The notes beneath the pieces were generated by a model. The model ran no database searches. It was not told the origin of the DNA and saw nothing but the letters and a program-made list of their open reading frames with translations. Positions 1 to 64,000 of a DNA stretch of 64,000 nucleotides are shown here, piece after piece (within the stretch, counting starts at the first letter, position 1; every line of letters starts with the position of its first letter). A program made the position numbers and the translations under genes. Source of the DNA: Candidatus Sungiibacteriota bacterium (GTDB lineage: Bacteria; Patescibacteriota; Minisyncoccia; Sungbacterales; JACQCQ01). The DNA lies in NCBI GenBank assembly GCA_016201505.1, contig JACQCQ010000002.1, positions 76,750 through 140,749 of the forward strand, given 5' to 3'.

Positions 1-161
1 GAATTCATCCGGAATTAACCATGCGCTTCGGCCATCTCTTTTCTGTTGATGGGTATGATCGTGCGGTACTATTAAAAATTAAGAGCCGACTTTTACGTCG
101 ATTTTCCCCGTAGGAGCATCCTAGCGGGAGTTCCGATTCGGTCGTATAATGTCCTCGTTCT

Positions 162-524
162 ATGGGGAAGGAATGGACAACCAAGCTGTATGAGGGCATA
201 GGCGTTGATCTAGTAGAGCTCGCTGCCATTAGAAGGGCTCGGTTTCCTTGGCGTGTCGCCGAGTATTTTTTAACCCCCCGTGAGTATAAAGAAGCCCAAA
301 ACTCATCAGATCTGTATCAATTTATTGCTTCGCGCTTTGCGGCAAAAGAAGCAGTCATCAAGGCCTTTCCGGCGGATCTTTCACCAAAAGACTTCGAAAT
401 CATTAAGGGCGGTAGGAAGCCAGAAGTGCGATTTATACATAAACAGCATGCGGGATTTCGGGCATTCGTAAGTCTTTCCCATTCAGAACACTACGTCATA
501 GGATTTGCCAAAGTTACCTCATGA
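162..524 (+). CDS. acpS: holo-[acyl-carrier-protein] synthase (4'-phosphopantetheinyl transferase, AcpS type)
   Basis: 120 aa. The N-terminal 'GIGVDLVEL' and 'FAAKEAVIKAF' motifs are typical of AcpS. Its stop overlaps the start of the next gene (ATGA). Confidence 0.75.
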   Translation: MGKEWTTKLYEGIGVDLVELAAIRRARFPWRVAEYFLTPREYKEAQNSSDLYQFIASRFAAKEAVIKAFPADLSPKDFEIIKGGRKPEVRFIHKQHAGFRAFVSLSHSEHYVIGFAKVTS

Positions 525-2242
525 ATGCGCTAGATTATCTAAAATTGGCTTCGCGTATCTCCGAAACCGATCGTGGACGATTTCCTTCAACCATTTCAGT
601 AAATATTATTACTAATTTTACTGATGATGTGTTTCTGAAAGTCTTGACCGGAATATGTCTTGAAAATTCAATCTATCCGGTCATTTGGAGAGCACCCTAC
701 AAGCAATATCATCTAGCGTTTAAATCAGGAGAAATTCCGAAAGATGTCGCCATCACGTTTATTTTCTTTTATCTAAATCCTTATCTTTACTCCGAATTCT
801 ATAATCCCGATCAGGTAAATGAACTATTCGACGATATTGAGAAGTTCGCCGAATCTACCAAAGGAACGGTGGTTATGAATTCGTTTATCACCCCCTACCG
901 AGGAGCATACGGCAATTTATTTGATAAAAGCGAGTTATTTAGCCTCGCTGAAAATTACAACCGGAGTTTATTTGAGCTTGAGAAAAGGTTAAAAAATTTC
1001 CGGGTCCTTGACGTAAATCGTCTCATGCACACACTCGGGGAACGACAGGCTCGTGATTTTAGGGGAATGTATGCCTTTGATTTTCCCTTTACGAATGATT
1101 TTGCAGTTGAGGTAGCGAAAGAATGGTTTTCTTATATTCGGGTGCTTTTGGGTAAAATCAAAAAATGCATTGTCGTGGACCTTGACGATACGGTATGGGG
1201 AGGGATATTGGGCGAAGTTGGGCCGCTGGGCATTCTTTTGGGAGAGGACTATCCGGGACGATGCTATCAAAACTTTCAGCGGGCTCTGGTTGAATTTCAT
1301 AACCGAGGCATTTTGCTCGCGATCAATAGCCGAAATAACTGGGAGGATGTAAAAGAGGTTTTTAATCAAAATCCGCACATGGTTTTAAAGGAAAGCCATT
1401 TTGCCTCAATTCAAACAAATTGGAATAACAAGGCCGATAATTTACGCGCCATTGCTGAAGAACTTAACATCGGCCTTGATAGCTTTGTCTTTTTTGATGA
1501 TGACCCCAATAATCGGGCGCTCGTCAAAACTATGCTGCCCGAGGTTTTAGTTCCCGAGTTTTCCATAGCGCCCGAGGAATATGTGAATATGCTCTATGGG
1601 CTTGACGAATTTAATCAGTTTGCGCTCACCGAGGAAGATACGGCCAGAGCCAAAATGTACGCCGAGGAACGCCAGCGCAAAGTAGTCGAGAAAGGCTCAG
1701 CGTCGTTCGATGAGTATATCGCAGGGCTCCAAATCGTGGTGAATGTTTCAGTAAATAAACTAGAGTATCTCACGCGTCTTTCCCAGCTAACATTAAAAAC
1801 CAATCAGTTTAATTTAACGACCAAGCGCTATTCAGAAAGCGAAGTTGCTGACTTAATCAAAAAAGGCTGTCGATTTTTTGCGGGCGATATCCAAGACAAA
1901 TTTGGTCGGTACGGAGTCACTATACTGGCTATTCTTTCTCCCCAAGAGAATGGAGTCGTTCGAATTGATAACTTTTTGATGAGCTGCCGCGTCGCAGGAC
2001 GAGGAGTTGAGTTTACTTTTTTTGATTACCTGCTTGAGCTCTTGGCCTCGGAAGGCGTAAAAAAAGTGACGGGACTGTTAATCGAAACACAAAAGAATCC
2101 TCCCGTAAGGGAGATTCTCCCCAATCTTGGATTCAAAATCAAAGAAAAAGGAGAAGGCGGGACTCTCTTTGAGATTAACCTAGAAGAGTATCAGATGTGT
2201 CAGCAACCGAACGTAAATCGGCATATCAAAATTGGATCCTGA
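521..2242 (+). CDS. FkbH-like HAD-IIIC family protein (N-terminal unknown domain + HAD/FkbH domain + C-terminal GNAT-like domain)
   Basis: 573 aa. The motif-I-like 'VVDLDDTVWGGILGEVG' matches the FkbH/HAD-IIIC signature (hhhDhDxTLWGG). The C-terminal ~150 aa look like an acyltransferase fold. It is co-oriented with ACP and MBOAT genes. Confidence 0.65.
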   Translation: MNALDYLKLASRISETDRGRFPSTISVNIITNFTDDVFLKVLTGICLENSIYPVIWRAPYKQYHLAFKSGEIPKDVAITFIFFYLNPYLYSEFYNPDQVNELFDDIEKFAESTKGTVVMNSFITPYRGAYGNLFDKSELFSLAENYNRSLFELEKRLKNFRVLDVNRLMHTLGERQARDFRGMYAFDFPFTNDFAVEVAKEWFSYIRVLLGKIKKCIVVDLDDTVWGGILGEVGPLGILLGEDYPGRCYQNFQRALVEFHNRGILLAINSRNNWEDVKEVFNQNPHMVLKESHFASIQTNWNNKADNLRAIAEELNIGLDSFVFFDDDPNNRALVKTMLPEVLVPEFSIAPEEYVNMLYGLDEFNQFALTEEDTARAKMYAEERQRKVVEKGSASFDEYIAGLQIVVNVSVNKLEYLTRLSQLTLKTNQFNLTTKRYSESEVADLIKKGCRFFAGDIQDKFGRYGVTILAILSPQENGVVRIDNFLMSCRVAGRGVEFTFFDYLLELLASEGVKKVTGLLIETQKNPPVREILPNLGFKIKEKGEGGTLFEINLEEYQMCQQPNVNRHIKIGS

Positions 2243-2243
2243 T

Positions 2244-2480
2244 ATGTCGAAACTTTCACATATTTTTTCTTCCATATTAGGTATTGATGAATCCCGCATC
2301 ACTCCAGATCTATCTCCCAATAATACTTCATCTTGGGATTCGCTGAATGCCATCATTCTTTTGACCGAAATCGAAAAAGCCTTTGCTACTAAATTTGATT
2401 TTAATGAGGCCATGTCAATTAAAAATTTTGGTGATGTTACTCAATTGATTGAATCGAAAGGACTCAATCCCCATGCCTGA
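2244..2480 (+). CDS. acyl carrier protein (DltC/ACP-like)
   Basis: About 78 aa with a 'SWDSLNAIILLTEIEKAF' Ser-containing DSL phosphopantetheine-attachment motif. The ATG at 2244 is preferred over the TTG at 2232 listed in the ORF track. Confidence 0.7.
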   Translation: MSKLSHIFSSILGIDESRITPDLSPNNTSSWDSLNAIILLTEIEKAFATKFDFNEAMSIKNFGDVTQLIESKGLNPHA

Positions 2481-2895
2481 AGCCATGGAACGAACCTACG
2501 AGGAACTAAAAACGGGTGAATCTTTTTCATTTGAAGTTCTTATCGACGAAGATCTCGTGGCAGCCTTTCGTCAACTTTCCGGCGACAGAAATCCGCTGCA
2601 TGAAAAAACAGAATATGCGCGAGCCTCTTCATTTGGGAAGCCTGTAGTACATGGCATGATTGCCGGCGCTTTCTTTTCTCGACTTGTCGGCATGCATCTG
2701 CCGGGAAAATTTGGGCTCTATCTTTCCCAGACGCTTCATTTTCGAAAGCCGATCTTCTTCGGAGATAAGGTTACGATCCGCGGAGAAATACTTGAAAAAA
2801 GTGAGGCCATGAAGACCATACGGGTCAAGACCGAGGCACTGACTCAAGACGGGATTTGTACGGACGGAGAAGCGCTGGTACGTTTGCTCAAATAA
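2473..2895 (+). CDS. MaoC-like (R)-specific enoyl dehydratase, hot-dog fold
   Basis: About 140 aa. 'NPLHEKTEYARASSFGKPVVHGM' is the MaoC/hot-dog signature (NPxH…VHG). The start was chosen at the ATG at 2473; the ORF-track start is a TTG. Confidence 0.65.
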   Translation: MPEAMERTYEELKTGESFSFEVLIDEDLVAAFRQLSGDRNPLHEKTEYARASSFGKPVVHGMIAGAFFSRLVGMHLPGKFGLYLSQTLHFRKPIFFGDKVTIRGEILEKSEAMKTIRVKTEALTQDGICTDGEALVRLLK

Positions 2896-2898
2896 GTC

Positions 2899-4341
2899 AT
2901 GGTTTTTAACTCATTTCAGTTTCTTCTCTTCTTTCCCGCGGTTGTGGCCATTTATTTTTTGTTGCCGCACTGCTGGCGCTGGGTTTTTCTCTTGCTTGCC
3001 AGCGGTTATTTCTATATGGCCTTTATCCCGAAATACATTTTCGTTCTGGGATTTTTGATTGTTATCGATTACTGGGCAGGGATCTTGATTGAACGAGCGC
3101 AAGCGCGAAAGCGATTTTTTTTGACTATCAGCATTCTCGCAAATGCCGGAATGCTGTTTGTTTTTAAATATTTCAATTTCTTTAATTCAAATCTCGATCA
3201 TCTTGCGCGTTTCCTTCACTGGAACTACCCCATCGGCTATTTGGCGTTGGCTCTGCCGCTCGGGCTCTCGTTTCATACCTTCCAGAGTCTTTCGTATGTC
3301 ATCGAGGTCTATCGCGGACGTCAAAAAGCTGAACGGAATTTCGGCATTTACGCCCTCTATGTAATGTTTTTTCCCCAGCTCGTCGCCGGCCCGATTGAAC
3401 GGCCGCAGAATCTGCTGCATCAGTTTTATGAGCGGCATATATTCCTGCCGGATCGCGTGGTTTTGGGACTGCGGCTGATGCTCTGGGGATTTTTCAAAAA
3501 GATTGTGGTGGCTGATAATATCGCCGGACTCGTGAATTTGGTATATGCCGCCCCGCCTCACTTTTCAGCGCCCGCAATACTGCTCGCCATCTTTCTTTTT
3601 ACCATTCAATTATACGCCGACTTCTCGGGATACTCGGACATTGCCAGAGGCTCGGCTCTGGTTCTCGGCTACCGCTTAATGGAGAATTTCAATCGCCCCT
3701 ATTTTGCAAAGTCGATAGCCGAATTCTGGAGGCGCTGGCATATTTCGCTTTCCAGCTGGCTTCGCGACTACATCTATTACCCGCTTGTTTTCAAAACCAG
3801 AAACCAGCCCGTTCGGGGCATGTATTTTGCGCTTCTTTTTACATTTCTTATATCCGGCGTCTGGCATGGAGCCGGTTGGACATTTTTAATTATGGGATTT
3901 TTATTCGGGTTTTATATTGTTTTTGGTTTAGTCACAAAATCATGGCGGGCATCAATACTGGAAAGTATCAAAATAGCGCGATGGCAGAACCTCCACGGCG
4001 CGATTCAGGCCTGTTTCACATTTTTGCTGGTTTCGTTCGCCTGGATTTTTTTTCGCGCCAGCTCGCTTCAGAACGCCTATGACATCATCCGCGGAACTTT
4101 TTTAAATTTTCGCTTCTCATACGCAGAGTTTAGTTCGCTCAATAAACTGCAAATCCTTTTTGGATTCATTGGAATTTCCGTTTTGTTCTTAGTTGAACTA
4201 ACTTCAAAAGATGCCGAGGTTTGGGGTCGGCTCCATTCTGTCGGGTCGCTTATGCGCTGGGGGATTTATAGCGGGCTCGCGCTTGCGATTTTGCTGCTGG
4301 GCTATTTTCGCGGCCAGACATTTATTTATTTCCAGTTTTGA
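2899..4341 (+). CDS. MBOAT family membrane-bound O-acyltransferase (DltB/AlgI-like)
   Basis: 480 aa and polytopic. The conserved His region 'ISGVWHGAGW' and the 'FWRRWHISLSSWLRDYIYYPL' block are typical of DltB/AlgI. Confidence 0.8.
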   Translation: MVFNSFQFLLFFPAVVAIYFLLPHCWRWVFLLLASGYFYMAFIPKYIFVLGFLIVIDYWAGILIERAQARKRFFLTISILANAGMLFVFKYFNFFNSNLDHLARFLHWNYPIGYLALALPLGLSFHTFQSLSYVIEVYRGRQKAERNFGIYALYVMFFPQLVAGPIERPQNLLHQFYERHIFLPDRVVLGLRLMLWGFFKKIVVADNIAGLVNLVYAAPPHFSAPAILLAIFLFTIQLYADFSGYSDIARGSALVLGYRLMENFNRPYFAKSIAEFWRRWHISLSSWLRDYIYYPLVFKTRNQPVRGMYFALLFTFLISGVWHGAGWTFLIMGFLFGFYIVFGLVTKSWRASILESIKIARWQNLHGAIQACFTFLLVSFAWIFFRASSLQNAYDIIRGTFLNFRFSYAEFSSLNKLQILFGFIGISVLFLVELTSKDAEVWGRLHSVGSLMRWGIYSGLALAILLLGYFRGQTFIYFQF

Positions 4342-4344
4342 TGC

Positions 4345-5292
4345 ATGAAAAATCTTACATTTTTTATTAAACTCGGCATTTTTTTGGGATTACTATCGCT
4401 CGCTGTTTTTTTAATTTCGGCAATCGGGCATGATTCAAATTCAGCCGCGGCCGTCATTTTAGATAAGCACGCGCTGCTTGCCGGCGCGCCATCGCCGAAA
4501 ATCATTTTAGTCGGCGGATCGAATATTACTTACGGTATTGACAGCCTGCGGATAGAGCGTGATGTCGGGCGTCCCGTCGTCAACATGGGTTATTCGCTCG
4601 GCGTTGGTTTGAGGTTCGCCCTAGAGGAAGTAAAACCAGATCTGAAAAAAGGCGACGCGGTTTTAGTGATTCCCGAATACGAACAATTTCAGGATTTATT
4701 TGAAGGCAATGGCGCGATCTTAGATTTAGTGCAGTATGATCCGTCGCTTGCGCGACACATAACTTCCTGGCGGCAGGTGCGCGAGATGGTTAAATATTTC
4801 CCGAACTTTTTGCAGAATAATTTTAAACGCGGCATGGTAGAGCCTCTCTTCCGTCGTTTCGGTCTTACCATTGGAAAAAGCGAACGCCGCTACTACCGCA
4901 GTGACTTTAATGCGGCTGGCGATCTCGTCGGCTATTTAAAAGATCCCCGATCCGATTCGATCGATATATCTCGATTAAATCCGGGGTATATCAATCCCGC
5001 TGCCATCGAGGCGCTCTCGAATTTCACCGCCTTTGCCAAACAAAAAGGCGCCCCGGTCGTTTTCATCTTCCCGTCTTACAGCACACCAGCCTATCAAGAA
5101 AATAAAGATACCGTCAATGCAATCTACAAAAAGCTCCAGCAGATTCGAGATCTGGTGATACCAGACTCGCCTAGCGATTTTATATTCTCCACGGGTCAAT
5201 TATTCGACAGCAGTTATCATTTGGTTGGCGCGGGTCGCGAAGATAGAACCTCTAGAATAATCGCGAAATTAAAAACGGTTTTGGCCCATTAA
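4345..5292 (+). CDS. DltD/AlgJ-like SGNH-fold accessory protein (membrane-anchored)
   Basis: 315 aa with an N-terminal TM helix. It has the block I 'ILVGGSNITYG' and a C-terminal 'DSSYHL' (DxxH) motif. It is positioned directly after the MBOAT gene, as dltD/algJ are. Confidence 0.55.
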   Translation: MKNLTFFIKLGIFLGLLSLAVFLISAIGHDSNSAAAVILDKHALLAGAPSPKIILVGGSNITYGIDSLRIERDVGRPVVNMGYSLGVGLRFALEEVKPDLKKGDAVLVIPEYEQFQDLFEGNGAILDLVQYDPSLARHITSWRQVREMVKYFPNFLQNNFKRGMVEPLFRRFGLTIGKSERRYYRSDFNAAGDLVGYLKDPRSDSIDISRLNPGYINPAAIEALSNFTAFAKQKGAPVVFIFPSYSTPAYQENKDTVNAIYKKLQQIRDLVIPDSPSDFIFSTGQLFDSSYHLVGAGREDRTSRIIAKLKTVLAH

Positions 5293-5327
5293 GCCAAAAC
5301 CCAAACAGGTATAGAATCAACCTGGCT

Positions 5328-6011
5328 ATGGAAAAGAAATCGGTGCCCTATATTCCGCAAGTTGAATTAAAAAAGCACGCCGGAGAAGTAAAAACCCAAC
5401 TGCGAGTTTCGGATACCTGGACTCTCCGAGAAAATATTTTTTGGGACTTCCTTGAGGCTCGCATTCCCAAAGAAGCGCGCATTTTAGATGTGGGCACGGG
5501 GCCGGGAACTCTCTTGCGCCAGCTGGAGAGCCGAGGCTGGCACAATTTAAAAGGCTTAGACATTGCTGACTTTATGGACGCTGACTTGAAGCCGAAGTTC
5601 GAGCTCGCCGTTACCGACTTGGATTTTGAGGCCGCACCCTTCGCCGCGAACAGTTTTGATTTAGTTTTCGCGCTTGAAGTTATTGAACACCTGGAGAATC
5701 CATTCCATTTTATTCGCGAAATGAGCCGTATTCTGGATGACGGGGGATATTGTATCTGTTCCGCGCCGAATCCATTTCACATCTGGAATAAAGTAAAATT
5801 CTTGCTGAAAGGGAATCTACAGCACTGGCACGTGTATAACGATCACATCACCTTTATGACAAAGGACGTTTTCAAAAAGACTGTGCTCCGCTATTTCTCA
5901 ATTGAAGAAATTAAATATCGCTGGGGCTATTTGCCGTATTTCCCAAAGATCAACATGCCGCGAACTGAATTATTTGGCAGGAATGTTTGCTATTTTCTTA
6001 AGAAGATTTGA
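5328..6011 (+). CDS. class I SAM-dependent methyltransferase
   Basis: 227 aa. Motif I is 'LDVGTGPGTL' and the motif II/III region is 'DLVFALEVIEHL'. Confidence 0.7.
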   Translation: MEKKSVPYIPQVELKKHAGEVKTQLRVSDTWTLRENIFWDFLEARIPKEARILDVGTGPGTLLRQLESRGWHNLKGLDIADFMDADLKPKFELAVTDLDFEAAPFAANSFDLVFALEVIEHLENPFHFIREMSRILDDGGYCICSAPNPFHIWNKVKFLLKGNLQHWHVYNDHITFMTKDVFKKTVLRYFSIEEIKYRWGYLPYFPKINMPRTELFGRNVCYFLKKI

Positions 6012-6032
6012 GGCCAGAACGATGGCTTAATC

Positions 6033-6052
6033 TGTGTCACAGCGTTGACACA
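6033..6052. promoter_or_regulatory. perfect inverted repeat TGTGTCA-N6-TGACACA upstream of the GC-rich transferase gene (candidate operator)
   Basis: The sequence tgtgtcacagcgttgacaca reads directly as an inverted repeat. An AT-rich stretch and a GGAG RBS follow. Confidence 0.35.
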
Positions 6053-6123
6053 TTTTAAATATTTATGTAAATTATCTCCCGGTACATTAAGTCGCCGGTT
6101 AAATCCGGAGAAAGAGGCGCGTT

Positions 6124-7227
6124 TTGCCCAAAAAGGTTGTATTCTGCCTCGGAGATGGCGGCAACGGTGAGTACTACCTCGCCCTTCGTCCGCATCTGGA
6201 AGCGGCCGGTGTCGAGCACGAGGTACTGATGGATCCGAAGGGGGCTGCGAAGGTTCTCCTCGAGAAGAGGGGAATTCCCTTCAGGCTGACAGAGGGTAAG
6301 GAGGACATCGACTGCAAACAGTACGACCATGTCCTGGTCGGCAGCGGCAACAAGGCGCGCGATCTGATTAGGAACGCGACGGAGAACGCCCAGAAGGCAG
6401 GCGTTCGTGTCACCTGGTTCTGCGACATTCCGCACTCTGGGTGCGAAGAAGCCTTTCGAGATCTTGTCCCGTCGTCGATGGCCGTCTTCGACGGCCTGAC
6501 ACGGGACCGGCTTCTCAAGATGAAGTCGGCGCTCGACGAGAGCAAGATCTTCGTCATCGGCAATCCCGCCTTCGACAACCTGCCAACGCTGAAGAAGAAT
6601 CATGCAGTCTTGCGCGCGGCGATCTTCAGCTCGACGGGCCTTCGGGACCTGCAAGATCAGCTCGTCGTTTACTTCGGCTCTTCTTCGGCGCAGTTTGATC
6701 TCGTCGGTGAGTCGCTAGAGCCGCAGATCGAGTGGGTGCAGAAGAATCCGCGCGTGAAGTACTACTGCGCCACTCATCCCGCCGACCTGAAGAAGGATGA
6801 GGTCACTGCGCTCGTCGCAACGCTCGGCAGTCAACTCATAACCGAGAGGTTTTCCAACGACGATCTCACAGTTGCGGCCGACATGGTTGTCACCGATTAC
6901 TCAACGCTGGGGATTCAGTCATGCCTTATCGGCACGCCAACGGTGTTCCTGATGGGTCCGTCAGCCCAGGCTTACCAAGAGAAAGAGCGAGGAGCGAAGT
7001 ACCCGGTATTCCCGGTACTCGACCTCGCGCGTGGCTTTATCTACCAGGGGAAGAGCTACACGCCAGCCCTCGGCGTCTGGAACATCGCTCGCATCACCGA
7101 AGCGCTTGACAAGGTCCTCCTGGATCCGGATCAGTGGAGGCTGATGCGGCTTGCCGCCCAGCTTCCTGAGTTCGAACGCATGGCCGACGGCCACGCTGGA
7201 GAGCGGTTCATCAAGAACGTCCTGTAG
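6124..7227 (+). CDS. GT-B fold transferase, TagB/TagF (CDP-glycerol glycerophosphotransferase)-like; compositionally foreign (GC-rich) gene
   Basis: 367 aa with a TTG start after GGAGAAAGAGG. The C-terminal 'VVTDYSTLGIQSCLIGTPTVFL' resembles the TagF-family nucleotide-binding block. GC content is visibly far above the flanks, which produces spurious antisense ORFs. A stem-loop terminator sits at 7252–7290. Confidence 0.45.
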   Translation: MPKKVVFCLGDGGNGEYYLALRPHLEAAGVEHEVLMDPKGAAKVLLEKRGIPFRLTEGKEDIDCKQYDHVLVGSGNKARDLIRNATENAQKAGVRVTWFCDIPHSGCEEAFRDLVPSSMAVFDGLTRDRLLKMKSALDESKIFVIGNPAFDNLPTLKKNHAVLRAAIFSSTGLRDLQDQLVVYFGSSSAQFDLVGESLEPQIEWVQKNPRVKYYCATHPADLKKDEVTALVATLGSQLITERFSNDDLTVAADMVVTDYSTLGIQSCLIGTPTVFLMGPSAQAYQEKERGAKYPVFPVLDLARGFIYQGKSYTPALGVWNIARITEALDKVLLDPDQWRLMRLAAQLPEFERMADGHAGERFIKNVL

Positions 7228-7251
7228 CAGCAAGTCTCGGCAGTCCGAACG

Positions 7252-7290
7252 CAAACGGCGGCGCACCAAGTGGTGCCCGCCGTTTTCTCA
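7252..7290 (+). terminator. Rho-independent terminator (GC stem + T-tract)
   Basis: aacggcggcgcaccaagtggtgcccgccgtttt. Confidence 0.5.
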
Positions 7291-7313
7291 TAACCACGTT
7301 TGCAGAACTCAAA

Positions 7314-7353
7314 CCGAATTAGTTCGATAGACTAGTCTATCGAACTAATTCGG
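7314..7353. repeat. 40-bp perfect palindrome (ccgaattagttcgatagactagtctatcgaactaattcgg) between convergent genes
   Basis: A perfect inverted repeat with a GACTAGTC centre. The core 'ttcgatagactagtctatcgaa' recurs at 62268–62299. Confidence 0.8.
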
Positions 7354-7356
7354 GAA

Positions 7357-8724
7357 TTATTGCAGATGCCTAAGCAGAAAATTCCCGATGCGCTCACCAG
7401 ATTTTCCGTCGATTTTCCAGACTTGCTCGTCAAATAATTTTTTTCTGCCTGCTTTGTGAATTGATGGATTTTCCACATATTTTTTGGTGGCCTCGACTAA
7501 TTCTTTTTCGTTGTTTACTCTCCAGCAAGCGCCCGTTTCCTGAACGTATTTATAATGCGTGATGTCCATGCTGTGGCGCACCGATATGTAATAGGGTTTA
7601 TTTTTGTAGCCGTCAAAAGCGATCAAAACAGTCGGCTTATCGTAAATGGCCGCCTCAATCGTCAGGGTCGACCCCGTGTTCATGGTGACGTCACTCCAGT
7701 AAATCGTAGAAATTAAAAGTTTTACGTCTTCTTCGTCGAACTCGCGATCGCCCTTGATCTCGGCAATGCTTTTCCCCGGAATATGGAAGACGACATTCTT
7801 CCAGCTTTTGAGATCGGCCAGGTCAACTTCATATTTTGGATGCGAGCGCACAAAAATGATCGATGGGGGCAGTTCGCCGCGCTCGATGGCATGGTTTAGC
7901 ATCTTTATGTGGTCCCGCGGGTCGTCAATCGCCAGCACCCCGCCCATGAAATAGGTGATTAATTTTTTTGACGGGTCGATGTTGAACATTTTAAAAAACT
8001 CATCGCGCGTGAGGCGCCACTCCGCTTTCAGGTAGTTGTCATATTGCGGCAGGCCGACAACCGTAACTCGATTTTCAGGCATGTCGCCGATCCTCATCGC
8101 CTCGCCTTTTATGTAGGGATTGTTCACGATTAACTGATCCGGCTTTACGCGGAGCATAGTTTTTGAGGTAAAATTATCCCAGCTTTTGGTCATGCCGATT
8201 GATGGAATGCCGCGGCGCCTGGCCGCCTTGATCAACGCAACAGAAGTTCCGTGGATCATATTCGTCCCGAAAACCAAAGATGGATTATATTTTTCAAAGT
8301 ATTTGTCCCAGATCGCGTCCTCATGGAACAGGGGATCAACGGCACGCACCAACTCGCGCCAGACGCGAAAATGACCGAGAAGCCAGATCGCCCGCTTTAA
8401 GGGCAGTATGACTTTATTGGCCAGCGACGGATTTTCGTAGACGAGTTTATTTTGTCTGATCTTAATCGTTCCCGTCGGGATGCTGTTGTATGAAACGGTG
8501 CGGACAAACTGGCGCATCGGATGTAAGTCGTACTCTAAATCCTCGATCGGCTCGACCATAAAATTCAAAGCCCTGAACCGGGCTTTATAATTAGTGACTT
8601 TTTTTTGGGGCACGAACAAGACGACGGAGAGATCCGGCGTACGCGCGAGCAGGGGATACATATCCGAGAGCATCAGATTTTTCGTCTCGGCTTGAGTGGG
8701 CAGCGCGATAAACAGAGTTTTCAT
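7357..8724 (-). CDS. TagB/TagF-like glycosyl/glycerophosphotransferase (GT-B)
   Basis: 455 aa. The C-terminal 'ISTIYWSDVTMNTGSTLTIEAAIYDKPTVLIAFDGY' resembles the CDP-glycerol glycerophosphotransferase family. Confidence 0.45.
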   Translation of the reverse strand: MKTLFIALPTQAETKNLMLSDMYPLLARTPDLSVVLFVPQKKVTNYKARFRALNFMVEPIEDLEYDLHPMRQFVRTVSYNSIPTGTIKIRQNKLVYENPSLANKVILPLKRAIWLLGHFRVWRELVRAVDPLFHEDAIWDKYFEKYNPSLVFGTNMIHGTSVALIKAARRRGIPSIGMTKSWDNFTSKTMLRVKPDQLIVNNPYIKGEAMRIGDMPENRVTVVGLPQYDNYLKAEWRLTRDEFFKMFNIDPSKKLITYFMGGVLAIDDPRDHIKMLNHAIERGELPPSIIFVRSHPKYEVDLADLKSWKNVVFHIPGKSIAEIKGDREFDEEDVKLLISTIYWSDVTMNTGSTLTIEAAIYDKPTVLIAFDGYKNKPYYISVRHSMDITHYKYVQETGACWRVNNEKELVEATKKYVENPSIHKAGRKKLFDEQVWKIDGKSGERIGNFLLRHLQ

Positions 8725-8796
8725 ATCAGGCGGAGTATAGCGAATTGACGTTCGATTGACAATTGAGCTTAGATACTGTTTTATAAGGCTGAAATC

Positions 8797-9513
8797 ATGA
8801 ATGTACTTGGCGTTATTGGCGCTCGATCCGGCTCGAAGACTATCCAGAATAAAAATATCAAGCTGCTTTTCGGGAAGCCGCTTTTGGTGTGGATCGCCGA
8901 GGCCGCTAAGAATTCGCAGTATGTCAACCGAGTTATTGTTTCCACCGATTCGCCGGCATACGCCGAGATTGCCAAACAGTATGCCATCGAGGCCCCCTTT
9001 ATGCGTCCGGCGGAATTAGCCGAGGACCATGTGCCGGATTTTGACTATCTCTATCACGCCGCGACCTGGCTGCATGAAAATGAAGGCTGGAAAGCCGATA
9101 TCATTTTGAGGCTCCCGCCGACCTCGCCCCTTTGCACGACGGAGCATATTGACGCCTGCGTTAAACTTTTAATGGATGATCCGGAGGCTGACTCATCCCG
9201 GACTATTACCCCGGCCTCAAAGCATCCTTATAAGCTCTGGCGCATAAACGGCAACTATATCGAGCCATTTCTCTCGGAAGAATATACTGGCTTGAAAGAC
9301 GCGCATAATATGCCGAGACAGGCCTTCCCCAAAGCTTTCCAGCATGTTGACGTGATTGCGCTCCGCTGGAAAACCTTGGTCGACGATAAATCCATGGCGG
9401 GGAAAAAGATTCGTTTTCACGAAATTCCCAAAATGAATGCCATTGATATTGACACGGAAGCGGATTTTAAAATTGCCGAAGAGTTGTTAAAAAAAAGAAT
9501 GCATGCCGAATAA
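8797..9513 (+). CDS. neuA: acylneuraminate/KDN cytidylyltransferase (CMP-nonulosonic acid synthetase, NeuA family)
   Basis: 238 aa. The N-terminal 'GVIGARSGSKTIQNKN' is typical of CMP-NeuAc/CMP-Kdo synthetases. Confidence 0.7.
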   Translation: MNVLGVIGARSGSKTIQNKNIKLLFGKPLLVWIAEAAKNSQYVNRVIVSTDSPAYAEIAKQYAIEAPFMRPAELAEDHVPDFDYLYHAATWLHENEGWKADIILRLPPTSPLCTTEHIDACVKLLMDDPEADSSRTITPASKHPYKLWRINGNYIEPFLSEEYTGLKDAHNMPRQAFPKAFQHVDVIALRWKTLVDDKSMAGKKIRFHEIPKMNAIDIDTEADFKIAEELLKKRMHAE

Positions 9514-10333
9514 AACGACGAGCGCCCTTTTTGATTTAACCGCTGAAGTTGCCATTGTCACCGGCGGGCAGGGACAACTGGGTTCGGAATATGTAAAAAC
9601 ATTGGCGGGCGCCGGTGCCTCGGTCGCAATTTTCGATATTGCTCCGCGGGTGCGGGATTCAAACCAAAATCTCATCGATCAGAAGTGGCCGGTCTCGACG
9701 CACGTGGTTGATATTTTAGAAAAAGATCAAATTGCCGGTGCCTTTGATGCAGTTGAAAAAACATTCGGGACGCCGACGATATTGATAAATAACGCCGGGC
9801 TGGACTCGCCGCCCGATGCTTCGGAAAAAGACAACGGCCCGTTTGAGACCTATCCCGAGTCCTCTTGGGATGCCGTCGTAAATTCGCACATCAAGGGAGC
9901 GTTTTTGATGTCGCAAGAATTCATCGGCCGGGCGAAAAAAGCAAAAAAGAAAGCCAGCATAATTAACGTCTCTTCAACCTACGGCCTGGTTTCGCCTGAT
10001 CAGTCGATCTACGAGTTTCGCCGCAAAAACGGCGCGTCATTTTATAAGCCCGTTGCCTATTCGGTGGCTAAATCGGGCATTTTGAATTTGACGCGCTGGC
10101 TGGCTGAATACGGCGGGCCGTTCGGGATTCGAGTGAATACTCTGGTGCCCGGAGGTGTATTCGCAAATCAAGATAAAGAATTTATCAAAGAATATTCAAG
10201 GCGCACCATGATCGGCCGCATGGCGAATGTCGATGAATACAACGGCGCAATTTTATTTTTGGCTTCCGCGAAAGCCTCTGCCTATATGACCGGCTCGATG
10301 CTCGTCATTGACGGGGGCTGGACCGCAAAATGA
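9503..10333 (+). CDS. SDR family NAD(P)-dependent oxidoreductase
   Basis: 276 aa with the 'VAIVTGGQGQLG' Rossmann motif and the active-site 'YSVAKSG' (YxxxK). Confidence 0.75.
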   Translation: MPNKTTSALFDLTAEVAIVTGGQGQLGSEYVKTLAGAGASVAIFDIAPRVRDSNQNLIDQKWPVSTHVVDILEKDQIAGAFDAVEKTFGTPTILINNAGLDSPPDASEKDNGPFETYPESSWDAVVNSHIKGAFLMSQEFIGRAKKAKKKASIINVSSTYGLVSPDQSIYEFRRKNGASFYKPVAYSVAKSGILNLTRWLAEYGGPFGIRVNTLVPGGVFANQDKEFIKEYSRRTMIGRMANVDEYNGAILFLASAKASAYMTGSMLVIDGGWTAK

Positions 10334-10340
10334 AAAAGCT

Positions 10341-11804
10341 ATGGCCTATCCGCGAAAAGTTCTGCACTGGATAAACGATGCAGAGGTGAAGGCCTCCTCA
10401 AATTCGGTATTTAAAAAAATAAACCCGGCAACGGGCGCGGTTTTAGCCGAAGTTGCCCGCGGCAATACGGCAGACGTCGAAAAAGCAGTTGCGGCCGGCA
10501 AAGCCGCACTCCCAGCTTGGTCGCGGACGCTGGTCGTGCGTCGCGGCGAGATTCTGCGAAATGCGGTCCTGCTGATGATGCAAAAAAAAGCTGAAATCGC
10601 CGAAATCACGGCGAGAGAAAGCGGCAAGGCGGCGGCGCTCGCTTTAGGTGAAGCCAGCGCGGCCATCGAATGCGGGTTTTTCTTTGCCGGAGAAGGACGG
10701 CGCTATTTCGGCGAGGTCTTAACGTCCGCGGAGGCGCATCGCGAAGTAACCATGGTGCGGCAGGCCAGCGGGCTCGGTGTGCTGCTGACGCCATTTAATA
10801 ATCCCGCGCCGGGGGTTGCCTGGAAACTTTTTCCGGCGCTTCTCTGCGGAAACTCCGTGATTATCAAATCGCACGAGGACGTTCCGTATGTCGCCGTATG
10901 GTTTGCTAAAATTTTAAAAGAGGCGGGGTTACCGAAAGGCGTACTTTCGGTGGTGCAGGGAACGGGTTCCGAAGCCGGTGAGCCGCTGACCCGGCATCCC
11001 GATGTCGCCTTCATTAGTCTTACCGGGTCCCCCGCAACCGGTAAAAAAGTTTTACACGCCGCAGCCGATCGGCTGGCCAAAGTTTCGATTGAATCCGGCG
11101 GCAAAAATCCATTTATTGTTTGCGATGACGCGGATTTAGATCGGGCCGCAACGCTGGCTTCGGCCTCAGCCTTCATTGATGCCGGTCAGCGCTGTGCGGC
11201 CGCGAGCCGCATTATCGTAATGGAGGCCGTCTACGAAGAATTTAAGCAGAAATTATTGGAGCGGGTAAAAGCGCTTAAAGTCGGCGATCAAGAAGGAGAT
11301 AATTACGGCGCCATTATCAACGAAAAGCGCATGCGAGCCATTCTCGATTCGATTGAAACAGCCAAGACTCGTGGTGCGCGTGTTGTATGCGGCGGCGAGC
11401 GGCTCACTGATGAATCTCATAAAAACGGATTTTTCATTTCGCCTGCCGTTCTTGAGGAGGTAGATCCGGATGACGAGATTTCACAAAAAGAAATCTTCGG
11501 ACCGGTGACGATTCTCTACCGCGTGAAGACATTTGACGAGGCGGTGGCGCTTGCCAACAATTCGCCGTTTCGATTATCGAGCGCTTTGCACACCAAAAGC
11601 ATCCATCGTGCGCAAGAATTTAAAGAGCAGTACCGCGGCGGGGTCGTGCGCATCAACGGCGCAACGCACGGCAGTGAGCCGCATATGCCCTTTGGCGGAC
11701 TCGGCCTTTCGGGCAACGGCTGGCGCGAGCCGGGAACGAAGGCACTCGACTTTTATTCCGAGTGGAAGCAAATCTCGACAGATCATGATCCGTTAAAAAT
11801 TTAG
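10341..11804 (+). CDS. aldehyde dehydrogenase family protein
   Basis: The catalytic 'ESGGKNP' and Cys region 'GQRCAAASR' are present, with an NAD-binding 'GSPATGKKV'. The ATG at 10341 is preferred over the TTG at 10308. Confidence 0.75.
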   Translation: MAYPRKVLHWINDAEVKASSNSVFKKINPATGAVLAEVARGNTADVEKAVAAGKAALPAWSRTLVVRRGEILRNAVLLMMQKKAEIAEITARESGKAAALALGEASAAIECGFFFAGEGRRYFGEVLTSAEAHREVTMVRQASGLGVLLTPFNNPAPGVAWKLFPALLCGNSVIIKSHEDVPYVAVWFAKILKEAGLPKGVLSVVQGTGSEAGEPLTRHPDVAFISLTGSPATGKKVLHAAADRLAKVSIESGGKNPFIVCDDADLDRAATLASASAFIDAGQRCAAASRIIVMEAVYEEFKQKLLERVKALKVGDQEGDNYGAIINEKRMRAILDSIETAKTRGARVVCGGERLTDESHKNGFFISPAVLEEVDPDDEISQKEIFGPVTILYRVKTFDEAVALANNSPFRLSSALHTKSIHRAQEFKEQYRGGVVRINGATHGSEPHMPFGGLGLSGNGWREPGTKALDFYSEWKQISTDHDPLKI

Positions 11805-11814
11805 ATTAATTTAT

Positions 11815-13746
11815 ATGGGAGAATTAGGCGGGGTTATTACCGAAACGGCGAAAAGCCTTCAGTTCATACCGCTGTCCGAAATAAAGCGCGTCAAGAAAAG
11901 TATTCATGATCCGGTAAGCCGGGCAAAAATCTTGGCCGATATCTTTCGCCTAAACGCTCTTTATATGATTATGAATGCTGGTTCGGGCCATATCGGATCC
12001 TCATTTTCGGCGATGGATATTGTCACCTGGCTTTGGACTGAAGTTCTTAAAAATCCTAACAATGTCCGCGCCCAAGAATCGGATATTTATTTTTCCTCCA
12101 AAGGACATGACGCGCCGGGCCTCTACGCGGTGATGGCGGGCATTGGCAAGCTCGATTTTGATTTGATTCACGCACTGCGAAGAATGAACGGGTTACCGGG
12201 ACATCCGGATGTGGCAACACCGGGCATCGCCGCAAATACCGGTGCGTTGGGGATGGGAATTTCAAAAGCGAAGGGCATGGCGCTTGCGCGAAGGCTCGAA
12301 AATAAAAAGGGCACGATTTATGTCTTGACCGGCGATGGTGAATTGCAGGAAGGCCAGTTCTGGGAATCGCTTCAGCCAACGGCCAATGCAAAATTATCCG
12401 AGATTGTCGTCATCATCGATCATAATAAAATTCAGTCTGACACCTGGGTGCGCGAGACGAGTGATCTCGGCGATCTGGAATACAAGTTAAGAGCTTTTAG
12501 CTGGGAGGTCGCGCGATGTAATGGAAATGATGTTTTGGAGATAAAAGAGAAACTCGAATATTTTAGAAGTATCACTGATAAACCAAAGATGTTAATCGCC
12601 GATACGAAAAAGGGAGCTGGCGTCTCATTCATGGAGGAAGTCGCCGAAGATGGATTTTATAAATTTCATAGCGGGGCGCCTTCGCTCGGTGATTATGAGC
12701 GGGCAACGCGTGAATTGGTTGAAAAGATTAATCAGAGGCTCGGTGAGGTTTGGGTTCAGCCAATACAGATTGAAACGCGGAGCATGCCGGCTCGAACGAC
12801 CCCACAAAATCCTGAGAGGCTCGTTTCTGCCTATAGCGATGAATTGATTGCGCTCGCGAAAGAAAATAAAGACATCCTAGCGCTCGACGCCGACCTCATT
12901 TTAGACACAGGACTCATCCCATTTAAAAAACAATTTCCCGATAGATTTTTCGAGTGCGGGATTGCCGAGCAAGACATGGTCTCCACCGCGGGAGGCATGG
13001 CGCTCGCCGGGAAAATTCCGATTGTGCATTCGTTTGCTTGTTTCCTTTCAACTCGGCCGAACGAGCAGATCTATAACAATATTACGGAAAAGAAAAAGGT
13101 GATTTACGTTGCCTCGCTTGCGGGAGTTCTGCCTGCCGGTCCCGGGCACTCGCATCAATCGGTGCGCGACATTTCAGCCGTCGGCGGAATGCCGGGACTC
13201 ATCTTGATTGAGCCGGCGAATGAAGCGGAGACGAAAATGGCGCTTCGCTGGGCGGTTAATGAGAATACAGAAAGCACCTATCTTCGACTAGTCAGCATCC
13301 CATCGGAAATCAATTATAAGCTTCCGCACGCTCACCAATTGATCCGCGGGCAGGGGGTAAAGATTAAAGACGGAAATAAGGCTCTTATCATTTCGTATGG
13401 CCCCTCGATGCTGATTCAGGCAGTGAAGGCGGCGGAGATTCTCGATCGAAAAAGTATTTCAACGGCAGTCATCAATATGCCGTGGTTAAATTGTGTTGAC
13501 GCAAGTTGGCTGGAAAAAGAAATTCAGGGATTTTCGCTGGTTATGACGCTCGACGATCACTATACGAATTTTGGCCAGGGGATGCTGATTGCTGGCGAGT
13601 TGGGAAAAATAAATTTTCGAGGGAAAATTATAACACATGGTATAATGTATGAAATCCCCGCCTCGGGACAAAACACGGAAGTTTTGAAATATCACAAACT
13701 GTATGCGGAGTCTTTAGCGGCGATGGTTCAGGAAGGTATTGGATAA
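11815..13746 (+). CDS. transketolase (fused N- and C-terminal sections, TPP-dependent)
   Basis: 643 aa. It has the 'GSGHIGSSFSAMDIV' TPP-binding N-terminal motif, 'LTGDGELQEGQFWE', and a C-terminal pyrimidine/transketolase-C region. Confidence 0.7.
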   Translation: MGELGGVITETAKSLQFIPLSEIKRVKKSIHDPVSRAKILADIFRLNALYMIMNAGSGHIGSSFSAMDIVTWLWTEVLKNPNNVRAQESDIYFSSKGHDAPGLYAVMAGIGKLDFDLIHALRRMNGLPGHPDVATPGIAANTGALGMGISKAKGMALARRLENKKGTIYVLTGDGELQEGQFWESLQPTANAKLSEIVVIIDHNKIQSDTWVRETSDLGDLEYKLRAFSWEVARCNGNDVLEIKEKLEYFRSITDKPKMLIADTKKGAGVSFMEEVAEDGFYKFHSGAPSLGDYERATRELVEKINQRLGEVWVQPIQIETRSMPARTTPQNPERLVSAYSDELIALAKENKDILALDADLILDTGLIPFKKQFPDRFFECGIAEQDMVSTAGGMALAGKIPIVHSFACFLSTRPNEQIYNNITEKKKVIYVASLAGVLPAGPGHSHQSVRDISAVGGMPGLILIEPANEAETKMALRWAVNENTESTYLRLVSIPSEINYKLPHAHQLIRGQGVKIKDGNKALIISYGPSMLIQAVKAAEILDRKSISTAVINMPWLNCVDASWLEKEIQGFSLVMTLDDHYTNFGQGMLIAGELGKINFRGKIITHGIMYEIPASGQNTEVLKYHKLYAESLAAMVQEGIG

Positions 13747-13756
13747 AAGAGAGATC

Positions 13757-14317
13757 ATGGAGGGACTGACAAAAATCCAGGGGGAACGACTAGCTGCCGT
13801 TAAAGCACTCATCACGGACTGCGATGGTGTTTTTAACACAGGACATGTGTTTGATGGGCCCGGTGTGCCATCACGCAAGATGCGCACGCATCATGACAGC
13901 ATGGGGTTTGAGCTCCTGCGCCGCGCGGGGATACCGGTTTTGATTTTAACCGCTGAAGCCGAGGACTACATCAAGCCGGTGGCCGAAAAAATGACGCGCG
14001 CCTTTCCGGCCGTGCCGGTTGAATACGCGGCAAACGTCAAGGGTAAGGCGAAAATCGAAGTCGCCGAGAATTGGCTCATTCCTAAAGGAGTTACACTCGC
14101 CGAGGCAGCCTATATGGGGGATGACATCGGCGATTACAAATTGCTGATGGCGGCAGGCTTTGCTGCCGCCCCGAGCCAGGCAAATCGGATTCTCGATCAC
14201 GTCCCAAATCTTTGGAGATCGTCTTGTCGCGGCGGCGACGGCGCCATCCGGGAACTCTGTGATCTGATCCTTGAAGCCAAAGGCATCGATCCATTGAACC
14301 TTGTCGCCGATCGCTAG
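13757..14317 (+). CDS. HAD-superfamily KdsC-like phosphatase (Kdo-8-P/KDN-9-P phosphatase family)
   Basis: It carries the 'LITDCDGVFNTGHVFDG' motif I (DxDG) of the KdsC subfamily and is adjacent to a NeuB-like synthase. Confidence 0.6.
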   Translation: MEGLTKIQGERLAAVKALITDCDGVFNTGHVFDGPGVPSRKMRTHHDSMGFELLRRAGIPVLILTAEAEDYIKPVAEKMTRAFPAVPVEYAANVKGKAKIEVAENWLIPKGVTLAEAAYMGDDIGDYKLLMAAGFAAAPSQANRILDHVPNLWRSSCRGGDGAIRELCDLILEAKGIDPLNLVADR

Positions 14318-14479
14318 TTTTTTTGGGGCTTACATTCTCATGGCTCCAGCAGTCGGGTTCGTTTTTGTCCGCCGCACGAGTGCAGCAGCCGCTTATTTTT
14401 TCACTAGACATTTTAGCCGAATCTGGTATTTTAACGCTGAAACAAAGTCGGTTGTATTTTCGTTGTAGATTGTAAAAGG

Positions 14480-15577
14480 ATGAGATTTCCCCTAGGAGCA
14501 AAACTAAAGCGATTAATCACGACCTTACCCCATAAGGTAAAGGTCGGGAGTCAGTATGTCGGCCAAGGCAAGCCGGTATTTTGCATTGCCGAGATCGGTA
14601 ACAACCACAACGGCGATTTCGAGCTGGCTAAAAGAACGATTGAGGCCGCTAAAGACGCGGGAGCCCAGGCCGTGAAGTTCCAACGCCGAGCCGTAGAAGC
14701 CGTATTTGTGCGCGAGATGCGCGAGATGGCGTACGATAACCCGCGCTCGATGGCTCCAACCTACGGCGAGCATCGAAAAAAGCTTGAACTCCCGATTGAA
14801 CAGCTCCGCGAGTTAAAAGAATTTTCGGAGAGTCTGGGTCTGGTATTTTTTGTGACTCCCTTTGATAAAAAAAGCGCCGACGATCTTGAATCAATCAATA
14901 TTGGGGCCTACAAAATCGCTTCGTTTGATGTGACCAATCTTTCGCTTCTGGGCCATGTTGCTAAAAAGGGCAAGCCGATTCTGCTTTCAACCGGCGGCTC
15001 GACGCTTGAAGAAATAGATACGGCCATTGAGACGATTTTAAAATACAACAATCGGCTGATTGTAAATCACTGCACCTCGATGTATCCCACACCGGATGAG
15101 AATTTAGATTTAAACATGCTGCCGGTATTGCGGGAGCGATATAAACCTTTGCCGATCGGCTACTCGGGGCATGAGCCGGATTTTCTGCCTTCTGTTATCG
15201 CAGTGGCGCTCGGCGCTTCGGCTGTTGAGCGTCATTTTACGATGGACAAAACCATGCGCGGATCGGATCACCACATGTCGATTGAGCCCCCGGAGTTTAA
15301 AAAGATGGTAGATGACATTAGACGAATTACGGTTGCGCTTGGCGCCAAGGAAAAACGCATCCATGCCGGCGAAATTCCCATCCGCGAAAAACATGCTAAA
15401 AGCCTAGCCACCCGTGTCCGCATTCCGAAAGGCGCCGTGATTACGCGCGCGATGCTGACCGTCAAAAGTCCGGGTACGGGGCTCAAGCCCTCGATGGTTG
15501 ATTTCATTGTCGGTAAAACGGCGCGCTACGACATTGACGAGGACGCATTGATTAAAACCGATTCATTTGAAGTCTAG
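14480..15577 (+). CDS. neuB: N-acetylneuraminate/KDN-9-phosphate synthase family (NeuB) with C-terminal SAF domain
   Basis: 365 aa. 'CIAEIGNNHNGDFELAKRTIEAAKDAGAQAVKFQ' is the NeuB signature. A C-terminal SAF (antifreeze-like) domain is present. Confidence 0.8.
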   Translation: MRFPLGAKLKRLITTLPHKVKVGSQYVGQGKPVFCIAEIGNNHNGDFELAKRTIEAAKDAGAQAVKFQRRAVEAVFVREMREMAYDNPRSMAPTYGEHRKKLELPIEQLRELKEFSESLGLVFFVTPFDKKSADDLESINIGAYKIASFDVTNLSLLGHVAKKGKPILLSTGGSTLEEIDTAIETILKYNNRLIVNHCTSMYPTPDENLDLNMLPVLRERYKPLPIGYSGHEPDFLPSVIAVALGASAVERHFTMDKTMRGSDHHMSIEPPEFKKMVDDIRRITVALGAKEKRIHAGEIPIREKHAKSLATRVRIPKGAVITRAMLTVKSPGTGLKPSMVDFIVGKTARYDIDEDALIKTDSFEV

Positions 15578-15582
15578 AAATT

Positions 15583-15609
15583 GAAAATCCGCCGAGAGCG
15601 GATTTTCAA
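15583..15609. terminator. hairpin terminator gaaaatccgccgagagcggattttc
   Basis: A perfect stem flanked by A/T runs, so it can act in either direction. Confidence 0.5.
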
Positions 15610-15765
15610 TTGCAATTTAGCTAATGCTTCGCTATCATTTTGTGGTATGCCAACTCAAGTTTCCCCCAAGTCTAATGCCGATCAATATCACGGAGTGATT
15701 TTGAGAACGGCGGACGTAACAAGGTCGGATAGGAATTTAGGTCTGGGGAAAATTTAAGCGGGTAT

Positions 15766-16347
15766 GAATCCCGTTAGAAGCCGCGATCGCATACACGGGG
15801 TACAATGGTATGAAGCTCCTCAACATGAATAGTTTAACTCGAGCGATAACGCGAATGATCGCGATCTGCTTCTAACGGGATGAATCCCGTTAGAAGCCGC
15901 GATCGCATACACGGGGTACAATGGTATGAAGCTCCTCAACATCCTCAACATGAATAGTTTAACTCGAGCGATAGCGCGGATGATCGCGATCCCGCTACCA
16001 CAAATCCTTCTTGGATCTGGCTACGGGACAAGCATACTATGACAGATGTATTATTAACTACGACTCGCCCCGTAGTCACCGAGTCTATGAGGTGTACTCA
16101 CGGGGTCTGCTTCTAACGGGATGAATCCCGTTAGAAGCCGCGATCGCGAAAACCAATCTTTCCGAGAGTTTATTTTAATACTTAATGTTAGGCAGACTCC
16201 GCGTTTGATCGCGATCCCGCTACCACAAATCCTCCATGGATTTGGCTACGGGACTAGAGAGCTATGACAGGCTTACTATTAACTACGGCTCGCCCCGTAG
16301 TCACCGAGCACGTGAGGTGTACTACTGGGGTCTGCTTCTAAACGGGA
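15766..16347. mobile_element. array of three MITE-like units bounded by the inverted termini GAATCCCGTTAGAAGCCGCGATCGC … GCGATC(T/C)GCTTCTAACGGGAT
   Basis: Unit junctions form 45-bp palindromes (ctgcttctaacgggatgaatcccgttagaagccgcgatcgc). Units 1 and 2 share a 5' module. Units 2 and 3 share a 140-nt 3' module (gatcgcgatcccgctaccacaaatcc…). A solo copy lies at 58884–58994. Confidence 0.6.
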
Positions 16348-18569
16348 TGAATTCAGGCAGGACTCTTGAGATCTGGCTTTCCAATATCGTGAAATGGGGC
16401 CTGTTTTTGATTTTGCCCCTGCCGCTGGTGGTTTGGGGCATCTTTTTATTTCCCTATATCACCGGGCGCAATTTTTTATTTCGCATCTTGATTGAAATTT
16501 TGGCGGCCCTGTGGGTCGGGCTGCTGGTTCTTTCTAAAACCTATCGGCCGCGGCTTACCTGGCTGACGCGCGCGGTCGCGGTCTTTCTGTTTGTCGTGAC
16601 CCTGGCTGACTTGTTCGGCATTAATCCCTATCGCAGTTTTTGGTCGAACAACGAACGCATGGAGGGGCTTATCGCTTTACTCCATATGGTGCTGTTTTAT
16701 TTCATTGCGAGTTCGGTATTTAGAAAGTACACGCACTGGAAAGCGTTTTTCTACACCTCAACGGCTATAAGCTTGTTGGTCGCGCTCTATGGGCTCGCGC
16801 AGAAATTCGGCCTGGCTCAATCTATCCAAGGCGGTACGCGCGTTGATGGAACGATCGGCAATCCGGATTATTTAGCCTCCTATTTGATGTTCCATATTTT
16901 CTTCTTACTCTTTTTTCTCTGGCGTGAACGAATTGCGTTGCTGCGGTGGTTTTCATGGGCGGTGATCGTCTTCGAATTCTACATTATTTATTTAACGGCC
17001 ACGCGGGGGGTTGTGCTCGCCATGCTCACGGCTTTCGGCCTGGTGACAATCGTATTTGCCATCCGCAGGCCGAAAGATCGGGTTGAAAACATTTTACGCC
17101 GGGTTTCTATATCGGCACTCGCCGTCATCATAATCGCGGTCGGTTCAATTTTTCTTCTGCGCCACGACCCGCGTATTTTACAAAATCCGGTGCTTTCGCG
17201 ATTCGCTACCATTTCGACTCAAGATCGGACCGTTCAGTCGCGATTTTTTATATGGCATATCGCTTGGCAGGGAGTAAAAGAGCATCCCGTGCTCGGCTGG
17301 GGTCAGGAGAACTTCTATTACGTGTTTAATAAATATTTTGATCCGCATCTCTGGTCATCGGAGCCGTGGTTCGATCGGTCACACGACATTTTCTTCGACT
17401 GGCTGATTCACGCCGGCGTCTTGGGGCTTCTTTCATATCTTTCGGTTCTGGCCGCCGGGTTTTACACCATCTGGCGGGCGCAAAAGCTAGAGGCGATCTC
17501 TTTCTATGAGATGATGATCCTGGGAGGTGTCTTGCTCGCCTATTTCCTGCAGAATATTTTTGTCTTTGATAATTTCCAGACGTACTTCTTATTGTTTGTA
17601 ACCTTAGGCTTTGCCGAGTTTCTAATACTCCGCGGCGAGGAAAGTAAAACACTGATGGCCCCAGTCGTGCCAAATCGGCTGCCTATGGCGCTTGGTATAA
17701 CATCCGGCGCAGGCATTGTTACACTCATTCTCATTTACCTCTTGAATGTAAAGCCCATGATCGCGTCAGCCGATTTGATCGGTGCATTGCAATTGCAAAG
17801 CCAGCACGCTTCCGTCAACGATGTAAAAGCCCAGTTTCAAAAGGTCTACGATGCGGATACCTTTGTCAGCGGCGAGGCAACGGAGCAGTTAGCCGCCATG
17901 GTACGAGGGGTATTGTCGTCAGCTACGCCGCAGGATGCCAAAAGTTTTATTGACTTTGCTGTTCTCCACCTGCAGGATCTTACTAATATAGCAAATCCGG
18001 ATGCGAAACACCTGCTTTTCCTTGGTTCTGCTTTTAACACGGGCGTCCGATTCGATCAGGCCTATGCCCAAAAGGCTCTCGATGCTCTCAATAAGGCTAA
18101 AAACCTGGCACCCCAAAAACAGCAGATTTATTTTGAACTAGCGAACACGTATTTGATCGCGGGGAATTTAAATGACGCCATCCAGACTCTGCAGCGGGTA
18201 GTGGATCTTGACCCAGCCTACCCAGGGGCAGAGTTAAATCTCGGCATTGTGGCGCTGCTTGCCGCTAGACGCGATATTGCCGATCCGGCCATCGCGAGAT
18301 ACGAAAGTCTTCCCAAAGCGCCGGACGCCAGTGAATTAGAGAGGCTCGTCCAGGTGTATATTCAGGTGAGCGATATGAAAGGCGCGAGACGTGTCATGGA
18401 AGAACTGTTGAAAATCGATGACCGCAACTCACAGTATTGGGCTCAATATGCCGCTATCCTGGCTGCACTGGGCGATAAGACTGACGCCAAAACGGCTGCG
18501 GAAAAAGCGGCCGAAATCGATCCCAGTCTCAACACCGAACTGCAGCAGTTTTTGAAGACGCTTAAATAA
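16347..18569 (+). CDS. O-antigen ligase/polymerase (Wzy_C)-like polytopic membrane protein with C-terminal TPR repeats
   Basis: About 740 aa with many TM helices and a 'TATRGVVLAMLTAFGLV' Wzy_C-like block. The C-terminal 250 aa are TPR-like. The ORF-track start at 16236 lies inside the repeat array, so the ATG at 16347 is preferred. Confidence 0.6.
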   Translation: MNSGRTLEIWLSNIVKWGLFLILPLPLVVWGIFLFPYITGRNFLFRILIEILAALWVGLLVLSKTYRPRLTWLTRAVAVFLFVVTLADLFGINPYRSFWSNNERMEGLIALLHMVLFYFIASSVFRKYTHWKAFFYTSTAISLLVALYGLAQKFGLAQSIQGGTRVDGTIGNPDYLASYLMFHIFFLLFFLWRERIALLRWFSWAVIVFEFYIIYLTATRGVVLAMLTAFGLVTIVFAIRRPKDRVENILRRVSISALAVIIIAVGSIFLLRHDPRILQNPVLSRFATISTQDRTVQSRFFIWHIAWQGVKEHPVLGWGQENFYYVFNKYFDPHLWSSEPWFDRSHDIFFDWLIHAGVLGLLSYLSVLAAGFYTIWRAQKLEAISFYEMMILGGVLLAYFLQNIFVFDNFQTYFLLFVTLGFAEFLILRGEESKTLMAPVVPNRLPMALGITSGAGIVTLILIYLLNVKPMIASADLIGALQLQSQHASVNDVKAQFQKVYDADTFVSGEATEQLAAMVRGVLSSATPQDAKSFIDFAVLHLQDLTNIANPDAKHLLFLGSAFNTGVRFDQAYAQKALDALNKAKNLAPQKQQIYFELANTYLIAGNLNDAIQTLQRVVDLDPAYPGAELNLGIVALLAARRDIADPAIARYESLPKAPDASELERLVQVYIQVSDMKGARRVMEELLKIDDRNSQYWAQYAAILAALGDKTDAKTAAEKAAEIDPSLNTELQQFLKTLK

Positions 18570-18612
18570 TCCCAAAGAAACTTTCTACTTTTCTCGTCGG
18601 TTATAAAGTAGG

Positions 18613-19539
18613 ATGAGACAGCAAAAGCTTGCGGTGGGCGTTGTGGGGGTTGGCATGGTAGGTACGCCCCTAGCTCGCTGGTTTTTAGAACGTCAGGGTT
18701 ACGTGCGCCGGGAGAATCTTTTTTTGTCTGACCTTAAGCCCGAAAAGGAAATGCCCGATGACGTCAATCAAGCTGACGTTATTTTTATTTCAGTTCCCAC
18801 GCCGTCCCTCGGCGATAGATCCTGTGATATCTCGCGGGTGGCACATGCGATCCAATCTATTAGCGGTGAAAAGATTATTGTTATCAAATCGACTGTGCCG
18901 CCCGGAACGACCGAACATTTCCAAAATCTTTATCCAAGACATAAGTTTTTATTTAATCCCGAGAATTTAACCGAACGGAATGCCTGGGAAGATTTTGTCC
19001 GGCCTGACGCCCAGATTGTAGGTTTTACCGAACACGCCAAAGATGCTGCTATGCCGGTCCTGGCGTTATTGCCGAAAGCTCCTTTCATGTCGCCTTGGGG
19101 GATACAGACCTATCGACGAACCAGTATTACGGCCACCGAGGCAGAGATAATTAAATATGCGCGGAACGTGTTTTTTGCGCGTAAGGTGGTCTTCGCCAAC
19201 CTTTTGGCGAAGTTTTCTAAAGCCATGGGCGCGGATTATGAAAACGTGCGCAGTGGCATGTCGGCTGACTTTCGTGTCGGCGACTCGCACCTGGATGTAC
19301 ATCACAACGCTTACCTAGGATTTGGTGGATACTGCTTGCCCAAAGATGTCGACGCGTTTATCGCCGAATTAAAGAAGAAGAATTTGACCAAGGAAGCAGC
19401 CGTCGTTCTGGCTGATCGGGAATATAATCGGAAGCTATTGCTATCCCAGGGCCTTACGCTTGAGGATGCGAGTGTTCATGACGGTGAGTGGATCAAGCGT
19501 AAAATTGCGCAGACGGCATCACTACCTTCCGGCGCGTGA
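18613..19539 (+). CDS. UDP-glucose/GDP-mannose dehydrogenase family protein (short form)
   Basis: 308 aa with an N-terminal 'VGVVGVGMVGTPLA' NAD-binding motif and a central Cys region 'GFGGYCLPKD'. It is shorter than a typical UgdH. Confidence 0.6.
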   Translation: MRQQKLAVGVVGVGMVGTPLARWFLERQGYVRRENLFLSDLKPEKEMPDDVNQADVIFISVPTPSLGDRSCDISRVAHAIQSISGEKIIVIKSTVPPGTTEHFQNLYPRHKFLFNPENLTERNAWEDFVRPDAQIVGFTEHAKDAAMPVLALLPKAPFMSPWGIQTYRRTSITATEAEIIKYARNVFFARKVVFANLLAKFSKAMGADYENVRSGMSADFRVGDSHLDVHHNAYLGFGGYCLPKDVDAFIAELKKKNLTKEAAVVLADREYNRKLLLSQGLTLEDASVHDGEWIKRKIAQTASLPSGA

Positions 19540-20856
19540 AATCACAATCGCAATCGTCTTTAAAAGAATTAAGAGATCCAGCGCAATCGAGCGGTGCGCG
19601 ATGTAGTAGAGCTCATACTGCAACTTCTTGTAGGCGTCTTGAACTGAAGCGTAGTAGTATGGTGGATTAATCTGCGCCCAGCCGGTGAGGCCAGGCAGGG
19701 CGATATGGCGAATATCGTAGAAAGGAATTTCCTTTCGCAGGGGCTCGACAAATTCCGGCCGTTCGGGGCGCGGACCGACAAACGAAAGATTGCCCTGAAG
19801 CACTGCAATTAACTGCGGCAGCTCGTCAATGCGCGTAACCCGCAAAAATTTTCCGACGCGCGTGACTCGGGGGTCATTTTCACCGGCCCACTTGGCGCCG
19901 TTCTGTTCGGCATCAGCAATCATGGAACGGAATTTATAAATTTTAAACAACCTGCCATAACGTCCAACGCGCGTCTGGCCATAGAAAATCGGACCAGGAG
20001 AGTCGAGTCGGATAAGTATCGCCAGAATCGGCGTCGCCAAAGCTGTGGGAATGAGCAAAATTAAAGCGGCGATAATATCAACCAGCCGCTTGAAGAGATC
20101 AAAAACCAGGCGCTTGGTCGCCATAGGATTTTCAAGAAACCACTGCTCCGTGATGAGCGAAATCGGAATCCGCCCCGTATTTTCCTCATAAAACTTGGCA
20201 AAATTTGCTATACGGACACCAAGCGGGATGAGTTCTACGAGTCTTTTGGCGATCGCGCCGTTGGCCGCAACTTGGGGTGAGACAACGACCAGCGAGATTT
20301 TATCTTGTAAAACAAATTCTTTTAAATTTTCAGGAATCGGCGCGGCGTCATCCATAATCTCTGTCACGCGGTAGCCGAGTGCCACATTCTTTTTAAGAGC
20401 ACTAGCGAGCTCAAGTACTTCATCGGTAATTCCCAAAAACAAAACGGACTCGCGCGGGATGGATTTGAATAGCGAGGCAATGATTTGCCGCCAGATAATG
20501 ACCAACATGGCGGAAAGCGCCAGAACCGCGAATAAGTTGAGTTTTGGCGCAATGCCAAAAAATGGAATGAAGTAAAACAAAATAACGCCGACCAGCGCGT
20601 TGATGGTGAAGGCGAGGAGAATGCGCTGGATGAAATCGGCCGCCGAAGAACGAATGATTTCGTAGAGCCCCAAGATGTAAAAAACAATCGCCCAAAAGAA
20701 AAAAAGGATTGAGAAGGGGAGCGCGTGGATGCGGATAGGCAAACCCGTCTCAAGTCCGGCGTAACGAATGAAAAGTACGGCGAAAAGGGAGATATAAAAA
20801 GCTACCAAATCTCCCAGCAGGAGTATCAATTTTCTGGTGTCAGTTGATTGGCTCAT
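19522..20856 (-). CDS. undecaprenyl-phosphate sugar phosphotransferase (WbaP/bacterial sugar transferase family)
   Basis: 444 aa with an N-terminal TM region. The C-terminal 'RIDELPQLIAVLQGNLSFVGPRPERPEFV' motif is conserved in this family. Confidence 0.8.
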   Translation of the reverse strand: MSQSTDTRKLILLLGDLVAFYISLFAVLFIRYAGLETGLPIRIHALPFSILFFFWAIVFYILGLYEIIRSSAADFIQRILLAFTINALVGVILFYFIPFFGIAPKLNLFAVLALSAMLVIIWRQIIASLFKSIPRESVLFLGITDEVLELASALKKNVALGYRVTEIMDDAAPIPENLKEFVLQDKISLVVVSPQVAANGAIAKRLVELIPLGVRIANFAKFYEENTGRIPISLITEQWFLENPMATKRLVFDLFKRLVDIIAALILLIPTALATPILAILIRLDSPGPIFYGQTRVGRYGRLFKIYKFRSMIADAEQNGAKWAGENDPRVTRVGKFLRVTRIDELPQLIAVLQGNLSFVGPRPERPEFVEPLRKEIPFYDIRHIALPGLTGWAQINPPYYYASVQDAYKKLQYELYYIAHRSIALDLLILLKTIAIVISRAGR

Positions 20857-22014
20857 TTAAAGGCCATATACGGCCCGCGTCTTTTCTAGCATGGTTTGAA
20901 GCGAAAAGTCACGCGCCACCGTCTCATACAGCGCTGCGCCATATTTTTCTCGCAATGAGCTATCTTCCAGTAATTTATCAATGGCTGATGCAAAACTTTT
21001 TGGATCTTTGGGGTTAGTGAGTATACCATTTTCGCCGGAGCGAATGATATCCGGAATGCCGCCCACCTTGGTGGCAACCACCGGCACTCCGGCGAGGCCC
21101 GCTTCTAAGATCGCGTAGGGCAGACCTTCTTTTATCGATGACATAGAAAATATATTGAAGGCTCTTATAAGCCGTGCGGCATCAGGCACAAAACCGGCAA
21201 AAAATACGCGCTGGTTCAGTTTTAGTTGATCAACTATGTGGGTTAATATTTCTTGTTCCTCACCATCGCCGATGATAATAAGTTTGAACATTCCTTTTAC
21301 ATTGGCTGCGGCCTCAAGCAGGGTCTCATAGTCTTTATTTTTCGTCAGCTCACCGTTGGCGCCGATCCAGACCTCGTCCGATAGAGCCGTGATCTCCGCG
21401 CCATATCGCTGGTTTATGATTGTCTGCAGCTCCTTCCGGGCTCCTTCCCGGTCAAGGAATGGTAGATATAACTCAGGATTTACTCCGATAGGAATATAGT
21501 GAATCTTTTTACCGACAAAAGGCATTTGTTTTCCTATAACAAAGTCGCATTTCGTAATCACGATAGTTTTATGCGCCAGCAATGACGTGATCCAGGAAAA
21601 AAACCAAATTATTATCTTTTGCCATCGGGGCCGATCTTCTAAAAACGTCCAGCCGTGAACGGTAACAATGATACGGGACACACCGAGCATTCGTCCGGCC
21701 AGCGCCCCCAGGCCGGCCATTTTGGCGCTATTGGCATGCAGGACATCGGGCCGCAATGTTTTTAAAACTTGATAGATCTTGGTGAAAACACGGTATTCGG
21801 AGCTTCGGATGTCTCGCTCTAATCCCCCGATTGTTTCAACGCGGATATTTTTTTCTTGCAGTTGGTTTGCCAGCAGACCCCACTCACCCAGAACTACCGA
21901 GATTTGGTTCTTGCGACCCCCAAAATGGCTCGCTAAAGTAAACACATAGCGCTGTGCCCCTCCCCAGGTGCCTTTGGTGATGGCAAACACAATGTGTGTA
22001 CGCCCTTTTTGCAT
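20857..22014 (-). CDS. glycosyltransferase family 4 (GT4)
   Basis: 385 aa with a GT-B C-terminal 'EGLPYAILEAGLAGVPVVATKVGGIPDII' motif (E-X7-E region). Confidence 0.75.
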   Translation of the reverse strand: MQKGRTHIVFAITKGTWGGAQRYVFTLASHFGGRKNQISVVLGEWGLLANQLQEKNIRVETIGGLERDIRSSEYRVFTKIYQVLKTLRPDVLHANSAKMAGLGALAGRMLGVSRIIVTVHGWTFLEDRPRWQKIIIWFFSWITSLLAHKTIVITKCDFVIGKQMPFVGKKIHYIPIGVNPELYLPFLDREGARKELQTIINQRYGAEITALSDEVWIGANGELTKNKDYETLLEAAANVKGMFKLIIIGDGEEQEILTHIVDQLKLNQRVFFAGFVPDAARLIRAFNIFSMSSIKEGLPYAILEAGLAGVPVVATKVGGIPDIIRSGENGILTNPKDPKSFASAIDKLLEDSSLREKYGAALYETVARDFSLQTMLEKTRAVYGL

Positions 22015-22224
22015 ATGGCTAGTCTATCATTTAAAACCACACAATCAGGCAAAAAGTTATCCGTTAACGTTCAAGCACCCGGAGGCAAAATCCGAAACAC
22101 GAAACACGAAATCCTAAACAAATTCCAATAGCTAAAATCAAAAATACAAAATGTCGTTTTAGATTTATTGCCTTAAAATTGAGATATTGTTTCGTATTTC
22201 GGATTTAGAATTTAAGATTTTCTG

Positions 22225-23172
22225 ATGTACTATGCCTGTATGCAAGAAAATGTCACTTTAGCACCGCATACAACCTATGGCATTGGCGGGCCGGCGCGAT
22301 TTTTTAGGGAAGCAGAAACCCCCGATCAAATCATCAACTCAATTCAATTTGCCAGAAAGAAGTCGTTGCCCTTTTTTCTTTTGGGCGCGGGATCAAACGT
22401 TTTAGTTTCTGACGAGGGATTTCCCGGGGTGGTCATTAAAATTAAAGATGCTCAGGTACGCGTTGAAGGGAATACGATCATTGCGGGGCCCGGCATAATG
22501 ATGGCGCGGCTTGTGCACACGGCGGTGGCGGCGGGATTATCAGATATTGAATGGGCCATCGGTGTTCCAGGGACGCTCGGCGGATCAATTCGCGGGAACG
22601 CAGCCTGCTTTGGCGGCGAGACGGCCGCCAGGCTCGATTCAGTTGAAATCTATGACGCGCGATTGGATGAGACTCGCACGATACCGGCAAAGATGTGTGA
22701 ATTTGGCTACAAAGACAGCATTTTTAAACGTCGTCCCGCATGGGTCATTCTGTCCGCGCGGCTTGTTCTGCCCAATGGCGATATACCCGTCTCGTATCAA
22801 AAGATTCTCGAACATTCGCGGGTGCGGACGGTGTCTCAATCTATCGGCCCGAAATCCGCCGGCTGTGTGTTTAAGAATATTCCCTGGTCGCGGAAAGATA
22901 TCGAACGCACCAAGATTTTAATGCTACACCCGGAATTGGCCCAGTTTATGAATCTGCCCGAGATTCCGGCCTCCTTTTGTCTCGATCGTTCGGGAATGAA
23001 GCGCGAGCGCATCGGAGCCGTCGAAGTGAGCCCGGTTCACGCCAATTATTTTTTAAACCACGGCGGTGCTTCGGCCGAAGAAATTATGATGATGATTGGG
23101 GTTGCCAAAGATCGGGTAAGAAGAACCTTCGGCCTTGAGCTCGAAGAAGAAATCGCCAAAGTCGGATTTTAG
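22225..23172 (+). CDS. murB: UDP-N-acetylenolpyruvoylglucosamine reductase
   Basis: It has the 'GIGGPARFF' and 'FFLLGAGSNVLVSDEGF' FAD-binding MurB motifs. Confidence 0.8.
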   Translation: MYYACMQENVTLAPHTTYGIGGPARFFREAETPDQIINSIQFARKKSLPFFLLGAGSNVLVSDEGFPGVVIKIKDAQVRVEGNTIIAGPGIMMARLVHTAVAAGLSDIEWAIGVPGTLGGSIRGNAACFGGETAARLDSVEIYDARLDETRTIPAKMCEFGYKDSIFKRRPAWVILSARLVLPNGDIPVSYQKILEHSRVRTVSQSIGPKSAGCVFKNIPWSRKDIERTKILMLHPELAQFMNLPEIPASFCLDRSGMKRERIGAVEVSPVHANYFLNHGGASAEEIMMMIGVAKDRVRRTFGLELEEEIAKVGF

Positions 23173-23440
23173 AAACCACAAATCTCTACAAATTTCTGCA
23201 CTAAGATATACGAAAACTATTTGTACAGTTTTCGTTTTTAATTTTTTGTAATGCTTTGTGGCGACTCTAGTAGTTATCCACACTTGCAATGAAATGCCCA
23301 TCTGTTAAACTGAAGTCAGTTTTTGCTTTCTCAACGTTCCAGAAATTTTATTACAGCGAAGTGCAACAAGCACCCGTGTACATGCGGTGGTCGGCGTGTA
23401 CTAATATCGGCAAGTGACGTGTCGTCGCTCGCATACCTAG

Positions 23441-23494
23441 ATGGCAAAGAAAAAAGCAGCAAAGAAAAAGAAAGGCGGAAAGAGACGCAGATAA
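23441..23494 (+). CDS. 17-aa poly-Lys/Arg mini-ORF (MAKKKAAKKKKGGKRRR) followed by a strong terminator
   Basis: Read directly from the sequence. A terminator at 23500–23537 (aaaaacagccctgccgatggtggggctgttttttt) follows it. Function unknown. Confidence 0.25.
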   Translation: MAKKKAAKKKKGGKRRR

Positions 23495-23499
23495 GCCTT

Positions 23500-23537
23500 A
23501 AAAACAGCCCTGCCGATGGTGGGGCTGTTTTTTTGAG
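23500..23537 (+). terminator. Rho-independent terminator
   Basis: GC stem cagccc…gggctg followed by T7. Confidence 0.6.
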
Positions 23538-23579
23538 CCGCTTGAGAAGGATGCCGAGTTTATAGATAATAAAGGCACC

Positions 23580-23969
23580 ATGCGCTATCAATTAAAATTT
23601 ACCAAGGTTGATCCGACCCTTTCTCTCAAGGAGTACGCCGAGGAGAAACTCGTCTCCGTTTTAGAAAAACACCTGGGCGCGGGCGAAGATCCCTGGCGGT
23701 TTTTAATCGAAGTCGGCAGAAACACGATGCACCATCGGAAAGGCGAGATCTGGTTTGCGGAAGTAACCGGTTCCTCTCCCTTCGGCCAAATTCGCGTGCG
23801 TGAAGAAGCCAGTGAAATCCATGAGGCCATCGATTTAGCTGAAGCGGAACTCAAGACTAAACTGACGAAGTCAAAGGAAAAAATTACCACACGAGGAATT
23901 CGCGCCGCGCGCCGCGTGAAAGACATGATGCGTCTCTCGCGTCTTGTCAGATTTTTTAGGAGAAAATAG
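23580..23969 (+). CDS. hpf: ribosome hibernation promoting factor / RaiA family
   Basis: 129 aa. 'MRYQLKFTKVDPTLSLKEYAEEKL' matches the HPF N-terminus. Confidence 0.7.
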   Translation: MRYQLKFTKVDPTLSLKEYAEEKLVSVLEKHLGAGEDPWRFLIEVGRNTMHHRKGEIWFAEVTGSSPFGQIRVREEASEIHEAIDLAEAELKTKLTKSKEKITTRGIRAARRVKDMMRLSRLVRFFRRK

Positions 23970-24113
23970 CCACGAATACTTACAAAAAGCTATACGAAAC
24001 AAAACAAAACTTTTTGTATATATTTGTAAAAACAATTTTTGTACAGATTTGTGGTTTCCAGAGTTATCCACCATTGAAATTCTTTGGCAATCTTGTCAAA
24101 ATGAATAGCAGAG

Positions 24114-24581
24114 ATGAAATCTTCAAACGCGACCACCAACTTTGGTCTCCATCTGACAATCGATGGATATAATGGAGACGCGACGAAGCTCAACAGTATG
24201 GAGCACGTTTTCAAGGTCCTTGATGATTTACCTTCGTTTCTGGCAATGACGAAGCTAATCACACCCTATGTGGTCGCAGCCCCGGGCAATGACAAAAAAG
24301 ACCCAGGGGGATATTCGGGGTTTGTCATGATCCAGGAGTCCCATATTTCAGTTCATACCTTTCCTAAACGTCGATTTGTATCCATAGATGTCTACTCGTG
24401 CAAAAATTTTGATACGGGTAAGACCAAAGAGTACTTAACGAAGGCTTTTGGGCTCGGCGAGTGCGAAACGAACATCATCGTTCGCGGCACGCGCTATCCG
24501 ACCGAAAATGCTTCTCGAAGGGGAAATGGCGAAAAGTTTACACATCCTCGCGGATCTCTACAACTGCAACGGCGAGGCTAA
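24114..24581 (+). CDS. speH: S-adenosylmethionine decarboxylase proenzyme, pyruvoyl-dependent (SpeH/class 1) paralog 1
   Basis: It has the 'IQESHISVHTFPKRRFVSIDVYSC' self-processing ES|H motif. Confidence 0.7.
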   Translation: MKSSNATTNFGLHLTIDGYNGDATKLNSMEHVFKVLDDLPSFLAMTKLITPYVVAAPGNDKKDPGGYSGFVMIQESHISVHTFPKRRFVSIDVYSCKNFDTGKTKEYLTKAFGLGECETNIIVRGTRYPTENASRRGNGEKFTHPRGSLQLQRRG

Positions 24582-24900
24582 GTATCTCTCAAACGTAAAA
24601 GTTATAAAAGAAAAAGTCCTGGAGATGATCAGACGATCCGGGTTTACGGTCGTCGATTCGCGTTTTCATAAATTTGCACCCGGGACCAATGCAACAGATG
24701 GAGGCATCACGGGCGTGATCGTCGTCTCGGAATCTCATGCCGCCATACACACTTGGCCCGAGAAAGGGTTTGTAAATATCGATATCTTTTTTTGTAGCTA
24801 TTCGCGCGATAATTCAAAAAAGACCGAAAAGATTTTTAAGAAATTAACTGACCTCTATAAGCCCCGGAAGATGCGCCGCCGCGACGTCTGGCGGGATTAA
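24526..24900 (+). CDS. S-adenosylmethionine decarboxylase-like proenzyme paralog 2 (SpeH/arginine decarboxylase-like)
   Basis: 'MAKSLHILADLYNC…VVSESHAAIHTWPEKGFVNIDIFFCS' is the SpeH signature. The ATG at 24526 was chosen, which overlaps the C-terminal extension of paralog 1. Confidence 0.65.
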   Translation: MAKSLHILADLYNCNGEAKYLSNVKVIKEKVLEMIRRSGFTVVDSRFHKFAPGTNATDGGITGVIVVSESHAAIHTWPEKGFVNIDIFFCSYSRDNSKKTEKIFKKLTDLYKPRKMRRRDVWRD

Positions 24901-24906
24901 ACAAAT

Positions 24907-24930
24907 CCCCCCGCGCGGGGTCTGTTTTTT
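24907..24930 (+). terminator. Rho-independent terminator ccccgcgcgggg + T-run
   Basis: A palindromic GC stem followed by tctgtttttt. Confidence 0.55.
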
Positions 24931-24960
24931 AAGCCTCATCTAGGCTACAATAGCCCAGTT

Positions 24961-27651
24961 ATGGCTTGGTTTTCAGCCATTTTAGGGAACGCCAATCTCC
25001 GGGTCGTAAAAGACCTCGAGCCTTTGGTTGTGGATATTAATGCGCGTGAAGCTGATTTTGAAAAACTATCCGACGCCGAGCTACAAGCAAAAACAGTTGA
25101 ATTTAAAAAACGTATCGAGGCTGGAGAACTTTTAAATGATCTGCTCCCGGAAGCTTTTGCCGCAGTCCGCGAGGCTTCGAAGCGCACGCTCGGTCAAAGG
25201 CACTTTGATGTCCAATTGATGGGAGGCGCCGTTTTACATCAGGGCCGAATTGCTGAAATGCGCACCGGAGAAGGCAAGACGCTGGTGGCGACGCTGCCCA
25301 GCTATTTAAACGCGCTTTCGGGTAACGGCGTCCACATCGTGACCGTGAACGATTATCTTTCGCGGCGCGATGCTGTTTGGATGGGCCAAATTTATGCGGC
25401 TCTCGGCCTTTCGACCGCCGTCATCAATCACGATACTTCCTATATATATGATACGAGCGCCGAAGCCGAAGCCGAGGACGCGAAGCGCGACTTGATCGGC
25501 GGGTTTAAAATTGTCTATGATTTCCTGCGCCCCGTCACCAGACAAGAAGCTTACCGCGCCGATATCACCTACGGCACCAATAACGAGTACGCCTTTGATT
25601 ATCTGCGTGACAACATGGTCTATGCCGCAGCCGATAAAAGGCAGCGGGGGTTTACCTACGCCATCGTTGATGAAGTGGATTCGATTTTAATTGATGAAGC
25701 TCGCACCCCGCTCATCATTTCAGCCCCCGATGAAGAATCGGGCGAGCTCTATAAAACATTCTCGCGCATTGTCCCAAGACTAAAACGCGACGCCGACTAT
25801 ACGGTTGATGAAAAATTAAGAGCCGTCTCGCTCACCGAGCCGGGAATTGATAAGTTAGAGGAAATTTTAGGCAAAAAATTGTATGAGGGCGGGCATGAGG
25901 CTGAATCGATGCGGCTCGTGCATCATGTGGAGCAGGCTTTGAAGGCCGAGACTTTATTTTTGCGTGATCGCGATTACGTCCTCACTAAGGGCGAGGTCAT
26001 TATCGTTGATGAGTTTACCGGCCGTCTCATGCCGGGGCGGAGATGGTCGGAGGGACTGCATCAGGCGATTGAAGCTAAAGAAAGCGTCGAGGTCCAGAAA
26101 GAGTCGAGAACACTCGCGACCGTCACCTTCCAAAATTATTTCCGTATGTATAAGAAACTGGCCGGCATGACGGGAACCGCAGCCACCAACGCCGAGGAGT
26201 TCCATAAAGTCTATAATCTCGATGTCGTCACCATCCCGACGCACCGAGAAAATGTTCGGCAGGATCTAGCAGATCTGGTATTTCGCACCGAGAAGGGAAA
26301 ATTTCTGGCGCTCGCCCGGAAAATCAAATCTTTAAATGAAGCTGGCGCGCCGGTTTTAATCGGCACCGTCTCAATTGAAAAAAACGAGCGGCTTGCAGAA
26401 GTTTTAAAACGCGAAGGCGTGCCGCATGAAATTTTAAATGCTAAAAATCATGAAAAAGAAGCCGAAGTCATCGCCCAAGCCGGTGCGCCGGGCGCGGTGA
26501 CCGTTGCCACCAACCTCGCCGGCCGGGGCGTCGACATTATTTTAGGCGGCAATCCTCCCGCGTCGGAGGACGCGGAAAAAGTAAAAAACCTCGGCGGGCT
26601 GCATGTTTTTGGCACCGAGCGGCATGAGGCGCGGCGCATCGATAATCAGTTACGCGGCCGTTCAGGCCGGCAGGGCGATCCCGGAGCAACTCAATTTTAT
26701 CTCTCGCTCGATGACGATTTAATGCGTATCTTCGGCTCGGGTCGTATTAAGAAGATGATGGAGAGTTTTGGCATCCCCGAAGATGAGCCGATTGAAAATA
26801 AAATGGTCTCGAAAGCCATCGAGTCGGCGCAGGCCAAAATCGAAGGCTTCCATTTTGATGCCAGAAAACATGTCTTGGAATTTGACGACGTGATGAACCG
26901 GCAACGCGAGGCGATTTATCGCCTGCGGTCTGAAATCTTAGAGTCGGGCGAGGATAAGGAAAAACTGCAGAAGCGCGTATTTAGCATGATCGATGAAGAG
27001 GCGAGTATTATTTTAAATAATTATTTAAACGCTGAAGATTTAAACCAAGGCATTGATGAATTAAAACAGTTTATGCAGGTCTTTTTGCCGGAAGAAACTG
27101 ATCTTAATAAATTTGATGAGTTAAAAGAATTAAATAGCGGAGAACTATTTGATTCGGCGCGAGAGCTGGTAGCGGGGAAGTTGAAAAATGCCTATCAAAA
27201 TAAAGCAGCGAAATTCGGCGAGGGATTTATGACCACCGTGCGCGCATCTCTGCTTCAGACGATTGACATGTTCTGGATGGATCACTTAACGACCATGGAT
27301 CATTTGCGCGACTCGGTCCGCCTTCGGGCCTACGGCCAGCGCGATCCGCTGGTGGAATACAAAAATGAATCGGTGCGACTTTTTCGAATGTTGCAGGGGA
27401 CAATTCGCCAATATGCCCTACAGATTATCTTCCGCATCGGAAATGTTGAGCGGCAAGCAGCGGGAGACAAGAGACAAGCGGCTCAACCTTCGCAGAATTT
27501 GATATTCGAGTCAGCAAAAAATCAGAATCCAGAATCAGGAATTAATAATCAGGGAATGGAACGTCCCGCCTCCGCTAAAGCCCTGGCGGGCCGGAATGAT
27601 CCATGTCCCTGTGGAAGCGGTAAAAAATATAAGAGATGTCACGGGGCTTAA
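24961..27651 (+). CDS. secA: preprotein translocase ATPase SecA
   Basis: 896 aa. It has DEAD-motor motifs and a C-terminal zinc finger 'CPCGSGKKYKRCHG'. Confidence 0.95.
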   Translation: MAWFSAILGNANLRVVKDLEPLVVDINAREADFEKLSDAELQAKTVEFKKRIEAGELLNDLLPEAFAAVREASKRTLGQRHFDVQLMGGAVLHQGRIAEMRTGEGKTLVATLPSYLNALSGNGVHIVTVNDYLSRRDAVWMGQIYAALGLSTAVINHDTSYIYDTSAEAEAEDAKRDLIGGFKIVYDFLRPVTRQEAYRADITYGTNNEYAFDYLRDNMVYAAADKRQRGFTYAIVDEVDSILIDEARTPLIISAPDEESGELYKTFSRIVPRLKRDADYTVDEKLRAVSLTEPGIDKLEEILGKKLYEGGHEAESMRLVHHVEQALKAETLFLRDRDYVLTKGEVIIVDEFTGRLMPGRRWSEGLHQAIEAKESVEVQKESRTLATVTFQNYFRMYKKLAGMTGTAATNAEEFHKVYNLDVVTIPTHRENVRQDLADLVFRTEKGKFLALARKIKSLNEAGAPVLIGTVSIEKNERLAEVLKREGVPHEILNAKNHEKEAEVIAQAGAPGAVTVATNLAGRGVDIILGGNPPASEDAEKVKNLGGLHVFGTERHEARRIDNQLRGRSGRQGDPGATQFYLSLDDDLMRIFGSGRIKKMMESFGIPEDEPIENKMVSKAIESAQAKIEGFHFDARKHVLEFDDVMNRQREAIYRLRSEILESGEDKEKLQKRVFSMIDEEASIILNNYLNAEDLNQGIDELKQFMQVFLPEETDLNKFDELKELNSGELFDSARELVAGKLKNAYQNKAAKFGEGFMTTVRASLLQTIDMFWMDHLTTMDHLRDSVRLRAYGQRDPLVEYKNESVRLFRMLQGTIRQYALQIIFRIGNVERQAAGDKRQAAQPSQNLIFESAKNQNPESGINNQGMERPASAKALAGRNDPCPCGSGKKYKRCHGA

Positions 27652-27654
27652 ATT

Positions 27655-28263
27655 ATGATTACTGACTTACAGAAAATTAACGAAGAGGAGATGTTGAAAA
27701 ATTGGGCTTTGGCGGAGGTGTCGAGTGTCAGAAGGCAGAAATATCTAAGCGACATACTTCCCGAAAGTTTGATTCAGAAAATATCGCAAGAAGGGTACGA
27801 GTTTACGCAAGGTGAATGGAAACGACTTATAGAAATGATACGATCTACCCGGTCGCAATTGCTAAATGGTTTACTTCAACTGGATATGGAGTGGCACGAG
27901 GGAAAATTGCCGATACAAGAATTAAAGGACTTAGAGATGATGAACTGGCCGCCATTCGTAAATTTGGCAGGATCTAAAAGGTTTTTAGACCTCGTCAACA
28001 CCTTCCGAAATGGAAAGATGCCACCGAACCACCACGAATTTGCAGAGAATCTGGGACGCATACGAAAAGAACTGAAAATTGAGAATATGAAAGGTAAGCC
28101 GATTGTATTGAGCCGAAGCAGTGAGCCACCATACATTTTAGTCGAAGGATTTACACGATTATCTGCAATGCTAATGAATATACTTGACGGAAAATCGTAC
28201 GGAACGGATGTTCCTGTAATTCTAGGAGTAAGCAAGCAACTGGATGAATGGGAGTACGCTTAA
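27655..28263 (+). CDS. hypothetical protein
   Basis: 202 aa. It starts 4 nt after secA. No recognisable motif. Confidence 0.4.
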   Translation: MITDLQKINEEEMLKNWALAEVSSVRRQKYLSDILPESLIQKISQEGYEFTQGEWKRLIEMIRSTRSQLLNGLLQLDMEWHEGKLPIQELKDLEMMNWPPFVNLAGSKRFLDLVNTFRNGKMPPNHHEFAENLGRIRKELKIENMKGKPIVLSRSSEPPYILVEGFTRLSAMLMNILDGKSYGTDVPVILGVSKQLDEWEYA

Positions 28264-28396
28264 AAAGCGTTGCCAAGTATAAATTTATCCGCATGACATT
28301 TTCTATAATTAGACAAATCCGAGAGTGTCGCAGCAGGGAAAACGGCTTAAAATAAGGAAAATCCGTGCGTGACAGTATTTAAAGTGTAAAAGTGTC

Positions 28397-28861
28397 ATGG
28401 AAAGTAAAAATAAAAAGGTCATGGTCGCAGTTTCCGGCGGATTTGACCCGGTGCATATTGGGCATGTTCGGATGTTTTGCGAGGCGCGAAAACTCGGAGA
28501 CTCCCTCGTTGTCATATTGAATAACGATCATTGGTTAAAAAAGAAAAAAGGGTTTAGTTTTATGCCCGAGAAAGAACGCAAAGAGATTCTGGAAAGCTTT
28601 CGCTGGGTGGACAAGGTAGTGCTGACATCCCATCCCCGGAATCCAAAAGATATGAGCGTTTCGCGAGAGTTGTTGAAAATAAAGCCAGCCATTTTTGTGA
28701 ACGGCGGCGACCGCAATCAGCATAATACGCCAGAAAACGAGGTCTGCAAGCAAATTGGCTGCCGCATAGTATTCGGAGTCGGGCGGGGCGGCAAGGTGCA
28801 GTCAAGCTCCTGGTTGCTTGGAAAACATTTAGGAAGGCATAAAGTAGGTAAGAAAAATTAG
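28397..28861 (+). CDS. cytidylyltransferase-like nucleotidyltransferase (TagD/RfaE domain II-like, HIGH motif)
   Basis: It carries 'GGFDPVHIGHVRM' (the H-x-G-H motif). Confidence 0.6.
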   Translation: MESKNKKVMVAVSGGFDPVHIGHVRMFCEARKLGDSLVVILNNDHWLKKKKGFSFMPEKERKEILESFRWVDKVVLTSHPRNPKDMSVSRELLKIKPAIFVNGGDRNQHNTPENEVCKQIGCRIVFGVGRGGKVQSSSWLLGKHLGRHKVGKKN

Positions 28862-28862
28862 C

Positions 28863-29729
28863 ATGAAAGTTATCACTCACAGCGGACATTTTCAGCCGGA
28901 TGATGTATTTGCCATAGCCGCGCTTTCCTTAATGCTCGGCGATTTCGAGTTGGTTCGGTCGCGTGACCCCGAAGTTATAAAAACCGGAGACTATGTGGTT
29001 GATGTAGGTCGCGAGTATGACCCGGAGAAAAATCGGTTTGATCACCATCAAGCAGGCGGCGCGGGGACAAGAAAAAATGGCGTGTCGTATTCGTCCATTG
29101 GGCTTATCTGGAAACACTACGGTATTCAGCTTTCTGGAAGCGAAGAAGTGGCAAGTCGTATTGATGAAAAATTAATTCAGCCGCTCGATTTAAACGATAA
29201 CGGCCAGACTTTTTTTACGGCAGATGCGGTCTATCCCTATCTGGTTGATGATGCGCTATACGCGTTTCAGCCGACCTGGAAGGAGGGAGATGTTTTCGAT
29301 GAGCGTTTTGGAGAAGCGGTCGAAATTGCTAAAAAGATTTTAGCGCGCGAAATAAAAAGGACGAGAGAAGAGTTAGAAGCTCGCGAGTTAGTTGAGGCTC
29401 TCTATCAAGCAATGCCGGATAAGAAGCTCTTAGTCATGGATCAGAATTATCCGGCGGGAGATTTGTTTGAAACGCATCCGGAAATTTTATTTACGGTAAA
29501 ACCCGATGCCACAAATGCGACTTGGAAAGTTACGGCAGTGCGTGAAAATAAACACGACTTTAAAAACCGAAAGGATCTGCCGGCTGCGTGGGCCGGAAAG
29601 ACTGATCAAGATTTGCAGGAACTCACCGGTGTCGCTGACGCCACCTTTTGTCATAATGCCCGGTTTGTTGCCGCAGCAAAATCAAAAGAAGGCGCAATAA
29701 CGCTTGCAAAACTAGCACTCGAGTCTTGA
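28863..29729 (+). CDS. MYG1/UPF0160 family metal-dependent hydrolase
   Basis: 'MKVITHSGHFQPDDVFAIAAL' matches the MYG1 N-terminus. Confidence 0.6.
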   Translation: MKVITHSGHFQPDDVFAIAALSLMLGDFELVRSRDPEVIKTGDYVVDVGREYDPEKNRFDHHQAGGAGTRKNGVSYSSIGLIWKHYGIQLSGSEEVASRIDEKLIQPLDLNDNGQTFFTADAVYPYLVDDALYAFQPTWKEGDVFDERFGEAVEIAKKILAREIKRTREELEARELVEALYQAMPDKKLLVMDQNYPAGDLFETHPEILFTVKPDATNATWKVTAVRENKHDFKNRKDLPAAWAGKTDQDLQELTGVADATFCHNARFVAAAKSKEGAITLAKLALES

Positions 29730-31000
29730 TGACGCATTCGGTCCTGATTATTGGCGGCGGGGGAAGAGAGCATGCACTTGCCTGTAAGTTGCAGCAATCG
29801 CCGAATGTCGAGCGCATTTTTATTTTGCCGGGGAATGCCGGAACGGGAATGATCGGCGAGAATGTGGAGATTGGTATAAAGAATCACGCTAAAATCGTTG
29901 AGTTTGTAAAAGAAAATAATATTGATTTGGTCGTTGTTGGTCCGGATGATCCATTAGCCGATAGTATGGTTGATGATCTTGAAGCGGCAGGCATAAGCAT
30001 CTTTGGCCCGACGAAAGCCGCCGCCGAGATCGAATGGTCCAAAGTATTCGCTAAAGAATTTATGCAAGCCGAAGGCATTCCGACGGCAGAGTTTCAAGTT
30101 TTTAGCGACCAAAAAGAAGCCAATGAGTATGTAAAGCGTCAAAATTTCCCGGTCGTTATTAAGGCGAGCGGCTTAGCCCGGGGAAAAGGCGTCATAATTG
30201 CAAAAAATTTATTGGAGGCAGAGAAGGCAATTCAAGATCTTATGGAGCATAAGATCTTCGGCGAGGCGGGAAAGGAAATCGTGATCGAAGAATTTTTGCG
30301 TGGGGATGAAATCTCAATTCACGTATTTTGTGATGGGAAGAATATTGCCATGTTCCCGTCCGCACAAGATCACAAGCAGATTTTCGATAACGATGAGGGG
30401 CCGAACACCGGCGGTATGGGAACGATTACACCCGTGCCCTGGGTGAATAAGACCTTGATGGACCAAATTAAACGAACAATTGTTCTTCCAACTATTCGCG
30501 GGCTTGAAAAACGCGGCAGAAAATTCGTCGGTGTTTTGTATCCTGGTCTGATGATTACAAATCATGGGCCCAAAGTAATTGAATTTAATGCGCGATTCGG
30601 AGATCCGGAGGCCCAGTCCTATATGCGGGTTTTAAAAACTGATTTATTTGAGATACTATCGGCATGCGTCGAGGCAAGACTCGATCAAATCAAGATCGAA
30701 TGGACGTACGAGTCCGCCTGCTGTGTTGTTCTCGCGTCCGGCGGCTACCCGGGAGAGTATAAAAAAGGCATTTCAATTGATGGCTTAGAAACTACCAGCT
30801 CGGATGCGATAATTTTTCATGCCGGGACTAAGATGCAAGATGGAGCAATCGTAACCAACGGCGGCCGAGTTTTGGGAGTTACGGCAACCGGTAAGGATCT
30901 ATCGTCGGCCTTAGGAAAAGCGTATGCAAGGATCAAAATGATTCGCTTTGGCGGCATGCAGTATCGGAGGGATATCGGTGCCAAATCATCTGGAAAATAA
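29729..31000 (+). CDS. purD: phosphoribosylamine--glycine ligase
   Basis: It has the 'VLIIGGGGREHALACKL' motif and ATP-grasp motifs. Confidence 0.9.
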   Translation: MTHSVLIIGGGGREHALACKLQQSPNVERIFILPGNAGTGMIGENVEIGIKNHAKIVEFVKENNIDLVVVGPDDPLADSMVDDLEAAGISIFGPTKAAAEIEWSKVFAKEFMQAEGIPTAEFQVFSDQKEANEYVKRQNFPVVIKASGLARGKGVIIAKNLLEAEKAIQDLMEHKIFGEAGKEIVIEEFLRGDEISIHVFCDGKNIAMFPSAQDHKQIFDNDEGPNTGGMGTITPVPWVNKTLMDQIKRTIVLPTIRGLEKRGRKFVGVLYPGLMITNHGPKVIEFNARFGDPEAQSYMRVLKTDLFEILSACVEARLDQIKIEWTYESACCVVLASGGYPGEYKKGISIDGLETTSSDAIIFHAGTKMQDGAIVTNGGRVLGVTATGKDLSSALGKAYARIKMIRFGGMQYRRDIGAKSSGK

Positions 31001-31039
31001 AAATCTTGCGGATCTTTTGACTCAGTGTATTCTTCCGAT

Positions 31040-32152
31040 ATGGCACGCATTGTCCTGCATATTGATATGGATGCTTTCTTTGCTTCGGTGGAGGAGCGCT
31101 ATAATCCGCAGTTTCGCGGCCGGCCGTTAGTCGTGGGTGCTGATCCCAAGGGCGGTCAAGGGCGAGGGGTTGTTTCAACTTGTAATTATCTGGCGCGGAA
31201 GTATGGCATCAGGTCTGCCATGCCGATTTCAAAAGCTTGGAGTCTCGCCGAAGCCGCACAGCGCCGCGGCGAACCGGCAACCATTTTTGTTGAAGCCAGT
31301 TACGAAGCCTATGCAGAAATTTCGCGCCGTATCATGGATTTTTTACGAACGCAGGCGGCAGGATTTGAGTCCGGCGGGATTGATGAGGCCTATCTGGAAC
31401 TAAGAATTAAGAATAAGGAATTGGGAATTAAGGCAACTGACTGGATAGAAGCCGAAAAGCTGGCGCAAAAAATAAAGTTACATATCAAAAAAACTGAAGG
31501 GCTGACGGCCTCGGTCGGCATCGGTCCGAATAAATTAATTGCTAAAATCGCCTCCGATTTTAAAAAGCCCGATGGACTGATGGTGGTGCGACCCCCGGAA
31601 GTTATTGAATTTTTAGCCCCTCTTTCAATTCGAGTTATACCCGGTATCGGACCCAAAGCAGAAATTGACTTGAATAAAAATGGCATCAAACTGATCGGCG
31701 ACTTGCAGAAGTTATCGGAGGCCGAACTCTATGATACCTTCGGCGATTGGGGGTTGTGGCTTGCCCGAAATGCGCGGGGTGAGAGCGACAGCCCCGTATC
31801 TGATGAGGGCGAGATAAAATCCATCGGCGAGCAGGCAACCTTTGAGACCGACACGTTGAATCCGGGGGCCCTGCTTGATAGGCTAGATAAGCTTTGCTCT
31901 CACGTATTCAAGCGCTTTCGCCACTCCGAGTTTAATACCTTTCGCCAAGTTACCATTACCGTGCGGTTTTTTGATTTCATAACCCGGACGCGCTCGAAGA
32001 CTCTCCCTAAAGATGAAAACTCCAGCCTCATCTTAAAACGCGAGGTCATCCTGAGCTTTCTGCCATTCCTGGATGATCGTGAAAATCCCAAACGAAAAAG
32101 GATCCGGCTCCTCGGCGTGCGTATAGAGAAGTTCGGCCGGACGAGTAAATAA
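31040..32152 (+). CDS. dinB: DNA polymerase IV (Y-family)
   Basis: 'IVLHIDMDAFFASVEE' is the canonical DinB N-terminus. Confidence 0.85.
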   Translation: MARIVLHIDMDAFFASVEERYNPQFRGRPLVVGADPKGGQGRGVVSTCNYLARKYGIRSAMPISKAWSLAEAAQRRGEPATIFVEASYEAYAEISRRIMDFLRTQAAGFESGGIDEAYLELRIKNKELGIKATDWIEAEKLAQKIKLHIKKTEGLTASVGIGPNKLIAKIASDFKKPDGLMVVRPPEVIEFLAPLSIRVIPGIGPKAEIDLNKNGIKLIGDLQKLSEAELYDTFGDWGLWLARNARGESDSPVSDEGEIKSIGEQATFETDTLNPGALLDRLDKLCSHVFKRFRHSEFNTFRQVTITVRFFDFITRTRSKTLPKDENSSLILKREVILSFLPFLDDRENPKRKRIRLLGVRIEKFGRTSK

Positions 32153-32186
32153 TCATGAGACGCCATCCATCTTCGTCTTAAGACAT

Positions 32187-32216
32187 ACCTATACCGTACT
32201 ATAGTACGGTATAGGT
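32187..32216. repeat. 30-bp perfect palindrome acctataccgtactatagtacggtataggt
   Basis: Read directly. It lies 3' of dinB, has a GTACTATAGTAC centre, and is related to the palindrome at 48065–48098. Confidence 0.8.
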
Positions 32217-32253
32217 ACTTTGCGGCCGCGATGGTTTTGCGGGCCTGAGGCCT

Positions 32254-32778
32254 ATGAAAGAAATTGAAATAAAATTCATGGTTGCTAGTTTCGATGCGAT
32301 TATCCCGAAATTAAAAAAACTCGGGGCGCGTTGCGAATGGAAAGGACTCGAGGAGAGTTATTTTTTTGATACTAGGTCAAAAACGCTTAAGTCAAAACGT
32401 CAAATGCTGCGGCTGCGCCGCTGGCAGGGGCACTCCAATTCTCTGACCTTAAAATTAGAACCCGAGAAAGACTCGGCTAAATTCAAGATCCGCGATGAAT
32501 ATCAAATTACGATTAGCGATATCAATGTCATGCGCAACATTTTAAAGTTCTTGGGATTTCGCGAGTACATGCGATACAAAAAATGTCGCGAGCATTGGAG
32601 AGTGCAAGATGCGGCAATCGAACTTGACACGGTATATAATCTCAAATTTGTCGAGATCGAAGGCTCTCGTGAGGCGATTCATAAAATGGCCGCCGAACTT
32701 GGCCTTGACTGGTCGGCTATGACGACGAAGGGCTATCTTTCAATCATTCGCGATTTGCGGAGAAAGCCAGGACGGTAA
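32254..32778 (+). CDS. CYTH domain protein (triphosphate tunnel metalloenzyme / class IV adenylyl cyclase-like)
   Basis: It has the 'MKEIEIKF' ExExK motif at the N-terminus. Confidence 0.65.
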   Translation: MKEIEIKFMVASFDAIIPKLKKLGARCEWKGLEESYFFDTRSKTLKSKRQMLRLRRWQGHSNSLTLKLEPEKDSAKFKIRDEYQITISDINVMRNILKFLGFREYMRYKKCREHWRVQDAAIELDTVYNLKFVEIEGSREAIHKMAAELGLDWSAMTTKGYLSIIRDLRRKPGR

Positions 32779-32805
32779 TATGCTGAAGTAAAAGGGGGTG
32801 ATCCG

Positions 32806-32988
32806 ATGTTGGTTTTACTTCTCGCCATCTGGGAGTCTTTGAAGAAAACTTTCAATGGAAGCTCGACAGTCTCAACGGGTGAATCGCCCCATGATCTATC
32901 GCATGGCTGCCGGGGCATGTCGGACTGCCCCAGTATCGCCTGCGAGGGTAAGACTGAAAAGGATCCGACACCTGACGCGCGGCATTGA
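32806..32988 (+). CDS. small Cys-containing hypothetical protein (60 aa)
   Basis: A strong RBS (aaaggggg) precedes it and a terminator follows at 32977–33008. Confidence 0.3.
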   Translation: MLVLLLAIWESLKKTFNGSSTVSTGESPHDLSHGCRGMSDCPSIACEGKTEKDPTPDARH

Positions 32989-33042
32989 ACCTAATGCCGC
33001 GCTTTTGATTTGAATAATTTTTTGTATTACTATCGCCGCATT

Positions 33043-35616
33043 ATGCCAACGAAAGCTATCCGCCTCCATCCCGGCAATTTAATCCCCGAGCGGTATCGGA
33101 TTAGGCTACACCCGAATTTACAAGCTTCTACTTTTAGAGGCGAGGAGACGATATATCTGGTGCTCAAAAAACTGACCAAGCGCATTACTCTGCACTCAAA
33201 AGACCTAAAGCTTTCAGGGGTTATTTTTAGGAGTAAGAATAGAGAGGTAAAAATAACGAGTGTTCAATACGACAGAGAGGGCGAGATGGCGCATCTCCGC
33301 TTCGGTGGGTTACTGCCGGCGGGCAAAGCCGAACTCAATCTTGTGTTTGCGGGGAAGTTAAACGACTCGATGCGAGGGTTTTATCGTAGTAGGTACGAAA
33401 AAAACGGCGCTGCTTTTTATATGGCCGTCTCCCAGTTTGAAGCGACCGATGCCAGGCGCGCATTTCCCTGCATTGATGAACCAAAGGCCAAAGCCATTTT
33501 TGATATCTCGCTGATTGTGGCGGACGATCACGTCGCTATCTCAAATACCTACGAGACAGAAGTCCGTCAGCACTCGCCAGGATTCAAGGTCATCAAATTT
33601 GCTCCGACGCCCATGATGTCAACCTATTTGGTTGCTTTTATTATCGGTGATCTTGAGTTTATAGAAACTAAAACTAAAGAAGGCGTCTTGGTGCGCGTAT
33701 TTACGACGCCAGGCAAAAAGCACCAGGCAAAATTTGCCCTCGATGTGGCTGCAAAGTCGCTATCCTTTTATGCAAGTTACTTCGGCATCGAGTATCCCTT
33801 GCCGGTGCTCGATATGATTGCCATTCCCGACTTTGCCGCCGGGGCCATGGAAAATTGGGGAGCCGTAACCTATCGCGAGTCGGCCATTTTAGTTGATCCC
33901 GATAACTCTTCGACGGCTAACAAACAGTGGGTGGCACTCGTGATTGCGCATGAACTGGCGCATCAGTGGTTCGGGGATCTCGTCACGATGGAGTGGTGGA
34001 CGCATTTATGGTTAAACGAGGGATTTGCTTCCTACATTGAGTTTCTGGCGGTTGATCATCTTTTTCCGCAATGGAACATCTGGAATCATTTTATCACCTA
34101 TGATTTTGAGGCGGCGCTGCAGTCGGATGCTTTAAAAAACACGCATCCGGTTGAGGTCAAGGTTCATCATCCCCACGCCATCAGCGAAATTTTTGATGCC
34201 GTCAGTTATCAAAAGGGCGCGGCCATCATCCGGATGCTGGCGGGTTACCTGGGTGCGGAAAATTTTAGACGGGGACTCAATCACTATTTAGCAAAGCACC
34301 AATACGCAAACGCCACGACCGAAGATCTCTGGCGCGCCTTCGAGCACCATTCCCAAAAACCGGTGGCGAAAATCATGGCAGGCTGGACGGGGCGTCCCGG
34401 GTATCCGCTGGTCTCGGTTTTACAAAAAGGGGCAGATCTTCGATTTCGTCAGTCGCGTTTTTTCCGCAGTGCGCTTGCTCGCAAGTCTTCAAGGGACAAA
34501 ACCATTTGGCGCATCCCGCTTTCATTTATTCAAAATGGTACGAAACCAAAGCATATTCTTCTAGAGAATAGTCAAGCAGCTCACGTGGTAGCGAAGGCGA
34601 GCGGTTGGATAAAACTGAACATAGGATCGATCGGCGTTTATCGCGTCAAATACGAACCTGAAAATCTTGATTTGTTGAAGCCGCTCGTTCGATCGAAGAA
34701 ATTAGCGCCGCGGGATCGATTTAATCTGGAAAGCGATATATTCGCGCTGGCCGAAGCCGGTGAGATTTCAGCAGCTCGCGCGCTCTCATTCGCCGAATCT
34801 TTTAAAAAAGAAACCGAGTACATGATTCTGGCCGATCTCGCAGCTAATCTCGGCCTGCTCCATCAGCTTTTCTATCACGAGCACTTTATCAACGATTTGC
34901 GCGCTTTCGGCCGGTCAATCTTTCAACCGCTAGAGAAAAAACTCGGCTGGCAGAAGAAAACAGGCGAAGGGCACGAGACAACGCTGCTGCGCAGTTTGGT
35001 CATCGCGGCGCTCGGCGTCTATCAGGATCGCGCCGCCATCCAAAAAGCCAAGAGGCTGTTTTACCATTTAGTCCAGCGAAAACAGCCGATCTATCCCGAT
35101 ATTCGCGGCGCGGTCTACGGCATGGTAGCGCGGCATGGGAGCGGGAAGGCATATACTCAATTTTTGAGAATGTATAAAGCGGCGAACCTCCAGGAAGAAA
35201 AAAATCGCATTGCGCGGGCGCTCGCCATGTTTCCTAATCCCGCATGGATTGAAAGATCACTCGAATTTGCATTTTCGAAGGGGGTCCGGCCGCAGGATAC
35301 AGCATTTTTCTTTGGGCCAGCATGTATGAATCCAGAGGGGCGAGAAATGGCCTGGAAATTCATGCAAAACCGTTGGCCGACGATCCTCGACCGCTACGGC
35401 GAGGGCGGCCATATGCTGCCTGCGTTTATAAAACCCCTAAAAGTATTTCACACCAAAGAAAAAGCGGCCGAGGTCCGCGCATTTTTCAAAACTCATAAAG
35501 CCCCAGGCGGCGAGCGGACGGTTCAACAAGTGCTGGAAGAGATTGAATCTAACGCCGATTGGCTGATGCGCGATCGAGAGGAACTGCGAAACTGGTTTCT
35601 GTCCCGGCGTGGATAA
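33043..35616 (+). CDS. pepN: M1 family aminopeptidase N
   Basis: It has 'GAMENWG', the zinc site 'HELAHQWFG', and 'WLNEGFA'. The ATG at 33043 is preferred because the track's 33010 start is a TTG inside the terminator. Confidence 0.9.
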   Translation: MPTKAIRLHPGNLIPERYRIRLHPNLQASTFRGEETIYLVLKKLTKRITLHSKDLKLSGVIFRSKNREVKITSVQYDREGEMAHLRFGGLLPAGKAELNLVFAGKLNDSMRGFYRSRYEKNGAAFYMAVSQFEATDARRAFPCIDEPKAKAIFDISLIVADDHVAISNTYETEVRQHSPGFKVIKFAPTPMMSTYLVAFIIGDLEFIETKTKEGVLVRVFTTPGKKHQAKFALDVAAKSLSFYASYFGIEYPLPVLDMIAIPDFAAGAMENWGAVTYRESAILVDPDNSSTANKQWVALVIAHELAHQWFGDLVTMEWWTHLWLNEGFASYIEFLAVDHLFPQWNIWNHFITYDFEAALQSDALKNTHPVEVKVHHPHAISEIFDAVSYQKGAAIIRMLAGYLGAENFRRGLNHYLAKHQYANATTEDLWRAFEHHSQKPVAKIMAGWTGRPGYPLVSVLQKGADLRFRQSRFFRSALARKSSRDKTIWRIPLSFIQNGTKPKHILLENSQAAHVVAKASGWIKLNIGSIGVYRVKYEPENLDLLKPLVRSKKLAPRDRFNLESDIFALAEAGEISAARALSFAESFKKETEYMILADLAANLGLLHQLFYHEHFINDLRAFGRSIFQPLEKKLGWQKKTGEGHETTLLRSLVIAALGVYQDRAAIQKAKRLFYHLVQRKQPIYPDIRGAVYGMVARHGSGKAYTQFLRMYKAANLQEEKNRIARALAMFPNPAWIERSLEFAFSKGVRPQDTAFFFGPACMNPEGREMAWKFMQNRWPTILDRYGEGGHMLPAFIKPLKVFHTKEKAAEVRAFFKTHKAPGGERTVQQVLEEIESNADWLMRDREELRNWFLSRRG

Positions 35617-35676
35617 GTAAGTTGCCGGACTCACTAAAAAAGATACAATAGAGATATCATACCTAACACATTGGGA

Positions 35677-36285
35677 ATGAAGTCTTCACACATCGGCATC
35701 GGTATAATATTCTCTTTTCTGCTGGCTTCGCCGTTGGCGGTCATGGCCGAAGGCACGACCACCACAACCATAACCGCAAGTTCGACGCCCTATACGGTCA
35801 TGCGCCAGAATATTCGAGCCAAAATTGAAGAAAAAAAGGCTAGTTTAACCAAGAAGTTCGGCGAGGCTAAACTCCAGAGAGTTGAAAAATTAGCTGAAGC
35901 GATGTTCCGCAAGTTTGAGGCGTCCGCTCATCAGATGGAAACGTTATCAGGTAAAATCGGCAGGAAATTGAGTTCGTTTGGCTCGAAAGGCGCTGATGTC
36001 ACGGCGGCCAAAGCCCAGCTTGATACGGCGAACGGATTGATAGAAGCGGCAAAACAGAAACTTGAAGATGCAAAAAATCAGCTGACGAAGACACTCGATG
36101 CCTCGAATCCATTAGCATCGTACAAAAACGTGCAGACTCTTTTAAATGATGTGCGCGACTCTTTGAAAACCGCGCGGAAGAATCTCGATATGGTTCTGCC
36201 GCTGGTGATTCGCGGCTATAAGACCGCTTCGACCACTCCCGCAATGACCGCTTCCACAACCGCCTCAACCAGCCGATCATATTAA
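35677..36285 (+). CDS. secreted coiled-coil hypothetical protein (signal peptide)
   Basis: The N-terminal sequence 'MKSSHIGIGIIFSFLLASPLAVMA' is followed by Thr-rich and coiled-coil segments. Confidence 0.45.
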   Translation: MKSSHIGIGIIFSFLLASPLAVMAEGTTTTTITASSTPYTVMRQNIRAKIEEKKASLTKKFGEAKLQRVEKLAEAMFRKFEASAHQMETLSGKIGRKLSSFGSKGADVTAAKAQLDTANGLIEAAKQKLEDAKNQLTKTLDASNPLASYKNVQTLLNDVRDSLKTARKNLDMVLPLVIRGYKTASTTPAMTASTTASTSRSY

Positions 36286-36293
36286 TTTTATTT

Positions 36294-36668
36294 ATGGAAC
36301 CATCGCAAAATTCAGCCTTTTCCACCCAACCATCGCCTCAACCGATGCCGCATCTGTCCATGGTACCGCCGGTCATGCCCGATGGGGCAAAGACGGCGGG
36401 ACATCATCGCTGGTATGGATATTTGCTCTTAATCCTTCTCGCTGTCGCCGTGTTTGGCGCGATCTGGGTTTGGTATGCAAATCAGGATTATTTTGATAAC
36501 GCACTGACAGATCAAATGAATCAAAGTGCCCGGTCAGCGGCCATCTTCCAAGCGGCGGCCCAGGATAAACGCATTGAGTCTTTAAACGCCGAAGTCCAAT
36601 CAGCCGATCTCGACGCGCTCGGCAGTCAGGACTCACAAGATTTGAAAGCGGAGTTGAGGAGTAAGTAG
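36294..36668 (+). CDS. hypothetical membrane protein
   Basis: It has one TM helix, 'YGYLLLILLAVAVFGAIWVWY'. Confidence 0.4.
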   Translation: MEPSQNSAFSTQPSPQPMPHLSMVPPVMPDGAKTAGHHRWYGYLLLILLAVAVFGAIWVWYANQDYFDNALTDQMNQSARSAAIFQAAAQDKRIESLNAEVQSADLDALGSQDSQDLKAELRSK

Positions 36669-36722
36669 GAAATAGGTAATAGGAAATAGGTAATAGGAAA
36701 TGGGAAATAGGTCATAGGTAAA
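36668..36722. repeat. tandem 14-bp repeat GGAAATAGGTAATA ×4
   Basis: Read directly. The same motif recurs inside the next CDS at 36994–37040. Confidence 0.8.
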
Positions 36723-36783
36723 GAAGGCGCCGCGGCGCCTTCTTTAATTTGGCGAAATAGGGAATTTATAGAAAAATGGCTGT

Positions 36784-37182
36784 ATGCACCAGAAATTGCC
36801 GAAAGATGATGCCAGATACCAATGGACCAATCACGTGGTCCATAAGATGCGCCAGTATGCGTTGTCCGAAAGCCGCGTGAAGCGCGTGGTTTTAAATCCT
36901 AAGCGCATCGAGGCAGGCATTGCGCCGAAAACCATTGCCGTCATGCAGTCGGTGGGAACAATGAAAAAACCATTTGAAATTTGGGTGATGTATCAGGAAT
37001 TAGGAAATAGTAAAAAGGAAATAGGTAATAGTAAAAAGAAAACGTTTGCGGCGTTTCAAAATTTTCAGCCGGTTCGCAAACGAATTATTACCGCCTGGAG
37101 ATATCCGGGGAAATCAAAGCCGAGAGATAAGCCGCCGGTGCCGCAGGATATTCTCGATGAGCTTGTCAATGGACTTAATTAA
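36784..37182 (+). CDS. hypothetical protein containing a repeat-derived 'ELGNSKKEIGNSKKK' insert
   Basis: 132 aa. The internal DNA repeat 'aggaaataggtaatagtaaaaag' matches the upstream tandem repeat. Confidence 0.35.
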   Translation: MHQKLPKDDARYQWTNHVVHKMRQYALSESRVKRVVLNPKRIEAGIAPKTIAVMQSVGTMKKPFEIWVMYQELGNSKKEIGNSKKKTFAAFQNFQPVRKRIITAWRYPGKSKPRDKPPVPQDILDELVNGLN

Positions 37183-37221
37183 AGAGTACGGGAACGTTGG
37201 CCTTCAAAAAATGGAGTTTAC

Positions 37222-37923
37222 ATGCTAGCCTATAGGCTGAGTTTGGAGGCTATGAAACAGGCTGGCAGCATAACGGGAATTGTGGCGGCGATTATCGCGC
37301 TGGGTGTAATTTATTTCTGGCGTGCTGAAAAACAAAATAATGAAGCCGCGTCAGTCATAAATTCTCAAAGCTCTCAAACTGCGCCTTCATCAGGACAAAC
37401 TATCATTATGGCAACCATTAAAACAGCCAAAGGGGATATTAGTTTAGAATTATATCCCAAGGCCGCGCCGCATACGGTGGATAATTTTATAAAACTGGCC
37501 GAATCCGGATTTTATAACGGCATTACGTTTCATCGCGTCGTTCCCGGGTTTGTGATTCAGGCGGGAGACCCCTATTCGAAAACCGGCGACTCTCGCGTTG
37601 GGACCGGTGGACCCGGCTATGCTTTTGATGATGAAATTAATCCCAAAGCCCAAGGGTTAACGGACGGAGAGATCAAAACACTCGAAGCCCGCGGCTACAA
37701 ATTTGATTTTAATCTGCCTTCACTTCCAGTGACGGTTGGTGTCAGCGCTATGGCAAACGCCGGGCCGAATACGAACGGGTCGCAATTTTTCATCGTGACT
37801 GACAAAGATCAGCCGGCTTTAAACGGCCAATACACCGTATTTGGCAAAGTGACCGCCGGCCTGGACGTCGTTAAAAAAATAACCCAAGGCGATGCCATCG
37901 AAACCATCCGCGTCACGAAGTGA
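37222..37923 (+). CDS. ppiB: peptidyl-prolyl cis-trans isomerase, cyclophilin type, membrane-anchored
   Basis: It has 'GFYNGITFHRVVPGFVIQAGDP' and 'GSQFFIVT' motifs, with an N-terminal TM helix. Confidence 0.85.
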   Translation: MLAYRLSLEAMKQAGSITGIVAAIIALGVIYFWRAEKQNNEAASVINSQSSQTAPSSGQTIIMATIKTAKGDISLELYPKAAPHTVDNFIKLAESGFYNGITFHRVVPGFVIQAGDPYSKTGDSRVGTGGPGYAFDDEINPKAQGLTDGEIKTLEARGYKFDFNLPSLPVTVGVSAMANAGPNTNGSQFFIVTDKDQPALNGQYTVFGKVTAGLDVVKKITQGDAIETIRVTK

Positions 37924-38590
37924 TCGGGCTTCCCGCGGTGAGGCCAAAAAAAAGACTTGGCTTTCGCATACGGGACTCGAAGGATTTGAACGCTGCCCGC
38001 GTTGCTTTTGGCTGCAATACAACAAAAAGATCAGGCAGCCCGAAGGTATTGTCTCGCGACTGGCTAATCGGTTTGATCGATTGTTTAAAGCCTATTTTAA
38101 TGCCTATCGGCCTGAATTGCCGCCGATTATAAAGGGGAAAATTACGGGACACCTAGAGCAGCCATTCACCGAAACTTATTTTTTTCATGTGGATAATGAT
38201 TTCGGCTTCTACGGAAATTTAGATGAGTGCATTGTAGAAGAGGATGGAAGCAGGACGCCGGTCGATCACAAAACTTCAACCTCCGATCCGAGAAAAGAAA
38301 AAGCTTTAATCCCCGCCTATCAGGCGCAACTCGACAGTTATGCTTTCCTGCTCGAGCAAAACGGGAAGCCAACAAGCGGCCGCGGACATCTGATTTATTA
38401 CTATCCGGATGATAGTCTCGAGATGCACAACGGCGTGCCGCTCGCAGTTGTGATAAAAACGCTCGAAACGCATCCGGCAAATACCATACAGCGCATTCAG
38501 CGCGGCATTGAGGTTTTAAAATCTGAAATTCCCGAGCCCTCCCTAGATTGTCCTTTTTGCACCTGGAGAAAAACACTCGATCTCTTATGA
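37892..38590 (+). CDS. Cas4/RecB-like PD-(D/E)XK nuclease with 4-Cys cluster (DUF83-like), orphan
   Basis: It has an N-terminal 'CPRC', a 'D…VDHK' core, a 'QAQLDSY' (QxxxY) motif, and a C-terminal 'CPFC'. No CRISPR array or other cas genes occur in the window. Confidence 0.5.
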   Translation: MPSKPSASRSDRASRGEAKKKTWLSHTGLEGFERCPRCFWLQYNKKIRQPEGIVSRLANRFDRLFKAYFNAYRPELPPIIKGKITGHLEQPFTETYFFHVDNDFGFYGNLDECIVEEDGSRTPVDHKTSTSDPRKEKALIPAYQAQLDSYAFLLEQNGKPTSGRGHLIYYYPDDSLEMHNGVPLAVVIKTLETHPANTIQRIQRGIEVLKSEIPEPSLDCPFCTWRKTLDLL

Positions 38591-38719
38591 CCCGCTCGAG
38601 CAACCTCGAACGCTTCCGCCGTGGCAGAGCGAGCCATCAAAATAAAACTGCGCTATGAATTTCTACAGCCTACCGAGTCAACCTTTCAGCCTAACAATTC
38701 GAGGTTCTTCTCACCGGGC

Positions 38720-39778
38720 ATGAATCCTAAGCGGCTCCTCGTTTTCGGCATACTCTTAGGATTATTTTTTGCGCCCATTCTTAATTACCTGGTGACGGAA
38801 CGGATTCTCTTTGAAGGGGGCGGTGGAGTCAGTCTAGAAAAGAGTTTGATGCAGTCGCTATGGGCTAAAATTCTTTTAAATCCGAATCTCTATACGTCAA
38901 ATACGGCTGCACCCGCTGGCGCAACCTCGACCGGAAAGAAGCCGGTGCATGCGACTCCCCTTAAACTTCCCGTAGAAAAGAAAAAGCTAGCAGAGTCAGT
39001 AAAACCTGCCCCCGCGAGCCAAAAATCGACTGAGCCCATGACAGCCGAACCGCGGCAGGCTTTCTTAACTTCTCAAGTGGTCTATTCGCGCATTGATACC
39101 GCCGTGGTTCAGATCATTTGCCACCTATCAGCCGATGTGCTCGTTACCGGAAGCGGGTTCGTTATTTCAGCCGACGGATTGATTCTCACCAATGCCCATG
39201 TTGTAGAAGGCGGGACCGATTGCGTGGTTAAAACCGGAGACCCGGCCCAGTTCTCGGGAAATTTTAAAATTCTCTATGCCGGAGATTCGTCAGAAAAAAT
39301 TGAGGGCACCTCTGTTTCGAAACGAGATTATGCCATCGGAAAAATTACTGAATTATCCGAACATTCGCTGTTTCATCAGCCCTTTTGGTATTTAAAATTG
39401 AATACAAATTTTCCCGCGCATGATGGTGATCGGTATTATCTGGCGGCCTATTCATCTGAACTGATCGGCAGTTCGGGACTCCGCGGCGCGCAAAACTTGG
39501 TGTTCAGCTCAAGTGCGCTGCTTAATCTTTACCTACCCGGCATCATGGAATTAGCCGGCAATATTTCAACGCAGGAGGGTGCGTCAGGCAGTCCGGTGAT
39601 TTCTCCCGTGGATGCGAGTGTCATCGGGCTTGTCTTCGGTCAGGATAAAAGCCAGGAAACAAACCCCAATACGTCAGCCCGTACCGAATTTGCTTTTACG
39701 ATGAGTTCTATTGCTTCATTAATTCAAAAAGACACGGGTAAATCTTTGGCCGAGTTTTTGAGTTCCATCGATCAGTAA
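38720..39778 (+). CDS. trypsin-like serine protease (S1 family), membrane-anchored
   Basis: The His block is 'GSGFVISADGLILTNAHVV' and the Ser block is 'GASGSPVI'. An N-terminal TM helix is present. The ATG at 38720 is preferred over the GTG at 38621. Confidence 0.7.
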   Translation: MNPKRLLVFGILLGLFFAPILNYLVTERILFEGGGGVSLEKSLMQSLWAKILLNPNLYTSNTAAPAGATSTGKKPVHATPLKLPVEKKKLAESVKPAPASQKSTEPMTAEPRQAFLTSQVVYSRIDTAVVQIICHLSADVLVTGSGFVISADGLILTNAHVVEGGTDCVVKTGDPAQFSGNFKILYAGDSSEKIEGTSVSKRDYAIGKITELSEHSLFHQPFWYLKLNTNFPAHDGDRYYLAAYSSELIGSSGLRGAQNLVFSSSALLNLYLPGIMELAGNISTQEGASGSPVISPVDASVIGLVFGQDKSQETNPNTSARTEFAFTMSSIASLIQKDTGKSLAEFLSSIDQ

Positions 39779-39839
39779 ATTATTGCTCCCATCTTGCAGA
39801 TACGTGATTGATTTGCTAGTTTTTTAATGCAGTAAATCC

Positions 39840-41225
39840 ATGTCTGATCGAAAAGAGGCCCTATCTATTTCTTCACGCCGAATCATCGCCGGCTTAATCG
39901 TTCTCCTGGCTTTGGCACTCGCGGTCTTTGACGCGCCGGGCTTTTGGAATAAACATGTCCCAGCGTTTTTTGGTCTGCCGAAATCAATCATAAAACCCTT
40001 TCGCTTGGGTCTTGATTTGCAGGGCGGCACGCACCTCGTCTATCAAGCCGATTTTTCGCATACGAACGTTCCTGACCAAGCTGAAGCCATGGCAGGCCTG
40101 CGCGATGTCATCGAGCGCCGCGTCAACACCTTCGGCGTGGCCGAGCCCTTGGTCGAAGTCAACCACGTCGGCAGTAACTGGCGGCTGATTGTGGAGCTCG
40201 CCGGCATCCGCGATATTAATCAAGCTATCAAGTACATTGGCCAGACTCCGTCGCTTGAGTTTCGTGAATTAAAAACGGGCACCTCGACGGTTACAGGCTT
40301 CAATGCCGCCTCAGCTAAAGGCAATATTGATTACAATCAATATTTCCTTCCCGCTCTACTTACCGGCCGATACTTCGATAAAGCCGAGCTCGAGTTTGAT
40401 CCGAATGTCCCGAATACGCCGATCATCGGCATTCAATTTAGTGCCGAGGGCGGAAAGCTTTTTGAGAATATGACCAAGCGAAACGTCGGACGCCCGATCG
40501 GGATTTTTGTGGATGGAGAGCTTCTGTCTGCACCGAACGTCAACGAGCCGATTTCAGGCGGGAGGGCGGTTATCACGGGTCAATTTACCACAGATTACGC
40601 CAAAGCTTTGGTGCGCAATTTAAACTCCGGCGCCTTGCCTGTTCCCATCGGTCTTCTCTCACAGCAGTCGGTTGAAGCCTCACTCGGCATCGCCTCACTT
40701 GAATCATCGCTGCGCGCCGCGCTGGCGGCCTTCCTGCTTGTTACGCTCTTCATGATTATTTGGTATCGGCTGCCGGGGTTACTGGCCGTACTTGCCCTCA
40801 CCATATATGCCGTCATTACGCTGGCCTTGTTTAAACTTGTCGGTGTGACGCTGACAACCGCCGGCATCGCAGGATTTATCTTATCGGTTGGCATGGCGGT
40901 CGACGCTAACATTTTGATCTTTGAGCGCATGAAAGAAGAATTGAGTAGAGGAAAACCTCTACAGCCAGCGATGGAGGAGGGGTTCGAGCGCGCCTGGACC
41001 TCGATTCGCGACTCAAATGTTTCAAGTCTGATCACTTCGGCTATTCTCTACTGGCTCGGAACATCCGTCGTCCGCGGATTTGCTACGACCCTTGCCATCG
41101 GCATCATGGTCAGCATGTTCACGGCCCTCACCGTCTCCCGCACGTTTTTAATCGCCAGCCTCCGCCGAAACGCGAGCACCACATGGTATCTTTCGGGCTT
41201 TTCTCTTAGGCATAATCAATCATGA
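39840..41225 (+). CDS. secD: protein translocase subunit SecD
   Basis: 461 aa. It has the periplasmic domain and the C-terminal 6-TM SecD/SecF family core. Confidence 0.85.
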   Translation: MSDRKEALSISSRRIIAGLIVLLALALAVFDAPGFWNKHVPAFFGLPKSIIKPFRLGLDLQGGTHLVYQADFSHTNVPDQAEAMAGLRDVIERRVNTFGVAEPLVEVNHVGSNWRLIVELAGIRDINQAIKYIGQTPSLEFRELKTGTSTVTGFNAASAKGNIDYNQYFLPALLTGRYFDKAELEFDPNVPNTPIIGIQFSAEGGKLFENMTKRNVGRPIGIFVDGELLSAPNVNEPISGGRAVITGQFTTDYAKALVRNLNSGALPVPIGLLSQQSVEASLGIASLESSLRAALAAFLLVTLFMIIWYRLPGLLAVLALTIYAVITLALFKLVGVTLTTAGIAGFILSVGMAVDANILIFERMKEELSRGKPLQPAMEEGFERAWTSIRDSNVSSLITSAILYWLGTSVVRGFATTLAIGIMVSMFTALTVSRTFLIASLRRNASTTWYLSGFSLRHNQS

Positions 41226-42127
41226 CTTTGATCCGTTATCGAAAACTGACCTATATTTTTTCCGGGACGTTAGTGCTGCTTTCACTCATTGCGCTCCTGG
41301 TTTGGCACCTGAAACTGGGTATTGATTTTACCGGGGGCTCGCTGATTGAAATCGAATATCGATCCGACCGCCCAAGTTTGGATGAGCTGAACAAAGATTT
41401 AGTTGGGTCCGGATTTCACACGGAAATTCAGCCGACCGAAGCCCGGGGTGTTTTTATTCGAACACAAAGTTTAATGGAACCGGAGCATCAAGCGCTGCTT
41501 TTCGCCTTGAGCCACGGCGATAAGAATCTATTCACGGAAAAAAAGTTTGACTCCATCGGGCCGACTATTGGAGCCGAACTGGCGCGAAAGTCAGTCTATG
41601 CGATTTTCCTGGTTATTCTTTTAATCGTGCTCTATATTGCTTTTGTTTTTCGTAAAGTTTCGGAACCCGTGGCTTCATGGAAATACGGCATCGCAACCGT
41701 CATCGCCTTAATCCATGACGTGATGATTCCCGTCGGGGTATTTACCGTGCTCGGTCATTTTTTTGGCTTTGAAGCCGACACCTTATTCGTGACCGCGCTG
41801 CTCACAATTCTCGGCTTTTCGGTTCACGATACTATCGTGGTCTTTGACCGCATTCGCGAAAATTTGAAGATTGGTAACAGAAATCAGTCCTTTGAGGATA
41901 TTGTCGGGAGAAGCATCTCCCAGACAATCACGCGCTCGATCAACACCTCAATGACCGTCCTGCTTGTTCTCTTTGGCGTTTATTTCTTCGGCGGCGAGTC
42001 GGTCAAGACCTTTGCCCTCACCTTGATCATTGGCATTTTCTTTGGTACATATTCATCGATCTTTTTGGCAAGCCCCCTGCTCGTTACCTGGCACGGGCTG
42101 ATCACGCGCCGAGGTAGGCGCCTGTAA
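41222..42127 (+). CDS. secF: protein translocase subunit SecF
   Basis: 301 aa. It overlaps secD (ATGA) and has the SecF TM core. Confidence 0.85.
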   Translation: MTLIRYRKLTYIFSGTLVLLSLIALLVWHLKLGIDFTGGSLIEIEYRSDRPSLDELNKDLVGSGFHTEIQPTEARGVFIRTQSLMEPEHQALLFALSHGDKNLFTEKKFDSIGPTIGAELARKSVYAIFLVILLIVLYIAFVFRKVSEPVASWKYGIATVIALIHDVMIPVGVFTVLGHFFGFEADTLFVTALLTILGFSVHDTIVVFDRIRENLKIGNRNQSFEDIVGRSISQTITRSINTSMTVLLVLFGVYFFGGESVKTFALTLIIGIFFGTYSSIFLASPLLVTWHGLITRRGRRL

Positions 42128-42270
42128 GGCGACAAGTAGCTCAATTTTGAAAAAATGGACGCTGAGTTGACATATTGTCAAGCTAGTGCTACTTTATAGC
42201 TACCTCTAGACTTAGCCTAAAAACGGCCCGGATTTGCGGCTTCGGCTTCTCTGTTTTAAATTTTAAATCA

Positions 42271-43320
42271 ATGTTGCAGCCTATTAAGACACAATTGAAA
42301 CTTAAAGAAACTTCACAAGACCTGCTGAAGCATATTGAAAATAAGCGCGTGCGGGAGGTTTTGGAGAAGCGTTTTGGATTGAAAACCGGAGATAAGAAAA
42401 CGCTGGAAGCCATTGGGAAAGAGTATGGCATTACGCGTGAACGAGTCCGCCAAATTGAAGCCGATGGTCTTCGTGCGCTGGTTCTACCCGCAGTCTATTC
42501 GACGGCTGATTTGGTATTTAAAGCATTACGCGAACACATTGAAGAGCATGGCGGCGTGGCAGCCGAGCATAATTTGCTGTTTAGCCTGGCGGATGCTAAA
42601 TCGCATGCGCATGCCACCTTTTTACTGACCGTCGGCAAACCTTTTTCCAAGAAACAGGAAACCGACCGCGCTCATCCAACCTGGTATACTGATAAATCAG
42701 CGCATGACGTGCTGGAGAAAGTTTTAGACGGCGTCTATCGTGACCTCGAGATAAAGAAAGTGCCGGTGAGAAAGGAGGCTCTCATCGCCCTGTTTGCCAA
42801 AGAGGCAGAAAAAGTTCTGGGTCATCGTCCCAAAGATCATGTCCTCTTAAATTATCTTGGGGCGGCCAAATTGATCGGCGAAAATCCTTACGGAGAGTTC
42901 GGCCTTATTTCCTGGCCGACCATCCGACCCAAAGGTGTTCGCGATAAGGCTTATATGGTTTTGCAAAAGTCCGCCAAACCCATGCATTTTCGCGCAGTAG
43001 CCGAAGCCATTAATAAAATGAATTGGGCTAAAAAGGCGGCGCATCCCCAGACGGTGCATAACGAATTGATTAAGGCGCAAGACCGGTTTGTCTTGGTCGG
43101 CCGCGGACTGTATGCCTTGCGGGAATGGGGGTATCTACCGGGCACCGTCGCCGATGTGGTCAAGGGAATAATCAATGAGGCGGGCAAGCCCCTGGGCCGT
43201 GAGGAAATTGTTTCGCGGGTTCTCGCTAAACGATTCGTTAAAGAAAACACGATCTTGCTGAATTTGCAGAATCGCAATCTATTTACCAAAGAACCCGACG
43301 GAAAATATTTCGTCGCCTGA
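42271..43320 (+). CDS. sigma-70 region 4 (HTH) domain-containing protein
   Basis: 'TLEAIGKEYGITRERVRQIEADGLRAL' is a canonical sigma region 4.2 sequence. The C-terminal 250 aa are of unknown function. Confidence 0.55.
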   Translation: MLQPIKTQLKLKETSQDLLKHIENKRVREVLEKRFGLKTGDKKTLEAIGKEYGITRERVRQIEADGLRALVLPAVYSTADLVFKALREHIEEHGGVAAEHNLLFSLADAKSHAHATFLLTVGKPFSKKQETDRAHPTWYTDKSAHDVLEKVLDGVYRDLEIKKVPVRKEALIALFAKEAEKVLGHRPKDHVLLNYLGAAKLIGENPYGEFGLISWPTIRPKGVRDKAYMVLQKSAKPMHFRAVAEAINKMNWAKKAAHPQTVHNELIKAQDRFVLVGRGLYALREWGYLPGTVADVVKGIINEAGKPLGREEIVSRVLAKRFVKENTILLNLQNRNLFTKEPDGKYFVA

Positions 43321-43395
43321 AGTTGACTACAGACTACTGTCTACAGTCTACGGCGCAAGCGGTAGTCAGTAGACTGTCAGTGGTAGTCAGTCAGT
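43321..43395. repeat. imperfect palindromic repeat element (gactacag / gtctacagtctac / gcggtagtcagtag modules)
   Basis: The same 13- and 14-mers recur at 52221–52305, inside a 23S rRNA insertion. Confidence 0.7.
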
Positions 43396-43414
43396 AAATA
43401 GGGGAAGCCCCTCT

Positions 43415-44887
43415 ATGCAGATTCTTTTAGAAAATTTTGGGATAGTCTATACCGTAGCTGCCAATAGCTGGTGGTTTATTTTGCCGGCATTTTTTCTGTA
43501 TCTGGCCGCGGAAGCTCACAAATATTCTCTGATTGCGGAAAAAATAAAAGAAACAAAATGGCTGTTGCTTGAGATTAAAGTACCGCGGGAAATTTTAAAA
43601 TCACCCGAGGCCATGGAGCGCGTATTTGCGGGCCTCCACGGGCCCTACGATCCGCCGGAAAAATTTAAAGAATATTATTTGGAGCCAAAAATCCGCTTGT
43701 GGTATAACTTTGAAATTGCCGGCCAAGCCGGCGATATTCGGTTTTATGCCTACGTGCCGGTCAAGTGGCGCAATCTGGTCGAAGCCCAGATGTACGCCCA
43801 GTATCCAGACATCTCGATTGCCGAAGCCAAAGATTACACTGCGTCCGTCCCCGATGACATTCCGAATGCTGATTATGATATGTGGGGCATGGAGTTGACT
43901 CTGGCGCGGGACATGTATTATCCGATTTTAACCTATAAGGAGTTTAAAAGTTTGGCGGAGCCGAATGCTACGAAAGACAATATCGGTGAGGCCTTAAAGA
44001 TTGACCCGCTCTCGGCGTTTGCCGAAAGCCTGGCGAAACTCCACCCCGGCGAGCAAATTTGGTTTCAGTTGCTCGCCCGTCCCTGCGGCAAGCCGGGCCA
44101 GGGTCCGAATGACAATTGGGCGGAAAAAGGTCAGGAACTGGTGGATAAACTGGCCGGACGGGAAAAACCAAAGCCAAAACCCTGGTACGCCTCACTGGTT
44201 GAAATCATCGCCGCATTTTTTGAGGAAGGCGGTGAACTGATTAAAGAGGGCATCAAGCCCTTATCGTCTTCCGGCGAGCGTGGACTCGGCCGCCTGATGG
44301 CTCTACCCGTGAAAGAAGAAAAAAAAGTTGATCTGTCCGAGCTCATACATAAGACTCAAGGCGAAAAGGATGTGATGTCCGCCGTTGAGGAGAAAATTTC
44401 GAAACTGGGCTATGAGACGGTTGCGCGCGTCATCTATGTGGCGAGACGCGATGTTTTTGATATGGCGACCGTCGGATCATTGTTTGGCATGGTCAAGCAA
44501 TTTAACACCAACCATTTAAATGCTTTTAAGCCGAATGGCGATACGATTACCAAAAAAAAGGATTACTTCTGGGGTTTTGTCACTTCCGAGACGCACCAAA
44601 ACCGCATTAAACAGGGCCTAATCTACTCATACAAAAAGCGCAGTCTCTTCTGGGACTTAAAACCGATTGTGCCGTTTTTGCCGAAATCTCCGCTGCCGGC
44701 GCTGCAGGCGGCTTTGTACCACTTCATCCCTAATGCCATGGAGTATTCGCGTTCCAAACCCTTTGTTTTAAACACCGAAGAAATGGCAACATTGTTTCAT
44801 TTTCCGGGTTCGACCGTTTCTTCGCCCTCAATGCCCAGAATCCAGGCCAAAGCCTCGGAACCGCCGATTAATTTACCCACCGGGTAG
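43415..44887 (+). CDS. hypothetical membrane protein (N-terminal TM), partner of VirD4-like ATPase
   Basis: 490 aa with no recognisable motif. It is co-oriented with the downstream ATPase. Confidence 0.4.
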   Translation: MQILLENFGIVYTVAANSWWFILPAFFLYLAAEAHKYSLIAEKIKETKWLLLEIKVPREILKSPEAMERVFAGLHGPYDPPEKFKEYYLEPKIRLWYNFEIAGQAGDIRFYAYVPVKWRNLVEAQMYAQYPDISIAEAKDYTASVPDDIPNADYDMWGMELTLARDMYYPILTYKEFKSLAEPNATKDNIGEALKIDPLSAFAESLAKLHPGEQIWFQLLARPCGKPGQGPNDNWAEKGQELVDKLAGREKPKPKPWYASLVEIIAAFFEEGGELIKEGIKPLSSSGERGLGRLMALPVKEEKKVDLSELIHKTQGEKDVMSAVEEKISKLGYETVARVIYVARRDVFDMATVGSLFGMVKQFNTNHLNAFKPNGDTITKKKDYFWGFVTSETHQNRIKQGLIYSYKKRSLFWDLKPIVPFLPKSPLPALQAALYHFIPNAMEYSRSKPFVLNTEEMATLFHFPGSTVSSPSMPRIQAKASEPPINLPTG

Positions 44888-44891
44888 AAGT

Positions 44892-45290
44892 ATGAATAAA
44901 GAATTAAGAATAATGGAAAACCGAAAAATAGAAAATTTTAAAGATCTAGAGGCCCGGAAGAAAGGTCAGGCTTTTGTACTCAATATCTACCAGGTTACCA
45001 AACAATTTCCAAAAGAAGAGCAGTTCGGTCTTATTGCTCAGCTTCGGCGGGCTGGTGTCTCCATTACTTCTAATATTGCAGAGGGATTTAGTCGAAGATC
45101 ATATCGAGAAAAATCTCAGTTCTATGCCATCGCATTAGGATCTTTAACCGAGGTCCAAAGCCAGCTTCTAAGTGCACGTGATATTGGATATTTGGACCCA
45201 GATATCAATAACGCTTTGGATAGCGCAGGTGTCGAAATTCATAAAATAATTAACGGACTTATTAAGTCGTCCTTTATTCTTTATTCTTGA
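44892..45290 (+). CDS. four-helix-bundle protein (23S rRNA intervening-sequence protein family)
   Basis: 132 aa. 'LIAQLRRAGVSITSNIAEGFSRRSYREKSQFYAIALGSLTEVQSQL' is characteristic of this family. Confidence 0.65.
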   Translation: MNKELRIMENRKIENFKDLEARKKGQAFVLNIYQVTKQFPKEEQFGLIAQLRRAGVSITSNIAEGFSRRSYREKSQFYAIALGSLTEVQSQLLSARDIGYLDPDINNALDSAGVEIHKIINGLIKSSFILYS

Positions 45291-45305
45291 TTCTTTATTC
45301 TCAGA

Positions 45306-47318
45306 ATGAACGACGTAACCTACTTTGGCGAAACGAACTTTAGAAACGAGCGGAGGCGCTTCGGGATTAAGCGCGCCGACCGGAGACGGCATATGTACAT
45401 CATCGGGAAAACCGGCACCGGCAAAACAACCCTGCTCGACAATATGACCGTCCAGGATATCGCGCATGGCAATGGCGTCGCCGTGATTGACCCGCACGGC
45501 GAGTACGCCGAACGCATGCTCGCTTTCGTGCCGCAAAACCGCATCCAGGACGTTGTCTACTTTAATCCGGCCGATCTTGATTATCCTTTCGGATTCAATA
45601 TGTTAGAGCAGCCAAAAGCCGAAATGCGCCACTTTGTGGCTTCCGGTTTGATGTCGGTTTTCAAAAAACTCTGGGTTGATGCCTGGTCGGCGCGCATGGA
45701 GTATTTTCTCTCCAATTCAATTCTCTCGCATCTGGAAATGCCGGACTCGACGTTGATGGGAGTGCATCGGATTTTTGGCGATAAGGCCTATCGAAGATCA
45801 CTGGTCTTACAGCTGCAGGATCCGGTTTTAAAGGCCTTTTGGGAAAACGAGTTCGACAAGCTTCCAGAGCAATTTATGCGCGAGGCGGTGGCCGCGATTC
45901 AAAATAAAGTCGGCCAGTTTATTGCCAATCCCTTAATCCGCAACATTATCGGTCAACCCCGTTCCACCTTCAACATTCGCGAAATCATGGATTCAAAAAA
46001 GATTTTAATCGCGAATCTTGCCAAGGGCCGCATCGGCGAAGAAAACTCAAAATTGCTCGGCGCCATGCTGGTCACGCGAATTTATCTTGCCGCCATGTCG
46101 CGGGTTGACGTACCCGAAGATGCCCGCGAGGATTTTTATGTCTATGTGGATGAGTTTCAGAACTTCGCCACCGAATCGTTTGCCTCGATCCTTTCCGAGG
46201 CGCGCAAATACCGCCTCAATTTAACGCTCGCCAATCAATACATGGCGCAGCTGGTTGATGATAAAACAAAGTCCGCCGTGCTCCGCGACGCCATTATCGG
46301 CAACGTCGGCAGCATGATTTCGTTTCGCATCGGCGCGGAAGACGCGGAAGTTTTAGAAAAAGAATTTGCGCCCGAGTTTTTAATTCAGGATTTCGTAAAC
46401 TTGGGATTCGCCAACGTCTATCTGAAATTAATGATCGATAACGTGGCTTCGCGGCCATTCTCGGCAGTTACTCTCGCGCCGATTGACACACCAACCATTA
46501 ATTACGCCAAAGAAATTATTGATTACTCGCGGCTGACCTACGGCCGGTCCCGCGAAGTAGTTGATCAGTCAATCCGGGACTGGGGTGGCTTTGCGATGAA
46601 ATCAGGGGCTTCAGTTTTTTCTGGGGTTCCCGTAGCGCCTCGCCCCGTGCCACACGTATCCGCGCGGGATTCATCTAACGCTTCGGTAATCAACCAGGCG
46701 CCCACCGCCGCCGTTTCCCCGCCAGCAGTCGCATCTGTAGCACGCCCCATCGTTTCAAAAGATGAAAATGGCCAGAAAATGTATCGCGCGACCTGCGCGA
46801 TTGATGGACAAGAAATTTGGGTGCCGTTTCAGCCTGACGGCCGGCGGCCGGTGTATTGCAGTGAACATTTAAGCCAGATTCAGCGTGGGCAAGGCCAAAG
46901 TCAGAACCAAGAATCAAAAAATATGAATCAGGGTTCCGTTGCGACGAGCGCTCTAATGCCAGCAGGAGAAGGAGAGAAGAAACGAAAACGCCGCCGCAAT
47001 CGTAATCGCAATAGACATCGCGAAGGAGCGGCGAGTTCCCATACCCAGGCTTTTCAGTCTGCCCCGGTCGTTCGCACATCAGATCAAACGATCTCGCTCC
47101 GCGACCTTTCACCAAAAAATGACTCAAGCCTGAATACCTTGCGAAAAGATCATGAGCCGCGTCCTCCGATGTCGCCCAAAAAACCAGTTGACCTTGGCGA
47201 GCTTCGCAAGGTGTTGCAAGAGACGATCACACGCTCTGCTCCCCAAACCCCACCGCCGGATTCTCAAAACGAACGAGAGTCAGGCACATTAAAACCGGGG
47301 GAGTCAATTAAGTTTTAA
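45306..47318 (+). CDS. VirD4/TraD/TraG-like P-loop ATPase (type IV secretion DNA-binding domain family, DUF87-like) with basic disordered C-terminal tail
   Basis: Walker A is 'IIGKTGTGKTTLL' and Walker B is 'YVYVDEFQNF'. A 'LTLANQYMAQL' block is present. The C-terminal 200 aa are low-complexity and K/R-rich. Confidence 0.6.
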   Translation: MNDVTYFGETNFRNERRRFGIKRADRRRHMYIIGKTGTGKTTLLDNMTVQDIAHGNGVAVIDPHGEYAERMLAFVPQNRIQDVVYFNPADLDYPFGFNMLEQPKAEMRHFVASGLMSVFKKLWVDAWSARMEYFLSNSILSHLEMPDSTLMGVHRIFGDKAYRRSLVLQLQDPVLKAFWENEFDKLPEQFMREAVAAIQNKVGQFIANPLIRNIIGQPRSTFNIREIMDSKKILIANLAKGRIGEENSKLLGAMLVTRIYLAAMSRVDVPEDAREDFYVYVDEFQNFATESFASILSEARKYRLNLTLANQYMAQLVDDKTKSAVLRDAIIGNVGSMISFRIGAEDAEVLEKEFAPEFLIQDFVNLGFANVYLKLMIDNVASRPFSAVTLAPIDTPTINYAKEIIDYSRLTYGRSREVVDQSIRDWGGFAMKSGASVFSGVPVAPRPVPHVSARDSSNASVINQAPTAAVSPPAVASVARPIVSKDENGQKMYRATCAIDGQEIWVPFQPDGRRPVYCSEHLSQIQRGQGQSQNQESKNMNQGSVATSALMPAGEGEKKRKRRRNRNRNRHREGAASSHTQAFQSAPVVRTSDQTISLRDLSPKNDSSLNTLRKDHEPRPPMSPKKPVDLGELRKVLQETITRSAPQTPPPDSQNERESGTLKPGESIKF

Positions 47319-47385
47319 TTGTTGACGCCGAGTCTCTTTCGCGATAGTTTCAAAATAACGAACAGATACTCTCAAAGGAGGGCAT

Positions 47386-47520
47386 ATGTGCGTTCGATGC
47401 GGCCTGAATAAAGGCGAAGTGACCTGTATCTGCGGCGACTTTCTTTGCAAAGACTGTATGAGAGATGAGTGCGTCGAATCCGATGGTGAACACCATGCGG
47501 TGATAGCGTGTCTTTCGTAA
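47386..47520 (+). CDS. 44-aa Cys-rich mini-protein (MCVRCGLNKGEVTCICGDFLCKDCMRDECVESDGEHHAVIACLS)
   Basis: It follows a perfect RBS (AAAGGAGG, 6 nt spacer) and contains 8 Cys. Confidence 0.45.
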   Translation: MCVRCGLNKGEVTCICGDFLCKDCMRDECVESDGEHHAVIACLS

Positions 47521-47534
47521 GCGCTATCATTGAA

Positions 47535-47666
47535 ATGCTCTATCCGTGCGGCAATGCGGATTGCAATAGCAAGGTTTCGTCGCTCAACTTCCTTTCTTGC
47601 CCACGGTGCTTTACGCACGTCTGTTCACTGAAGTGCCTCGAGAATCACAACTGTCCGGAGGCCTAG
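47535..47666 (+). CDS. 43-aa Cys-rich mini-protein (MLYPCGNADCNSKVSSLNFLSCPRCFTHVCSLKCLENHNCPEA), zinc-ribbon/HIT-finger-like
   Basis: It sits in tandem 14 nt after the previous mini-ORF. It has 8 Cys and 2 His. A hairpin terminator follows at 47675–47706. Confidence 0.4.
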   Translation: MLYPCGNADCNSKVSSLNFLSCPRCFTHVCSLKCLENHNCPEA

Positions 47667-47674
47667 GGCCGAAA

Positions 47675-47706
47675 GGGGTAGGGAAGAAGCCGTTTCTTTC
47701 CTACCC
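47675..47706 (+). terminator. hairpin terminator ggggtagggaagaagccgtttctttcctaccc
   Basis: A stem-loop read directly from the sequence. Confidence 0.45.
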
Positions 47707-48028
47707 TTGACTTTTAATATAAATAGTGTATTATTGCTTAACTAAAGAGCGCCGCGGTTCTTGCATACTTCCGCGCCGCTTCCGCTGGACGTTGATCCGA
47801 AGGAGGAGTTCCGGTTCTAGTTCTTTGGGCTCGCAGACCCCAACATAGTCTTCAAATTCACCAGTGAATGGAATCAAATCAATCTTAATTCATGATTCTT
47901 TATTCTTGATTCTAGTCAGTGGTGAGATCAAAGACTCTTAGCTATTAAATTTATAGAAGAGGCAATACACGATGAGACAACTGTATTCTTTGCAACACGC
48001 GGGTACTGATCATCTAATCTCATAAATC

Positions 48029-48053
48029 AAAAAACCGCGAACGCGGTTTTTTG
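48029..48053. terminator. bidirectional Rho-independent terminator aaaaaaccgcgaacgcggtttttt
   Basis: A perfect stem flanked by A6 and T6. It serves efp on the minus strand. Confidence 0.7.
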
Positions 48054-48064
48054 ATTTCATTCCT

Positions 48065-48098
48065 ATACCTATACAGTACTATAGTACTGTATAGGTAT
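48065..48098. repeat. 34-bp perfect palindrome atacctatacagtactatagtactgtataggtat
   Basis: Read directly. It is related to the palindrome at 32187–32216. Confidence 0.8.
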
Positions 48099-48101
48099 AT
48101 T

Positions 48102-48671
48102 TCAGGCTTTTTTGACTCGCTCAACGTATTCGCCCGTTTCAGTGTTCACGCGCACCACGTCGTCTGGATTGATAAATAGAGGCGCCGAAACAACGGCGCC
48201 AGTTTCGAGAGTTACTGCCTTTGTTCCGCCTTGCGCCGTATCGCCGCGAAGCCCCGGCGGGGCTTCGGTCACTTTTAAGTCCATCTTAATGGGGAGAACG
48301 ATAGATATAATTTTGTCTTCCAGCATAACAGCCGTCACTTCAATATTCGGTTTCAGCCATTTTGTTTTTTCCCCGAGCACTGACTCTGGAATGGGGAATC
48401 GCCTTGACCGATCTTTGGGGTCACAAAACATGTATTCTCCGCGATGGCCGTATAAAAACAAAATCGACTTTTTTTCGATGTCGGCCTCTTGGAAGGCATC
48501 GGCTTGCTTGAAGGTCCGAGTTAAGACCTGGCCGGAAACGCAATTTCGAATGCGTGCTGTCGTATTTGACCCACCGCGTCCAATATGCGAGTGCGAAATC
48601 TCAAGCACCTCAAAAGGGCCTCCTTCGAGGATAATCAGTGAGCCGTGTTGTAAGTCATTCATGGAAAGCAT
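48102..48671 (-). CDS. efp: elongation factor P
   Basis: It has 'GGSNTTARIRN', 'PPGLRGDTAQGGTKAVTLETGAVVSAPLF' and 'GEYVERVK' motifs. The start was chosen at MLSMNDL (48671). Confidence 0.85.
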   Translation of the reverse strand: MLSMNDLQHGSLIILEGGPFEVLEISHSHIGRGGSNTTARIRNCVSGQVLTRTFKQADAFQEADIEKKSILFLYGHRGEYMFCDPKDRSRRFPIPESVLGEKTKWLKPNIEVTAVMLEDKIISIVLPIKMDLKVTEAPPGLRGDTAQGGTKAVTLETGAVVSAPLFINPDDVVRVNTETGEYVERVKKA

Positions 48672-48954
48672 GCCGGTCGAATTATGAACTAGGAATTGAG
48701 AATTACGCAAGTTGGGTTCTTGTTTTCTTACTAATTCTGGCTTCATGATTCAAGATTCCAGCCAATGTGGATAAAACGTTTCGGTTATTGGGTGTTTCAT
48801 CATAAAATTAAGATAGGTCAATAGATCTTCTTTTTGCCCTGACGCGTGTGGTCGGTCTTTGGGGATAGACAAAAGGAAGCTGACATGAAAATTTTGGAGG
48901 TTCTAAAGCTTTGATCTCCAGAATGATAGTTCATTATCGTTAACTCCAATTCAC

Positions 48955-49635
48955 ATGATACTTCAATACGGAGGAGACGCGATTGTCTCCTCACTCTACA
49001 ATACGTGGGCCTCGGTTATCTCTTTCATCCCCATGTTTTTGATAGCGTTAATTGTTTTCCTGATCGGCTGGATTGTGGCGGTGGCCATCGGCAAGCTTGT
49101 CGAAGAAGTGGTTAAGTCGCTTAAGATCGACAGCGTTCTGGAAAAACTCGAAGTCCACAAAGGACTTGATCGAGCCGGCATCAAATTAGATTCCGGCGCG
49201 TTTCTCGGCGGCCTGGTGCAGTGGTTTTTGGTTGCTGTCTTTTTGCTGGCGGCAGTTAATATTCTTAATCTGAATGAAGTCTCCGGATTTTTGCGCGATG
49301 TGCTCCTTTACATCCCGCGTGTCGCGGTGGCGGTCTTGATTCTGGTTATCGCGGCTCTTGTCGCGGAGACGGTAGAGAAAATTGTGCGCGCCTCGGTTGA
49401 GTCGGCCGGATTAAAAGGCGGACTGGTTGGCGCGGTCACGCGCTGGGCGATCTGGATCTTTGCGCTGATTGCAGCGCTCCAGCAATTGGGCGTTGCTTCC
49501 GCTCTCTTGGAAACATTGCTGACAGGTCTTGTCGGCATGATTGCGCTGGCCGGTGGACTGGCCTTTGGCCTTGGCGGAAAAGACGTGGCAGCTGATATTC
49601 TCTCCAAAGCTCGCCGCGAGATTCAGAATAAGTGA
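48955..49635 (+). CDS. membrane protein with repeated 'conserved TM helix' segments (MscS-associated type)
   Basis: 226 aa with 4–5 TM helices. No catalytic motif. Confidence 0.45.
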   Translation: MILQYGGDAIVSSLYNTWASVISFIPMFLIALIVFLIGWIVAVAIGKLVEEVVKSLKIDSVLEKLEVHKGLDRAGIKLDSGAFLGGLVQWFLVAVFLLAAVNILNLNEVSGFLRDVLLYIPRVAVAVLILVIAALVAETVEKIVRASVESAGLKGGLVGAVTRWAIWIFALIAALQQLGVASALLETLLTGLVGMIALAGGLAFGLGGKDVAADILSKARREIQNK

Positions 49636-49661
49636 AGCCAAAAATTGGTCGAAAACCAAGC

Positions 49662-49689
49662 AAAAATCCCGCCCTTAGGCGGGATTTTT
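49662..49689 (+). terminator. Rho-independent terminator aaaaatcccgcccttaggcgggattttt
   Basis: A perfect stem with a T-run. Confidence 0.7.
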
Positions 49690-50438
49690 GCGGGTTACGA
49701 GTCTATCCAAGAGTCAGCTTGACTTGCATTACGCTACTATAGTAGTATTTCTGAAGCTAGATTAAGGTAATTATTCGAAGCTATTTGATCAAATGCAAAC
49801 GTACTTCCAATTGAATACCACTGCGGCCTCGGATGAAAGAACATAAGCCCCTCTCGTAGGGAGACTTAGGTAGATGAGGTCGCCGGAAGGCGATTTTTCG
49901 TTCGAACGTCTTTTTAAAAACATTTGATTTCCCACCGAGAAATCAGATTCGCCACTCTCCTCGCGATCGCTTCGCGAACCGTGGTCGCTTCGTCGAGTGA
50001 GCGTTCTAAAAAGATATTCTTCACTTGAGCTTCGTAGGAAAGGTCGCTTCGCTCCCCACATTCAAGAAGTTGGAGATGACGACTAGTTAACTAGAAAACT
50101 AGAAAACTAATCGGTGTCTCTGAAAACGTTTTCGTACGCTTACGGAAAAAGTAGGAGGCAAGATTTTTGACATAAGGCTAATAATTGCAAAAGGGTAATA
50201 AACCGATGCTTCGCATCGGAATGTCTAATTTTCAATTTCTAATTTCTAAACTTTTTACGCCACATCGCTTCATTAGAAATTAGGTATTAGGAATTTGGAA
50301 TTTCCGATGCGGAGCATCGGAAAATTGTATTTTCAGTAAACTCTTTGGAGTTTATTGAAGCGTGATTCGATACAAATTTGTTATGTACCTGAATTGTGGA
50401 ATGTAGAAGTAACTAGACGAGAAGAGGGGAGACACTCT

Positions 50439-50675
50439 ATGACGATCGAAGCAGTGCGGAATCTGGAGAAGCGTCTCGGCGACGTAATCCATGTGGAGCT
50501 TGAGAAATTCTCGCGGCAGCACGCTTTCGTGGAGGGGCGCGGCTGGCTCTTGAAGGACGCTGACCACCACCTTCTTTTCCGGACGTCGCAGCAGATGGCT
50601 AGGGTGGCAGCTGGTATCTGCGCTCATCTCTGCACAGAGCGCCAGCCAATCTCGAAGCCGAGAAGAAGCACGTAG
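50439..50675 (+). CDS. hypothetical 78-aa GC-rich ORF in the rRNA leader region
   Basis: An RBS-like 'gagggga' precedes it. No motif. It may be non-coding leader sequence. Confidence 0.2.
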   Translation: MTIEAVRNLEKRLGDVIHVELEKFSRQHAFVEGRGWLLKDADHHLLFRTSQQMARVAAGICAHLCTERQPISKPRRST

Positions 50676-51133
50676 CGTTCATCATGGGGAAGGTCAGTAC
50701 GACTTCCCCTCCACAATTCAGGTACATACAAACATAAGTCGAATCGCAAATGGTTCGGCAGGCTCACCACAAGTGAATCTGTCGAACTTTCTCTCGATGA
50801 TTCTTGAGACTCGTAATTACATTACTTGTCCCGAGCGAAGTCGAGGGATCTCACTCGTTCTCTGATGAATGTCAGAGGACAAGAAAATAAAAAGCGGTTA
50901 TTAAGGGCGCATGGTGGATGCCTTGGCTTTAAACAGCGATGAAGGACGTAGCGTGCTTGCGATAAGCATCGGGGAGGTGGCGAGCAACCTTTGATCCGGT
51001 GATGTCCGAATGGGGAAACCCTAGGGGAGTAATGTTCCCTAACCCGTCGTGTAATAGCGATGTGGAGTCAACCTGGTGAAGTGAAACATCTCAGTAACCA
51101 GAGGAAAAGAAAACAAGTTGCTTCGCAACTTTT

Positions 51134-51203
51134 ATCAGCGAATAGCGAATCCCGTACGAATAAGCGAATTCGTTTATTCGAAAAGATTCGTAATTCGTTG
51201 ATG
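51134..51203 (+). repeat. IVS hairpin element copy A (71 nt)
   Basis: The sequence is atcagcgaatagcgaatcccgtacgaataagcgaattcgtttattcgaaaagattcgtaattcgttgatga. It is identical to the copy at 55191–55261. Confidence 0.75.
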
Positions 51204-51610
51204 ATCGAGCGCAGTGAACATTCCGTCAGTAGCGGCGAGCGAACGCGGAACAGCCTAGAGGAATCAGTTTGCTAGTTTACTAGTTCGCTGGTTCCAGTTG
51301 TAAGTTTAGTTCGTAAAAGAGCAATCTTTTGAAGAGTGTAAAAATTAAGACTTCGTTAGGAGAATGGTCCTGGAACGGCCAACCACAGAAGGTAATAGTC
51401 CTGTACACGAAAACGGTCTTATACTCTTGGAACTTTACTTGAGTACTGCCCAGTATGACGACTGGGTAGGAAGCAGGGAGAACTAGTCTCCCAAGGCTAA
51501 ATATGTTTAAAGACCGATAGTGAACCAGTACCGTGAGGGAAAGGTGAAAAGCAGCCCGGTGAGGGCGGTGAAATAGTACCTGAAACCATGTGCTTACAAG
51601 GAGTCGGAGC

Positions 51611-52110
51611 TCGCTTCGCTGACGAAGCGGTAGATTCAAAATCTTAAAACTGCAAAATCAAATATTTCCTTTTGTGTATCTGAATTGAAAAAATAAGGAG
51701 GTGTCAATGGCATACCCCCAAGATGAAATCGCACGCCTGCGGGAAATGCTGCGGCTTGATCAGATGTCGCCGGAAGAGCTGGTACGGTTTCTTAAACTGT
51801 TTTGGGAGATTACGGAGAGCAAGGTTCTCGAGCGCGGCGCCGAAGGCAAGGATGTCTTTAACGCCGGGTTGGCTGAATGGCTGCTCACGATTGCTGTAGT
51901 TGCCATCGTGCGGTCTTTTATTGATCGCGCTGACAAGAGAGCGATTGTCCGAACCCTCAAAGCCTCGTTACCGGCGAAGATTTGGGAAGTTTGCCGGCCG
52001 CTTTGCGAGCCCTTGCTCTCAATTCCCGGGGAGTGATCCGTCAGCCGACGGACTCCCCGTTCAATTCAGATACATAAAAATAGTTTTGAATTTTGTAGTT
52101 TAGTTTTTAA
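51611..52110 (+). mobile_element. helix-25 intervening sequence carrying a 110-aa ORF, flanked by perfect 12-bp inverted repeat gtatctgaattg / caattcagatac
   Basis: The insertion follows 'cttacaaggagtcggagc', the classic H25 IVS site. The inverted repeats lie at 51682–51693 and 52060–52071. Confidence 0.6.
51707..52036 (+). CDS. hypothetical 110-aa protein encoded inside 23S rRNA IVS (MAYPQDEIARLREML…)
   Basis: It has a strong RBS (AAGGAGG, 5 nt spacer). It is followed by the hairpin gatccgtcagccgacggactcccc. No known homing-endonuclease motif. Confidence 0.45.
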   Translation: MAYPQDEIARLREMLRLDQMSPEELVRFLKLFWEITESKVLERGAEGKDVFNAGLAEWLLTIAVVAIVRSFIDRADKRAIVRTLKASLPAKIWEVCRPLCEPLLSIPGE

Positions 52111-52389
52111 ATTTAGCGACGCGTCAGCGGAGCGAGTAACGGCATGCCTATTGAAGAATGAGCCAACGAGTGTATGGAGATTGCTTGCTTAACCCCGCCC
52201 TTTGCGCAGTAGCGCAAAAGGCGGAACTGACAGTCTACAGTCTACCGACTACAGCAGATGTTGTTGTTCATGCGGTAGTCAGTAGTCCGTGGTCAGTAGT
52301 CCGCCCCTTGTTAGTGAACAAAGGACGGGGGGAGGCGCAGGGAAACCGAGTGTTAACAGCGCGTAAGCACCTCACTTTGTTCGGTGCCT

Positions 52390-52461
52390 ATCAGCGAATA
52401 TCGAATCCAAAACGAATAAACGAATTCGTTTATTCGAAAAAGATTTGTAATTCGTTGATGA
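52390..52461 (+). repeat. IVS hairpin element copy B (~90% identical to A)
   Basis: atcagcgaatatcgaatccaaaacgaataaacgaattcgtttattcgaaaaagatttgtaattcgttgatga. Confidence 0.7.
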
Positions 52462-53030
52462 CCGAGCGAAGCGAGGCTGCATGTAGTCTTCATACGACCC
52501 GAAACCAAGTGAGCTACCCATGGGCAGGGTGAACTTTGAGTAACATCAAAGGGAGGCCCGAACCGGTTGGTCGTACAACGCCTTCGGATGACCTGTGGGT
52601 TGGAGTGAAAAGCTAATCGAACTTGGAAATAGCTGGTTCTCTTCGAAATAGCTTTAGGGCTAGCGTCAAATCACACCGTAATGGAGGTAGAGCACTGGAT
52701 GGACTGTAATGGGGCAACCCAGGCAGTCCAATCAAACTCCGAATGCCGTTACGCGTTATTTTGGCAGTCAGCAGGCGGGGGCTAAGCTCCGTCGTGCAAG
52801 AGGGAAACAGCCCAGACCGCCGATTAAGGTCCCTAAATCAATGCTAAGTGTATAAGGCGGTGGAATTTTTAAAACAGCGAGGAGGTTGGCTTAGAAGCAG
52901 CCATCCTTTAAAGAGTGCGTAACAGCTCACTCGTCAAAAGATTCTGCGCCACAAATGTAGCGGGGCTAAGCATTGTACCGAAGTCGCGGGTTGCGCGCTT
53001 CACTTTTGTTCAGCGCGCTCATCATCGAAT

Positions 53031-53116
53031 AGCGAATCACGAACGAATAAACGAATCACCATAACCGTATTCGTATATTCGCAGCAAATTCGTTATTCGC
53101 TGATAGAGCGCCGAGC
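53031..53116 (+). repeat. helix-45 IVS hairpin (diverged palindromic variant)
   Basis: The sequence is atcatcgaatagcgaatcacgaacgaataaacgaat…attcgttattcgctgatag. It lies at the canonical H45 IVS position, between 'gaagtcgcgggttgcg' and 'gagcgccgagcagc'. Confidence 0.6.
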
Positions 53117-54034
53117 AGCAGCGAGGCGCGTAACGGTAGAAGAGCATTTGCATCAGCAGTGAAGGAGGACCCGCGAGGGCCTCTGGAGCGGTGCGAAGAG
53201 AGAATGTTGGCACTAGTAACCGCAAGTTAGGTGAGAATCCTAACCGCCGAAAGTCCAAGGTTTCCTTGGCAATGCTAATCAGCTAAGGGTTAGTCGGTCC
53301 TAAGGGAATGGTGAAAACCGCACCCGATGGATACACGGTTAATATTCCGTGACTCGAGTTTTGATCGATGGCGGGACGGAGCGTTGTACATTCTATGGAT
53401 TATTGGATTTCCATTTCTGTTATGAGGAAAGCGCGTAGGCAAATCCGCGCGCTGGGTTAGACCCGCTTCCAAGTAATGGGATAATGCGTTTCTTCGGATT
53501 CGCAAATAGAAAGGAGCACGCTTCCCAGAAAAACGTCTAAGATTATCTTGACTCGAACCGTACCGCAAACCGACACAGGTGGACTAGTGGAGAACACTAA
53601 GGCGAACGGGTGAGACCTCGTTAAGGAACTCGGCAAAAAAGCGGCCGTAAGTTCGCAATAAGGCCTGCCTCATTGAGGCTGATAGAAGGAAAGAAAGCAC
53701 TGCACAGTGTTGGTTTTTGAATTTGTGTTTTGTGCAACGTATTCTCGAAAAGCGTTTGCATTTGTTCCAGCGACAAATGCAACTCGCCAAGCTCGCAAAA
53801 ACTTTTTGTTTCGACAAAAAGACCAAGCTTTTCGCTCGCTTGAGCGTTTTCTTAAATACGTTTGCACCGATATGGATTCTTGATCGAACACTGTGCAGTG
53901 CAAAAGAGAAAGGGCAGATTTTTGCTGATGCAAAAATCTGAAACTAGAAAACTAGAGCCGCGAAAGCGGCGTAACTAGAAAACTATAGTTGTAACTCTGA
54001 ATTGCGGAGTTAAATAGTTCGCTGGGGAAAAGGT

Positions 54035-54130
54035 ATGAACTCGCAAGGAGAAGTAACGCCACTGGCGTTGATGGGACTTGCGACCGTTTTTGCCATATAT
54101 CTTCTCTGCCAGCTCATCTGGGCGGGATAG
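54035..54130 (+). CDS. 31-aa hydrophobic mini-peptide MNSQGEVTPLALMGLATVFAIYLLCQLIWAG
   Basis: An RBS-like 'ggggaaaagg' precedes it. It lies inside the rRNA insertion. Confidence 0.3.
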   Translation: MNSQGEVTPLALMGLATVFAIYLLCQLIWAG

Positions 54131-54142
54131 TGGAGGATATGA

Positions 54143-54271
54143 ATGTCCAGGCTGGCGGCATATCCGCTGTTCCTTGTCTGTTGGACTCCGTTCATGATTG
54201 TGATCGGGTTCATCATCGGGATCATGATCGAGCGATCGGGTCGGATTCTTGCGGCCGAGGAGGAGGTATGA
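54143..54271 (+). CDS. 42-aa single-TM mini-peptide MSRLAAYPLFLVCWTPFMIVIGFIIGIMIERSGRILAAEEEV
   Basis: The RBS 'tggagga' precedes it. Its stop overlaps the next start (ATGA). Confidence 0.35.
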   Translation: MSRLAAYPLFLVCWTPFMIVIGFIIGIMIERSGRILAAEEEV

Positions 54272-54390
54272 GAACAGCCATCGGTTTTATGATCACTATT
54301 GGGATCATGGCTGCTGTTGTGATCATCGATCGGTGGTGCAAGCGGCGCCTGCCGATGCGCGGCATCTTCGGGCCGTATCGGCAGGCATAA
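54268..54390 (+). CDS. 40-aa single-TM mini-peptide MRTAIGFMITIGIMAAVVIIDRWCKRRLPMRGIFGPYRQA (paralog of previous)
   Basis: The RBS 'gaggaggagg' precedes it. It shares the 'IGF.I.IGIM' core with the upstream peptide. The hairpin gatccgtcagttgacggagactcccc follows. Confidence 0.35.
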   Translation: MRTAIGFMITIGIMAAVVIIDRWCKRRLPMRGIFGPYRQA

Positions 54391-55190
54391 GGAGACGAGG
54401 GAGTGCGATCCGTCAGTTGACGGAGACTCCCCCAACCCTACTAAAAATGTAGGGCCGCAATTCAGGGTTACAACAGGTCTAAGTTTAGGCGCGATTGCGC
54501 GAGCGAGCGGTAAGTTCTTAAAGAAAGGAGAAGTACGCGGACCGAAGAGGATCTGCCGAATCGAGGGCAGCACATGTGCATACCGGAGTAGTCGACGGTC
54601 ATTCGGCAAGACCTTACGCCCCTCCGCATAGTTCTTTGATCGCTCGTGCAAAAAAATATGGAGGGCGCAGACCTTCGGGTCTCGGTATAGGCAGGTAGCC
54701 TGCCCCTCCGCCATTCGCCAACTGGTGAAGCCAACTGGTGAAGCCAACTGGTGAACTCGAGCAGAGAGTCTCCCGCCAGGGTCTCTTCTCTGTAAAAGAT
54801 GGGCGGTCCCGCCGCCCGTTACTCGAGCACCCCAGCGGCCTCCCTAGCCCGGGGCCGCTGGGGTTCGAAAATCACTATGTCGGGCGCGACGTGAGCTCTC
54901 CTGGTAGGGGATTGCGTCGACTCACCCGGCAGAACGCGGCGGCGGTTCCCCCCGGAGCCGCCGCCGTCGTAAACACTTTTCTCTTATTTTTCTCCTCGAA
55001 ATTCGAAGTCGGATTTCGATCCTTCTATCAGCCTCTTTGAGGCCGCAGCGAAAGATTCTCTGGCGACTGTTTACCAAAAACACAGGTCCCTGCTAAACAC
55101 GTAAGTGGATGTATAGGGGCTGACGCCTGACCAATGCGAGAAGGTTAAAGATTGTGGTTGCTTCGCTCTTGCTTCGTAACATCAGCGAAT

Positions 55191-55261
55191 AGCGAATCCC
55201 GTACGAATAAGCGAATTCGTTTATTCGAAAAGATTCGTAATTCGTTGATGAAAAGCTGTGG
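55191..55261 (+). repeat. IVS hairpin element copy C (identical to copy A)
   Basis: The 71-nt sequence is identical to 51134–51203. Confidence 0.75.
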
Positions 55262-55329
55262 AGCGTGAGCGGAGCAGCTAACGGTCCCAAGCCCTCGTCA
55301 ATGTCAGCGATAACTATAAGTAACGATTG

Positions 55330-56140
55330 TAGTTATAAAATTTGGCTATATGTTCCCAATTTGTCTGCGAGCGTTAGCGAGTGGCTAACAAATCGCAATC
55401 CCGTGGCCTTACAGTCACGAGACAAAACAAATTCGGGAAACCCGAAGTCACGCCGCGCAATACGAAAGTGTTGGTTGCGGGGGAAGGCTTTGGGGACTGG
55501 AAAACCCGCGAATGCAGAAGTACTTCAATACCACGTAGTATTGAAGTAACAATCTTCTGCCGATTCGTGAAGGTAAGATGGATGTATTCCGCTCGCAATA
55601 TGAACGGATGTATCCGCCGAAGCCTTGGCGAAGGCGGACAATCAGCAGGAAAGATTCTAATTGGTAAAAATTAGAAAATCCTCAGAGACTACACGCCAAA
55701 CTCTTCAATGCACTCGAGTCTGTCGAGCTAATTGGATAGATGATATAGTCCGAACTCTATGGTGACATAGAGAGTTGACCCGAGAGAGGGTCAGAGTAAC
55801 ACTAAATGAATCGTTCTAAGGTGAATAACACTGCCTTAGTAAAATCTAGCTATATCGGTGAACACCTTACACTTTAATACTTTAAAGTATTAAAGTGTAA
55901 GACAATACCGAGGCAACCCCGCCAAAATTTTGCACGAGCAAAACTTAGGCGGGTGAGTCCGTAGAGACTACACGCTAGACTCCAATCCGCAGTTGGCGGA
56001 GGAGAAGATATAGTCCGGCCTCTATGGCGACATAGAGAGATGCAGAGAAATCGTGCATCCGGATTCATGATTCATAATTCTTGCTTGCCCTTCCGTAGCT
56101 CTAGAGAGCAAAGGAGGGATTCATGATTCTAGTAACAATT
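55330..56140 (+). mobile_element. ~0.8-kb ORF-less insertion (group I intron-like) at the 23S 1917–1931 (I-CeuI site) region
   Basis: It interrupts 'taactataa | …gcgtaattccttgtcgggtaag'. It contains an internal ~100-nt duplication (55680–55800 versus 55958–56060). It also contains the 36-bp perfect palindrome cttacactttaatactttaaagtattaaagtgtaag (55866–55901). Confidence 0.45.
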
Positions 56141-56739
56141 CGAGCGTAATTCCTTGTCGGGTAAGTTCCGACGTGCACGAAAGGCGTAACGACTGGAGAA
56201 CTGTCTCAACGAGGTGCCCGGTGAAAATACAATATCGGTGAAGATGCCGATTACCCACAGATAGACGAAAAGACCCCGGGAGCTTTACTGCAGCTTGATA
56301 TTGGCAATGAATACTTTATGCGTAGCATAGATGGGAGACTTTGAAGTCGTGGTTTCGGCCATGATGGAGTCGCCAGTGAAATACCATTCTTAAAGAATTC
56401 TTTGTCTAACTTGTAGAGACGAAACTCTATGCAGACAGTGTCTGGCGGGCAGTTTAAGTGGGGCACTTGCCTCCCAAAAAGTAATGGAGGCGTTTATTAA
56501 GGTTGGCTAGCGCCGGATGGAAATCGGCGTCGTCCCGTAAAGGGAAATGCCAGCTTGACTGCAAGGCGGGTATGCCGCGCAGGTGCGAAAGCAGAACTTA
56601 GTGATCCGATGGCTATGGTTGTTTAGTTTACTAGTTTCGGTCTTTATTGACCTACTGGTTTTCTAGTTTTCGAACTAGTTAACTAGAAAACTGGTGAACT
56701 GATCAATTTCTTGCTAGAACAAGGCCAAAGCTCATCAGC

Positions 56740-56770
<31 letters not shown>

Positions 56771-56903
56771 GCTTCCAAGAGTTCATATCGACGAAGCGGT
56801 TCGGCACCTCGATGTCGGCTCGGCTTATCCTGGAGGTGGAGAAGCTTCCAAGGGTTTGGCTGTTCGCCAATTAAAAAGTCACGCGAGCTGGGTTCAAACC
56901 GTC

Positions 56904-57741
56904 AACAAAAGAACCCGAAAATGACATCGAAACATTCAACAAGTTTTTGATAGGAGCTTGTTTGAAACACACGGCGGCCCCTGGTAGCAATGCCGGGGAG
57001 CGAAACCCGTAGAATCCCAAGGGGGTCCGGGTAAGAAAACCGACTCATATCGATGAAATCCACGTATGCATTCAACCTGTCATATGTTAGGATAATATCG
57101 AGGGAAGTCGTGTATGTTGCAATCGTTAACGCAAAATCAAAGGGCATATATTGCAGGTTTTCTTGATGGAGATGGAAGCATTTATGTGCGAGCAAAACCA
57201 AACCCTACTTATCGGTTTGGCTTTCAAATTGCTCCATATATAGTATTTTTCCAGTCACAATCTAGTCAGGAAAGATTTGGGGAGATATGCAAGTTGATTA
57301 GCGTGGGACATTTACGCATTCGAAGTGACGGTATTCTTGAGTACATCATAAATCGTATTGATGAAATCAAGATGTTGCTGGAATGTGTTCGTCCCTTCGC
57401 AATTCTCAAAAGGCGACAGATAGATTTGATGTTGAAAATAATTGAATCAAAGTCGCAAGTAGAGAACGAAGACGATTTTGAGAAACTTCTTCAACTAGTA
57501 AATTCTTATCGAGAATTAAACTATTCTAAGAAGAGAAAGCAACGTTCATTGACCCCGTAGAGACTTGTCGTGAAAGCGGCAGAGTAATTCAGAAATGATT
57601 TGCTAACACGTCGGTCACCCATTAAATGTAGATACTGTTTAATGGGTTGGTGGTATAGTCCAATCCCTCTAGTAATAGAGGAAGGTTAAGCATTTAGTAA
57701 CCTTAATTCTTGACTCTAAATTCTTAATTCTAGTAAACAGC
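56904..57741 (+). mobile_element. group I-type intron at 23S position 2593 (I-CreI homing site) encoding a LAGLIDADG endonuclease
   Basis: The exon junction is 'gggttcaaaccgtc | gtgagacaggttgg', which corresponds to the E. coli sequence AACGTC^GTGAGACAG. Confidence 0.7.
57114..57560 (+). CDS. single-motif LAGLIDADG homing endonuclease, I-CreI-like
   Basis: The motif is 'YIAGFLDGDGSIYVRAKPNPTYRFGFQ'. Overall similarity extends to I-CreI ('LAGFVDGDGSIIAQIKPNQSYKFKHQ…LVLKIIE' versus 'IDLMLKIIE'). Confidence 0.8.
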   Translation: MLQSLTQNQRAYIAGFLDGDGSIYVRAKPNPTYRFGFQIAPYIVFFQSQSSQERFGEICKLISVGHLRIRSDGILEYIINRIDEIKMLLECVRPFAILKRRQIDLMLKIIESKSQVENEDDFEKLLQLVNSYRELNYSKKRKQRSLTP

Positions 57742-57883
57742 GTGAGACAGGTTGGTCTCCTATCTTCTGTGGGCGTAGAAATTTGAGAGGGCTTCTGGAC
57801 AGTACGAGAGGACCTTCAGGAACAAACCTCTGGTGTACCAGCTGTTCCGCCAGGAGCATCGCTGGGTAGCTATGTTTGGTTGT

Positions 57884-57914
<31 letters not shown>

Positions 57915-58294
57915 ACGCCTCAAGATAAGATTTCATAGATCCCTGAGAGATTATCAGGTTGATAGGGTGCAGGTGTACATGGAGTAATCCATTCAGCCGA
58001 GCACTACTAATAGATCATCACCACTTTTTATTTTCCTTTGCCCGCCGAAGCGTTATGCGACGGCAGGACGGTGAGAATAATACAATTCTTGCCCGCCTAA
58101 GTTTTTCGTTAGAAAAATTTTGGCGGGGTTTATTACCCTTTTGCAGTTATTAGCTTTGAATGTGCGTTTCTCCAAAATAAAACTTGCCGACCTCGAACGC
58201 GCCGGACTCGGCCGCGAGGTCTGAGAGGGAAAGGAGAGCCTCTAAGCTCTTATCCTACCCTCTCTCTAACACCGAGTTTCGTATTTTAAAATTC

Positions 58295-58336
58295 CATCTA
58301 GTACAATATATCCGATCGGATATATTGTACTAGATG
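58295..58336. repeat. 42-bp perfect palindrome catctagtacaatatatccgatcggatatattgtactagatg in 23S–5S spacer
   Basis: Read directly. Confidence 0.8.
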
Positions 58337-58500
58337 AGTGAGGAATAATAGATAGCAATAATATAAAGCATTGTTTTGGTGGCTTACAGGTACGTGGCAC
58401 CACCCCCGCCTGCGCTAAGGCTTCGGCGGGTAAGCCTTTCTCTGCTACACAACGCAGTTGTGCCACGGGACTTAGCATTCCGACTGTGCCCCGTACCAAA

Positions 58501-58621
58501 TTTGCTATTTGCTGGTGTCTTTCATCTTTTGGGTACCACCCCTTCCCATTCCGAACAGGGCCGTTAAACCAAAAGTAGCCGATGATACTCGGAGGTTTAG
58601 CCTCCCGGGAAAGTAGGTGAT
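58501..58621 (+). rRNA. rrf: 5S ribosomal RNA
   Basis: '…gggtaccaccccttcccattccgaacagggccgttaaacc…gccgatgatactcggagg…gggaaagtaggtgatgccagcat' aligns with the 5S consensus. This includes helix I pairing of gctggtg with caccagc. Confidence 0.6.
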
Positions 58622-58883
58622 GCCAGCATATAAAAGATTTGGTTCGGGGACCCCGAGCAATCGCTCCCGCGATATTTGGAGGCAGGGGGCAGGGTCTCAC
58701 TTCGGAAAGCATAGCAGGGCGAAGTCCCGCATCGAGCTTTGCTCTGGTGCGGGATAGCTGCCGCCAGAACAATGCTTTTTATTTTTCCCACGAAGTGGGA
58801 AAAATAACCCTGAGCGCAGTTGAAGGGTCACACTATTCTCATTATTCCTAATTCCTGATTCATAATTCATAATGAAGGGCATG

Positions 58884-58994
58884 GATCCCGTTAGAAGCCG
58901 CGATCGTCGAATGATAGGATAAAATATAACTGATTTAAATATCATTAACACTACGCAGATTCCGCGCAGAATCGCGATCTGCTTCTAACGGGAT
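58884..58994. mobile_element. solo MITE-like element of the 15766–16347 family
   Basis: atcccgttagaagccgcgatcg…(60 nt)…gcgatctgcttctaacgggat. Its 3' terminus ends at the ATG of the next gene. Confidence 0.6.
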
Positions 58995-59778
58995 GGACTG
59001 GCGTACCGCTCGACAATTGACCGTGATTTTTATCGCCGTTTTGGTTGTCGGCGGCATTCTTTTTTTTCTCACCTACGGCTATTTCCATCAGCCGGCATCG
59101 TGTACTGATAACAAGAAAAATCAGGGAGAAGAAGAAGTTGATTGCGGCGGCCCCTGCGAGCCGTGCGCCTTCAAGCATCAAAAGCCAGCAGAAGTTTTTT
59201 TCGCCCGAGTTTTGCCGTTGCGGCCGGGGAACTATGATGTCGTGGCTGAAATTCAAAATCCCAATGATCATTTAGCAGCGAATCCCTTAGCCTATCGGGT
59301 GCATGTGTTTGATGATCACGGAGTTGAAATTGCAACGCGGGAAAATCTAACCTTCGCCTATCCCAGTGACAAGATCTATATCGTTGAAAGCAACTTTCTA
59401 ACCGAGCGCAAACCAGTTCACGCGAGCCTTGAAGTCATTGACCAGGCAACTTTGTGGACATTCACCAATGACTTGCGTCCGGAATTTCAAATTGGCAATA
59501 AAACCTATGTAGTTTCGGCCGACAATGAGGTCAAAGTGACGGCTGATGTGATGAGTCGAGCTGATTTTGGGTTTAATCAAGTTGAAATCCGGGTGGCCCT
59601 GCTCGACAACGCGGGAAATGTCGTAGGGGCGGCTAAAACCATTCTGGATCATGTGAGTCCCCGCCAGTCTCGGCGGGTTGAATTTACCTGGCCGCAGGCG
59701 CCACAAGATTTGGTGGCTCACGTCGACATTGAAGCCAAAGCCAACGGCCTCGATAAAACCAATGTCTTTCTGCCGTAG
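58993..59778 (+). CDS. hypothetical membrane-anchored/secreted protein
   Basis: 261 aa with an N-terminal TM helix and a Cys-rich 'CGGPCEPCAF' segment. Confidence 0.45.
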   Translation: MDWRTARQLTVIFIAVLVVGGILFFLTYGYFHQPASCTDNKKNQGEEEVDCGGPCEPCAFKHQKPAEVFFARVLPLRPGNYDVVAEIQNPNDHLAANPLAYRVHVFDDHGVEIATRENLTFAYPSDKIYIVESNFLTERKPVHASLEVIDQATLWTFTNDLRPEFQIGNKTYVVSADNEVKVTADVMSRADFGFNQVEIRVALLDNAGNVVGAAKTILDHVSPRQSRRVEFTWPQAPQDLVAHVDIEAKANGLDKTNVFLP

Positions 59779-59780
59779 CG

Positions 59781-60941
59781 GTGAATTTCGACGCTCGTGA
59801 CATGCTAAAATCTTTTTTGGAATTGGCGCGGCAAATGGATTGGATATTGGCCGGATCCGTATTTGTATTGCTTTTATTAAGCCTCGTGTCGCTCGCCAGT
59901 TTCTCAACCACCACGCCCTTCCCGTATTTTTCGAGACAAATTATTTGGATCTTACTTGGTATCGCGGCTTTTTTTACCGTCAGCTTTTTTGACTACCGGA
60001 TTCTTAAAAATTATGGCGGCTTGCTGCTGTTGATTTATTTACTCTTGCTCGTGCTGCTTCTCGTTTTAATCGTCGTAGGGCGCGAGGTTCGCGGCGTTGT
60101 CTCGTGGTTTCGGTTTGGCTCGTTTGCGTTAGAGCCCGGGGAATTCATGAAAATTGCGCTGGTGCTGATTCTGGCCAAATATTTTTCGCGCCGGCATGTT
60201 GAAATTTATCGCCTGCGGCATCTCATTATTTCCGGCCTCTATGCCGGTATGCCGGCTTTTCTCGTATTACGCCAGCCCGATCTTGGTATGGCTGTAATTC
60301 TTGGGTCTATCTGGCTCGGTATCGTTTTGTTTTCTGGAATTAAATTTAAGCATCTGGCGATTTTTTTTCTGCTGCTTGCCGCTCTTTCGGTTTTTGGTTG
60401 GTATTTTATGTTAGCGCCCTACCAGCATGCGCGCATTATTTCATTTCTGAATCCCTGGAATGACCCCCTACATTCCGGCTATAATGCCATTCAAGCCATG
60501 ATTGCGGTCGGATCCGGTAAGATCTGGGGCAAGGGTTTGGGATACGGTTCACAGACCCACTTAAATTTTCTCCCCGAGCCGGCAACCGATTTTATTTTTG
60601 CCGGGTTTGCCGAAGAATGGGGACTTATCGGTGTTTTATTTCTACTGCTTATTTATTTTGTATTTTTTTTACGCTTATTTCGCATTGGCATGCGAGCAGG
60701 GGATAATTTTGCGCGGCTCGTGATTCTCGGTGTAACGACTGTGTTTTTTGTCCATGTCATGATTAATATTGGCATGAATATGGGCTTATTTCCGATAACT
60801 GGCATCACCCTGCCCTTTGTTTCTTATGGAGGATCCTCGATTTTGACGGACATGATTCTCGTCGGGCTGGTCCAAAGTATTTCGGTTCGTTCGTTAAAAA
60901 GTACTGCCTTTACCACTCGCGAGAGCCTGGTTGCGGCTTAA
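59781..60941 (+). CDS. FtsW/RodA/SpoVE family peptidoglycan glycosyltransferase
   Basis: 386 aa and polytopic. It has 'PGEFMKIALVLILAKYF' and 'TDFIFAGFAEEWGLIG' SEDS-family blocks. The start is GTG, so its exact position is uncertain. Confidence 0.8.
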   Translation: MNFDARDMLKSFLELARQMDWILAGSVFVLLLLSLVSLASFSTTTPFPYFSRQIIWILLGIAAFFTVSFFDYRILKNYGGLLLLIYLLLLVLLLVLIVVGREVRGVVSWFRFGSFALEPGEFMKIALVLILAKYFSRRHVEIYRLRHLIISGLYAGMPAFLVLRQPDLGMAVILGSIWLGIVLFSGIKFKHLAIFFLLLAALSVFGWYFMLAPYQHARIISFLNPWNDPLHSGYNAIQAMIAVGSGKIWGKGLGYGSQTHLNFLPEPATDFIFAGFAEEWGLIGVLFLLLIYFVFFLRLFRIGMRAGDNFARLVILGVTTVFFVHVMINIGMNMGLFPITGITLPFVSYGGSSILTDMILVGLVQSISVRSLKSTAFTTRESLVAA

Positions 60942-61081
60942 TCGTAGCTAGTGGCTAAGGGCTAGTGGCTATATACTAGTTTTAATGATCCCTCGGCGTT
61001 GCTCGGGACGAGTTTTAGAAAAGGGTCTATTAATATTTTCAGCTCTCCCATGTGTCCAACTTGTGGTGAGCTCATCGAACC

Positions 61082-61540
61082 ATGACTATCTATCTTGGGG
61101 CAGACCATCGCGGCTTTGGTTTAAAAGAGCATGTCAAGGCTCAATTAACTGAGGCCGGCTATGACGTTCGCGACATCGGCGCTGCGCAGATAGACGTAGC
61201 CGATGATTATCCTGATTTTGCGATTATAGCCCTCGAGGCCCTTAGTCAGGATTTAAAAAATAGAGCCATTTTAATTTGCGGTTCCGGGCATGGCATGGAT
61301 ATGATTGCCAATAAATTTTCCGGCGTTCGGGCGGCGCTTTGTTTTAATACAGCGGTGGCTAAACAATCGCGCGAGCATGAGGATGCCAATGTGTTAGTTT
61401 TGGCTTCCGACTGGGTAAAAGAACAAGAGGCCTGGAATATCATCGAGATCTGGCTTGAGACAGAGTATGGGAAGGCGGAAAGAAATGAAAGAAGACTTCG
61501 AAAAATAAAGGAGATTGAGGAAAAACATTTTAAAGAGTAA
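61082..61540 (+). CDS. rpiB: ribose-5-phosphate isomerase B
   Basis: 'MTIYLGADHRGFGLKEHV' matches the RpiB/LacAB family. Confidence 0.8.
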   Translation: MTIYLGADHRGFGLKEHVKAQLTEAGYDVRDIGAAQIDVADDYPDFAIIALEALSQDLKNRAILICGSGHGMDMIANKFSGVRAALCFNTAVAKQSREHEDANVLVLASDWVKEQEAWNIIEIWLETEYGKAERNERRLRKIKEIEEKHFKE

Positions 61541-61602
61541 TCGCCAATATACGAATCTACACGAAATATACCAATATACAAATTCGTATATTCGTGATTA
61601 CT

Positions 61603-62271
61603 ATGAATCTTGAAATCATCCCCGCCATTAACGCGGAAACGTTTAAAGAAGTTGAGAAAAAAATAAGACAAGTTGAGCCCTATGTTCGCTGGGTGCATTT
61701 GGATGTAGCGGACGGCACATTTACACCAAACACACTCTGGCATAATGCCGCAGAACTTTTTGTTTTAAAGACGAATGCGCTCGTTGAGGTGCATTTAATG
61801 GTCGAGGAGCCGGAGAAAGTCATTGATGCTTGGATCGGCGCCGGGGCCAAGCGCATTATTATACAAGTCGAGACCATCGAAGATTTTACATTCCTCAAAT
61901 CGCGCTGCGATCAACATAAAGTTTTTTTGATGGTATCCGCCGCGCCGCAAACCTCATGGCAAGAACTCAAGCCCTATGCCGCAAAAAATGTTGTCTCGTA
62001 TCAATTTTTGACAGTCTGCCCGGGACTTCCCGGCCAGTCGTTCATCGAAGGCGGGACCAGTGAATATCCTGAAAATATTTTCGATAAAATTAAAGGCTTG
62101 CGAGCAAAATGCAGTTACTGCGACATTGAAGTCGACGGTGGAGTAAGGCCCGGCATTGCGCGCCGCTGCCGCGAGGCCGGCGCTAATCTGTTTGCTGCGG
62201 CTTCGGCGATTTTTAGCGGACTGGAAATCAAAACCGCCATAGACGCGTTAAAAAACGATGTTGCGCTATAA
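61603..62271 (+). CDS. rpe: ribulose-phosphate 3-epimerase
   Basis: It has 'VHLDVADGTFTPN' and the conserved 'VDGG' motif. Confidence 0.8.
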   Translation: MNLEIIPAINAETFKEVEKKIRQVEPYVRWVHLDVADGTFTPNTLWHNAAELFVLKTNALVEVHLMVEEPEKVIDAWIGAGAKRIIIQVETIEDFTFLKSRCDQHKVFLMVSAAPQTSWQELKPYAAKNVVSYQFLTVCPGLPGQSFIEGGTSEYPENIFDKIKGLRAKCSYCDIEVDGGVRPGIARRCREAGANLFAAASAIFSGLEIKTAIDALKNDVAL

Positions 62272-62299
62272 ATTCGATAGACTAGTCTATCGAATTTAT
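62268..62299. repeat. 32-bp perfect palindrome ataaattcgatagactagtctatcgaatttat overlapping rpe stop codon
   Basis: It shares the 22-bp core ttcgatagactagtctatcgaa with 7314–7353. Confidence 0.8.
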
Positions 62300-62423
62300 A
62301 GCGTTTTGGCGTTTTAGTATTTCTAGTTCACAAGATTGGCCCGTGATGCTATAGTGAACCTAACATAGAGGCTGGTCGAAACTCTATATTCTTATTCCTT
62401 TTTCGTGATTCTATTTTTATTTT

Positions 62424-62696
62424 ATGATGGACATAGCAAAAGACGGCATGCAGCATGATAAAATGCATTGGCACTGCTGCTGGATGCCGATGCTGGGGAA
62501 ACTTCTCTGGGTGCTGGCGTTTCTGGAAATGATCGGGGCACTGCTTGCCTATTGGAGTGGCGGAGAATTCTTGGGCGTTCACGGCATGACCTGGCTCTGG
62601 TTCTCCTTGGTTAAAGGCGTTCTTGCGACAGGAGCCAAGATGAAGCCTCACTGGTGCAGCTGCACGCAATGCTCGAGCGGAAAGCCGATGATGTAA
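62424..62696 (+). CDS. small His/Cys/Met/Trp-rich membrane protein (90 aa)
   Basis: It has 'HDKMHWHCCWMPM' and 'HWCSCTQCSSGKPMM' segments and one TM helix. It could be metal-binding. Confidence 0.35.
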   Translation: MMDIAKDGMQHDKMHWHCCWMPMLGKLLWVLAFLEMIGALLAYWSGGEFLGVHGMTWLWFSLVKGVLATGAKMKPHWCSCTQCSSGKPMM

Positions 62697-62885
62697 TCAA
62701 AAAGCCCCAGTCGATTTATCCCGGATGGTGTCGCAGGGATATTGAGGGGCTTTTTGATTTGCCCGCCTAAGTTTTTGTTAGAGGTTTATATCTTGAGATT
62801 CTCCTTTTATTAATATCCCCATGACAAAGACTTAGACGGGTGTGTGGATTCGCTCTCACGCGGGCCTGGGATACAATAGAAACTA

Positions 62886-63743
62886 ATGCGTTTAGATGAC
62901 GAAAAACTTAAATTTCTAGAAACAAAAGCCAACGAGATTCGCCAGTCGATTATTGGGATGCTGGTGGCTGCGGGCTCCGGCCATTCTGCCGGACCATTGG
63001 GGATGGCCGATGTTTTTGCGGCTCTTTATTTTCACTCGCTTGCGCTGGACCCTAAAAATCCGTCGTGGGAGGGACGCGATCGGCTCGTCCTTTCAAACGG
63101 GCATATTTGCCCGGTGTTATATGCGACCATGGCGCATGCCGGATATTTTCCTGTTGAAGAATTAAAAACACTGCGTAAATTCGGGACTCGTCTCCAAGGT
63201 CATCCACATAGGACTAGTCTTCCCGGGCTCGAGACCTCATCTGGTCCGCTTGGTTCCGGCCTTTCGCAAGCCATTGGTATGGCCCTGGGACTTCGCATGG
63301 ATAAAAAATTAAACTGGGTTTTGTGTTTGATGAGCGATGGCGAACAGGATGAGGGGCAAACTTGGGAAGCCGTACTCCAGGCGGGAAAAGAACGACTATA
63401 CAATCTGATCTGCATCATGGATCGCAATAATATCCAGATTGACGGCAACACCGAAGACATCATGCCGCTTGAGCCCTTGAAGGCCAAATACGAGGCTTTT
63501 AACTGGCATGTTTTAGAGATTGACGGGCATAATTTCGACCAAATTATCTCGGCCATTGACGAGGCCAAGGCCATTTACGAAAAACCGAAGATGATTATTG
63601 CCCACACCATTCCCGGGAAGGGCGTTGATTTCATGGAGCGCAGATTTGAGTGGCATGGTGTTCCGCCCAACAAAGAACAGGCCGAAATTGCCCTTGAGGA
63701 GCTACGCACTCTGGGCGGTAGAATAACCAGTGAACATCAATAG
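62886..63743 (+). CDS. transketolase, N-terminal (TPP-binding) subunit
   Basis: It has 'GSGHSAGPLGMADVFAALYF' and 'DGEQDEGQTWEA' motifs. It is in operon context with rpiB and rpe. Confidence 0.8.
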   Translation: MRLDDEKLKFLETKANEIRQSIIGMLVAAGSGHSAGPLGMADVFAALYFHSLALDPKNPSWEGRDRLVLSNGHICPVLYATMAHAGYFPVEELKTLRKFGTRLQGHPHRTSLPGLETSSGPLGSGLSQAIGMALGLRMDKKLNWVLCLMSDGEQDEGQTWEAVLQAGKERLYNLICIMDRNNIQIDGNTEDIMPLEPLKAKYEAFNWHVLEIDGHNFDQIISAIDEAKAIYEKPKMIIAHTIPGKGVDFMERRFEWHGVPPNKEQAEIALEELRTLGGRITSEHQ

Positions 63744-64000
63744 TCATTAGTTTTTTAGCTGTGGTCTTAAGTCATCAGTTCGAGTTAAACTAAAACCAGC
63801 GACGAGTAACTAAAAAGAAGAATTAAAAACCAAGAACTAAAACGATGTCAAACCTTTATACCCAATCACTAGAGTCCAAGCTTTATTTTGTCGTTTTCTT
63901 TTTATCTTCAAGCTTTTTAGCGGTTCAAATTTATCGGTCGGGTCTCTACACTATTGTTCTCGACGCTGAAACACATCAAAGCCAAAGTTTAACAGCATTA

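Follow-up and report, generated by a model that had tools for sequence, protein, structure and literature searches.

How might an MBOAT/SGNH acyltransferase pair be supplied with acyl groups by a carrier protein when no adenylating enzyme is encoded alongside it? So far, a carrier protein is known from just one MBOAT/SGNH pathway, Dlt (PMC12148441), and the question is raised by a gene cassette in a 64,000-nucleotide window, i.e. the whole stretch of DNA analysed here, from a Candidatus Sungbacteria MAG, an uncultivated member of the Candidate Phyla Radiation (CPR). On balance, we favour a reading in which the cassette supplies everything needed to attach a three-carbon acyl group to an extracytoplasmic glycan: an FkbH-family enzyme would load the group, an acyl carrier protein (ACP) would carry it, and the MBOAT/SGNH pair would transfer it. 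Drawn from gene context, such adenylase-free acylation accounts best for the comparative data: the cassette is self-contained and its gene content conserved, MBOAT and dehydratase are strongly associated, and AMP-binding genes are absent from every annotated neighbourhood.

The preliminary description listed seven tightly packed, co-directional genes at 162–6011, and all seven open reading frames were confirmed on the + strand; neighbours overlap or are spaced by no more than 35 nt. The block lies next to a nonulosonic-acid cluster, as had been stated, and a terminator-like hairpin (6033–6052) is found 3′ of its last gene. Profile searches supported the AcpS, FkbH, carrier, MaoC, MBOAT and class I methyltransferase assignments. 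The first gene (162–524, +) encodes a 120-aa AcpS-type 4′-phosphopantetheinyl transferase (PF01648, 52.8 bits; TIGR00556, 56.9 bits), and its stop codon overlaps the start of the FkbH gene. As AcpS and FkbH genes are likewise adjacent in those CPR loci for which the neighbourhood was inspected, AcpS is regarded as the dedicated activator of the cassette carrier protein.

The loader (521–2242, +; 573 aa) consists of three domains: an N-terminal FkbH_N domain with an SGNH/flavodoxin-like fold, a HAD-IIIC phosphatase domain bearing DLDDT, and, at the C-terminus, a GNAT-fold transferase domain in which C489 is the invariant cysteine of an SCR motif. The FkbH domain model TIGR01686 matched residues 213–540 with 291.1 bits (cut-off 146.65) and the HAD-IIIC model TIGR01681 gave 72.8 bits (cut-off 35.75), which bears out the FkbH-like assignment and its GNAT-like C-terminus. 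The carrier protein follows at 2244–2480 (+; 78 aa; PP-binding, 29.6 bits), with its phosphopantetheine serine within WDSLNAI. Its start at 2244, like that of the dehydratase at 2473, is the likely true one according to independent gene calls on an identical contig. The carrier falls below the cut-off of every AcpP model (34 bits against 71), does not match the DltC model, and has ACPs as its nearest solved structures, none of them DltC. Across 160 loci, gathered by FkbH similarity only and searched with HMMs built from CPR sequences, an ACP is present in 149; together with the sub-cut-off AcpP score, this upholds the claim of a dedicated carrier distinct from the housekeeping fatty-acid ACP. 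The proposed lack of a DltA-type enzyme likewise holds for the sequence covered: profile searches of positions 162–23172 of the window returned no adenylation domain, and the Pfam-annotated neighbourhoods are all free of AMP-binding and DltA-like genes.

The fourth gene (2473–2895, +) encodes a 140-aa MaoC/PhaJ-type (R)-3-hydroxyacyl-thioester dehydratase (PF01575, MaoC_dehydratas, 64.4 bits). Its hydratase-2 motif LSGDRNPLH is intact, the Asp/His pair is kept in nearly all orthologues, and among solved structures PhaJ (1iq6, E 2.7e-23), 5cpg and human HTD2 come closest. Most relatives of the cassette also contain a ketoreductase (KR), as in locus L004; the window cassette does not, nor do those of L006, L008, L010 and L173, and this KR-less state leaves the final acyl group of the favoured reading uncertain. 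The dehydratase and methyltransferase had been likened to the tailoring enzymes of methoxymalonyl-ACP pathways, an analogy that is not sustained: that pathway (FkbG/H/I/J/K) comprises two dehydrogenases and an O-methyltransferase, without a dehydratase. The polyketide synthase loading module of OocJ is DH-MT-FkbH-ACP (PMC4552970). In suomilide biosynthesis FkbH-OMT-ST acts on a PCP (BslA). The BryA loading module is organised as DH-KR-FkbH-ACP. Polyketide loading modules of the DH-KR/MT-FkbH-ACP type would thus be the better analogue of the cassette dehydratase.

The AlgI/PatA-type MBOAT (2899–4341, +; 480 aa; PF03062, 84.5 bits) carries the catalytic-histidine motif RRWHISLSSW (His ~282), of which WHISLS is conserved. 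The protein ends in FIYFQF, a fused FxYxxF acyl-shuttle motif, and a terminus of the form F[IF]YF[QKR]F is found in all full-length (426–496 aa) cassette MBOATs; those of 390–397 aa lack it. The FxYxxF motif carries an acyl-tyrosine intermediate, as shown for PatA and DltX; non-Dlt MBOATs have it fused at their own C-terminus, and the fused form is a hallmark of acyl-CoA-using MBOATs (PMC12148441). Given its length, its fused motif and a DltB score of 141 bits against a cut-off of 375, a DltB plus DltX architecture was rejected; of the “DltB/AlgI-like” label only the AlgI half is retained. The closest non-CPR homologues (51–52% identity, a level also seen with other cassette MBOATs) belong to plain MBOAT–partner pairs without ACP or FkbH (L089, L090), and a neighbor-joining tree splits cassette from plain MBOATs only weakly. 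A sequence signature of carrier-protein use was looked for in the MBOAT and not found. Like the acyl-CoA-type fused motif, the ACP-free relatives and the weak separation count against the carrier-dependent reading.

The adjacent gene (4345–5292, +) encodes a 315-aa membrane-anchored SGNH-fold protein with a putative nucleophile, Ser59, in VGGSN and an invariant His292. Here the description as DltD/AlgJ-like stands as regards the SGNH fold; a DltD Pfam match is absent. The SGNH partners of the various cassettes comprise four families unrelated by BLAST, and relatives of the window-type protein are found in glycan loci where no MBOAT is annotated, two further points against the favoured reading. 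The window protein is presumed to act outside the cytoplasm as the acyl-enzyme from which the acceptor receives its acyl group.

The core AcpS-FkbH-ACP-MaoC-(KR)-MBOAT-SGNH is shared by at least 19 further loci, many CPR lineages included, and the gene arrangement is therefore far beyond chance. Its flanks vary (L001, L002/3, L004/5, L006, L008, L010, L018, L093 and L173). A second lineage (L017, Nitrosopelagicus, and the metagenome loci L096, L099–L102, L115 and L139), with ~36% identity in FkbH and the core shuffled in order and orientation, includes marine ammonia-oxidising archaea. The neighbourhood comparison thus reveals a cassette that is widespread in CPR and present in archaea, rather than peculiar to the Sungbacteria genome. 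An MBOAT occurs in 14 of the 160 FkbH loci, and in 13 of these 14 the stand-alone dehydratase accompanies it (Fisher p = 6e-9, odds ratio 70, for loci that are phylogenetically non-independent). In other loci, the slot after the FkbH-ACP-dehydratase module is occupied by one soluble acyltransferase, namely Antibiotic_NAT in L016 and L028, a GNAT in L039 and an ACP–GNAT fusion in L055. As soluble enzymes fill the MBOAT slot elsewhere, the ACP would be the acyl donor for whichever transferase comes next. We read FkbH-ACP-dehydratase as a portable C3-acyl-ACP donor module that is coupled, in the window, to an extracytoplasmic MBOAT–SGNH transferase; profile searches of positions 162–23172 yielded no other acyltransferase.

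Two TagB/F-like transferases had been described beside the cassette, and in the window both putative genes score below threshold (18.9 and 22.2 bits). Still, the assignment gains support for one of them, a 455-aa TagF-like GT-B protein (7357–8724, −; Glyphos_transf 18.9 bits, BFO_1060 family 48 bits) that belongs to the context and not to the core: orthologues lie beside the cassettes of L004 (47% identity) and L173 (29% identity), the latter with a recorded PF04464 match. This recurrent neighbour may build the acceptor polymer. In L001, the cassette stands alone among mobile-element genes, with no other acyltransferase or glycan gene within 10 kb.

Family and fold assignments, catalytic motifs and the conserved association of the genes are shown directly, whereas substrate, chemical steps, the transfer between ACP and MBOAT and the identity of the acceptor are inferred. 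In the favoured mechanism, AcpS would convert the dedicated apo-ACP into holo-ACP. The FkbH enzyme would use the glycolytic acyl-phosphate 1,3-bisphosphoglycerate, its HAD domain stripping the 3-phosphate, and hold the glyceryl unit on Cys489 of the GNAT-fold domain before passing it to the ACP, so that neither ATP nor an adenylating enzyme would be needed. Removal of the 3-hydroxyl by the dehydratase would give 2-hydroxyacryloyl-ACP, the enol of pyruvoyl-ACP, which in most relatives the adjacent ketoreductase would then convert into lactyl-ACP. The acyl group is thus probably of pyruvoyl or lactyl type; as the window lacks a ketoreductase, a pyruvoyl or enol-derived group, possibly O-methylated, is more likely here. 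We know of no precedent for a pyruvoyl ester on a polysaccharide. At the cytoplasmic face, the MBOAT would accept the acyl group from the phosphopantetheine of the ACP and move it onto its own FIYFQF tyrosine outside the membrane, and the SGNH protein would take it over on Ser59 and esterify a hydroxyl of a surface polymer from the surrounding glycan locus. Of the C3-acyl decoration route suggested previously, FkbH loading and carrier dependence are favoured by gene context, while the DltB-type MBOAT and the methoxymalonyl analogy are not.

It is conceivable, if rather unlikely, that two unrelated neighbours are combined in the cassette: an acetyl-CoA-dependent surface-glycan O-acetyltransferase (cf. 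AlgI/AlgJ, PatA/PatB), and a separate FkbH-ACP-dehydratase module whose C3 acyl group would be used in the cytoplasm, e.g. for N-acylation of the nonulosonic acid or an amino sugar, via a transferase encoded elsewhere. The ACP-free MBOAT homologues and the fused FxYxxF architecture agree with this, as do the soluble N-acyltransferases fed by the same module in other phyla, the bordering nonulosonic-acid cluster, and an FkbH-domain gene of C. jejuni in a locus whose product bears a dimethylglyceric-acid derivative of pseudaminic acid. However, the cassette and the 23 kb of window that were searched contain no other acyltransferase, and the isolated L001 cassette keeps its MBOAT and SGNH genes. 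Moreover, the MBOAT tracks the dehydratase-bearing module in bacteria and archaea despite shuffling, which is not expected of a generic O-acetyltransferase.

Two other explanations were weighed. The 227-aa class I SAM methyltransferase (5328–6011, +; Methyltransf_23, 69 bits) could act on the ACP-bound unit as in polyketide synthase DH-MT-FkbH-ACP modules, so that by the same logic an O-methylated glycerate derivative (2-O-methylglyceryl or 2-methoxyacryloyl) would be transferred. We consider this improbable. The gene does end the co-directional block before the hairpin, OocJ and the suomilide FkbH/O-methyltransferase loading provide precedents, and C. jejuni flagellin bears the dimethylglyceric-acid pseudaminic acid. 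Orthologues are also found near the three most closely related cassettes (window, L004 and L173), two of which (window and L173) lack the KR: in L173 two genes downstream (37% identity) and in L004 5 kb upstream (45% identity). The L004 cassette, however, contains a KR, and its orthologue lies amid other sugar-modifying methyltransferases; a single-sequence HMM picked up none in the vicinity of most other cassettes, among them the KR-less L006, L008 and L010, and the family assignment is a generic one. The class I methyltransferase annotation stands, and the protein is a recurrent neighbour outside the conserved core, with a sugar or the C3 acyl group as putative substrate. Finally, it is very doubtful that ACP and AcpS are housekeeping parts of fatty-acid synthesis, or that the product of the cassette is a small polyketide or lipid and not a modified polymer. 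Although the best matches of the ACP are AcpP-type models and solved ACPs, and the MaoC family also works in fatty-acid metabolism, the sub-cut-off AcpP score and the tie to FkbH speak against it, Fab genes, those for a ketosynthase and the FabD acyltransferase included, are absent from every annotated neighbourhood, and the contexts are glycan-biosynthesis loci, L001 excepted.

Among FkbH systems, the polyketide and non-ribosomal peptide loaders (FkbH/OzmB; OocJ, BryA and BslA modules) share with the cassette an above-cut-off FkbH domain, HAD motifs, the active-site cysteine, a cognate carrier, and tailoring of the tethered C3 unit by a dehydratase together with a reductase or methyltransferase. 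They differ in that the cassette parts are stand-alone, in a glycan locus and not followed by a ketosynthase or condensation domain; the proposed product would decorate a polymer by way of an acyltransferase and not serve as starter or extender unit. In C. jejuni, cj1299–cj1304 (acpP2, methyltransferase, FkbH-domain cj1302, fabH2, acpP3) are flagellin-glycosylation genes that similarly place an FkbH-domain gene, ACPs and a methyltransferase beside nonulosonic-acid genes. The flagellin glycan carries a (di-O-methyl)glyceric-acid substituent, in whose formation cj1302 has a putative role; acylation of the sugar precursor is presumed to be cytoplasmic, without MBOAT/SGNH pair or MaoC dehydratase. 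PatA/PatB, AlgI/AlgJ/AlgX and WssH/WssI resemble the cassette in their C-terminal FxYxxF MBOAT, the adjacent N-terminally anchored SGNH partner and the glycan-locus setting, and the closest sequence relatives of the cassette MBOAT are such acyl-CoA-dependent pairs; these lack the carrier, phosphopantetheinyl transferase and loader, whereas in the cassette AcpS-FkbH-ACP-dehydratase is genetically linked to the pair.

The D-alanylation of teichoic acids in Firmicutes by Dlt (DltA-DltC-DltB-DltX-DltD) follows the logic proposed here, with an acyl thioester on a small phosphopantetheinylated carrier handed to an MBOAT and then, via an FxYxxF acyl-tyrosine, to a membrane-anchored SGNH protein and an extracytoplasmic polymer (PMC12148441). 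In the cassette, an FkbH-family HAD/GNAT enzyme would stand in for the absent DltA-type adenylating ligase, the carrier is ACP-like instead of DltC, a 480-aa MBOAT with fused motif takes the place of the ~400-aa DltB and the DltX microprotein, and the SGNH protein has no DltD Pfam match. On-carrier tailoring enzymes (dehydratase with or without ketoreductase) are a further difference, and the acyl group would be a C3 hydroxy- or keto-acid rather than D-alanine, so that no positive charge would be added. If correct, the cassette represents a second system of the Dlt kind, with a loading step of its own that is fed from glycolysis.

Seven co-directional ORFs occupy positions 162–6011, with neighbours overlapping or no more than 35 nt apart in the ORF map, in agreement with the tightly packed seven-gene cassette of the preliminary description. 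Six of the seven were assigned to families by profile search, all on the forward strand: AcpS (162–524; PF01648, 52.8 bits), an FkbH-family protein (521–2242; TIGR01686 over residues 213–540, 291.1 bits, curated cut-off 146.65), a carrier protein, ACP (2232/2244–2480; PP-binding, 29.6 bits), a MaoC dehydratase (2449/2473–2895; 64.4 bits), a 480-aa MBOAT (2899–4341; PF03062, 84.5 bits), and a class I methyltransferase (5328–6011; 69 bits). The remaining gene, encoding an SGNH protein, starts 4 nt past the MBOAT stop. A scan for promoters and terminators gave counts not above those of shuffled sequence, so that an end of transcription behind the methyltransferase is at most weakly indicated. On the upstream side, a look-up of the SGNH protein returned Logan contigs of 3–6 kb, which stop short of the flank, and a 40-mer scan of JGI metagenomes for sequence upstream of position 1 gave no match. 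A 36-codon open frame at 3–110 does not resemble the gene that precedes the L004 cassette (L numbers denote loci of FkbH or MBOAT homologues compared with the window).

The FkbH/HAD-IIIC assignment of the putative loader had been set beforehand as a test, and the profile scores lie above both cut-offs (for the HAD-IIIC model TIGR01681, 72.8 bits against 35.75). The GNAT-like C-terminal domain claimed for the 573-aa protein was likewise recovered as a GNAT fold. Residues D220, D222, S270, K304, D326, D327 and S488-C489-R490 are invariant among 19 homologues, and the HAD motifs are found together with the S-C-R cysteine in 86 of 87 FkbH relatives. As expected of a cognate carrier, the ACP is encoded directly downstream of FkbH. 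Characterised FkbH enzymes convert 1,3-bisphosphoglycerate into a glyceryl-S-carrier protein, and papers on the loading of OocJ and suomilide echo this chemistry.

The hydratase-2 Asp/His motif of the dehydratase, LSGDRNPLH, is intact, and the nearest solved structure is PhaJ. Acting on 2,3-dihydroxypropanoyl-ACP, a PhaJ-type dehydratase would yield the enol of pyruvoyl-ACP, which the ketoreductase (KR) of most cassettes could next convert into lactyl-ACP. The preliminary description had instead drawn a parallel to methoxymalonyl-ACP pathways. This analogy was rejected, as that pathway requires two dehydrogenases and has no dehydratase, and dehydrogenases of the FkbK/FkbI type are missing from the cassette. 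The cassette shares its domain logic with the loading module of BryA (bryostatin), DH-KR-FkbH-ACP. The polyketide loading module of OocJ, DH-MT-FkbH-ACP, is organised likewise (PMC4552970).

Cassettes devoid of a KR are recurrent, comprising the window, L006, L008, L010, L173 and several archaeal loci. An SDR at 9503–10333 was considered as the missing KR and rejected, its similarity to the KR of the L001 cassette being generic for SDRs (29% over 76 aa). With an HMM of the cassette KR it scored 32 bits; in L004, where the cassette KR itself reached 412 bits, an additional 276-aa SDR downstream, beside NeuB, scored 48 bits. Because the window SDR matches as weakly as this extra SDR, it is not regarded as the missing KR. 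In the window, the transferred group would thus be pyruvoyl or an enol-derived form more probably than lactyl, a tentative assignment. In the KR-less Saccharibacteria locus L008 (13823–15283), the ACP and MaoC genes are separated by two others, one for an FAD-dependent amine-oxidase-like oxidoreductase and one for a GT-C-like membrane protein.

In bacterial MBOAT systems, the tyrosine of a C-terminal FxYxxF "acyl shuttle" receives the acyl group from the MBOAT, and the serine of the SGNH partner collects it there; in Dlt, the D-alanylation of teichoic acids, the motif is carried by the microprotein DltX and the carrier protein DltC is the donor, while in all other pathways it is fused to the MBOAT (PMC12148441). 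The window MBOAT ends in FIYFQF, and F[IF]YF[QKR]F is the C-terminal motif of all full-length cassette MBOATs (426–496 aa), those of archaea among them. All cassette MBOATs share the catalytic-His motif RRWHISLSSW, and WHISLS is kept throughout. The adjacent protein has an SGNH fold, a TM anchor and an invariant Ser/His pair (S59 and H292), completing an MBOAT–SGNH pair with catalytic His and shuttle motif. Among the cassettes, the SGNH partners form four families unrelated by BLAST, which suggests different acceptors in different organisms. The notion that a partner of the window type always travels with an MBOAT was ruled out, as such proteins also turn up in glycan loci that have no annotated MBOAT. 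The FkbH-linked MBOATs of L007 (8436–9629) and L065 (707–1879) measure 397 and 390 aa, about the length of DltB, and have no FxYxxF at the C-terminus; in these loci a DltX-like microprotein might be encoded separately.

Neighbourhoods of FkbH homologues at 46–54% identity were inspected in L002/3, L004/5 and L006. The order AcpS-FkbH-ACP-MaoC-(SDR/KR)-MBOAT-SGNH-like is repeated in each, within glycan loci that otherwise differ. In L001 the core stands alone among mobile-element genes, other glycan or acyltransferase genes being absent within 10 kb. L173, which holds the closest relative of the window MBOAT, carries the same genes reordered as MBOAT-AcpS-FkbH-ACP-MaoC-partner. In addition, 2 × 80 loci from GTDB species genomes and JGI metagenomes, chosen solely by FkbH similarity, were scanned with HMMs built from cassette components; these HMMs are CPR-biased and the loci are not phylogenetically independent. 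An ACP accompanied FkbH in 149 of the 160 loci, with taxa including Acidobacteriota, Planctomycetota, Bacteroidales, Clostridia, Thaumarchaeota, DPANN and CPR, and a stand-alone MaoC was detected in 36. Fourteen loci carried an MBOAT, 13 of them together with MaoC (odds ratio 70, Fisher p = 6e-9, for non-independent loci).

The MBOAT-bearing loci belong to two distant lineages. Gene order is mostly kept in the CPR lineage. In the second, with FkbH at ~36% identity, both order and orientation are shuffled; L017 (Nitrosopelagicus) is the named member of this lineage, which also takes in the metagenome loci L096, L099–L102, L115 and L139. That the association is kept despite rearrangement and across domains of life is evidence of a classic kind that the cassette genes are functionally coupled. 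The proposed check of neighbourhood conservation hence revealed a core that recurs in CPR and in an archaeal-containing second lineage. In the CPR locus L002 (13211–18566), one FkbH-ACP-MaoC-KR module precedes a pair of MBOATs, both of which have an AlgX-like SGNH partner of their own, an arrangement that suggests one donor serving two acceptors.

In lineages without an MBOAT, a soluble acyltransferase gene comes after the FkbH-ACP-MaoC(-KR) module: an Antibiotic_NAT in L016 (5714–6637, Methanosarcinales) and L028 (7784–8686, Woesearchaeota), a GNAT followed by a cytidylyltransferase in L039 (12449–13018, Clostridium moutaii), and an ACP-GNAT fusion in the Verrucomicrobia locus L055 (11778–13139). 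These loci may serve the biosynthesis of N-lactyl or N-glyceroyl sugars. Given the variety of transferases that come after it, the FkbH-ACP(-DH-KR) module acts like a portable source of acyl-ACP. In the CPR cassettes, the MBOAT and its SGNH partner are the sole transferases, and gene context predicts acyl-ACP as the donor of the MBOAT, unlike the acyl-CoA of non-Dlt pairs. We consider it on balance probable that an FkbH-loaded C3-acyl-ACP (a three-carbon acyl unit) feeds the MBOAT–SGNH pair, which would decorate a surface glycan; the donor hand-off, the identity of the acyl group and the acceptor are those that we infer from the genes present.

Alternatively, the pair could act as an ordinary O-acetyltransferase while the C3-acyl-ACP is used elsewhere, e.g. 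for a nonulosonic-acid substituent. Such a use is implied for C. jejuni, where the FkbH-domain gene cj1302 lies within the flagellin-glycosylation locus and the flagellin glycan contains a dimethylglyceric-acid derivative of pseudaminic acid. However, the cassette of L001 is isolated from glycan genes, and a profile search of window positions 162–23172 found no further acyltransferase domain that could provide an alternative transferase for the acyl-ACP. The specific association of MBOAT and dehydratase likewise speaks against two unconnected functions. Still, the nearest non-CPR MBOAT homologues, at 51–52% identity as close as other cassette MBOATs, occur in plain MBOAT–partner pairs from which ACP and FkbH are absent (L089, Clostridium sp. 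BNL1100; L090, Cytophagales), and no signature of carrier-protein use was found in the MBOAT sequence. A clean phylogenetic split of cassette and plain MBOATs was sought by an NJ tree, which was not decisive: the cassette MBOATs fell into basal groups of a star-like and only suggestive topology. For these reasons the O-acetyltransferase reading retains some probability, and we regard it as unlikely.

For most cassettes, no methyltransferase orthologue was detected nearby. It is found with the three most closely related cassettes, adjacent in the window, two genes downstream in L173 (37% identity) and 5 kb upstream in L004 (45% identity). The distribution of a 455-aa TagF-like protein (7357–8724, − strand) mirrors this pattern, with orthologues in L004 (47%) and L173 (29%, with a PF04464 match). 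The methyltransferase may act on the glycan or on the C3 unit. Together with the cytidylyltransferase/NeuB cluster, a Wzy-like protein and a priming transferase, the TagF-like enzyme probably builds the acceptor polymer. The nonulosonic-acid-type cluster (8797–15577) is of unusual make-up. Most of it, namely the genes for a PseF-like cytidylyltransferase (122 bits, under cut-off), NeuB, an SDR, a HAD phosphatase and an aldehyde dehydrogenase, is syntenic in the CPR locus L004 (15503–21737); the cluster also encodes a fused transketolase of 643 aa. The 367-aa gene at 6124–7227 gave weak Epimerase_2 and TarB-like matches. Its GC of 0.589 and GC3 of 0.745, against 0.481 for the window and 0.36–0.48 for the cassette genes, suggest a recent foreign origin. 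Farther downstream, a large-subunit rRNA match within 50889–58628 extends over 6.1 kb, against ~3 kb in the model, and the gene therefore contains large insertions. A LAGLIDADG homing endonuclease ORF (57114–57560) is located directly 3′ of the large-subunit rRNA, followed by a 5S rRNA at 58511–58628. Intron-rich rRNA genes have been reported for CPR bacteria. ARAGORN detected no tRNA genes in the whole 64 kb.

In summary, the arrangement is genuine, occurs widely and is testable with standard biochemical assays. Every component family is already known, and glycan loci have annotated, though uncharacterised, FkbH-ACP pairs. No description of FkbH-ACP coupled to MBOAT–SGNH was found in the largely open-access literature that was searched. 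In its broadest form, the proposal is of a second, evolutionarily independent carrier-protein-dependent MBOAT–SGNH pathway, with ATP-free loading from 1,3-bisphosphoglycerate and lactyl- or pyruvoyl-type C3 esters on the surface glycans of CPR and marine ammonia-oxidising archaea; this we judge plausible, a little short of probable. If true, both the envelope modification and its donor route would be previously undescribed. The pathway would also account for the retention of ACP and AcpS in organisms that are generally reported to be devoid of fatty-acid synthesis. It would offer a testable handle on what decides whether an MBOAT uses a CoA or a carrier-protein donor, on the decoration of the almost unknown CPR envelopes and of the surface glycans of cassette-carrying marine archaea, and on the role of orphan ACP/AcpS genes in reduced genomes. 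Moreover, the portable module could help to find genes for lactyl and glyceroyl substituents, which may be useful for the annotation of glycan loci.

According to the current view of the field, Dlt alone among MBOAT/SGNH pathways employs a carrier protein, all others using acyl-CoA (PMC12148441), a rule to which the cassette would be a counter-example. The "Dlt-like" label of the preliminary description holds for the donor logic, i.e. a carrier protein with a dedicated phosphopantetheinyl transferase. It does not extend to family membership, because the MBOAT scores 141.2 bits with the DltB model TIGR04091 against a cut-off of 375, the carrier matches no DltC model (AcpP-type NCBIfam matches alone, all under cut-off, and no DltC among the PDB matches), and no DltA was found in the stretch searched. 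A DltD model has no match in the cassette, which nevertheless encodes a membrane-anchored SGNH-fold protein. Neither DltA nor any AMP-binding domain was found in window positions 162–23172 or in the annotated neighbourhoods of L001–L006 and L173, in line with the claimed lack of an adenylation domain. In place of DltB and DltX, the 480-aa MBOAT carries the fused motif, and with no gap above 35 nt the cassette cannot house a DltX-type microprotein gene. The loader belongs with the FkbH family by its domain model, HAD motifs, conserved cysteine and cognate carrier, whereas the transferase architecture with its fused shuttle motif is that of PatA/AlgI. The cassette would thereby join acyl-phosphate capture, rather than adenylation, to polyketide-style tailoring on the carrier and a fused-motif MBOAT. 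With the donor logic of Dlt and a PatA/AlgI-like transferase, it is therefore best described as a hybrid system.

Follow-up and report, generated by a model that had tools for sequence, protein, structure and literature searches.

Organization of the locus

The window, i.e., the whole stretch of 64,000 nt of Candidatus Sungiibacteriota DNA that was analysed, contains a gene for a protein of 367 aa, which is situated downstream of a methyltransferase gene (5328-6011) and convergent with the gene of a 455-aa homologue. Genes for a cytidylyltransferase, a HAD-type phosphatase-like protein, and a NeuB-family synthase are located further downstream (Table 1). All features that the initial annotation had described around the 367-aa gene are real and occur where it had placed them.

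Table 1. Features at the locus of the 367-aa gene and in the adjoining glycan cluster.
Feature	Coordinates	Strand	Remarks
Inverted repeat TGTGTCA-N6-TGACACA	6033..6052	+	Weak hairpin followed by TTTT; dG -10 kcal/mol, z -2.6
Predicted sigma-70-like promoter TTGACA-17-TAAATT of the 367-aa gene	6045..6073	+	10/12 match, promoter scan
Shine-Dalgarno sequence GGAGAAAGAGG	6107..6117	+	6 nt ahead of the TTG start
367-aa GT-B-fold, remotely TagF-like putative transferase (HY220_00515, "hypothetical protein" at NCBI)	6124..7227	+	
GC-rich intrinsic terminator (predicted) of the 367-aa gene	7253..7291	+	dG -25.8 kcal/mol, z -3.7
Perfect 40-bp AT-rich palindrome	7314..7353	-	dG -28.2 kcal/mol, z -7.5
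455-aa homologue of the 367-aa protein; TagF-/BFO_1060-like, putative CMP-nonulosonic-acid transferase	7357..8724	-	Profile match, hhalign
CTP_transf_3 cytidylyltransferase, CMP-sugar synthetase type	8797..9513	+	74% identical to the L001 counterpart
HAD-type phosphatase-like gene, 192 aa	13739..14317	+	36% identical to the L001 counterpart
NeuB-family synthase	14480..15577	+	66% identical to the L001 counterpart

Due to an in-frame TAA at 6100 and the conserved N-terminal LGDGG from codon 9 onwards, the TTG behind the Shine-Dalgarno sequence, already proposed as start codon, is the sole possible one. The canonical terminator reported downstream of the gene was likewise recovered as a hairpin at 7253-7285 with a 13/14-bp stem, one bulge, and a 4-nt loop, followed by a UUUCUC tail. 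A search of the region with Rfam gave no known RNA families.

Compositional deviation of the 367-aa gene

The 6124-7227 ORF is a genuine compositional outlier. Its GC content is 0.589 compared to 0.483 +/- 0.031 for the other genes of the window, and its GC3 is 0.745 compared to 0.520 +/- 0.054 elsewhere (z 4.2; maximum elsewhere 0.607). With the 27 other window genes of at least 250 aa as a reference set for codon usage, the synonymous-codon G statistic per codon amounts to 0.488 against 0.134 +/- 0.044 (z 8.1), and the tetranucleotide deviation ranks first among 228 windows. The measures that the initial annotation had proposed for this comparison agree in marking the ORF as a statistically robust outlier. 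That it is more GC-rich than every neighbouring gene is correct for whole-gene GC and for GC3, but not on a local scale, since an equal GC of 0.59 is found towards the 5' end of the ALDH gene (10400-11000). The codon shift is an across-the-board shift towards GC (AAG 87%, GAG 77%). GC3 values of 0.54-0.60 were obtained for the housekeeping genes of SecA, SecD, and MurB; ribosomal-protein or EF genes for a comparison of expression-linked codon bias were not found in the window.

The edges of the GC-rich block are sharp and lie at about 6085 and 7295 (left edge roughly 6085-6095). Apart from the ORF the block includes the terminator, and the 3' untranslated stretch 7228-7295 has a GC content of 0.618. 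Sharp edges in a sequence from a metagenome-assembled genome could point to an assembly or binning chimera. The probability of this explanation is practically negligible, considering that the 1.2-kb block is embedded in a 211-kb contig between stretches of native sequence and corresponds precisely to a single intact gene including ribosome-binding site and terminator. Moreover, this type of locus harbours homologues in numerous independent assemblies, and several of these homologues are equally anomalous. The antisense ORFs opposite the gene, previously regarded as spurious by-products of high-GC coding DNA, do exist (199, 134, and 102 aa), and their length is within the expectation from synonymous-codon shuffles. 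An overlapping antisense gene was rejected as cause of the high GC content, since the stop-free runs in all alternative frames resemble those of synonymous-codon shuffles in 11 family members and are not consistently longer.

Fold, motifs, and family of the 367-aa protein

The AlphaFold2 model of the 367-aa protein (pLDDT 95.4) has a GT-B fold, which is common to TagF/TagB/TarL (PF04464; PDB 3l7i, 8va1) and Cps3D (8qoy). Foldseek matched TagF and TarL with probability 1.0. The best sequence-profile matches of the family in the PDB are TagF (4.5e-5) and Cps3D (1.2e-3), with GxPxxD, HP, TDYS[ST], and DGxAxxR in common between the aligned profiles. In the 367-aa protein itself these motifs, which belong to the nucleotide-binding C-terminal domain, read GNPAFD (GYPRND in TagF-type enzymes), FHPAD, TDYST, and a C-terminal DGxAGxR. 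K77, G146, D151, H218, and S260 are invariant in the family and P219 nearly so; H218 aligns with the HH of Cps3D. A comparison of the 367-aa family with the 455-aa family by hhalign gave a probability of 99.3% (E 8e-21).

Pfam Glyphos_transf (PF04464; gathering threshold 22.1 bits) was not matched by the window protein at E <= 0.01. Matches at this level were obtained for 15 of 32 family members (best 7.8e-9), and P0002, the closest relative, matches weakly. The only Pfam match of the window protein is to Epimerase_2 (PF02350) with 23.8 bits, below the gathering threshold of 30.6 bits and restricted to residues 126-276; weak matches to this family occur in 7 of the 32 members. NF046086 (BFO_1060_trans) scored 18.6 bits (8e-4), short of the NCBIfam cut-off of 200 bits, and weakly matches 9 members out of 32. 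No curated family threshold is passed by the window protein. It belongs to a small unnamed family, whose members have so far come from CPR/Patescibacteria.

In the N-terminal domain of TagF and TarL, a His (H444 and H300, respectively) serves as catalytic base. In the corresponding strand of the 367-aa protein a reading by eye, outside the HMM alignment, yields W98-F-C-D101, and the family motif W-F-(G/C)-D, predominantly W-F-G-D, appears to stand in place of the TagF "WHG". The catalytic His thus appears to be replaced in this family, and therefore the chemistry may differ. Furthermore, the protein is considerably shorter than TagF (729 aa). Of the resemblance to CDP-glycerol glycerophosphotransferases proposed initially, the GT-B fold and remote TagF motifs remain, whereas the Glyphos_transf match and apparently the catalytic His are missing and the cytidylyltransferase of the locus is not of the TagD type.

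The top structural neighbours of the model are the UDP-GlcNAc 2-epimerases of the WecB/NeuC type (PF02350; 1f6d, 3dzc, 5xvs), which are of similar size (about 370 aa). TM values of 0.63-0.68 were obtained for the 2-epimerases and of 0.57-0.68 if NeuC 5xvs is included. In E. coli WecB the active site comprises D95, E117, E131, and H213. The G-N-x-x-x-D and H-P-type motifs of the 367-aa protein are similar to epimerase motifs. The structural matches, together with the sole Pfam match, would fit a divergent NeuC-like hydrolysing UDP-sugar 2-epimerase, feeding hexosamine to the NeuB-type synthase, instead of a transferase. We regard this assignment as improbable. The Pfam score is sub-threshold, TagF and Cps3D outrank the epimerases in the family-profile matches, TDYS[ST] and the C-terminal DGxAxxR are common to the TagF type, Glyphos_transf is matched by about twice as many family members as Epimerase_2, and the homology to the TagF-like 455-aa family is highly probable. 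Profile and motif evidence favours the TagF-like clade.

The glycan locus and a proposed function

The 455-aa gene has a native composition (GC3 0.607), and its product matches BFO_1060_trans with 8.5e-13 and 48.2 bits, below the cut-off of this model. Proteins of this type were also found as fusions with CTP_transf_3. The CTP_transf_3 protein of the window likely supplies a cytidine-activated donor, and the HAD-type gene and NeuB make up the core for ulosonic/nonulosonic-acid synthesis. A TagD/TarI-type cytidylyltransferase that would provide CDP-glycerol or CDP-ribitol is not encoded in the glycan cluster, where CTP_transf_3 of the CMP-sugar type is the only cytidylyltransferase; a 154-aa CTP_transf_like gene (28397-28861) is located 21 kb off and outside the cluster. 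The genomic context is one of nonulosonic-acid synthesis, in contrast to the teichoic acid context of TagF.

SecA, MurB, a Wzy_C-TPR protein, NeuB, and CTP_transf_3 characterise this glycan locus across CPR genomes. The family gene has a CTP_transf_3 gene next to it or in its vicinity in the window, in L001, L006, L051, L052, L053, and L054, and in the locus of P0012. CTP_transf_3 is accompanied by NeuB in the window, L001, L006, L051, and L054; NeuB was not seen in the stretch examined of L052 and L053. A literature search returned nothing on nonulosonic acids in Patescibacteria.

The locus also bears on the epimerase assignment. In its favour, the annotated part of the window revealed no Epimerase_2 gene of the canonical type. 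Against it, L050 carries both a family member and a genuine Epimerase_2 gene, the closest NeuB/HAD/CTP_transf_3 clusters do without the 367-aa gene, and the HAD phosphatase suggests a sugar-phosphate route with no need of NeuC.

The BFO_1060 family comprises pseudaminic/legionaminic-acid transferases of Tannerella forsythia, with Tanf_01245 and TFUB4_00887 as tested orthologues, and bacterial sialyltransferase-like enzymes carry an HP motif and a D/E-D/E-G motif (PMC5420450). The BFO_1060 type is a TagB-like GT-B protein with an HP motif, encoded beside CMP-nonulosonic-acid synthesis genes. The 367-aa protein is encoded in such a setting as well, with H218-P219 as a putative counterpart of the HP motif. 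The scores of both CPR proteins are however far under 200 bits and no D/E-D/E-G motif was recognised; in the alignments of the 367-aa family none is clear.

From this context we infer the donor substrate and the catalytic residues of the 367-aa protein. It may act as a cytoplasmic transferase with two Rossmann domains that extends the glycan made at this locus by a single residue, using a cytidine-nucleotide-activated donor. The donor would most likely be a CMP-ulosonic acid provided by the neighbouring NeuB, HAD, and CTP_transf_3 products, and the His218-Pro219 pair would hold the donor phosphate in the manner of His584 of TagF and the HP motif of sialyltransferases.

Distribution of the family and origin of the gene

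Homologues of the 367-aa gene occur in the same locus type on at least 10 other CPR contigs. The patterns for the metagenome scan were derived from a 14-sequence family alignment, and a second, word-indexed protein search with the family profile returned 4 proteins only. A comparison with 1.84 billion cluster representatives gave no homologue closer than 39% identity, and no donor of the gene was found. Thiomonas, Acidovorax, and other Proteobacteria were rejected as donors, since their relatives (24-28% identical) are too remote.

Compared to L001, the 367-aa gene is 36.5% identical, whereas the neighbouring cluster genes are 45-74% identical. The L001 homologue is located upstream of and co-directional with a 456-aa gene, in contrast to the convergent arrangement in the window. 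Of the four closest 455-aa homologues, only that of L001 has a family gene beside it, and in the DNA examined around those of L046, L048, and L049 (59-63% identical) no family member was found. In L048, a methyltransferase gene is convergent with a 458-aa gene and the 367-aa gene is missing, but this methyltransferase has no detectable homology to that of the window and thus L048 does not represent a true empty site. Within the sets of near-identical contigs, i.e., L001-L004 and L046/L047, 0-16 positions are polymorphic, which is too few to deduce a direction from polymorphism.

GC3 was compared for 11 independent loci out of about 36 family representatives at E <= 1e-30. The excess of the family gene is bimodal, with +0.14 to +0.24 in five loci and about 0 or less in the other six, i.e., L005, L006 (partly), L023, L024, L052, and L054. 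The family gene has the highest GC3 of its locus in 5 of 11 cases, compared to 1.4 expected (P = 0.004), and in 10 of 11 loci it is richer in GC than the neighbouring genes (Wilcoxon p 0.002). GC1 is uniformly high (0.59-0.66) in the family. For the control families (455-like, CTP_transf_3, and NeuB) the mean GC3 difference is about 0. Due to the frequent top rank in GC3 and the high GC1 throughout, the protein itself accounts for part of the GC excess, and a single recent event is unproven. The bimodal distribution of the excess, on the other hand, is better explained by episodic transfers than by a uniform constraint.

The 367-aa gene was probably imported from another bacterium. As to the complete reading, we give slight preference to a GT-B transferase that is accessory to a nonulosonic-acid locus and was acquired horizontally from a GC-richer lineage, with host signals as flanking repeats. 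Direction and timing of the transfer as well as the use of promoter and terminator are what we infer here. The composition of the gene would imply a donor lineage of roughly 59-63% GC, possibly another CPR bacterium, and would not yet have drifted to the 48% GC of the host. The gene may have entered as a self-contained unit of promoter-like site, Shine-Dalgarno sequence, TTG start, and its own GC-rich terminator, and would be accessory to a locus whose other parts are vertically conserved. Of the recent acquisition suggested by the initial annotation, acquisition into the envelope/glycan locus is backed by patchy presence, variable position, and the low identity relative to the cluster genes, whereas "recent" is not supported: a donor was not found, the nearest homologue is remote, and the GC3 excess is shared by five of the 11 divergent family members. 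Five separate recent transfers from unsampled donors represent a demanding assumption.

Alternatively, the gene may be a long-standing, vertically inherited resident, with GC-richness as a family property and with low identity reflecting fast evolution. Synonymous sites or the mRNA would then be under selection, or GC-biased conversion would act on a gene prone to recombination. Long residence is in agreement with the homologues in the same locus type, the prevalence of GC-richer members, and the uniform GC1, as well as with the lack of a donor and of mobility signatures. Neither an integrase nor a transposase gene was found at the edges of the GC-rich block, where the flanking genes are glycan genes, and the window contains no tRNA. 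Target-site duplications or terminal repeats at the block edges were rejected, with chance-level short repeats only, and so was a phage or plasmid vector, for which neither IMG/VR contigs nor PLSDB (by tblastn) provided relatives. We nevertheless consider long residence rather unlikely: the GC3 excess is missing in six of the 11 members and thus not constant in the family, three of the four closest 455-aa homologues lack the gene at their side, and its position and orientation vary from locus to locus. In addition, codon usage is shifted towards GC in general, with no recognisable pattern of translational selection, and an overlapping reading frame is not indicated. A further possibility, to which we assign a low probability as well, is that GC-richness is a recurrent property of this CPR-restricted family and not the footprint of a single transfer. 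It could stem from an unusually mobile promoter-to-terminator cassette that spreads between CPR lineages out of a GC-rich reservoir, or from a gene-specific force, which in these reduced genomes may be synonymous-site selection or a recombination hotspot with GC-biased conversion.

The preferred reading, horizontal acquisition of an accessory transferase gene, has a parallel in O-antigen and capsule loci, in which conserved sugar-nucleotide genes surround variable, atypical, and patchily distributed transferase genes. Horizontally exchanged glycosyltransferase genes of these loci are usually AT-rich relative to the genome. In contrast, the 367-aa gene is GC-rich, lacks detectable IS or recombination scars at its flanks, and belongs to a family that is a GC3 outlier in five CPR lineages. 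Glycosyltransferase genes of odd composition are commonly observed in glycan loci, and one such gene by itself opens no long-standing question. Members of the CPR/Patescibacteria are thought to be episymbionts, and little of their surface glycans has been characterised; given this lifestyle, surface glycans are probably central to host attachment. The "hypothetical protein" HY220_00515 can now be placed as an accessory TagF-like GT-B enzyme in a CPR-conserved glycan locus. If imported, it represents glycan diversification by gene exchange in very small genomes, and the family-wide GC3 excess provides a handle for measuring the frequency of such exchange.

Flanking repeats

The perfect 7-bp-arm inverted repeat is indeed present upstream of the gene, 21 nt past the stop codon of the methyltransferase gene, and its right arm includes the TTGACA -35 hexamer. 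TTGACA or TTGACT, situated in AT-rich DNA, also occurs upstream of the homologues of L001, L006, and L050. As 149 perfect repeats with 7-bp arms and loops of 3-10 nt occur in the window (30 +/- 4 in shuffles), the repeat is not statistically special. Its position and the TTTT that follows resemble a terminator, and it probably represents the weak terminator of the methyltransferase gene, overlapping the -35 box. The initial annotation took it for an operator-like element that, together with the 40-bp palindrome, brackets the gene. A transcription factor operator, with both repeats as ends of an inserted segment, is very improbable. Repressors do act at -35 boxes, the chance of such a repeat in the 112-nt spacer is estimated at about 0.05, and the promoter of L006 contains another, different perfect repeat with 10-bp arms. 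However, no further copy of the inverted repeat exists in the 64 kb, even if 2 mismatches are allowed, its sequence is not conserved upstream of the homologues, comparable repeats abound in the window, and the terminator-like placement points to the upstream gene.

The palindrome is perfect, as described before, but is unlikely to bracket an insert. Like the inverted repeat, it lies outside the GC-rich block in AT-rich, host-like DNA. It is located 3 nt downstream of the stop codon of the convergent 455-aa gene and resembles a terminator hairpin on the minus strand with the tail UUUGAGUUCU. Similar palindromes occur downstream of other gene ends. We take both repeats for transcription signals that belong to the host and serve the two flanking genes, and not for insert boundaries; since such signals are ordinary, the case is a fairly ordinary one. 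The palindrome is far beyond chance expectation. The window contains 13 long perfect palindromes including this one, which has a 22-bp core in common with that at 62264-62303.

Composition and extent of the GC-rich gene

The product of the 367-aa gene is identical to NCBI HY220_00515, located on a 211-kb contig of a metagenome-assembled Candidatus Sungbacteria genome. The gene shows a GC content of 0.589 and a GC3 of 0.745, compared to means of 0.483 ± 0.031 and 0.520 ± 0.054 (GC3 maximum 0.607) for the 47 other ORFs of the window. The initial annotation as a compositional outlier is confirmed by the synonymous-codon G statistic per codon (0.488 versus 0.134 ± 0.044 in the 27 remaining genes that are 250 aa or longer; z 8.1) and by tetranucleotide usage, in which the gene ranks first in deviation among 228 windows. 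Codons are generally shifted to G/C endings (AAG 87% versus 32%, GAG 77% versus 44%, ATC 67% versus 37%, TTA 0%), and third positions supply approximately 70% of the GC excess. GC1 (0.63) is high in all family members and reflects the amino-acid make-up of the protein. The gene was also described as GC-richer than every neighbour, which holds for whole-gene GC and GC3, but the 5' part (10400-11000) of the aldehyde dehydrogenase (ALDH) gene reaches the same local GC, with a native GC3 of 0.573. The long antisense ORFs are by-products: for this gene as for ten homologues, shuffling of synonymous codons yields matching stop-free runs in the alternative frames.

The edges of the GC-rich block are sharp (approximately 6085 and 7295), and the block therefore spans the ribosome-binding site, the ORF, and the terminator. 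Due to an in-frame TAA at 6100 and the family-conserved LGDGG from codon 9, the TTG is the sole usable start; the nearest relative, the homologue of contig L023, likewise starts with TTG, preceded by a GGAGG box. The GC-rich hairpin is predicted to be the gene's own terminator, and in every locus examined the family gene appears to stand alone, having a terminator of its own and an AT-rich promoter region of the TTGACA type. The repeat, Shine-Dalgarno sequence, TTG, hairpin, and palindrome noted initially are all present where they were placed.

Features of the window, with positions and strand
Feature	Position	Strand	Remarks
O-acylation-like module	162-5292		upstream of methyltransferase; 4'-phosphopantetheinyl transferase (ACPS), 573-aa protein of no assigned function, MaoC dehydratase, MBOAT, 315-aa protein
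Inverted repeat TGTGTCA-N6-TGACACA	6033-6052		21 nt past methyltransferase stop
Shine-Dalgarno GGAGAAAGAGG	6107-6117	+	6 nt ahead of TTG
Start codon TTG	6124	+	367-aa gene
367-aa gene	6124-7227	+
GC-rich hairpin, followed by U-rich tail	7253-7285	+	dG -25.8 kcal/mol
Perfect 40-bp palindrome	7314-7353	-	3 nt from 455-aa gene stop, then UUUGAGUUCU on minus strand
455-aa gene	7357-8724	-	putative CMP-nonulosonic-acid transferase
ALDH gene	10308-11804		GC 0.548, local GC up to 0.59
Palindrome	15868-15897
Palindrome	16109-16138
Palindrome	32186-32217
Palindrome	36719-36746
TrwB/TraG-like type IV coupling-protein ATPase	45306-47318		with zinc-finger domain
Palindrome	48064-48099
23S rRNA match	50889-57015		6.1 kb versus 2.99-kb model
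Palindrome	55866-55901
Palindrome	58295-58336
5S rRNA	58511-58628		after 23S rRNA
Palindrome	62264-62303

Protein family and predicted function

When 5.8 billion proteins were searched with a word index, only five relatives of the 367-aa protein were obtained. Exhaustive searching by profile, over 1.84 billion cluster representatives, returned 36 at E ≤ 1e-30, each at most 39% identical to it. Organism names of the close family are restricted to Sungbacteria and Paceibacterota, both CPR; Proteobacteria and one Nanoarchaeota genome contain more distant relatives (24-33% identity, partial alignments).

The AlphaFold2 model (32-sequence alignment, pLDDT 95.4, pTM 0.92) is confident and comprises two Rossmann domains. 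Among solved structures, Foldseek ranks UDP-GlcNAc 2-epimerases (TM 0.57-0.68) nearest and HepE, TarL, and TagF next, all at probability 1.0, which identifies a GT-B fold. In sequence, the protein reaches no curated family threshold: Epimerase_2 scores 23.8 bits, below the cut-off of 30.6, and TarB and BFO_1060 match weakly. The best PDB match of the family profile is TagF (4.5e-5), with the TagF-like polymerase Cps3D (1.2e-3, positions 116-358) second and epimerases (1.6e-3) third, and Pfam Glyphos_transf is matched by 15 of 32 family members (Epimerase_2 by 7 of 32). GxPxxD, a conserved His, TDYS[ST], and the C-terminal DGxAxxR are shared with TagF. At the place of the catalytic His of the TagF 'WHG' motif, the family appears to have W-F-(G/C)-D. 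The protein, remotely TagF-like, is classed in the GT-B/TagF-like superfamily as a new member that carries no name.

A profile-profile comparison places the convergent 455-aa gene in a homologous family (probability 99.3%, E 8e-21, 297 columns); its product matches NCBIfam BFO_1060_trans at 8.5e-13. BFO_1060 belongs to the same family as the pseudaminic/legionaminic-acid transferases of Tannerella forsythia, which PMC5420450 describes as TagB-like enzymes of GT-B type bearing an HP motif. Among members of the 367-aa family, K77, G146, D151, H218, and S260 do not vary, and P219 hardly does. Genomic context and HP motif point to a cytidine-nucleotide-activated donor, which would most likely be a CMP-ulosonic acid. 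Considering the top structural neighbours, a NeuC-like epimerase would be the alternative, but it is less likely, since locus L050 carries a true Epimerase_2 gene plus a family member and the nearest NeuB/HAD/CTP_transf_3 clusters lack the family gene. Fusions were observed in P0163/P0164 (698 aa), where a 455-like transferase is joined to a CTP_transf_3 cytidylyltransferase, and in L048 (554-2419, CTP_transf_3-NeuB); they tie TagF-like proteins functionally to CMP-sugar chemistry.

Locus organization and comparison with relatives

The glycan locus comprises the O-acylation-like module, of which the 315-aa protein has no family match, a methyltransferase, and the two TagF-like genes. Its further genes encode CTP_transf_3, SDR, ALDH, and a transketolase-like enzyme; the HAD-type phosphatase and NeuB-type synthase; GT4, Bac_transf, UDP-sugar dehydrogenase, and a Wzy_C-TPR protein; and then MurB and SecA. 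This locus type was found again in other CPR contigs. CTP_transf_3 is situated beside or near a family member in the window, L001, L006, L051, L052, L053, L054, and the P0012 locus, and a 455-like gene of 450-470 aa in the window, L001, L006, L023, L051, L053, L054, and probably the P0012 locus. The ALDH gene is a second accessory gene of the locus; in the syntenic L001 it has no counterpart, and SDR there adjoins the transketolase-like gene.

Identity to L001 counterparts is 74% for CTP_transf_3, 66% for NeuB, 62% for both the 455-aa gene and SDR, 57% for the transketolase-like gene, and 45% for the methyltransferase, compared to 36.5% for the 367-aa gene. The window order is methyltransferase(+), 367(+), 455(-), CTP(+), and in L001 methyltransferase, 456, 367, CTP, with 367 upstream of 456 in the same direction. 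In L046, L048, and L049, which besides L001 hold the closest 455-aa homologues (59-63% identical), no family member was present in the available DNA around these homologues. Composition anomaly, discordant divergence, different placement, and patchy presence favour acquisition. Against a simple recent import, as initially presumed, neither a donor (among 1.84 billion cluster representatives), nor relatives on viral contigs or plasmids, nor a mobility gene, target-site duplication, or tRNA at the edges was found. The initial interpretation is partly supported: the 367-aa gene is read as supplying an accessory transferase to a nonulosonic-acid glycan locus of CPR and was probably acquired horizontally. 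Events of this kind are familiar.

GC excess across the family

The family gene was compared with its neighbours in 11 independent loci, with family proteins mutually 21-52% identical, and has the higher GC in 10 of them (Wilcoxon p 0.002). In five it has the top GC3 of the locus (window, L001, L050, L051, and L053; GC3 differences +0.14 to +0.24), compared to 1.4 expected by chance (P 0.004), and 455-like, CTP_transf_3, and NeuB controls of the same loci show a mean difference of approximately 0. The excess is bimodal, with roughly native GC3 in six members. The five strong outliers include the four members of greatest divergence (window, L001, L050, and L051), and the remaining one, L053, shows no unusual divergence. 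A cause intrinsic to the family, for which one would look to its excess in 10 of 11 loci, appears unlikely in view of the six members with native GC3. We lean towards an accessory slot that is prone to exchange and has received the gene from GC-richer lineages in episodic transfers. The refuting condition set initially, an orthologue of the same composition at this locus in related CPR genomes, holds in part: homologues occupy the locus in many CPR genomes, and some of them, though not all, show the anomaly. This recurrent GC3 excess across CPR lineages was unexpected and is the one point worth pursuing.

Repeats and palindromes flanking the gene

The inverted repeat upstream of the gene was initially regarded as operator-like, for which no support was obtained. 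Its sequence occurs once in the window and is not conserved upstream of homologues. As a type it is ordinary, since the window contains 149 perfect 7-bp-arm repeats (approximately 30 in shuffles). It folds weakly (-10 kcal/mol), is followed by TTTT in a terminator-like position, and its right arm provides the TTGACA of a promoter match TTGACA-17-TAAATT; it is best read as a putative weak terminator overlapping the -35 box. Upstream of the Paceibacterota homologue (L006, 665-730) lies a consensus TTGACA-17-TATAAT promoter. Its -35 and -10 boxes enclose a perfect inverted repeat with 10-bp arms, TATACCACTA-T-TAGTGGTATA, which looks more operator-like than that of the window.

The 40-bp palindrome does not bracket the 367-aa gene as proposed. 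Due to its location in AT-rich DNA outside the block and at the 455-aa gene stop, and as it belongs to a group of 13 perfect palindromes in the window whose arms measure 12 nt or more, it is a host element, most likely a terminator-type hairpin or symmetric binding site, and not an insert border. The 13 lie either between genes or within the rRNA region. Long palindromes of the window are mostly AT-rich, with arms of 12-21 nt and mostly no spacer, and several are located 2-50 nt past gene ends. The 7314 and 62264 palindromes share a 22-bp core, TTCGATAGACTAGTCTATCGAA, with outer arms that differ and are still perfectly complementary, and between 48064 and 32186 an A/C change is matched by a T/G change; these compensated differences argue for selection on symmetry. 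In a 658-bp gap (15578-16235), a 30-bp palindrome occurs in two identical copies at a distance of 241 bp.

Other features of the window

Given its length relative to the model, the 23S rRNA gene holds insertions totalling approximately 3.1 kb; in CPR, rRNA genes commonly carry introns. The ORFs listed at 51-55 kb fall within this 23S gene, and no tRNA was found in the whole 64 kb. Two genes without family matches precede the coupling-protein gene, one of which is very AT-rich (44892-45290, GC 0.378).

Follow-up and report, generated by a model that had tools for sequence, protein, structure and literature searches.

What could a full-length transketolase be doing among genes for nonulosonic acid synthesis? 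The question is raised by a 64,000-nucleotide stretch of DNA (the window) from a CPR bacterium, Candidatus Sungiibacteriota, in which six co-directional ORFs fill positions 8797-15577. Nonulosonic acids play a major part in microbial surface chemistry, in immune mimicry and in phage/host recognition and, to our knowledge, their known diversity stems from epimerisation, amination and acylation, with no case of carbon-chain editing. The initial annotation had placed in this interval a NeuA-like cytidylyltransferase, a KdsC-like HAD phosphatase and a NeuB-family synthase, with an SDR, an aldehyde dehydrogenase (ALDH) and a transketolase (TK) between them. It had suggested that the latter three remodel the sugar acceptor before condensation with PEP, leading to a non-standard ulosonic acid. 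Our analysis retains a non-standard product as probable, on the grounds of a dedicated TK family in a conserved cassette, and points toward tailoring after condensation instead. With a confidence that stops a little short of even, we propose that the locus serves to make an ulosonic acid with a truncated side chain, activated with CMP and destined for a cell-surface glycan.

Gene content and context of the locus

Pfam and NCBIfam profile searches of the translated ORFs recovered all the domains named previously, the SDR, the ALDH and the full-length TK lying as described between the other genes (Table 1). The first two genes overlap by 11 nt, the following gaps measure 7, 10 and 10 nt, and 162 nt precede neuB. 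This tight spacing agrees with the idea of one operon, but scans for promoters and terminators returned nothing above shuffled expectation, and a six-gene operon is therefore no more than plausible. The ALDH gene likely starts at the ATG in position 10341 (487 aa, with the same call on an independent contig), a TTG at 10308 being the alternative; for the phosphatase gene, the likely start is 13757 and the alternative is a TTG at 13739.

Table 1. Genes of the window discussed in the text
Feature	Length (aa)	Position	Strand	Main match
Candidate CMP-ulosonate glycosyltransferase	455	7357..8724	-	C-terminal region, NF046086 (BFO_1060 family), 48.2 bits (cutoff 200)
CMP-ulosonate synthetase (NeuA/PseF-like cytidylyltransferase)	238	8797..9513	+	CTP_transf_3 (PF02348), 76.8 bits
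ElaC-like SDR	276	9503..10333	+	adh_short_C2, 121.9 bits
ALDH	487	10341..11804	+	Pfam Aldedh, 488.8 bits
Transketolase-like ThDP enzyme (TK)	643	11815..13746	+	Transketolase_N, Transket_pyr, Transketolase_C
KdsC-type HAD phosphatase	186	13757..14317	+	NF058599, E 2.3e-23
NeuB-family PEP-condensing ulosonate synthase	365	14480..15577	+	PF03102, 260.4 bits; SAF (PF08666), 32.6 bits
Wzy_C/O-antigen-ligase-TPR protein		16236-18569	+	Pfam match
Truncated NDP-sugar dehydrogenase		18613-19539	+	Pfam match
Initiating sugar transferase Bac_transf		19522-20856	-	Pfam match
GT4 glycosyltransferase		20857-22014	-	Pfam match
rpiB		61082-61540		
rpe		61594-62271		
Orphan transketolase N-terminal half, outside the cassette	285	62886..63743	+	Transketolase_N, 199.8 bits

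Beside the cassette, genes for glycan assembly extend from 16236 to 22014, and families c28, c23 and c7 of this context were seen again in other cassette loci. The gene for the 455-aa glycosyltransferase is divergent from the cassette.

When NCBIfam equivalog cutoffs were applied to the six cassette proteins, all of them scored below, and annotation therefore gives no substrates. The synthase has the catalytic and SAF domains of the NeuB family and can be aligned over the full length with N. meningitidis NeuB, its best PDB relative (172 bits); it is a NeuB-family enzyme and not a member of the Kdo8P or AFP clade. Its scores against TIGR03569 (N-acetylneuraminate synthase, 310.2 bits against a cutoff of 399.65) and TIGR03586 (pseudaminate synthase, 252 against 340.25) both fall short, so that these models cannot assign its substrate. 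The phosphatase carries the HAD motifs DxDG (as DCDGV) and GDDxxD (as GDDIGD). Its top NCBIfam match is the equivalog model of Bacteroides thetaiotaomicron KDN-9-P phosphatase, NF058599, yet at 83.1 bits it stays below the cutoff of 180, and it scores 59.7 bits against 208 with KdsC. The cytidylyltransferase has the CTP_transf_3 domain and reaches 122 of the 205.7 bits of the PseF equivalog. In gene content, the locus resembles the B. thetaiotaomicron KDN pathway, which likewise combines a NeuB-family synthase, a KdsC-type HAD phosphatase and a CMP-transferase, but has no SDR, ALDH or TK.

In Tannerella forsythia, homologues of BFO_1060 are genetically shown Pse/Leg transferases (PMC5420450). 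The match of the 455-aa protein to this family is confined to its C-terminal part and lies below the cutoff, and a role as ulosonate transferase is a lead rather than a family membership.

The transketolase family and its genomic neighbours

Our results support the view that the 643-aa protein belongs to a distinct family, a dedicated paralogue of a glycan pathway rather than a housekeeping enzyme, since it falls below every NCBIfam TK cutoff (best equivalog 360 bits against 488), is about 30% identical to human TKT as estimated by eye from the alignment, and co-occurs with SDR, ALDH, cytidylyltransferase and NeuB genes. It groups apart from housekeeping transketolases, in a family with 51-61% identity over more than 10 phyla; the GTDB species genomes yielded at least 594 confirmed stretches of it. 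Carriers include CPR, Melainabacteria, Acidobacteriota, Chloroflexota, Gemmatimonadota, Nitrospirota, Proteobacteria, Chlorobium and Spirochaetes, among others.

The initial annotation had also held this enzyme to be dedicated, arguing from a second, split transketolase in a pentose-phosphate operon at 62.9 kb. An N-terminal half does lie there, about 600 nt 3' of rpiB and rpe, but no C-terminal half was found in the window or in the following 1.4 kb. In addition, tblastn of the window revealed no second TK pyrimidine-binding or C-terminal domain, and the gene next to the N-terminal half (311 aa, on L082) has no Pfam match. With only an orphan N-terminal half present, this argument for dedication is weak.

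The initial annotation had proposed a check for co-occurrence of TK with neuB. Among 40 loci whose TK gene is flanked by 6 kb or more on either side, and with partners scored within 9 kb, NeuB is present in 33, the SDR in 38, the cytidylyltransferase in 37 and the ALDH in 35; a BFO_1060-like transferase family (cluster c6) lies near the TK in 11. Dozens of genomes, spread over many phyla, have the same gene set around their TK homologues, far more than chance would produce. Variants include a Moorena locus with only the cytidylyltransferase and TK, and a HAD-SDR fusion (L057). Pairwise distances of TK, ALDH and SDR correlate among themselves with r 0.51-0.65, compared with 0.23-0.36 against the cytidylyltransferase, and no partner follows the TK more closely than the ALDH (r 0.65). 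We found no description of this cassette in the searchable literature.

The genes that would supply the synthase are interchangeable, whereas the SDR/TK/ALDH trio is constant. A KdsC-like HAD phosphatase occurs in 15 of the 40 loci and NeuC in 12, never both together; the NeuC is genuine, scoring 336 bits where the cutoff is 236, and in some loci with neither gene other HAD phosphatases adjoin the TK. Across genomes, NeuB splits into clades that match the HAD- and NeuC-type supply, that of the window clustering with CPR and HAD-type NeuBs, apart from the NeuC-associated ones. An interchangeable supply, split NeuB clades and a constant trio point toward tailoring after condensation, and the trio would most simply act on the common product, the nonulosonate. 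Remodelling of the acceptor ahead of PEP condensation, as first suggested, finds no support in this pattern.

Active sites and a possible side-chain truncation

Residues of the TK were mapped by a pairwise HMMER alignment to human TKT, at about 30% identity, and their conservation was counted over 69 family members, with residue roles taken from PMC11387542. Like canonical transketolases (E. coli TktA, yeast TKL1, human TKT), the protein has the three-domain fold, the GDG...N metal/ThDP motif, the Glu that activates the cofactor and the donor-ketol-binding histidines. All 69 members keep H59, H98, H130, D174, N204, H285, E385, H447 and R491, and the equivalents of the sugar-hydroxyl binders H26, H100, H261 and H473 of E. 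coli, and of its R520, are retained. Unlike the canonical enzymes, the cassette TK resides in glycan clusters instead of pentose-phosphate operons, and residues of the sugar-phosphate channel are replaced: R358 by V/I337, H461 by L435 (68/69) and D469 by P443 (67/69), in E. coli and family numbering respectively. By this mapping, the family would lack the Asp and two of the four phosphate ligands that grip the distal part of a sugar phosphate. The apparent loss of the Asp, which binds the donor C4-OH, fits a substrate with a pyranose ring oxygen at that place. Because R491 (equivalent to R520) persists, as does a Ser/Thr/Cys at the S385 position, a phosphorylated substrate or acceptor is possible.

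The best PDB relative of the SDR is 6UH2 (140.8 bits, 39% identity over 240 residues; next match, 92 bits), the molecular-replacement model for ElaC, a proposed CMP-8-keto-legionaminate reductase whose role at C8 was put forward from genetics, structures and docking (PMC13656337). The likeness to ElaC rests on 6UH2 as a go-between and on the described motifs and loop of ElaC, rather than on a direct alignment: besides its closeness to 6UH2, the SDR has the motifs S-x-Y, I-Y and P-x-x-Y-x3-K, with its Y-x3-K pair, and an elongated Ser-to-Tyr loop (28-residue spacing). Being ElaC-like, it probably acts on the tail of a nonulosonate. In this regard, the ElaABC system of Acinetobacter baumannii KL49 and Vibrio vulnificus (8-epi-legionaminic acid) also joins a cytidylyltransferase with oxidoreductases that tailor C8 of a preformed nonulosonate, and its SDR, homologous to that of the window via 6UH2, has the same extended loop. 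However, ElaABC oxidises and then re-reduces, with epimerisation as the outcome, whereas the keto intermediate of the cassette would be cleaved and oxidised; moreover, it employs neither a ThDP enzyme nor an ALDH. ElaC works as a reductase beside a distinct Gfo/Idh/MocA oxidase, ElaA, whereas such an oxidase is absent from the six-gene cassette and was not noted among the annotated recurrent gene clusters.

The ALDH has the catalytic motifs ESGGKNP and GQRCAA of its superfamily, with the catalytic Cys and the general-base Glu. Its best NCBIfam matches are alpha-ketoglutarate semialdehyde and 2,5-dioxovalerate dehydrogenases (405 and 398 bits, below the cutoffs, that of the KGSADH equivalog being 770), families that oxidise the terminal aldehyde of a 2-keto-3-deoxy acid.

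From the gene content, the domain-level families, the cassette's conservation in many phyla and the substitutions in the TK active site, we infer substrates, step order and product as follows. Starting from PEP and an aldose phosphate (plausibly mannose-6-P), the synthase would form a nonulosonate 9-phosphate by condensation, and the KdsC-like phosphatase would strip the phosphate. The ElaC-like SDR would then oxidise the C8 hydroxyl to a ketone, and the resulting tail of the 8-keto nonulosonate, CH2OH-C(=O)-CHOH, would be a transketolase donor ketol of natural D-threo configuration. The TK-like enzyme would split C7-C8, leaving an aldehyde at C7, while the two-carbon unit would be held on ThDP and afterwards handed to an acceptor or released; the ALDH would turn the C7 aldehyde into a carboxylate. 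Activation by the cytidylyltransferase could come before or after tailoring, and the BFO_1060-like transferase would attach the sugar to the glycan. Chemical logic favours such a route, since each product would be the substrate of the next enzyme (secondary alcohol, ketol, aldehyde, acid). The HAD-SDR fusion and the closer correlation of TK, ALDH and SDR distances also speak in its favour. In line with this notion, no Pse/Leg-type dehydratase or aminotransferase was consistently linked among the annotated recurrent gene clusters around TK, and the sugar should therefore retain the 7-OH and 9-OH needed for cleavage.

Other readings have to be weighed against this route. Sugar phosphates would still be possible for a TK that keeps R491 and all the ketol-binding histidines, the window has a phosphatase-type route, which needs a sugar phosphate, and the steps need not follow the order of the genes. 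These points leave some room for TK, ALDH and SDR building or remodelling an unusual aldose (phosphate) that NeuB then condenses with PEP, which we nonetheless consider unlikely. The trio is equally present beside NeuC and NeuB, which already give ManNAc directly; a transketolase would yield a ketose or a standard shortened aldose phosphate, and the ALDH would destroy the very aldehyde that NeuB needs. The ElaC-like SDR, with its probable action on the nonulosonate tail, and the apparent loss from the TK of two phosphate ligands and the stereo-selecting Asp argue in the same direction. It is quite unlikely, too, that SDR and TK truncate the side chain while the ALDH detoxifies or consumes the two-carbon piece set free, converting glycolaldehyde to glycolate, with the sugar bearing the C7 aldehyde as the real intermediate or product, to be reduced, aminated or left hydrated. 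The ALDH occurs in most loci and its distances track those of TK, and no glycolate-using ligase or acyltransferase is conserved in the cassette. On the other hand, SDR and TK persist where the ALDH is missing (L002, L005, L069 and L071), and its family matches are generic, lactaldehyde and glyceraldehyde dehydrogenases included. Furthermore, a Streptomyces variant without ALDH has the order NeuB-SDR-TK and then genes for a reductase, a HAD and a class-III aminotransferase, the last being another aldehyde-consuming enzyme at the ALDH's place; this variant also suits the main route proposed above.

Transketolase-fold enzymes that decarboxylate 2-keto acids do exist (DXS; AniP, PMC11387542), and the 643-aa protein also matches DXS models. 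That the cassette enzyme decarboxylates the ulosonic acid itself, or some other 2-keto acid, as its donor, with the ALDH oxidising the resulting aldehyde or acyloin, is nevertheless improbable, for the family keeps the full histidine set for the ketose CH2OH and hydroxyls that AniP has lost (PMC11387542), and such a reaction would remove the C1-C2 unit of the ulosonate needed by the tightly linked cytidylyltransferase. As for the protein being the organism's own pentose-phosphate transketolase, in a glycan cluster by happenstance, CPR genomes are small, and the orphan half near rpiB/rpe does not demonstrate a complete second enzyme in the window. The presence of this family, within the same cassette, in bacteria with large genomes and from many phyla, together with scores below all TK equivalog cutoffs and near-universal substitutions at substrate-binding positions (L435 and P443), makes this highly improbable.

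The predicted sugar and related systems

Truncation of the side chain after condensation would lead to 3-deoxy-hept-2-ulosaric acid, predicted to be L-arabino; we know of no natural C7 ulosaric acid of this configuration. More broadly, and with somewhat less assurance than for the locus itself, we suggest a widespread, horizontally spread pathway in which a specialised TK, with an ElaC-like dehydrogenase and an ALDH, would remove two carbons from the glycerol side chain of sialic-acid/Kdn-type sugars. Its products would be previously unrecognised CMP-activated C7 dicarboxylic "heptulosaric" surface sugars in CPR, Acidobacteriota, Melainabacteria and many others. If true, ThDP-dependent C-C cleavage would be seen for the first time in the tailoring of nucleotide sugars or ulosonic acids, and the dedicated TK would extend sugar tailoring by a new kind of reaction. 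Hundreds of lineages, most of them uncultured and CPR with their nearly uncharacterised envelopes among them, would then be predicted to have a new acidic sugar. The predicted masses, about 222.04 Da (C7H10O8), 263.06 Da for the 5-N-acetyl form and about 527.08 Da for the CMP adduct, are searchable in existing DMB/nucleotide-sugar surveys. In addition, the changes of Asp to Pro, His to Leu and Arg to Val would mark a transketolase whose acceptor channel has been re-shaped in nature, which is of interest for biocatalysis.

Tailoring of a terminal carbon through an aldehyde before incorporation into a glycan has a parallel in the Kdo8N pathway of Shewanella (KdnB oxidase and KdnA aminotransferase), which, however, involves no C-C cleavage, relies on a metal-dependent alcohol oxidase and yields an amine rather than a carboxylate. 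The predicted product also shares its composition, C7H10O8, and its 2-keto-3-deoxy dicarboxylic character with Dha, of which it would be an isomer. Dha is D-lyxo, whereas NeuB-type condensation followed by C7-C8 cleavage of a Kdn/Neu-type sugar predicts L-arabino, so that Dha itself would not be the expected product of the cassette. The biosynthesis and the activated form of Dha, a plant/rhizobial sugar, are unknown (PMC12168206, PMC3355719), and the cassette would provide a bacterial precedent for the making of 2-keto-3-deoxy dicarboxylic sugars.

A nonulosonate cassette and its transketolase

The six closely packed genes at 8797-15577 (+) are read as a nonulosonate pathway to which a module proposed to edit the carbon chain, one without known precedent, has been joined, and their domain content, as read in the initial annotation, is borne out by profile matches and motifs (see table). 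In the searchable literature, no account of a transketolase within a nonulosonate cluster came to light, and the NulO survey papers examined leave transketolase unmentioned. None of the six proteins reaches the curated NCBIfam equivalog cutoff of any model, so that their exact substrates are not readable from annotation, and promoter and terminator scans gave nothing above shuffled expectation. The setting is a surface-glycan locus, with a Wzy_C/TPR protein, an initiating sugar transferase and a GT4 protein recognized by profile matches 3' of the cassette. The BFO_1060 family, weakly matched by the divergent gene on the other side, has Tannerella members whose role as pseudaminic/legionaminic acid transferases is established genetically (PMC5420450).

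Features of the window, with the observation attached to each
Feature	Position	Strand	Observation
ACP-dependent glycan acylation set, 5' of the cassette	162-6011	+	4'-phosphopantetheinyl transferase, FkbH-domain protein (291 bits, above cutoff), small ACP, MaoC dehydratase, DltB-like MBOAT, unknown 315-aa protein, methyltransferase
22-bp perfect palindrome TTCGATAGACTAGTCTATCGAA	7323-7344		forms the centre of a hairpin (18-bp stem) that separates convergent genes
Divergent gene, 455 aa	7357-8724	divergent to cassette	C-terminus: weak BFO_1060 family match
Cytidylyltransferase	8797-9513	+	CTP_transf_3 domain
Short-chain dehydrogenase/reductase (SDR), classical type	9503-10333	+	domain content
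Aldehyde dehydrogenase (ALDH)	10341-11804	+	most likely start ATG 10341; same start called on an independent contig
Transketolase-like protein (TK), 643 aa	11815-13746	+	all three transketolase domains
HAD phosphatase, KdsC/KDN-9-P-phosphatase-like	13757-14317	+	motifs DCDGV, GDDxGD
NeuB-family synthase	14480-15577	+	carries SAF domain
NDP-sugar dehydrogenase homologue, 308 aa	18613-19539	+	covers profile positions ~62 to 294 of 413
LSU rRNA	50889-57015	+	spans 6.1 kb vs 2987-nt model
LAGLIDADG endonuclease ORF	57114-57560	+	just beyond annotated LSU rRNA 3' end
5S rRNA	58511-58628	+	3' of LSU rRNA
Second, identical copy of TTCGATAGACTAGTCTATCGAA	62273-62294		at gene end, as is the first
Transketolase N-terminal half	62886-63743	+	~600 nt 3' of rpiB and rpe

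The nearest relatives of TK (55-64% identity) belong to Vampirovibrio, Spirochaetes and a wide range of CPR groups. When a single genome was scanned for each GTDB species, at least 594 stretches carrying the family were confirmed, the best 80 of which show 51-61% identity and span more than 10 phyla; PLSDB contains a single member above 40% identity, carried by an unannotated linear replicon of Streptomyces. The six window proteins were compared by tblastn with the family loci from the GTDB scan, and partners were scored within 9 kb of TK in the 40 loci having at least 6 kb on either side of it. Among the matches listed, the SDR is present in 38/40 loci, the cytidylyltransferase in 37, the ALDH in 35 and NeuB in 33. 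The usual order is NeuB-HAD-SDR-ALDH-cytidylyltransferase-TK in Proteobacteria, Melainabacteria, Nitrospirota and one spirochaete, and SDR-TK-ALDH-NeuC-NeuB-cytidylyltransferase in Acidobacteriota. The conserved cassette is well supported, and the counts include the co-occurrence of TK with neuB. The best solved relative of TK, human TKT, shares only ~30% identity by eye from the alignment, and TK reaches 360 bits with the best transketolase equivalog model, whose cutoff is 488.

Judged from its sequence and neighbourhood, TK is a glycan-pathway paralogue and not a housekeeping enzyme, in agreement with the dedicated role proposed for it in the initial annotation. Part of the original argument was the presence of a second, split transketolase near the end of the window. 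An N-terminal half does lie there, near rpiB and rpe, and is followed by a gene for a 311-aa protein without Pfam match (1911-2846 of locus L082). No C-terminal half was found in the window or in the downstream contig stretch examined, nor does the window hold a second pyrimidine-binding or C-terminal transketolase domain, and that argument is weaker because the N-terminal half stands alone.

Residues of the TK active site were mapped through a full-length alignment to human TKT and tallied in 69 family members. The equivalents of E. coli H26, H66, H100, H261, H473 and R520 are fully conserved, together with the GDG...N motif and the cofactor Glu; the D469 equivalent is Pro in 67/69 members, that of H461 is Leu in 68/69, and that of R358 is Val/Ile. 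In the E. coli enzyme, substrate phosphate is bound by R358, S385, H461 and R520 and sugar hydroxyls by H26, H100, H261, D469 and H473, with D469 selecting the stereoisomer (PMC11387542), and specificity is known to be set at these positions (PMC7661550). Because of this pattern of retained and lost residues, the family still appears suited to a CH2OH-C(=O)-CHOH donor, but one whose distal part differs, although the retained Arg (R520 equivalent) could still bind phosphate.

Proposed chemistry and the stage at which it acts

The trio of SDR, TK and ALDH is the constant part across loci, and the aldose supply is interchangeable. Among the matches listed, 15/40 loci carry a KdsC-like HAD and 12/40 a bona fide hydrolysing UDP-GlcNAc 2-epimerase, NeuC (336 bits, cutoff 236); the two are found together in none of the 40. 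Other HAD phosphatases adjoin TK in some loci that have neither, and the NeuB proteins split into separate clades matching the HAD/NeuC context. Pairwise distances of SDR, TK and ALDH correlate mutually with r 0.51-0.65, versus 0.23-0.36 with the cytidylyltransferase, which is a weak statistic. Genes for a Pse/Leg-type dehydratase or aminotransferase show no consistent linkage to the cassette loci, which fits a sugar retaining its 7-OH and 9-OH.

Among solved structures, 6UH2 is far ahead of any other as a relative of the SDR (140.8 bits, 39% identity; next 92 bits); it served as the molecular-replacement model for ElaC (PMC13656337). Genetics, crystal structures and docking led to the proposal that ElaC, the SDR of the ElaABC module of A. 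baumannii and V. vulnificus, reduces CMP-8-keto-legionaminic acid, and the authors of that study assigned its long Ser-Tyr loop to CMP binding (PMC13656337). The likeness of the window SDR to ElaC, drawn via 6UH2 and the description of ElaC, comprises the motifs S-x-Y, I-Y and P-x-x-Y-x3-K and an unusually long loop from the catalytic Ser to Tyr. In ElaABC, however, ElaC is a reductase paired with a separate oxidase, whereas the cassette lacks that oxidase.

We propose, as a testable hypothesis that is quite possible but held tentatively, that the SDR oxidizes C8, TK cleaves C7-C8 and the ALDH oxidizes the resulting end. If a nonulosonate of the Kdn or Neu type were oxidized at C8, its tail would become CH2OH(C9)-C(=O)(C8)-CHOH(C7), which, read from C9, would be D-threo, the configuration of natural transketolase donors; the 'C4' of this donor would be C6, whose oxygen lies within the pyranose ring. 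ThDP-dependent cleavage by TK would then yield a C7 aldehyde, to be converted into a carboxylate by the ALDH, whose best family matches act on the terminal aldehyde of a 2-keto-3-deoxy acid. The predicted product would be a 3-deoxy-hept-2-ulosaric acid, with the 5-acetamido form expected where the locus is of the NeuC type; the cytidylyltransferase would activate this sugar and the BFO_1060-like enzyme would transfer it. By analogy with ElaC, the CMP form may be what the trio tailors; a HAD-SDR fusion and variants devoid of the cytidylyltransferase suggest tailoring of the free sugar.

Stereochemical reasoning predicts the L-arabino configuration, a name in line with that of sialic acid's known C7 periodate analogue. 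On reasoning alone, the plant and rhizobial sugar Dha was rejected as the product, since NeuB-type condensation with C7-C8 cleavage leads to L-arabino and Dha is D-lyxo. According to reviews, the biosynthesis and activated form of Dha, a related heptulosaric acid, are still unknown (PMC12168206, PMC3355719).

The initial annotation had instead placed the trio before PEP condensation, where it could build or remodel the acceptor. The interchangeable aldose supply, the ElaC-like SDR and the TK active-site pattern all argue for action after condensation, which leaves the earlier order unlikely. A variant that retains the side-chain truncation, yet has the ALDH handle the released glycolaldehyde, is rather improbable as well. 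Should TK be a decarboxylating, DXS/AniP-like user of a 2-keto acid, its retained histidine set and its tight link to the cytidylyltransferase would be hard to accommodate, and we regard this possibility as very doubtful; that TK is a plain housekeeping transketolase seems to us extremely improbable. Extension by two carbons to an 11-carbon sugar was discarded because the ALDH and TK would compete for one aldehyde and because the ElaC-like SDR acts on secondary alcohols, and synthesis of a glycolyl substituent was rejected given that the cassette has no conserved ligase or acyltransferase.

Variant loci

In a verrucomicrobial locus (L057, 6779-8110), a KdsC-like phosphatase and the SDR form a true fusion, which fits the truncation model. 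The locus L083 of Streptomyces sp. NBC_01237 (NZ_CP108509.1, 808979-830856) reads NeuB-SDR-TK-RmlD-like reductase-HAD-class III aminotransferase and is without ALDH, as are a few other cassette loci; its aminotransferase, a different aldehyde-consuming enzyme at the equivalent place, also fits. This sub-cluster adjoins hydroxyphenylglycine-type genes (dioxygenase, FMN dehydrogenase, aminotransferase) and a LuxR regulator, and looks like a secondary-metabolite cluster making an amino sugar acid by the same SDR/TK chemistry.

By eye, an enolase-superfamily, sugar-acid dehydratase-like gene (family c41) was assigned in L022, L057, L071 and L072, and a DHDPS/NanA-like gene (family c43) in L047, L061, L066 and L081; these and the L057 fusion suggest further pathway variants. 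In Moorena (L032, L027), TK is accompanied only by a cytidylyltransferase and a HAD-like phosphatase, with no NeuB, SDR or ALDH within 10 kb, an arrangement that the model leaves unexplained.

Other features of the window

The acylation set 5' of the cassette suggests that the glycan is also O-acylated with a glycerate-derived unit. The NDP-sugar dehydrogenase homologue appears to lack both ends and may be a pseudogene or mis-assembled. The length of the LSU rRNA implies ~3 kb of insertions, and the archaeal Rfam model matches it best, though the host is a CPR bacterium and an archaeal origin was rejected; no 16S rRNA or tRNA was found in the 64-kb window. Unlinked rRNA genes with insertions are known in CPR. 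Palindromes of the TTCGATAGACTAGTCTATCGAA type are not expected by chance, and this one may be a repeated terminator or a REP-like element.
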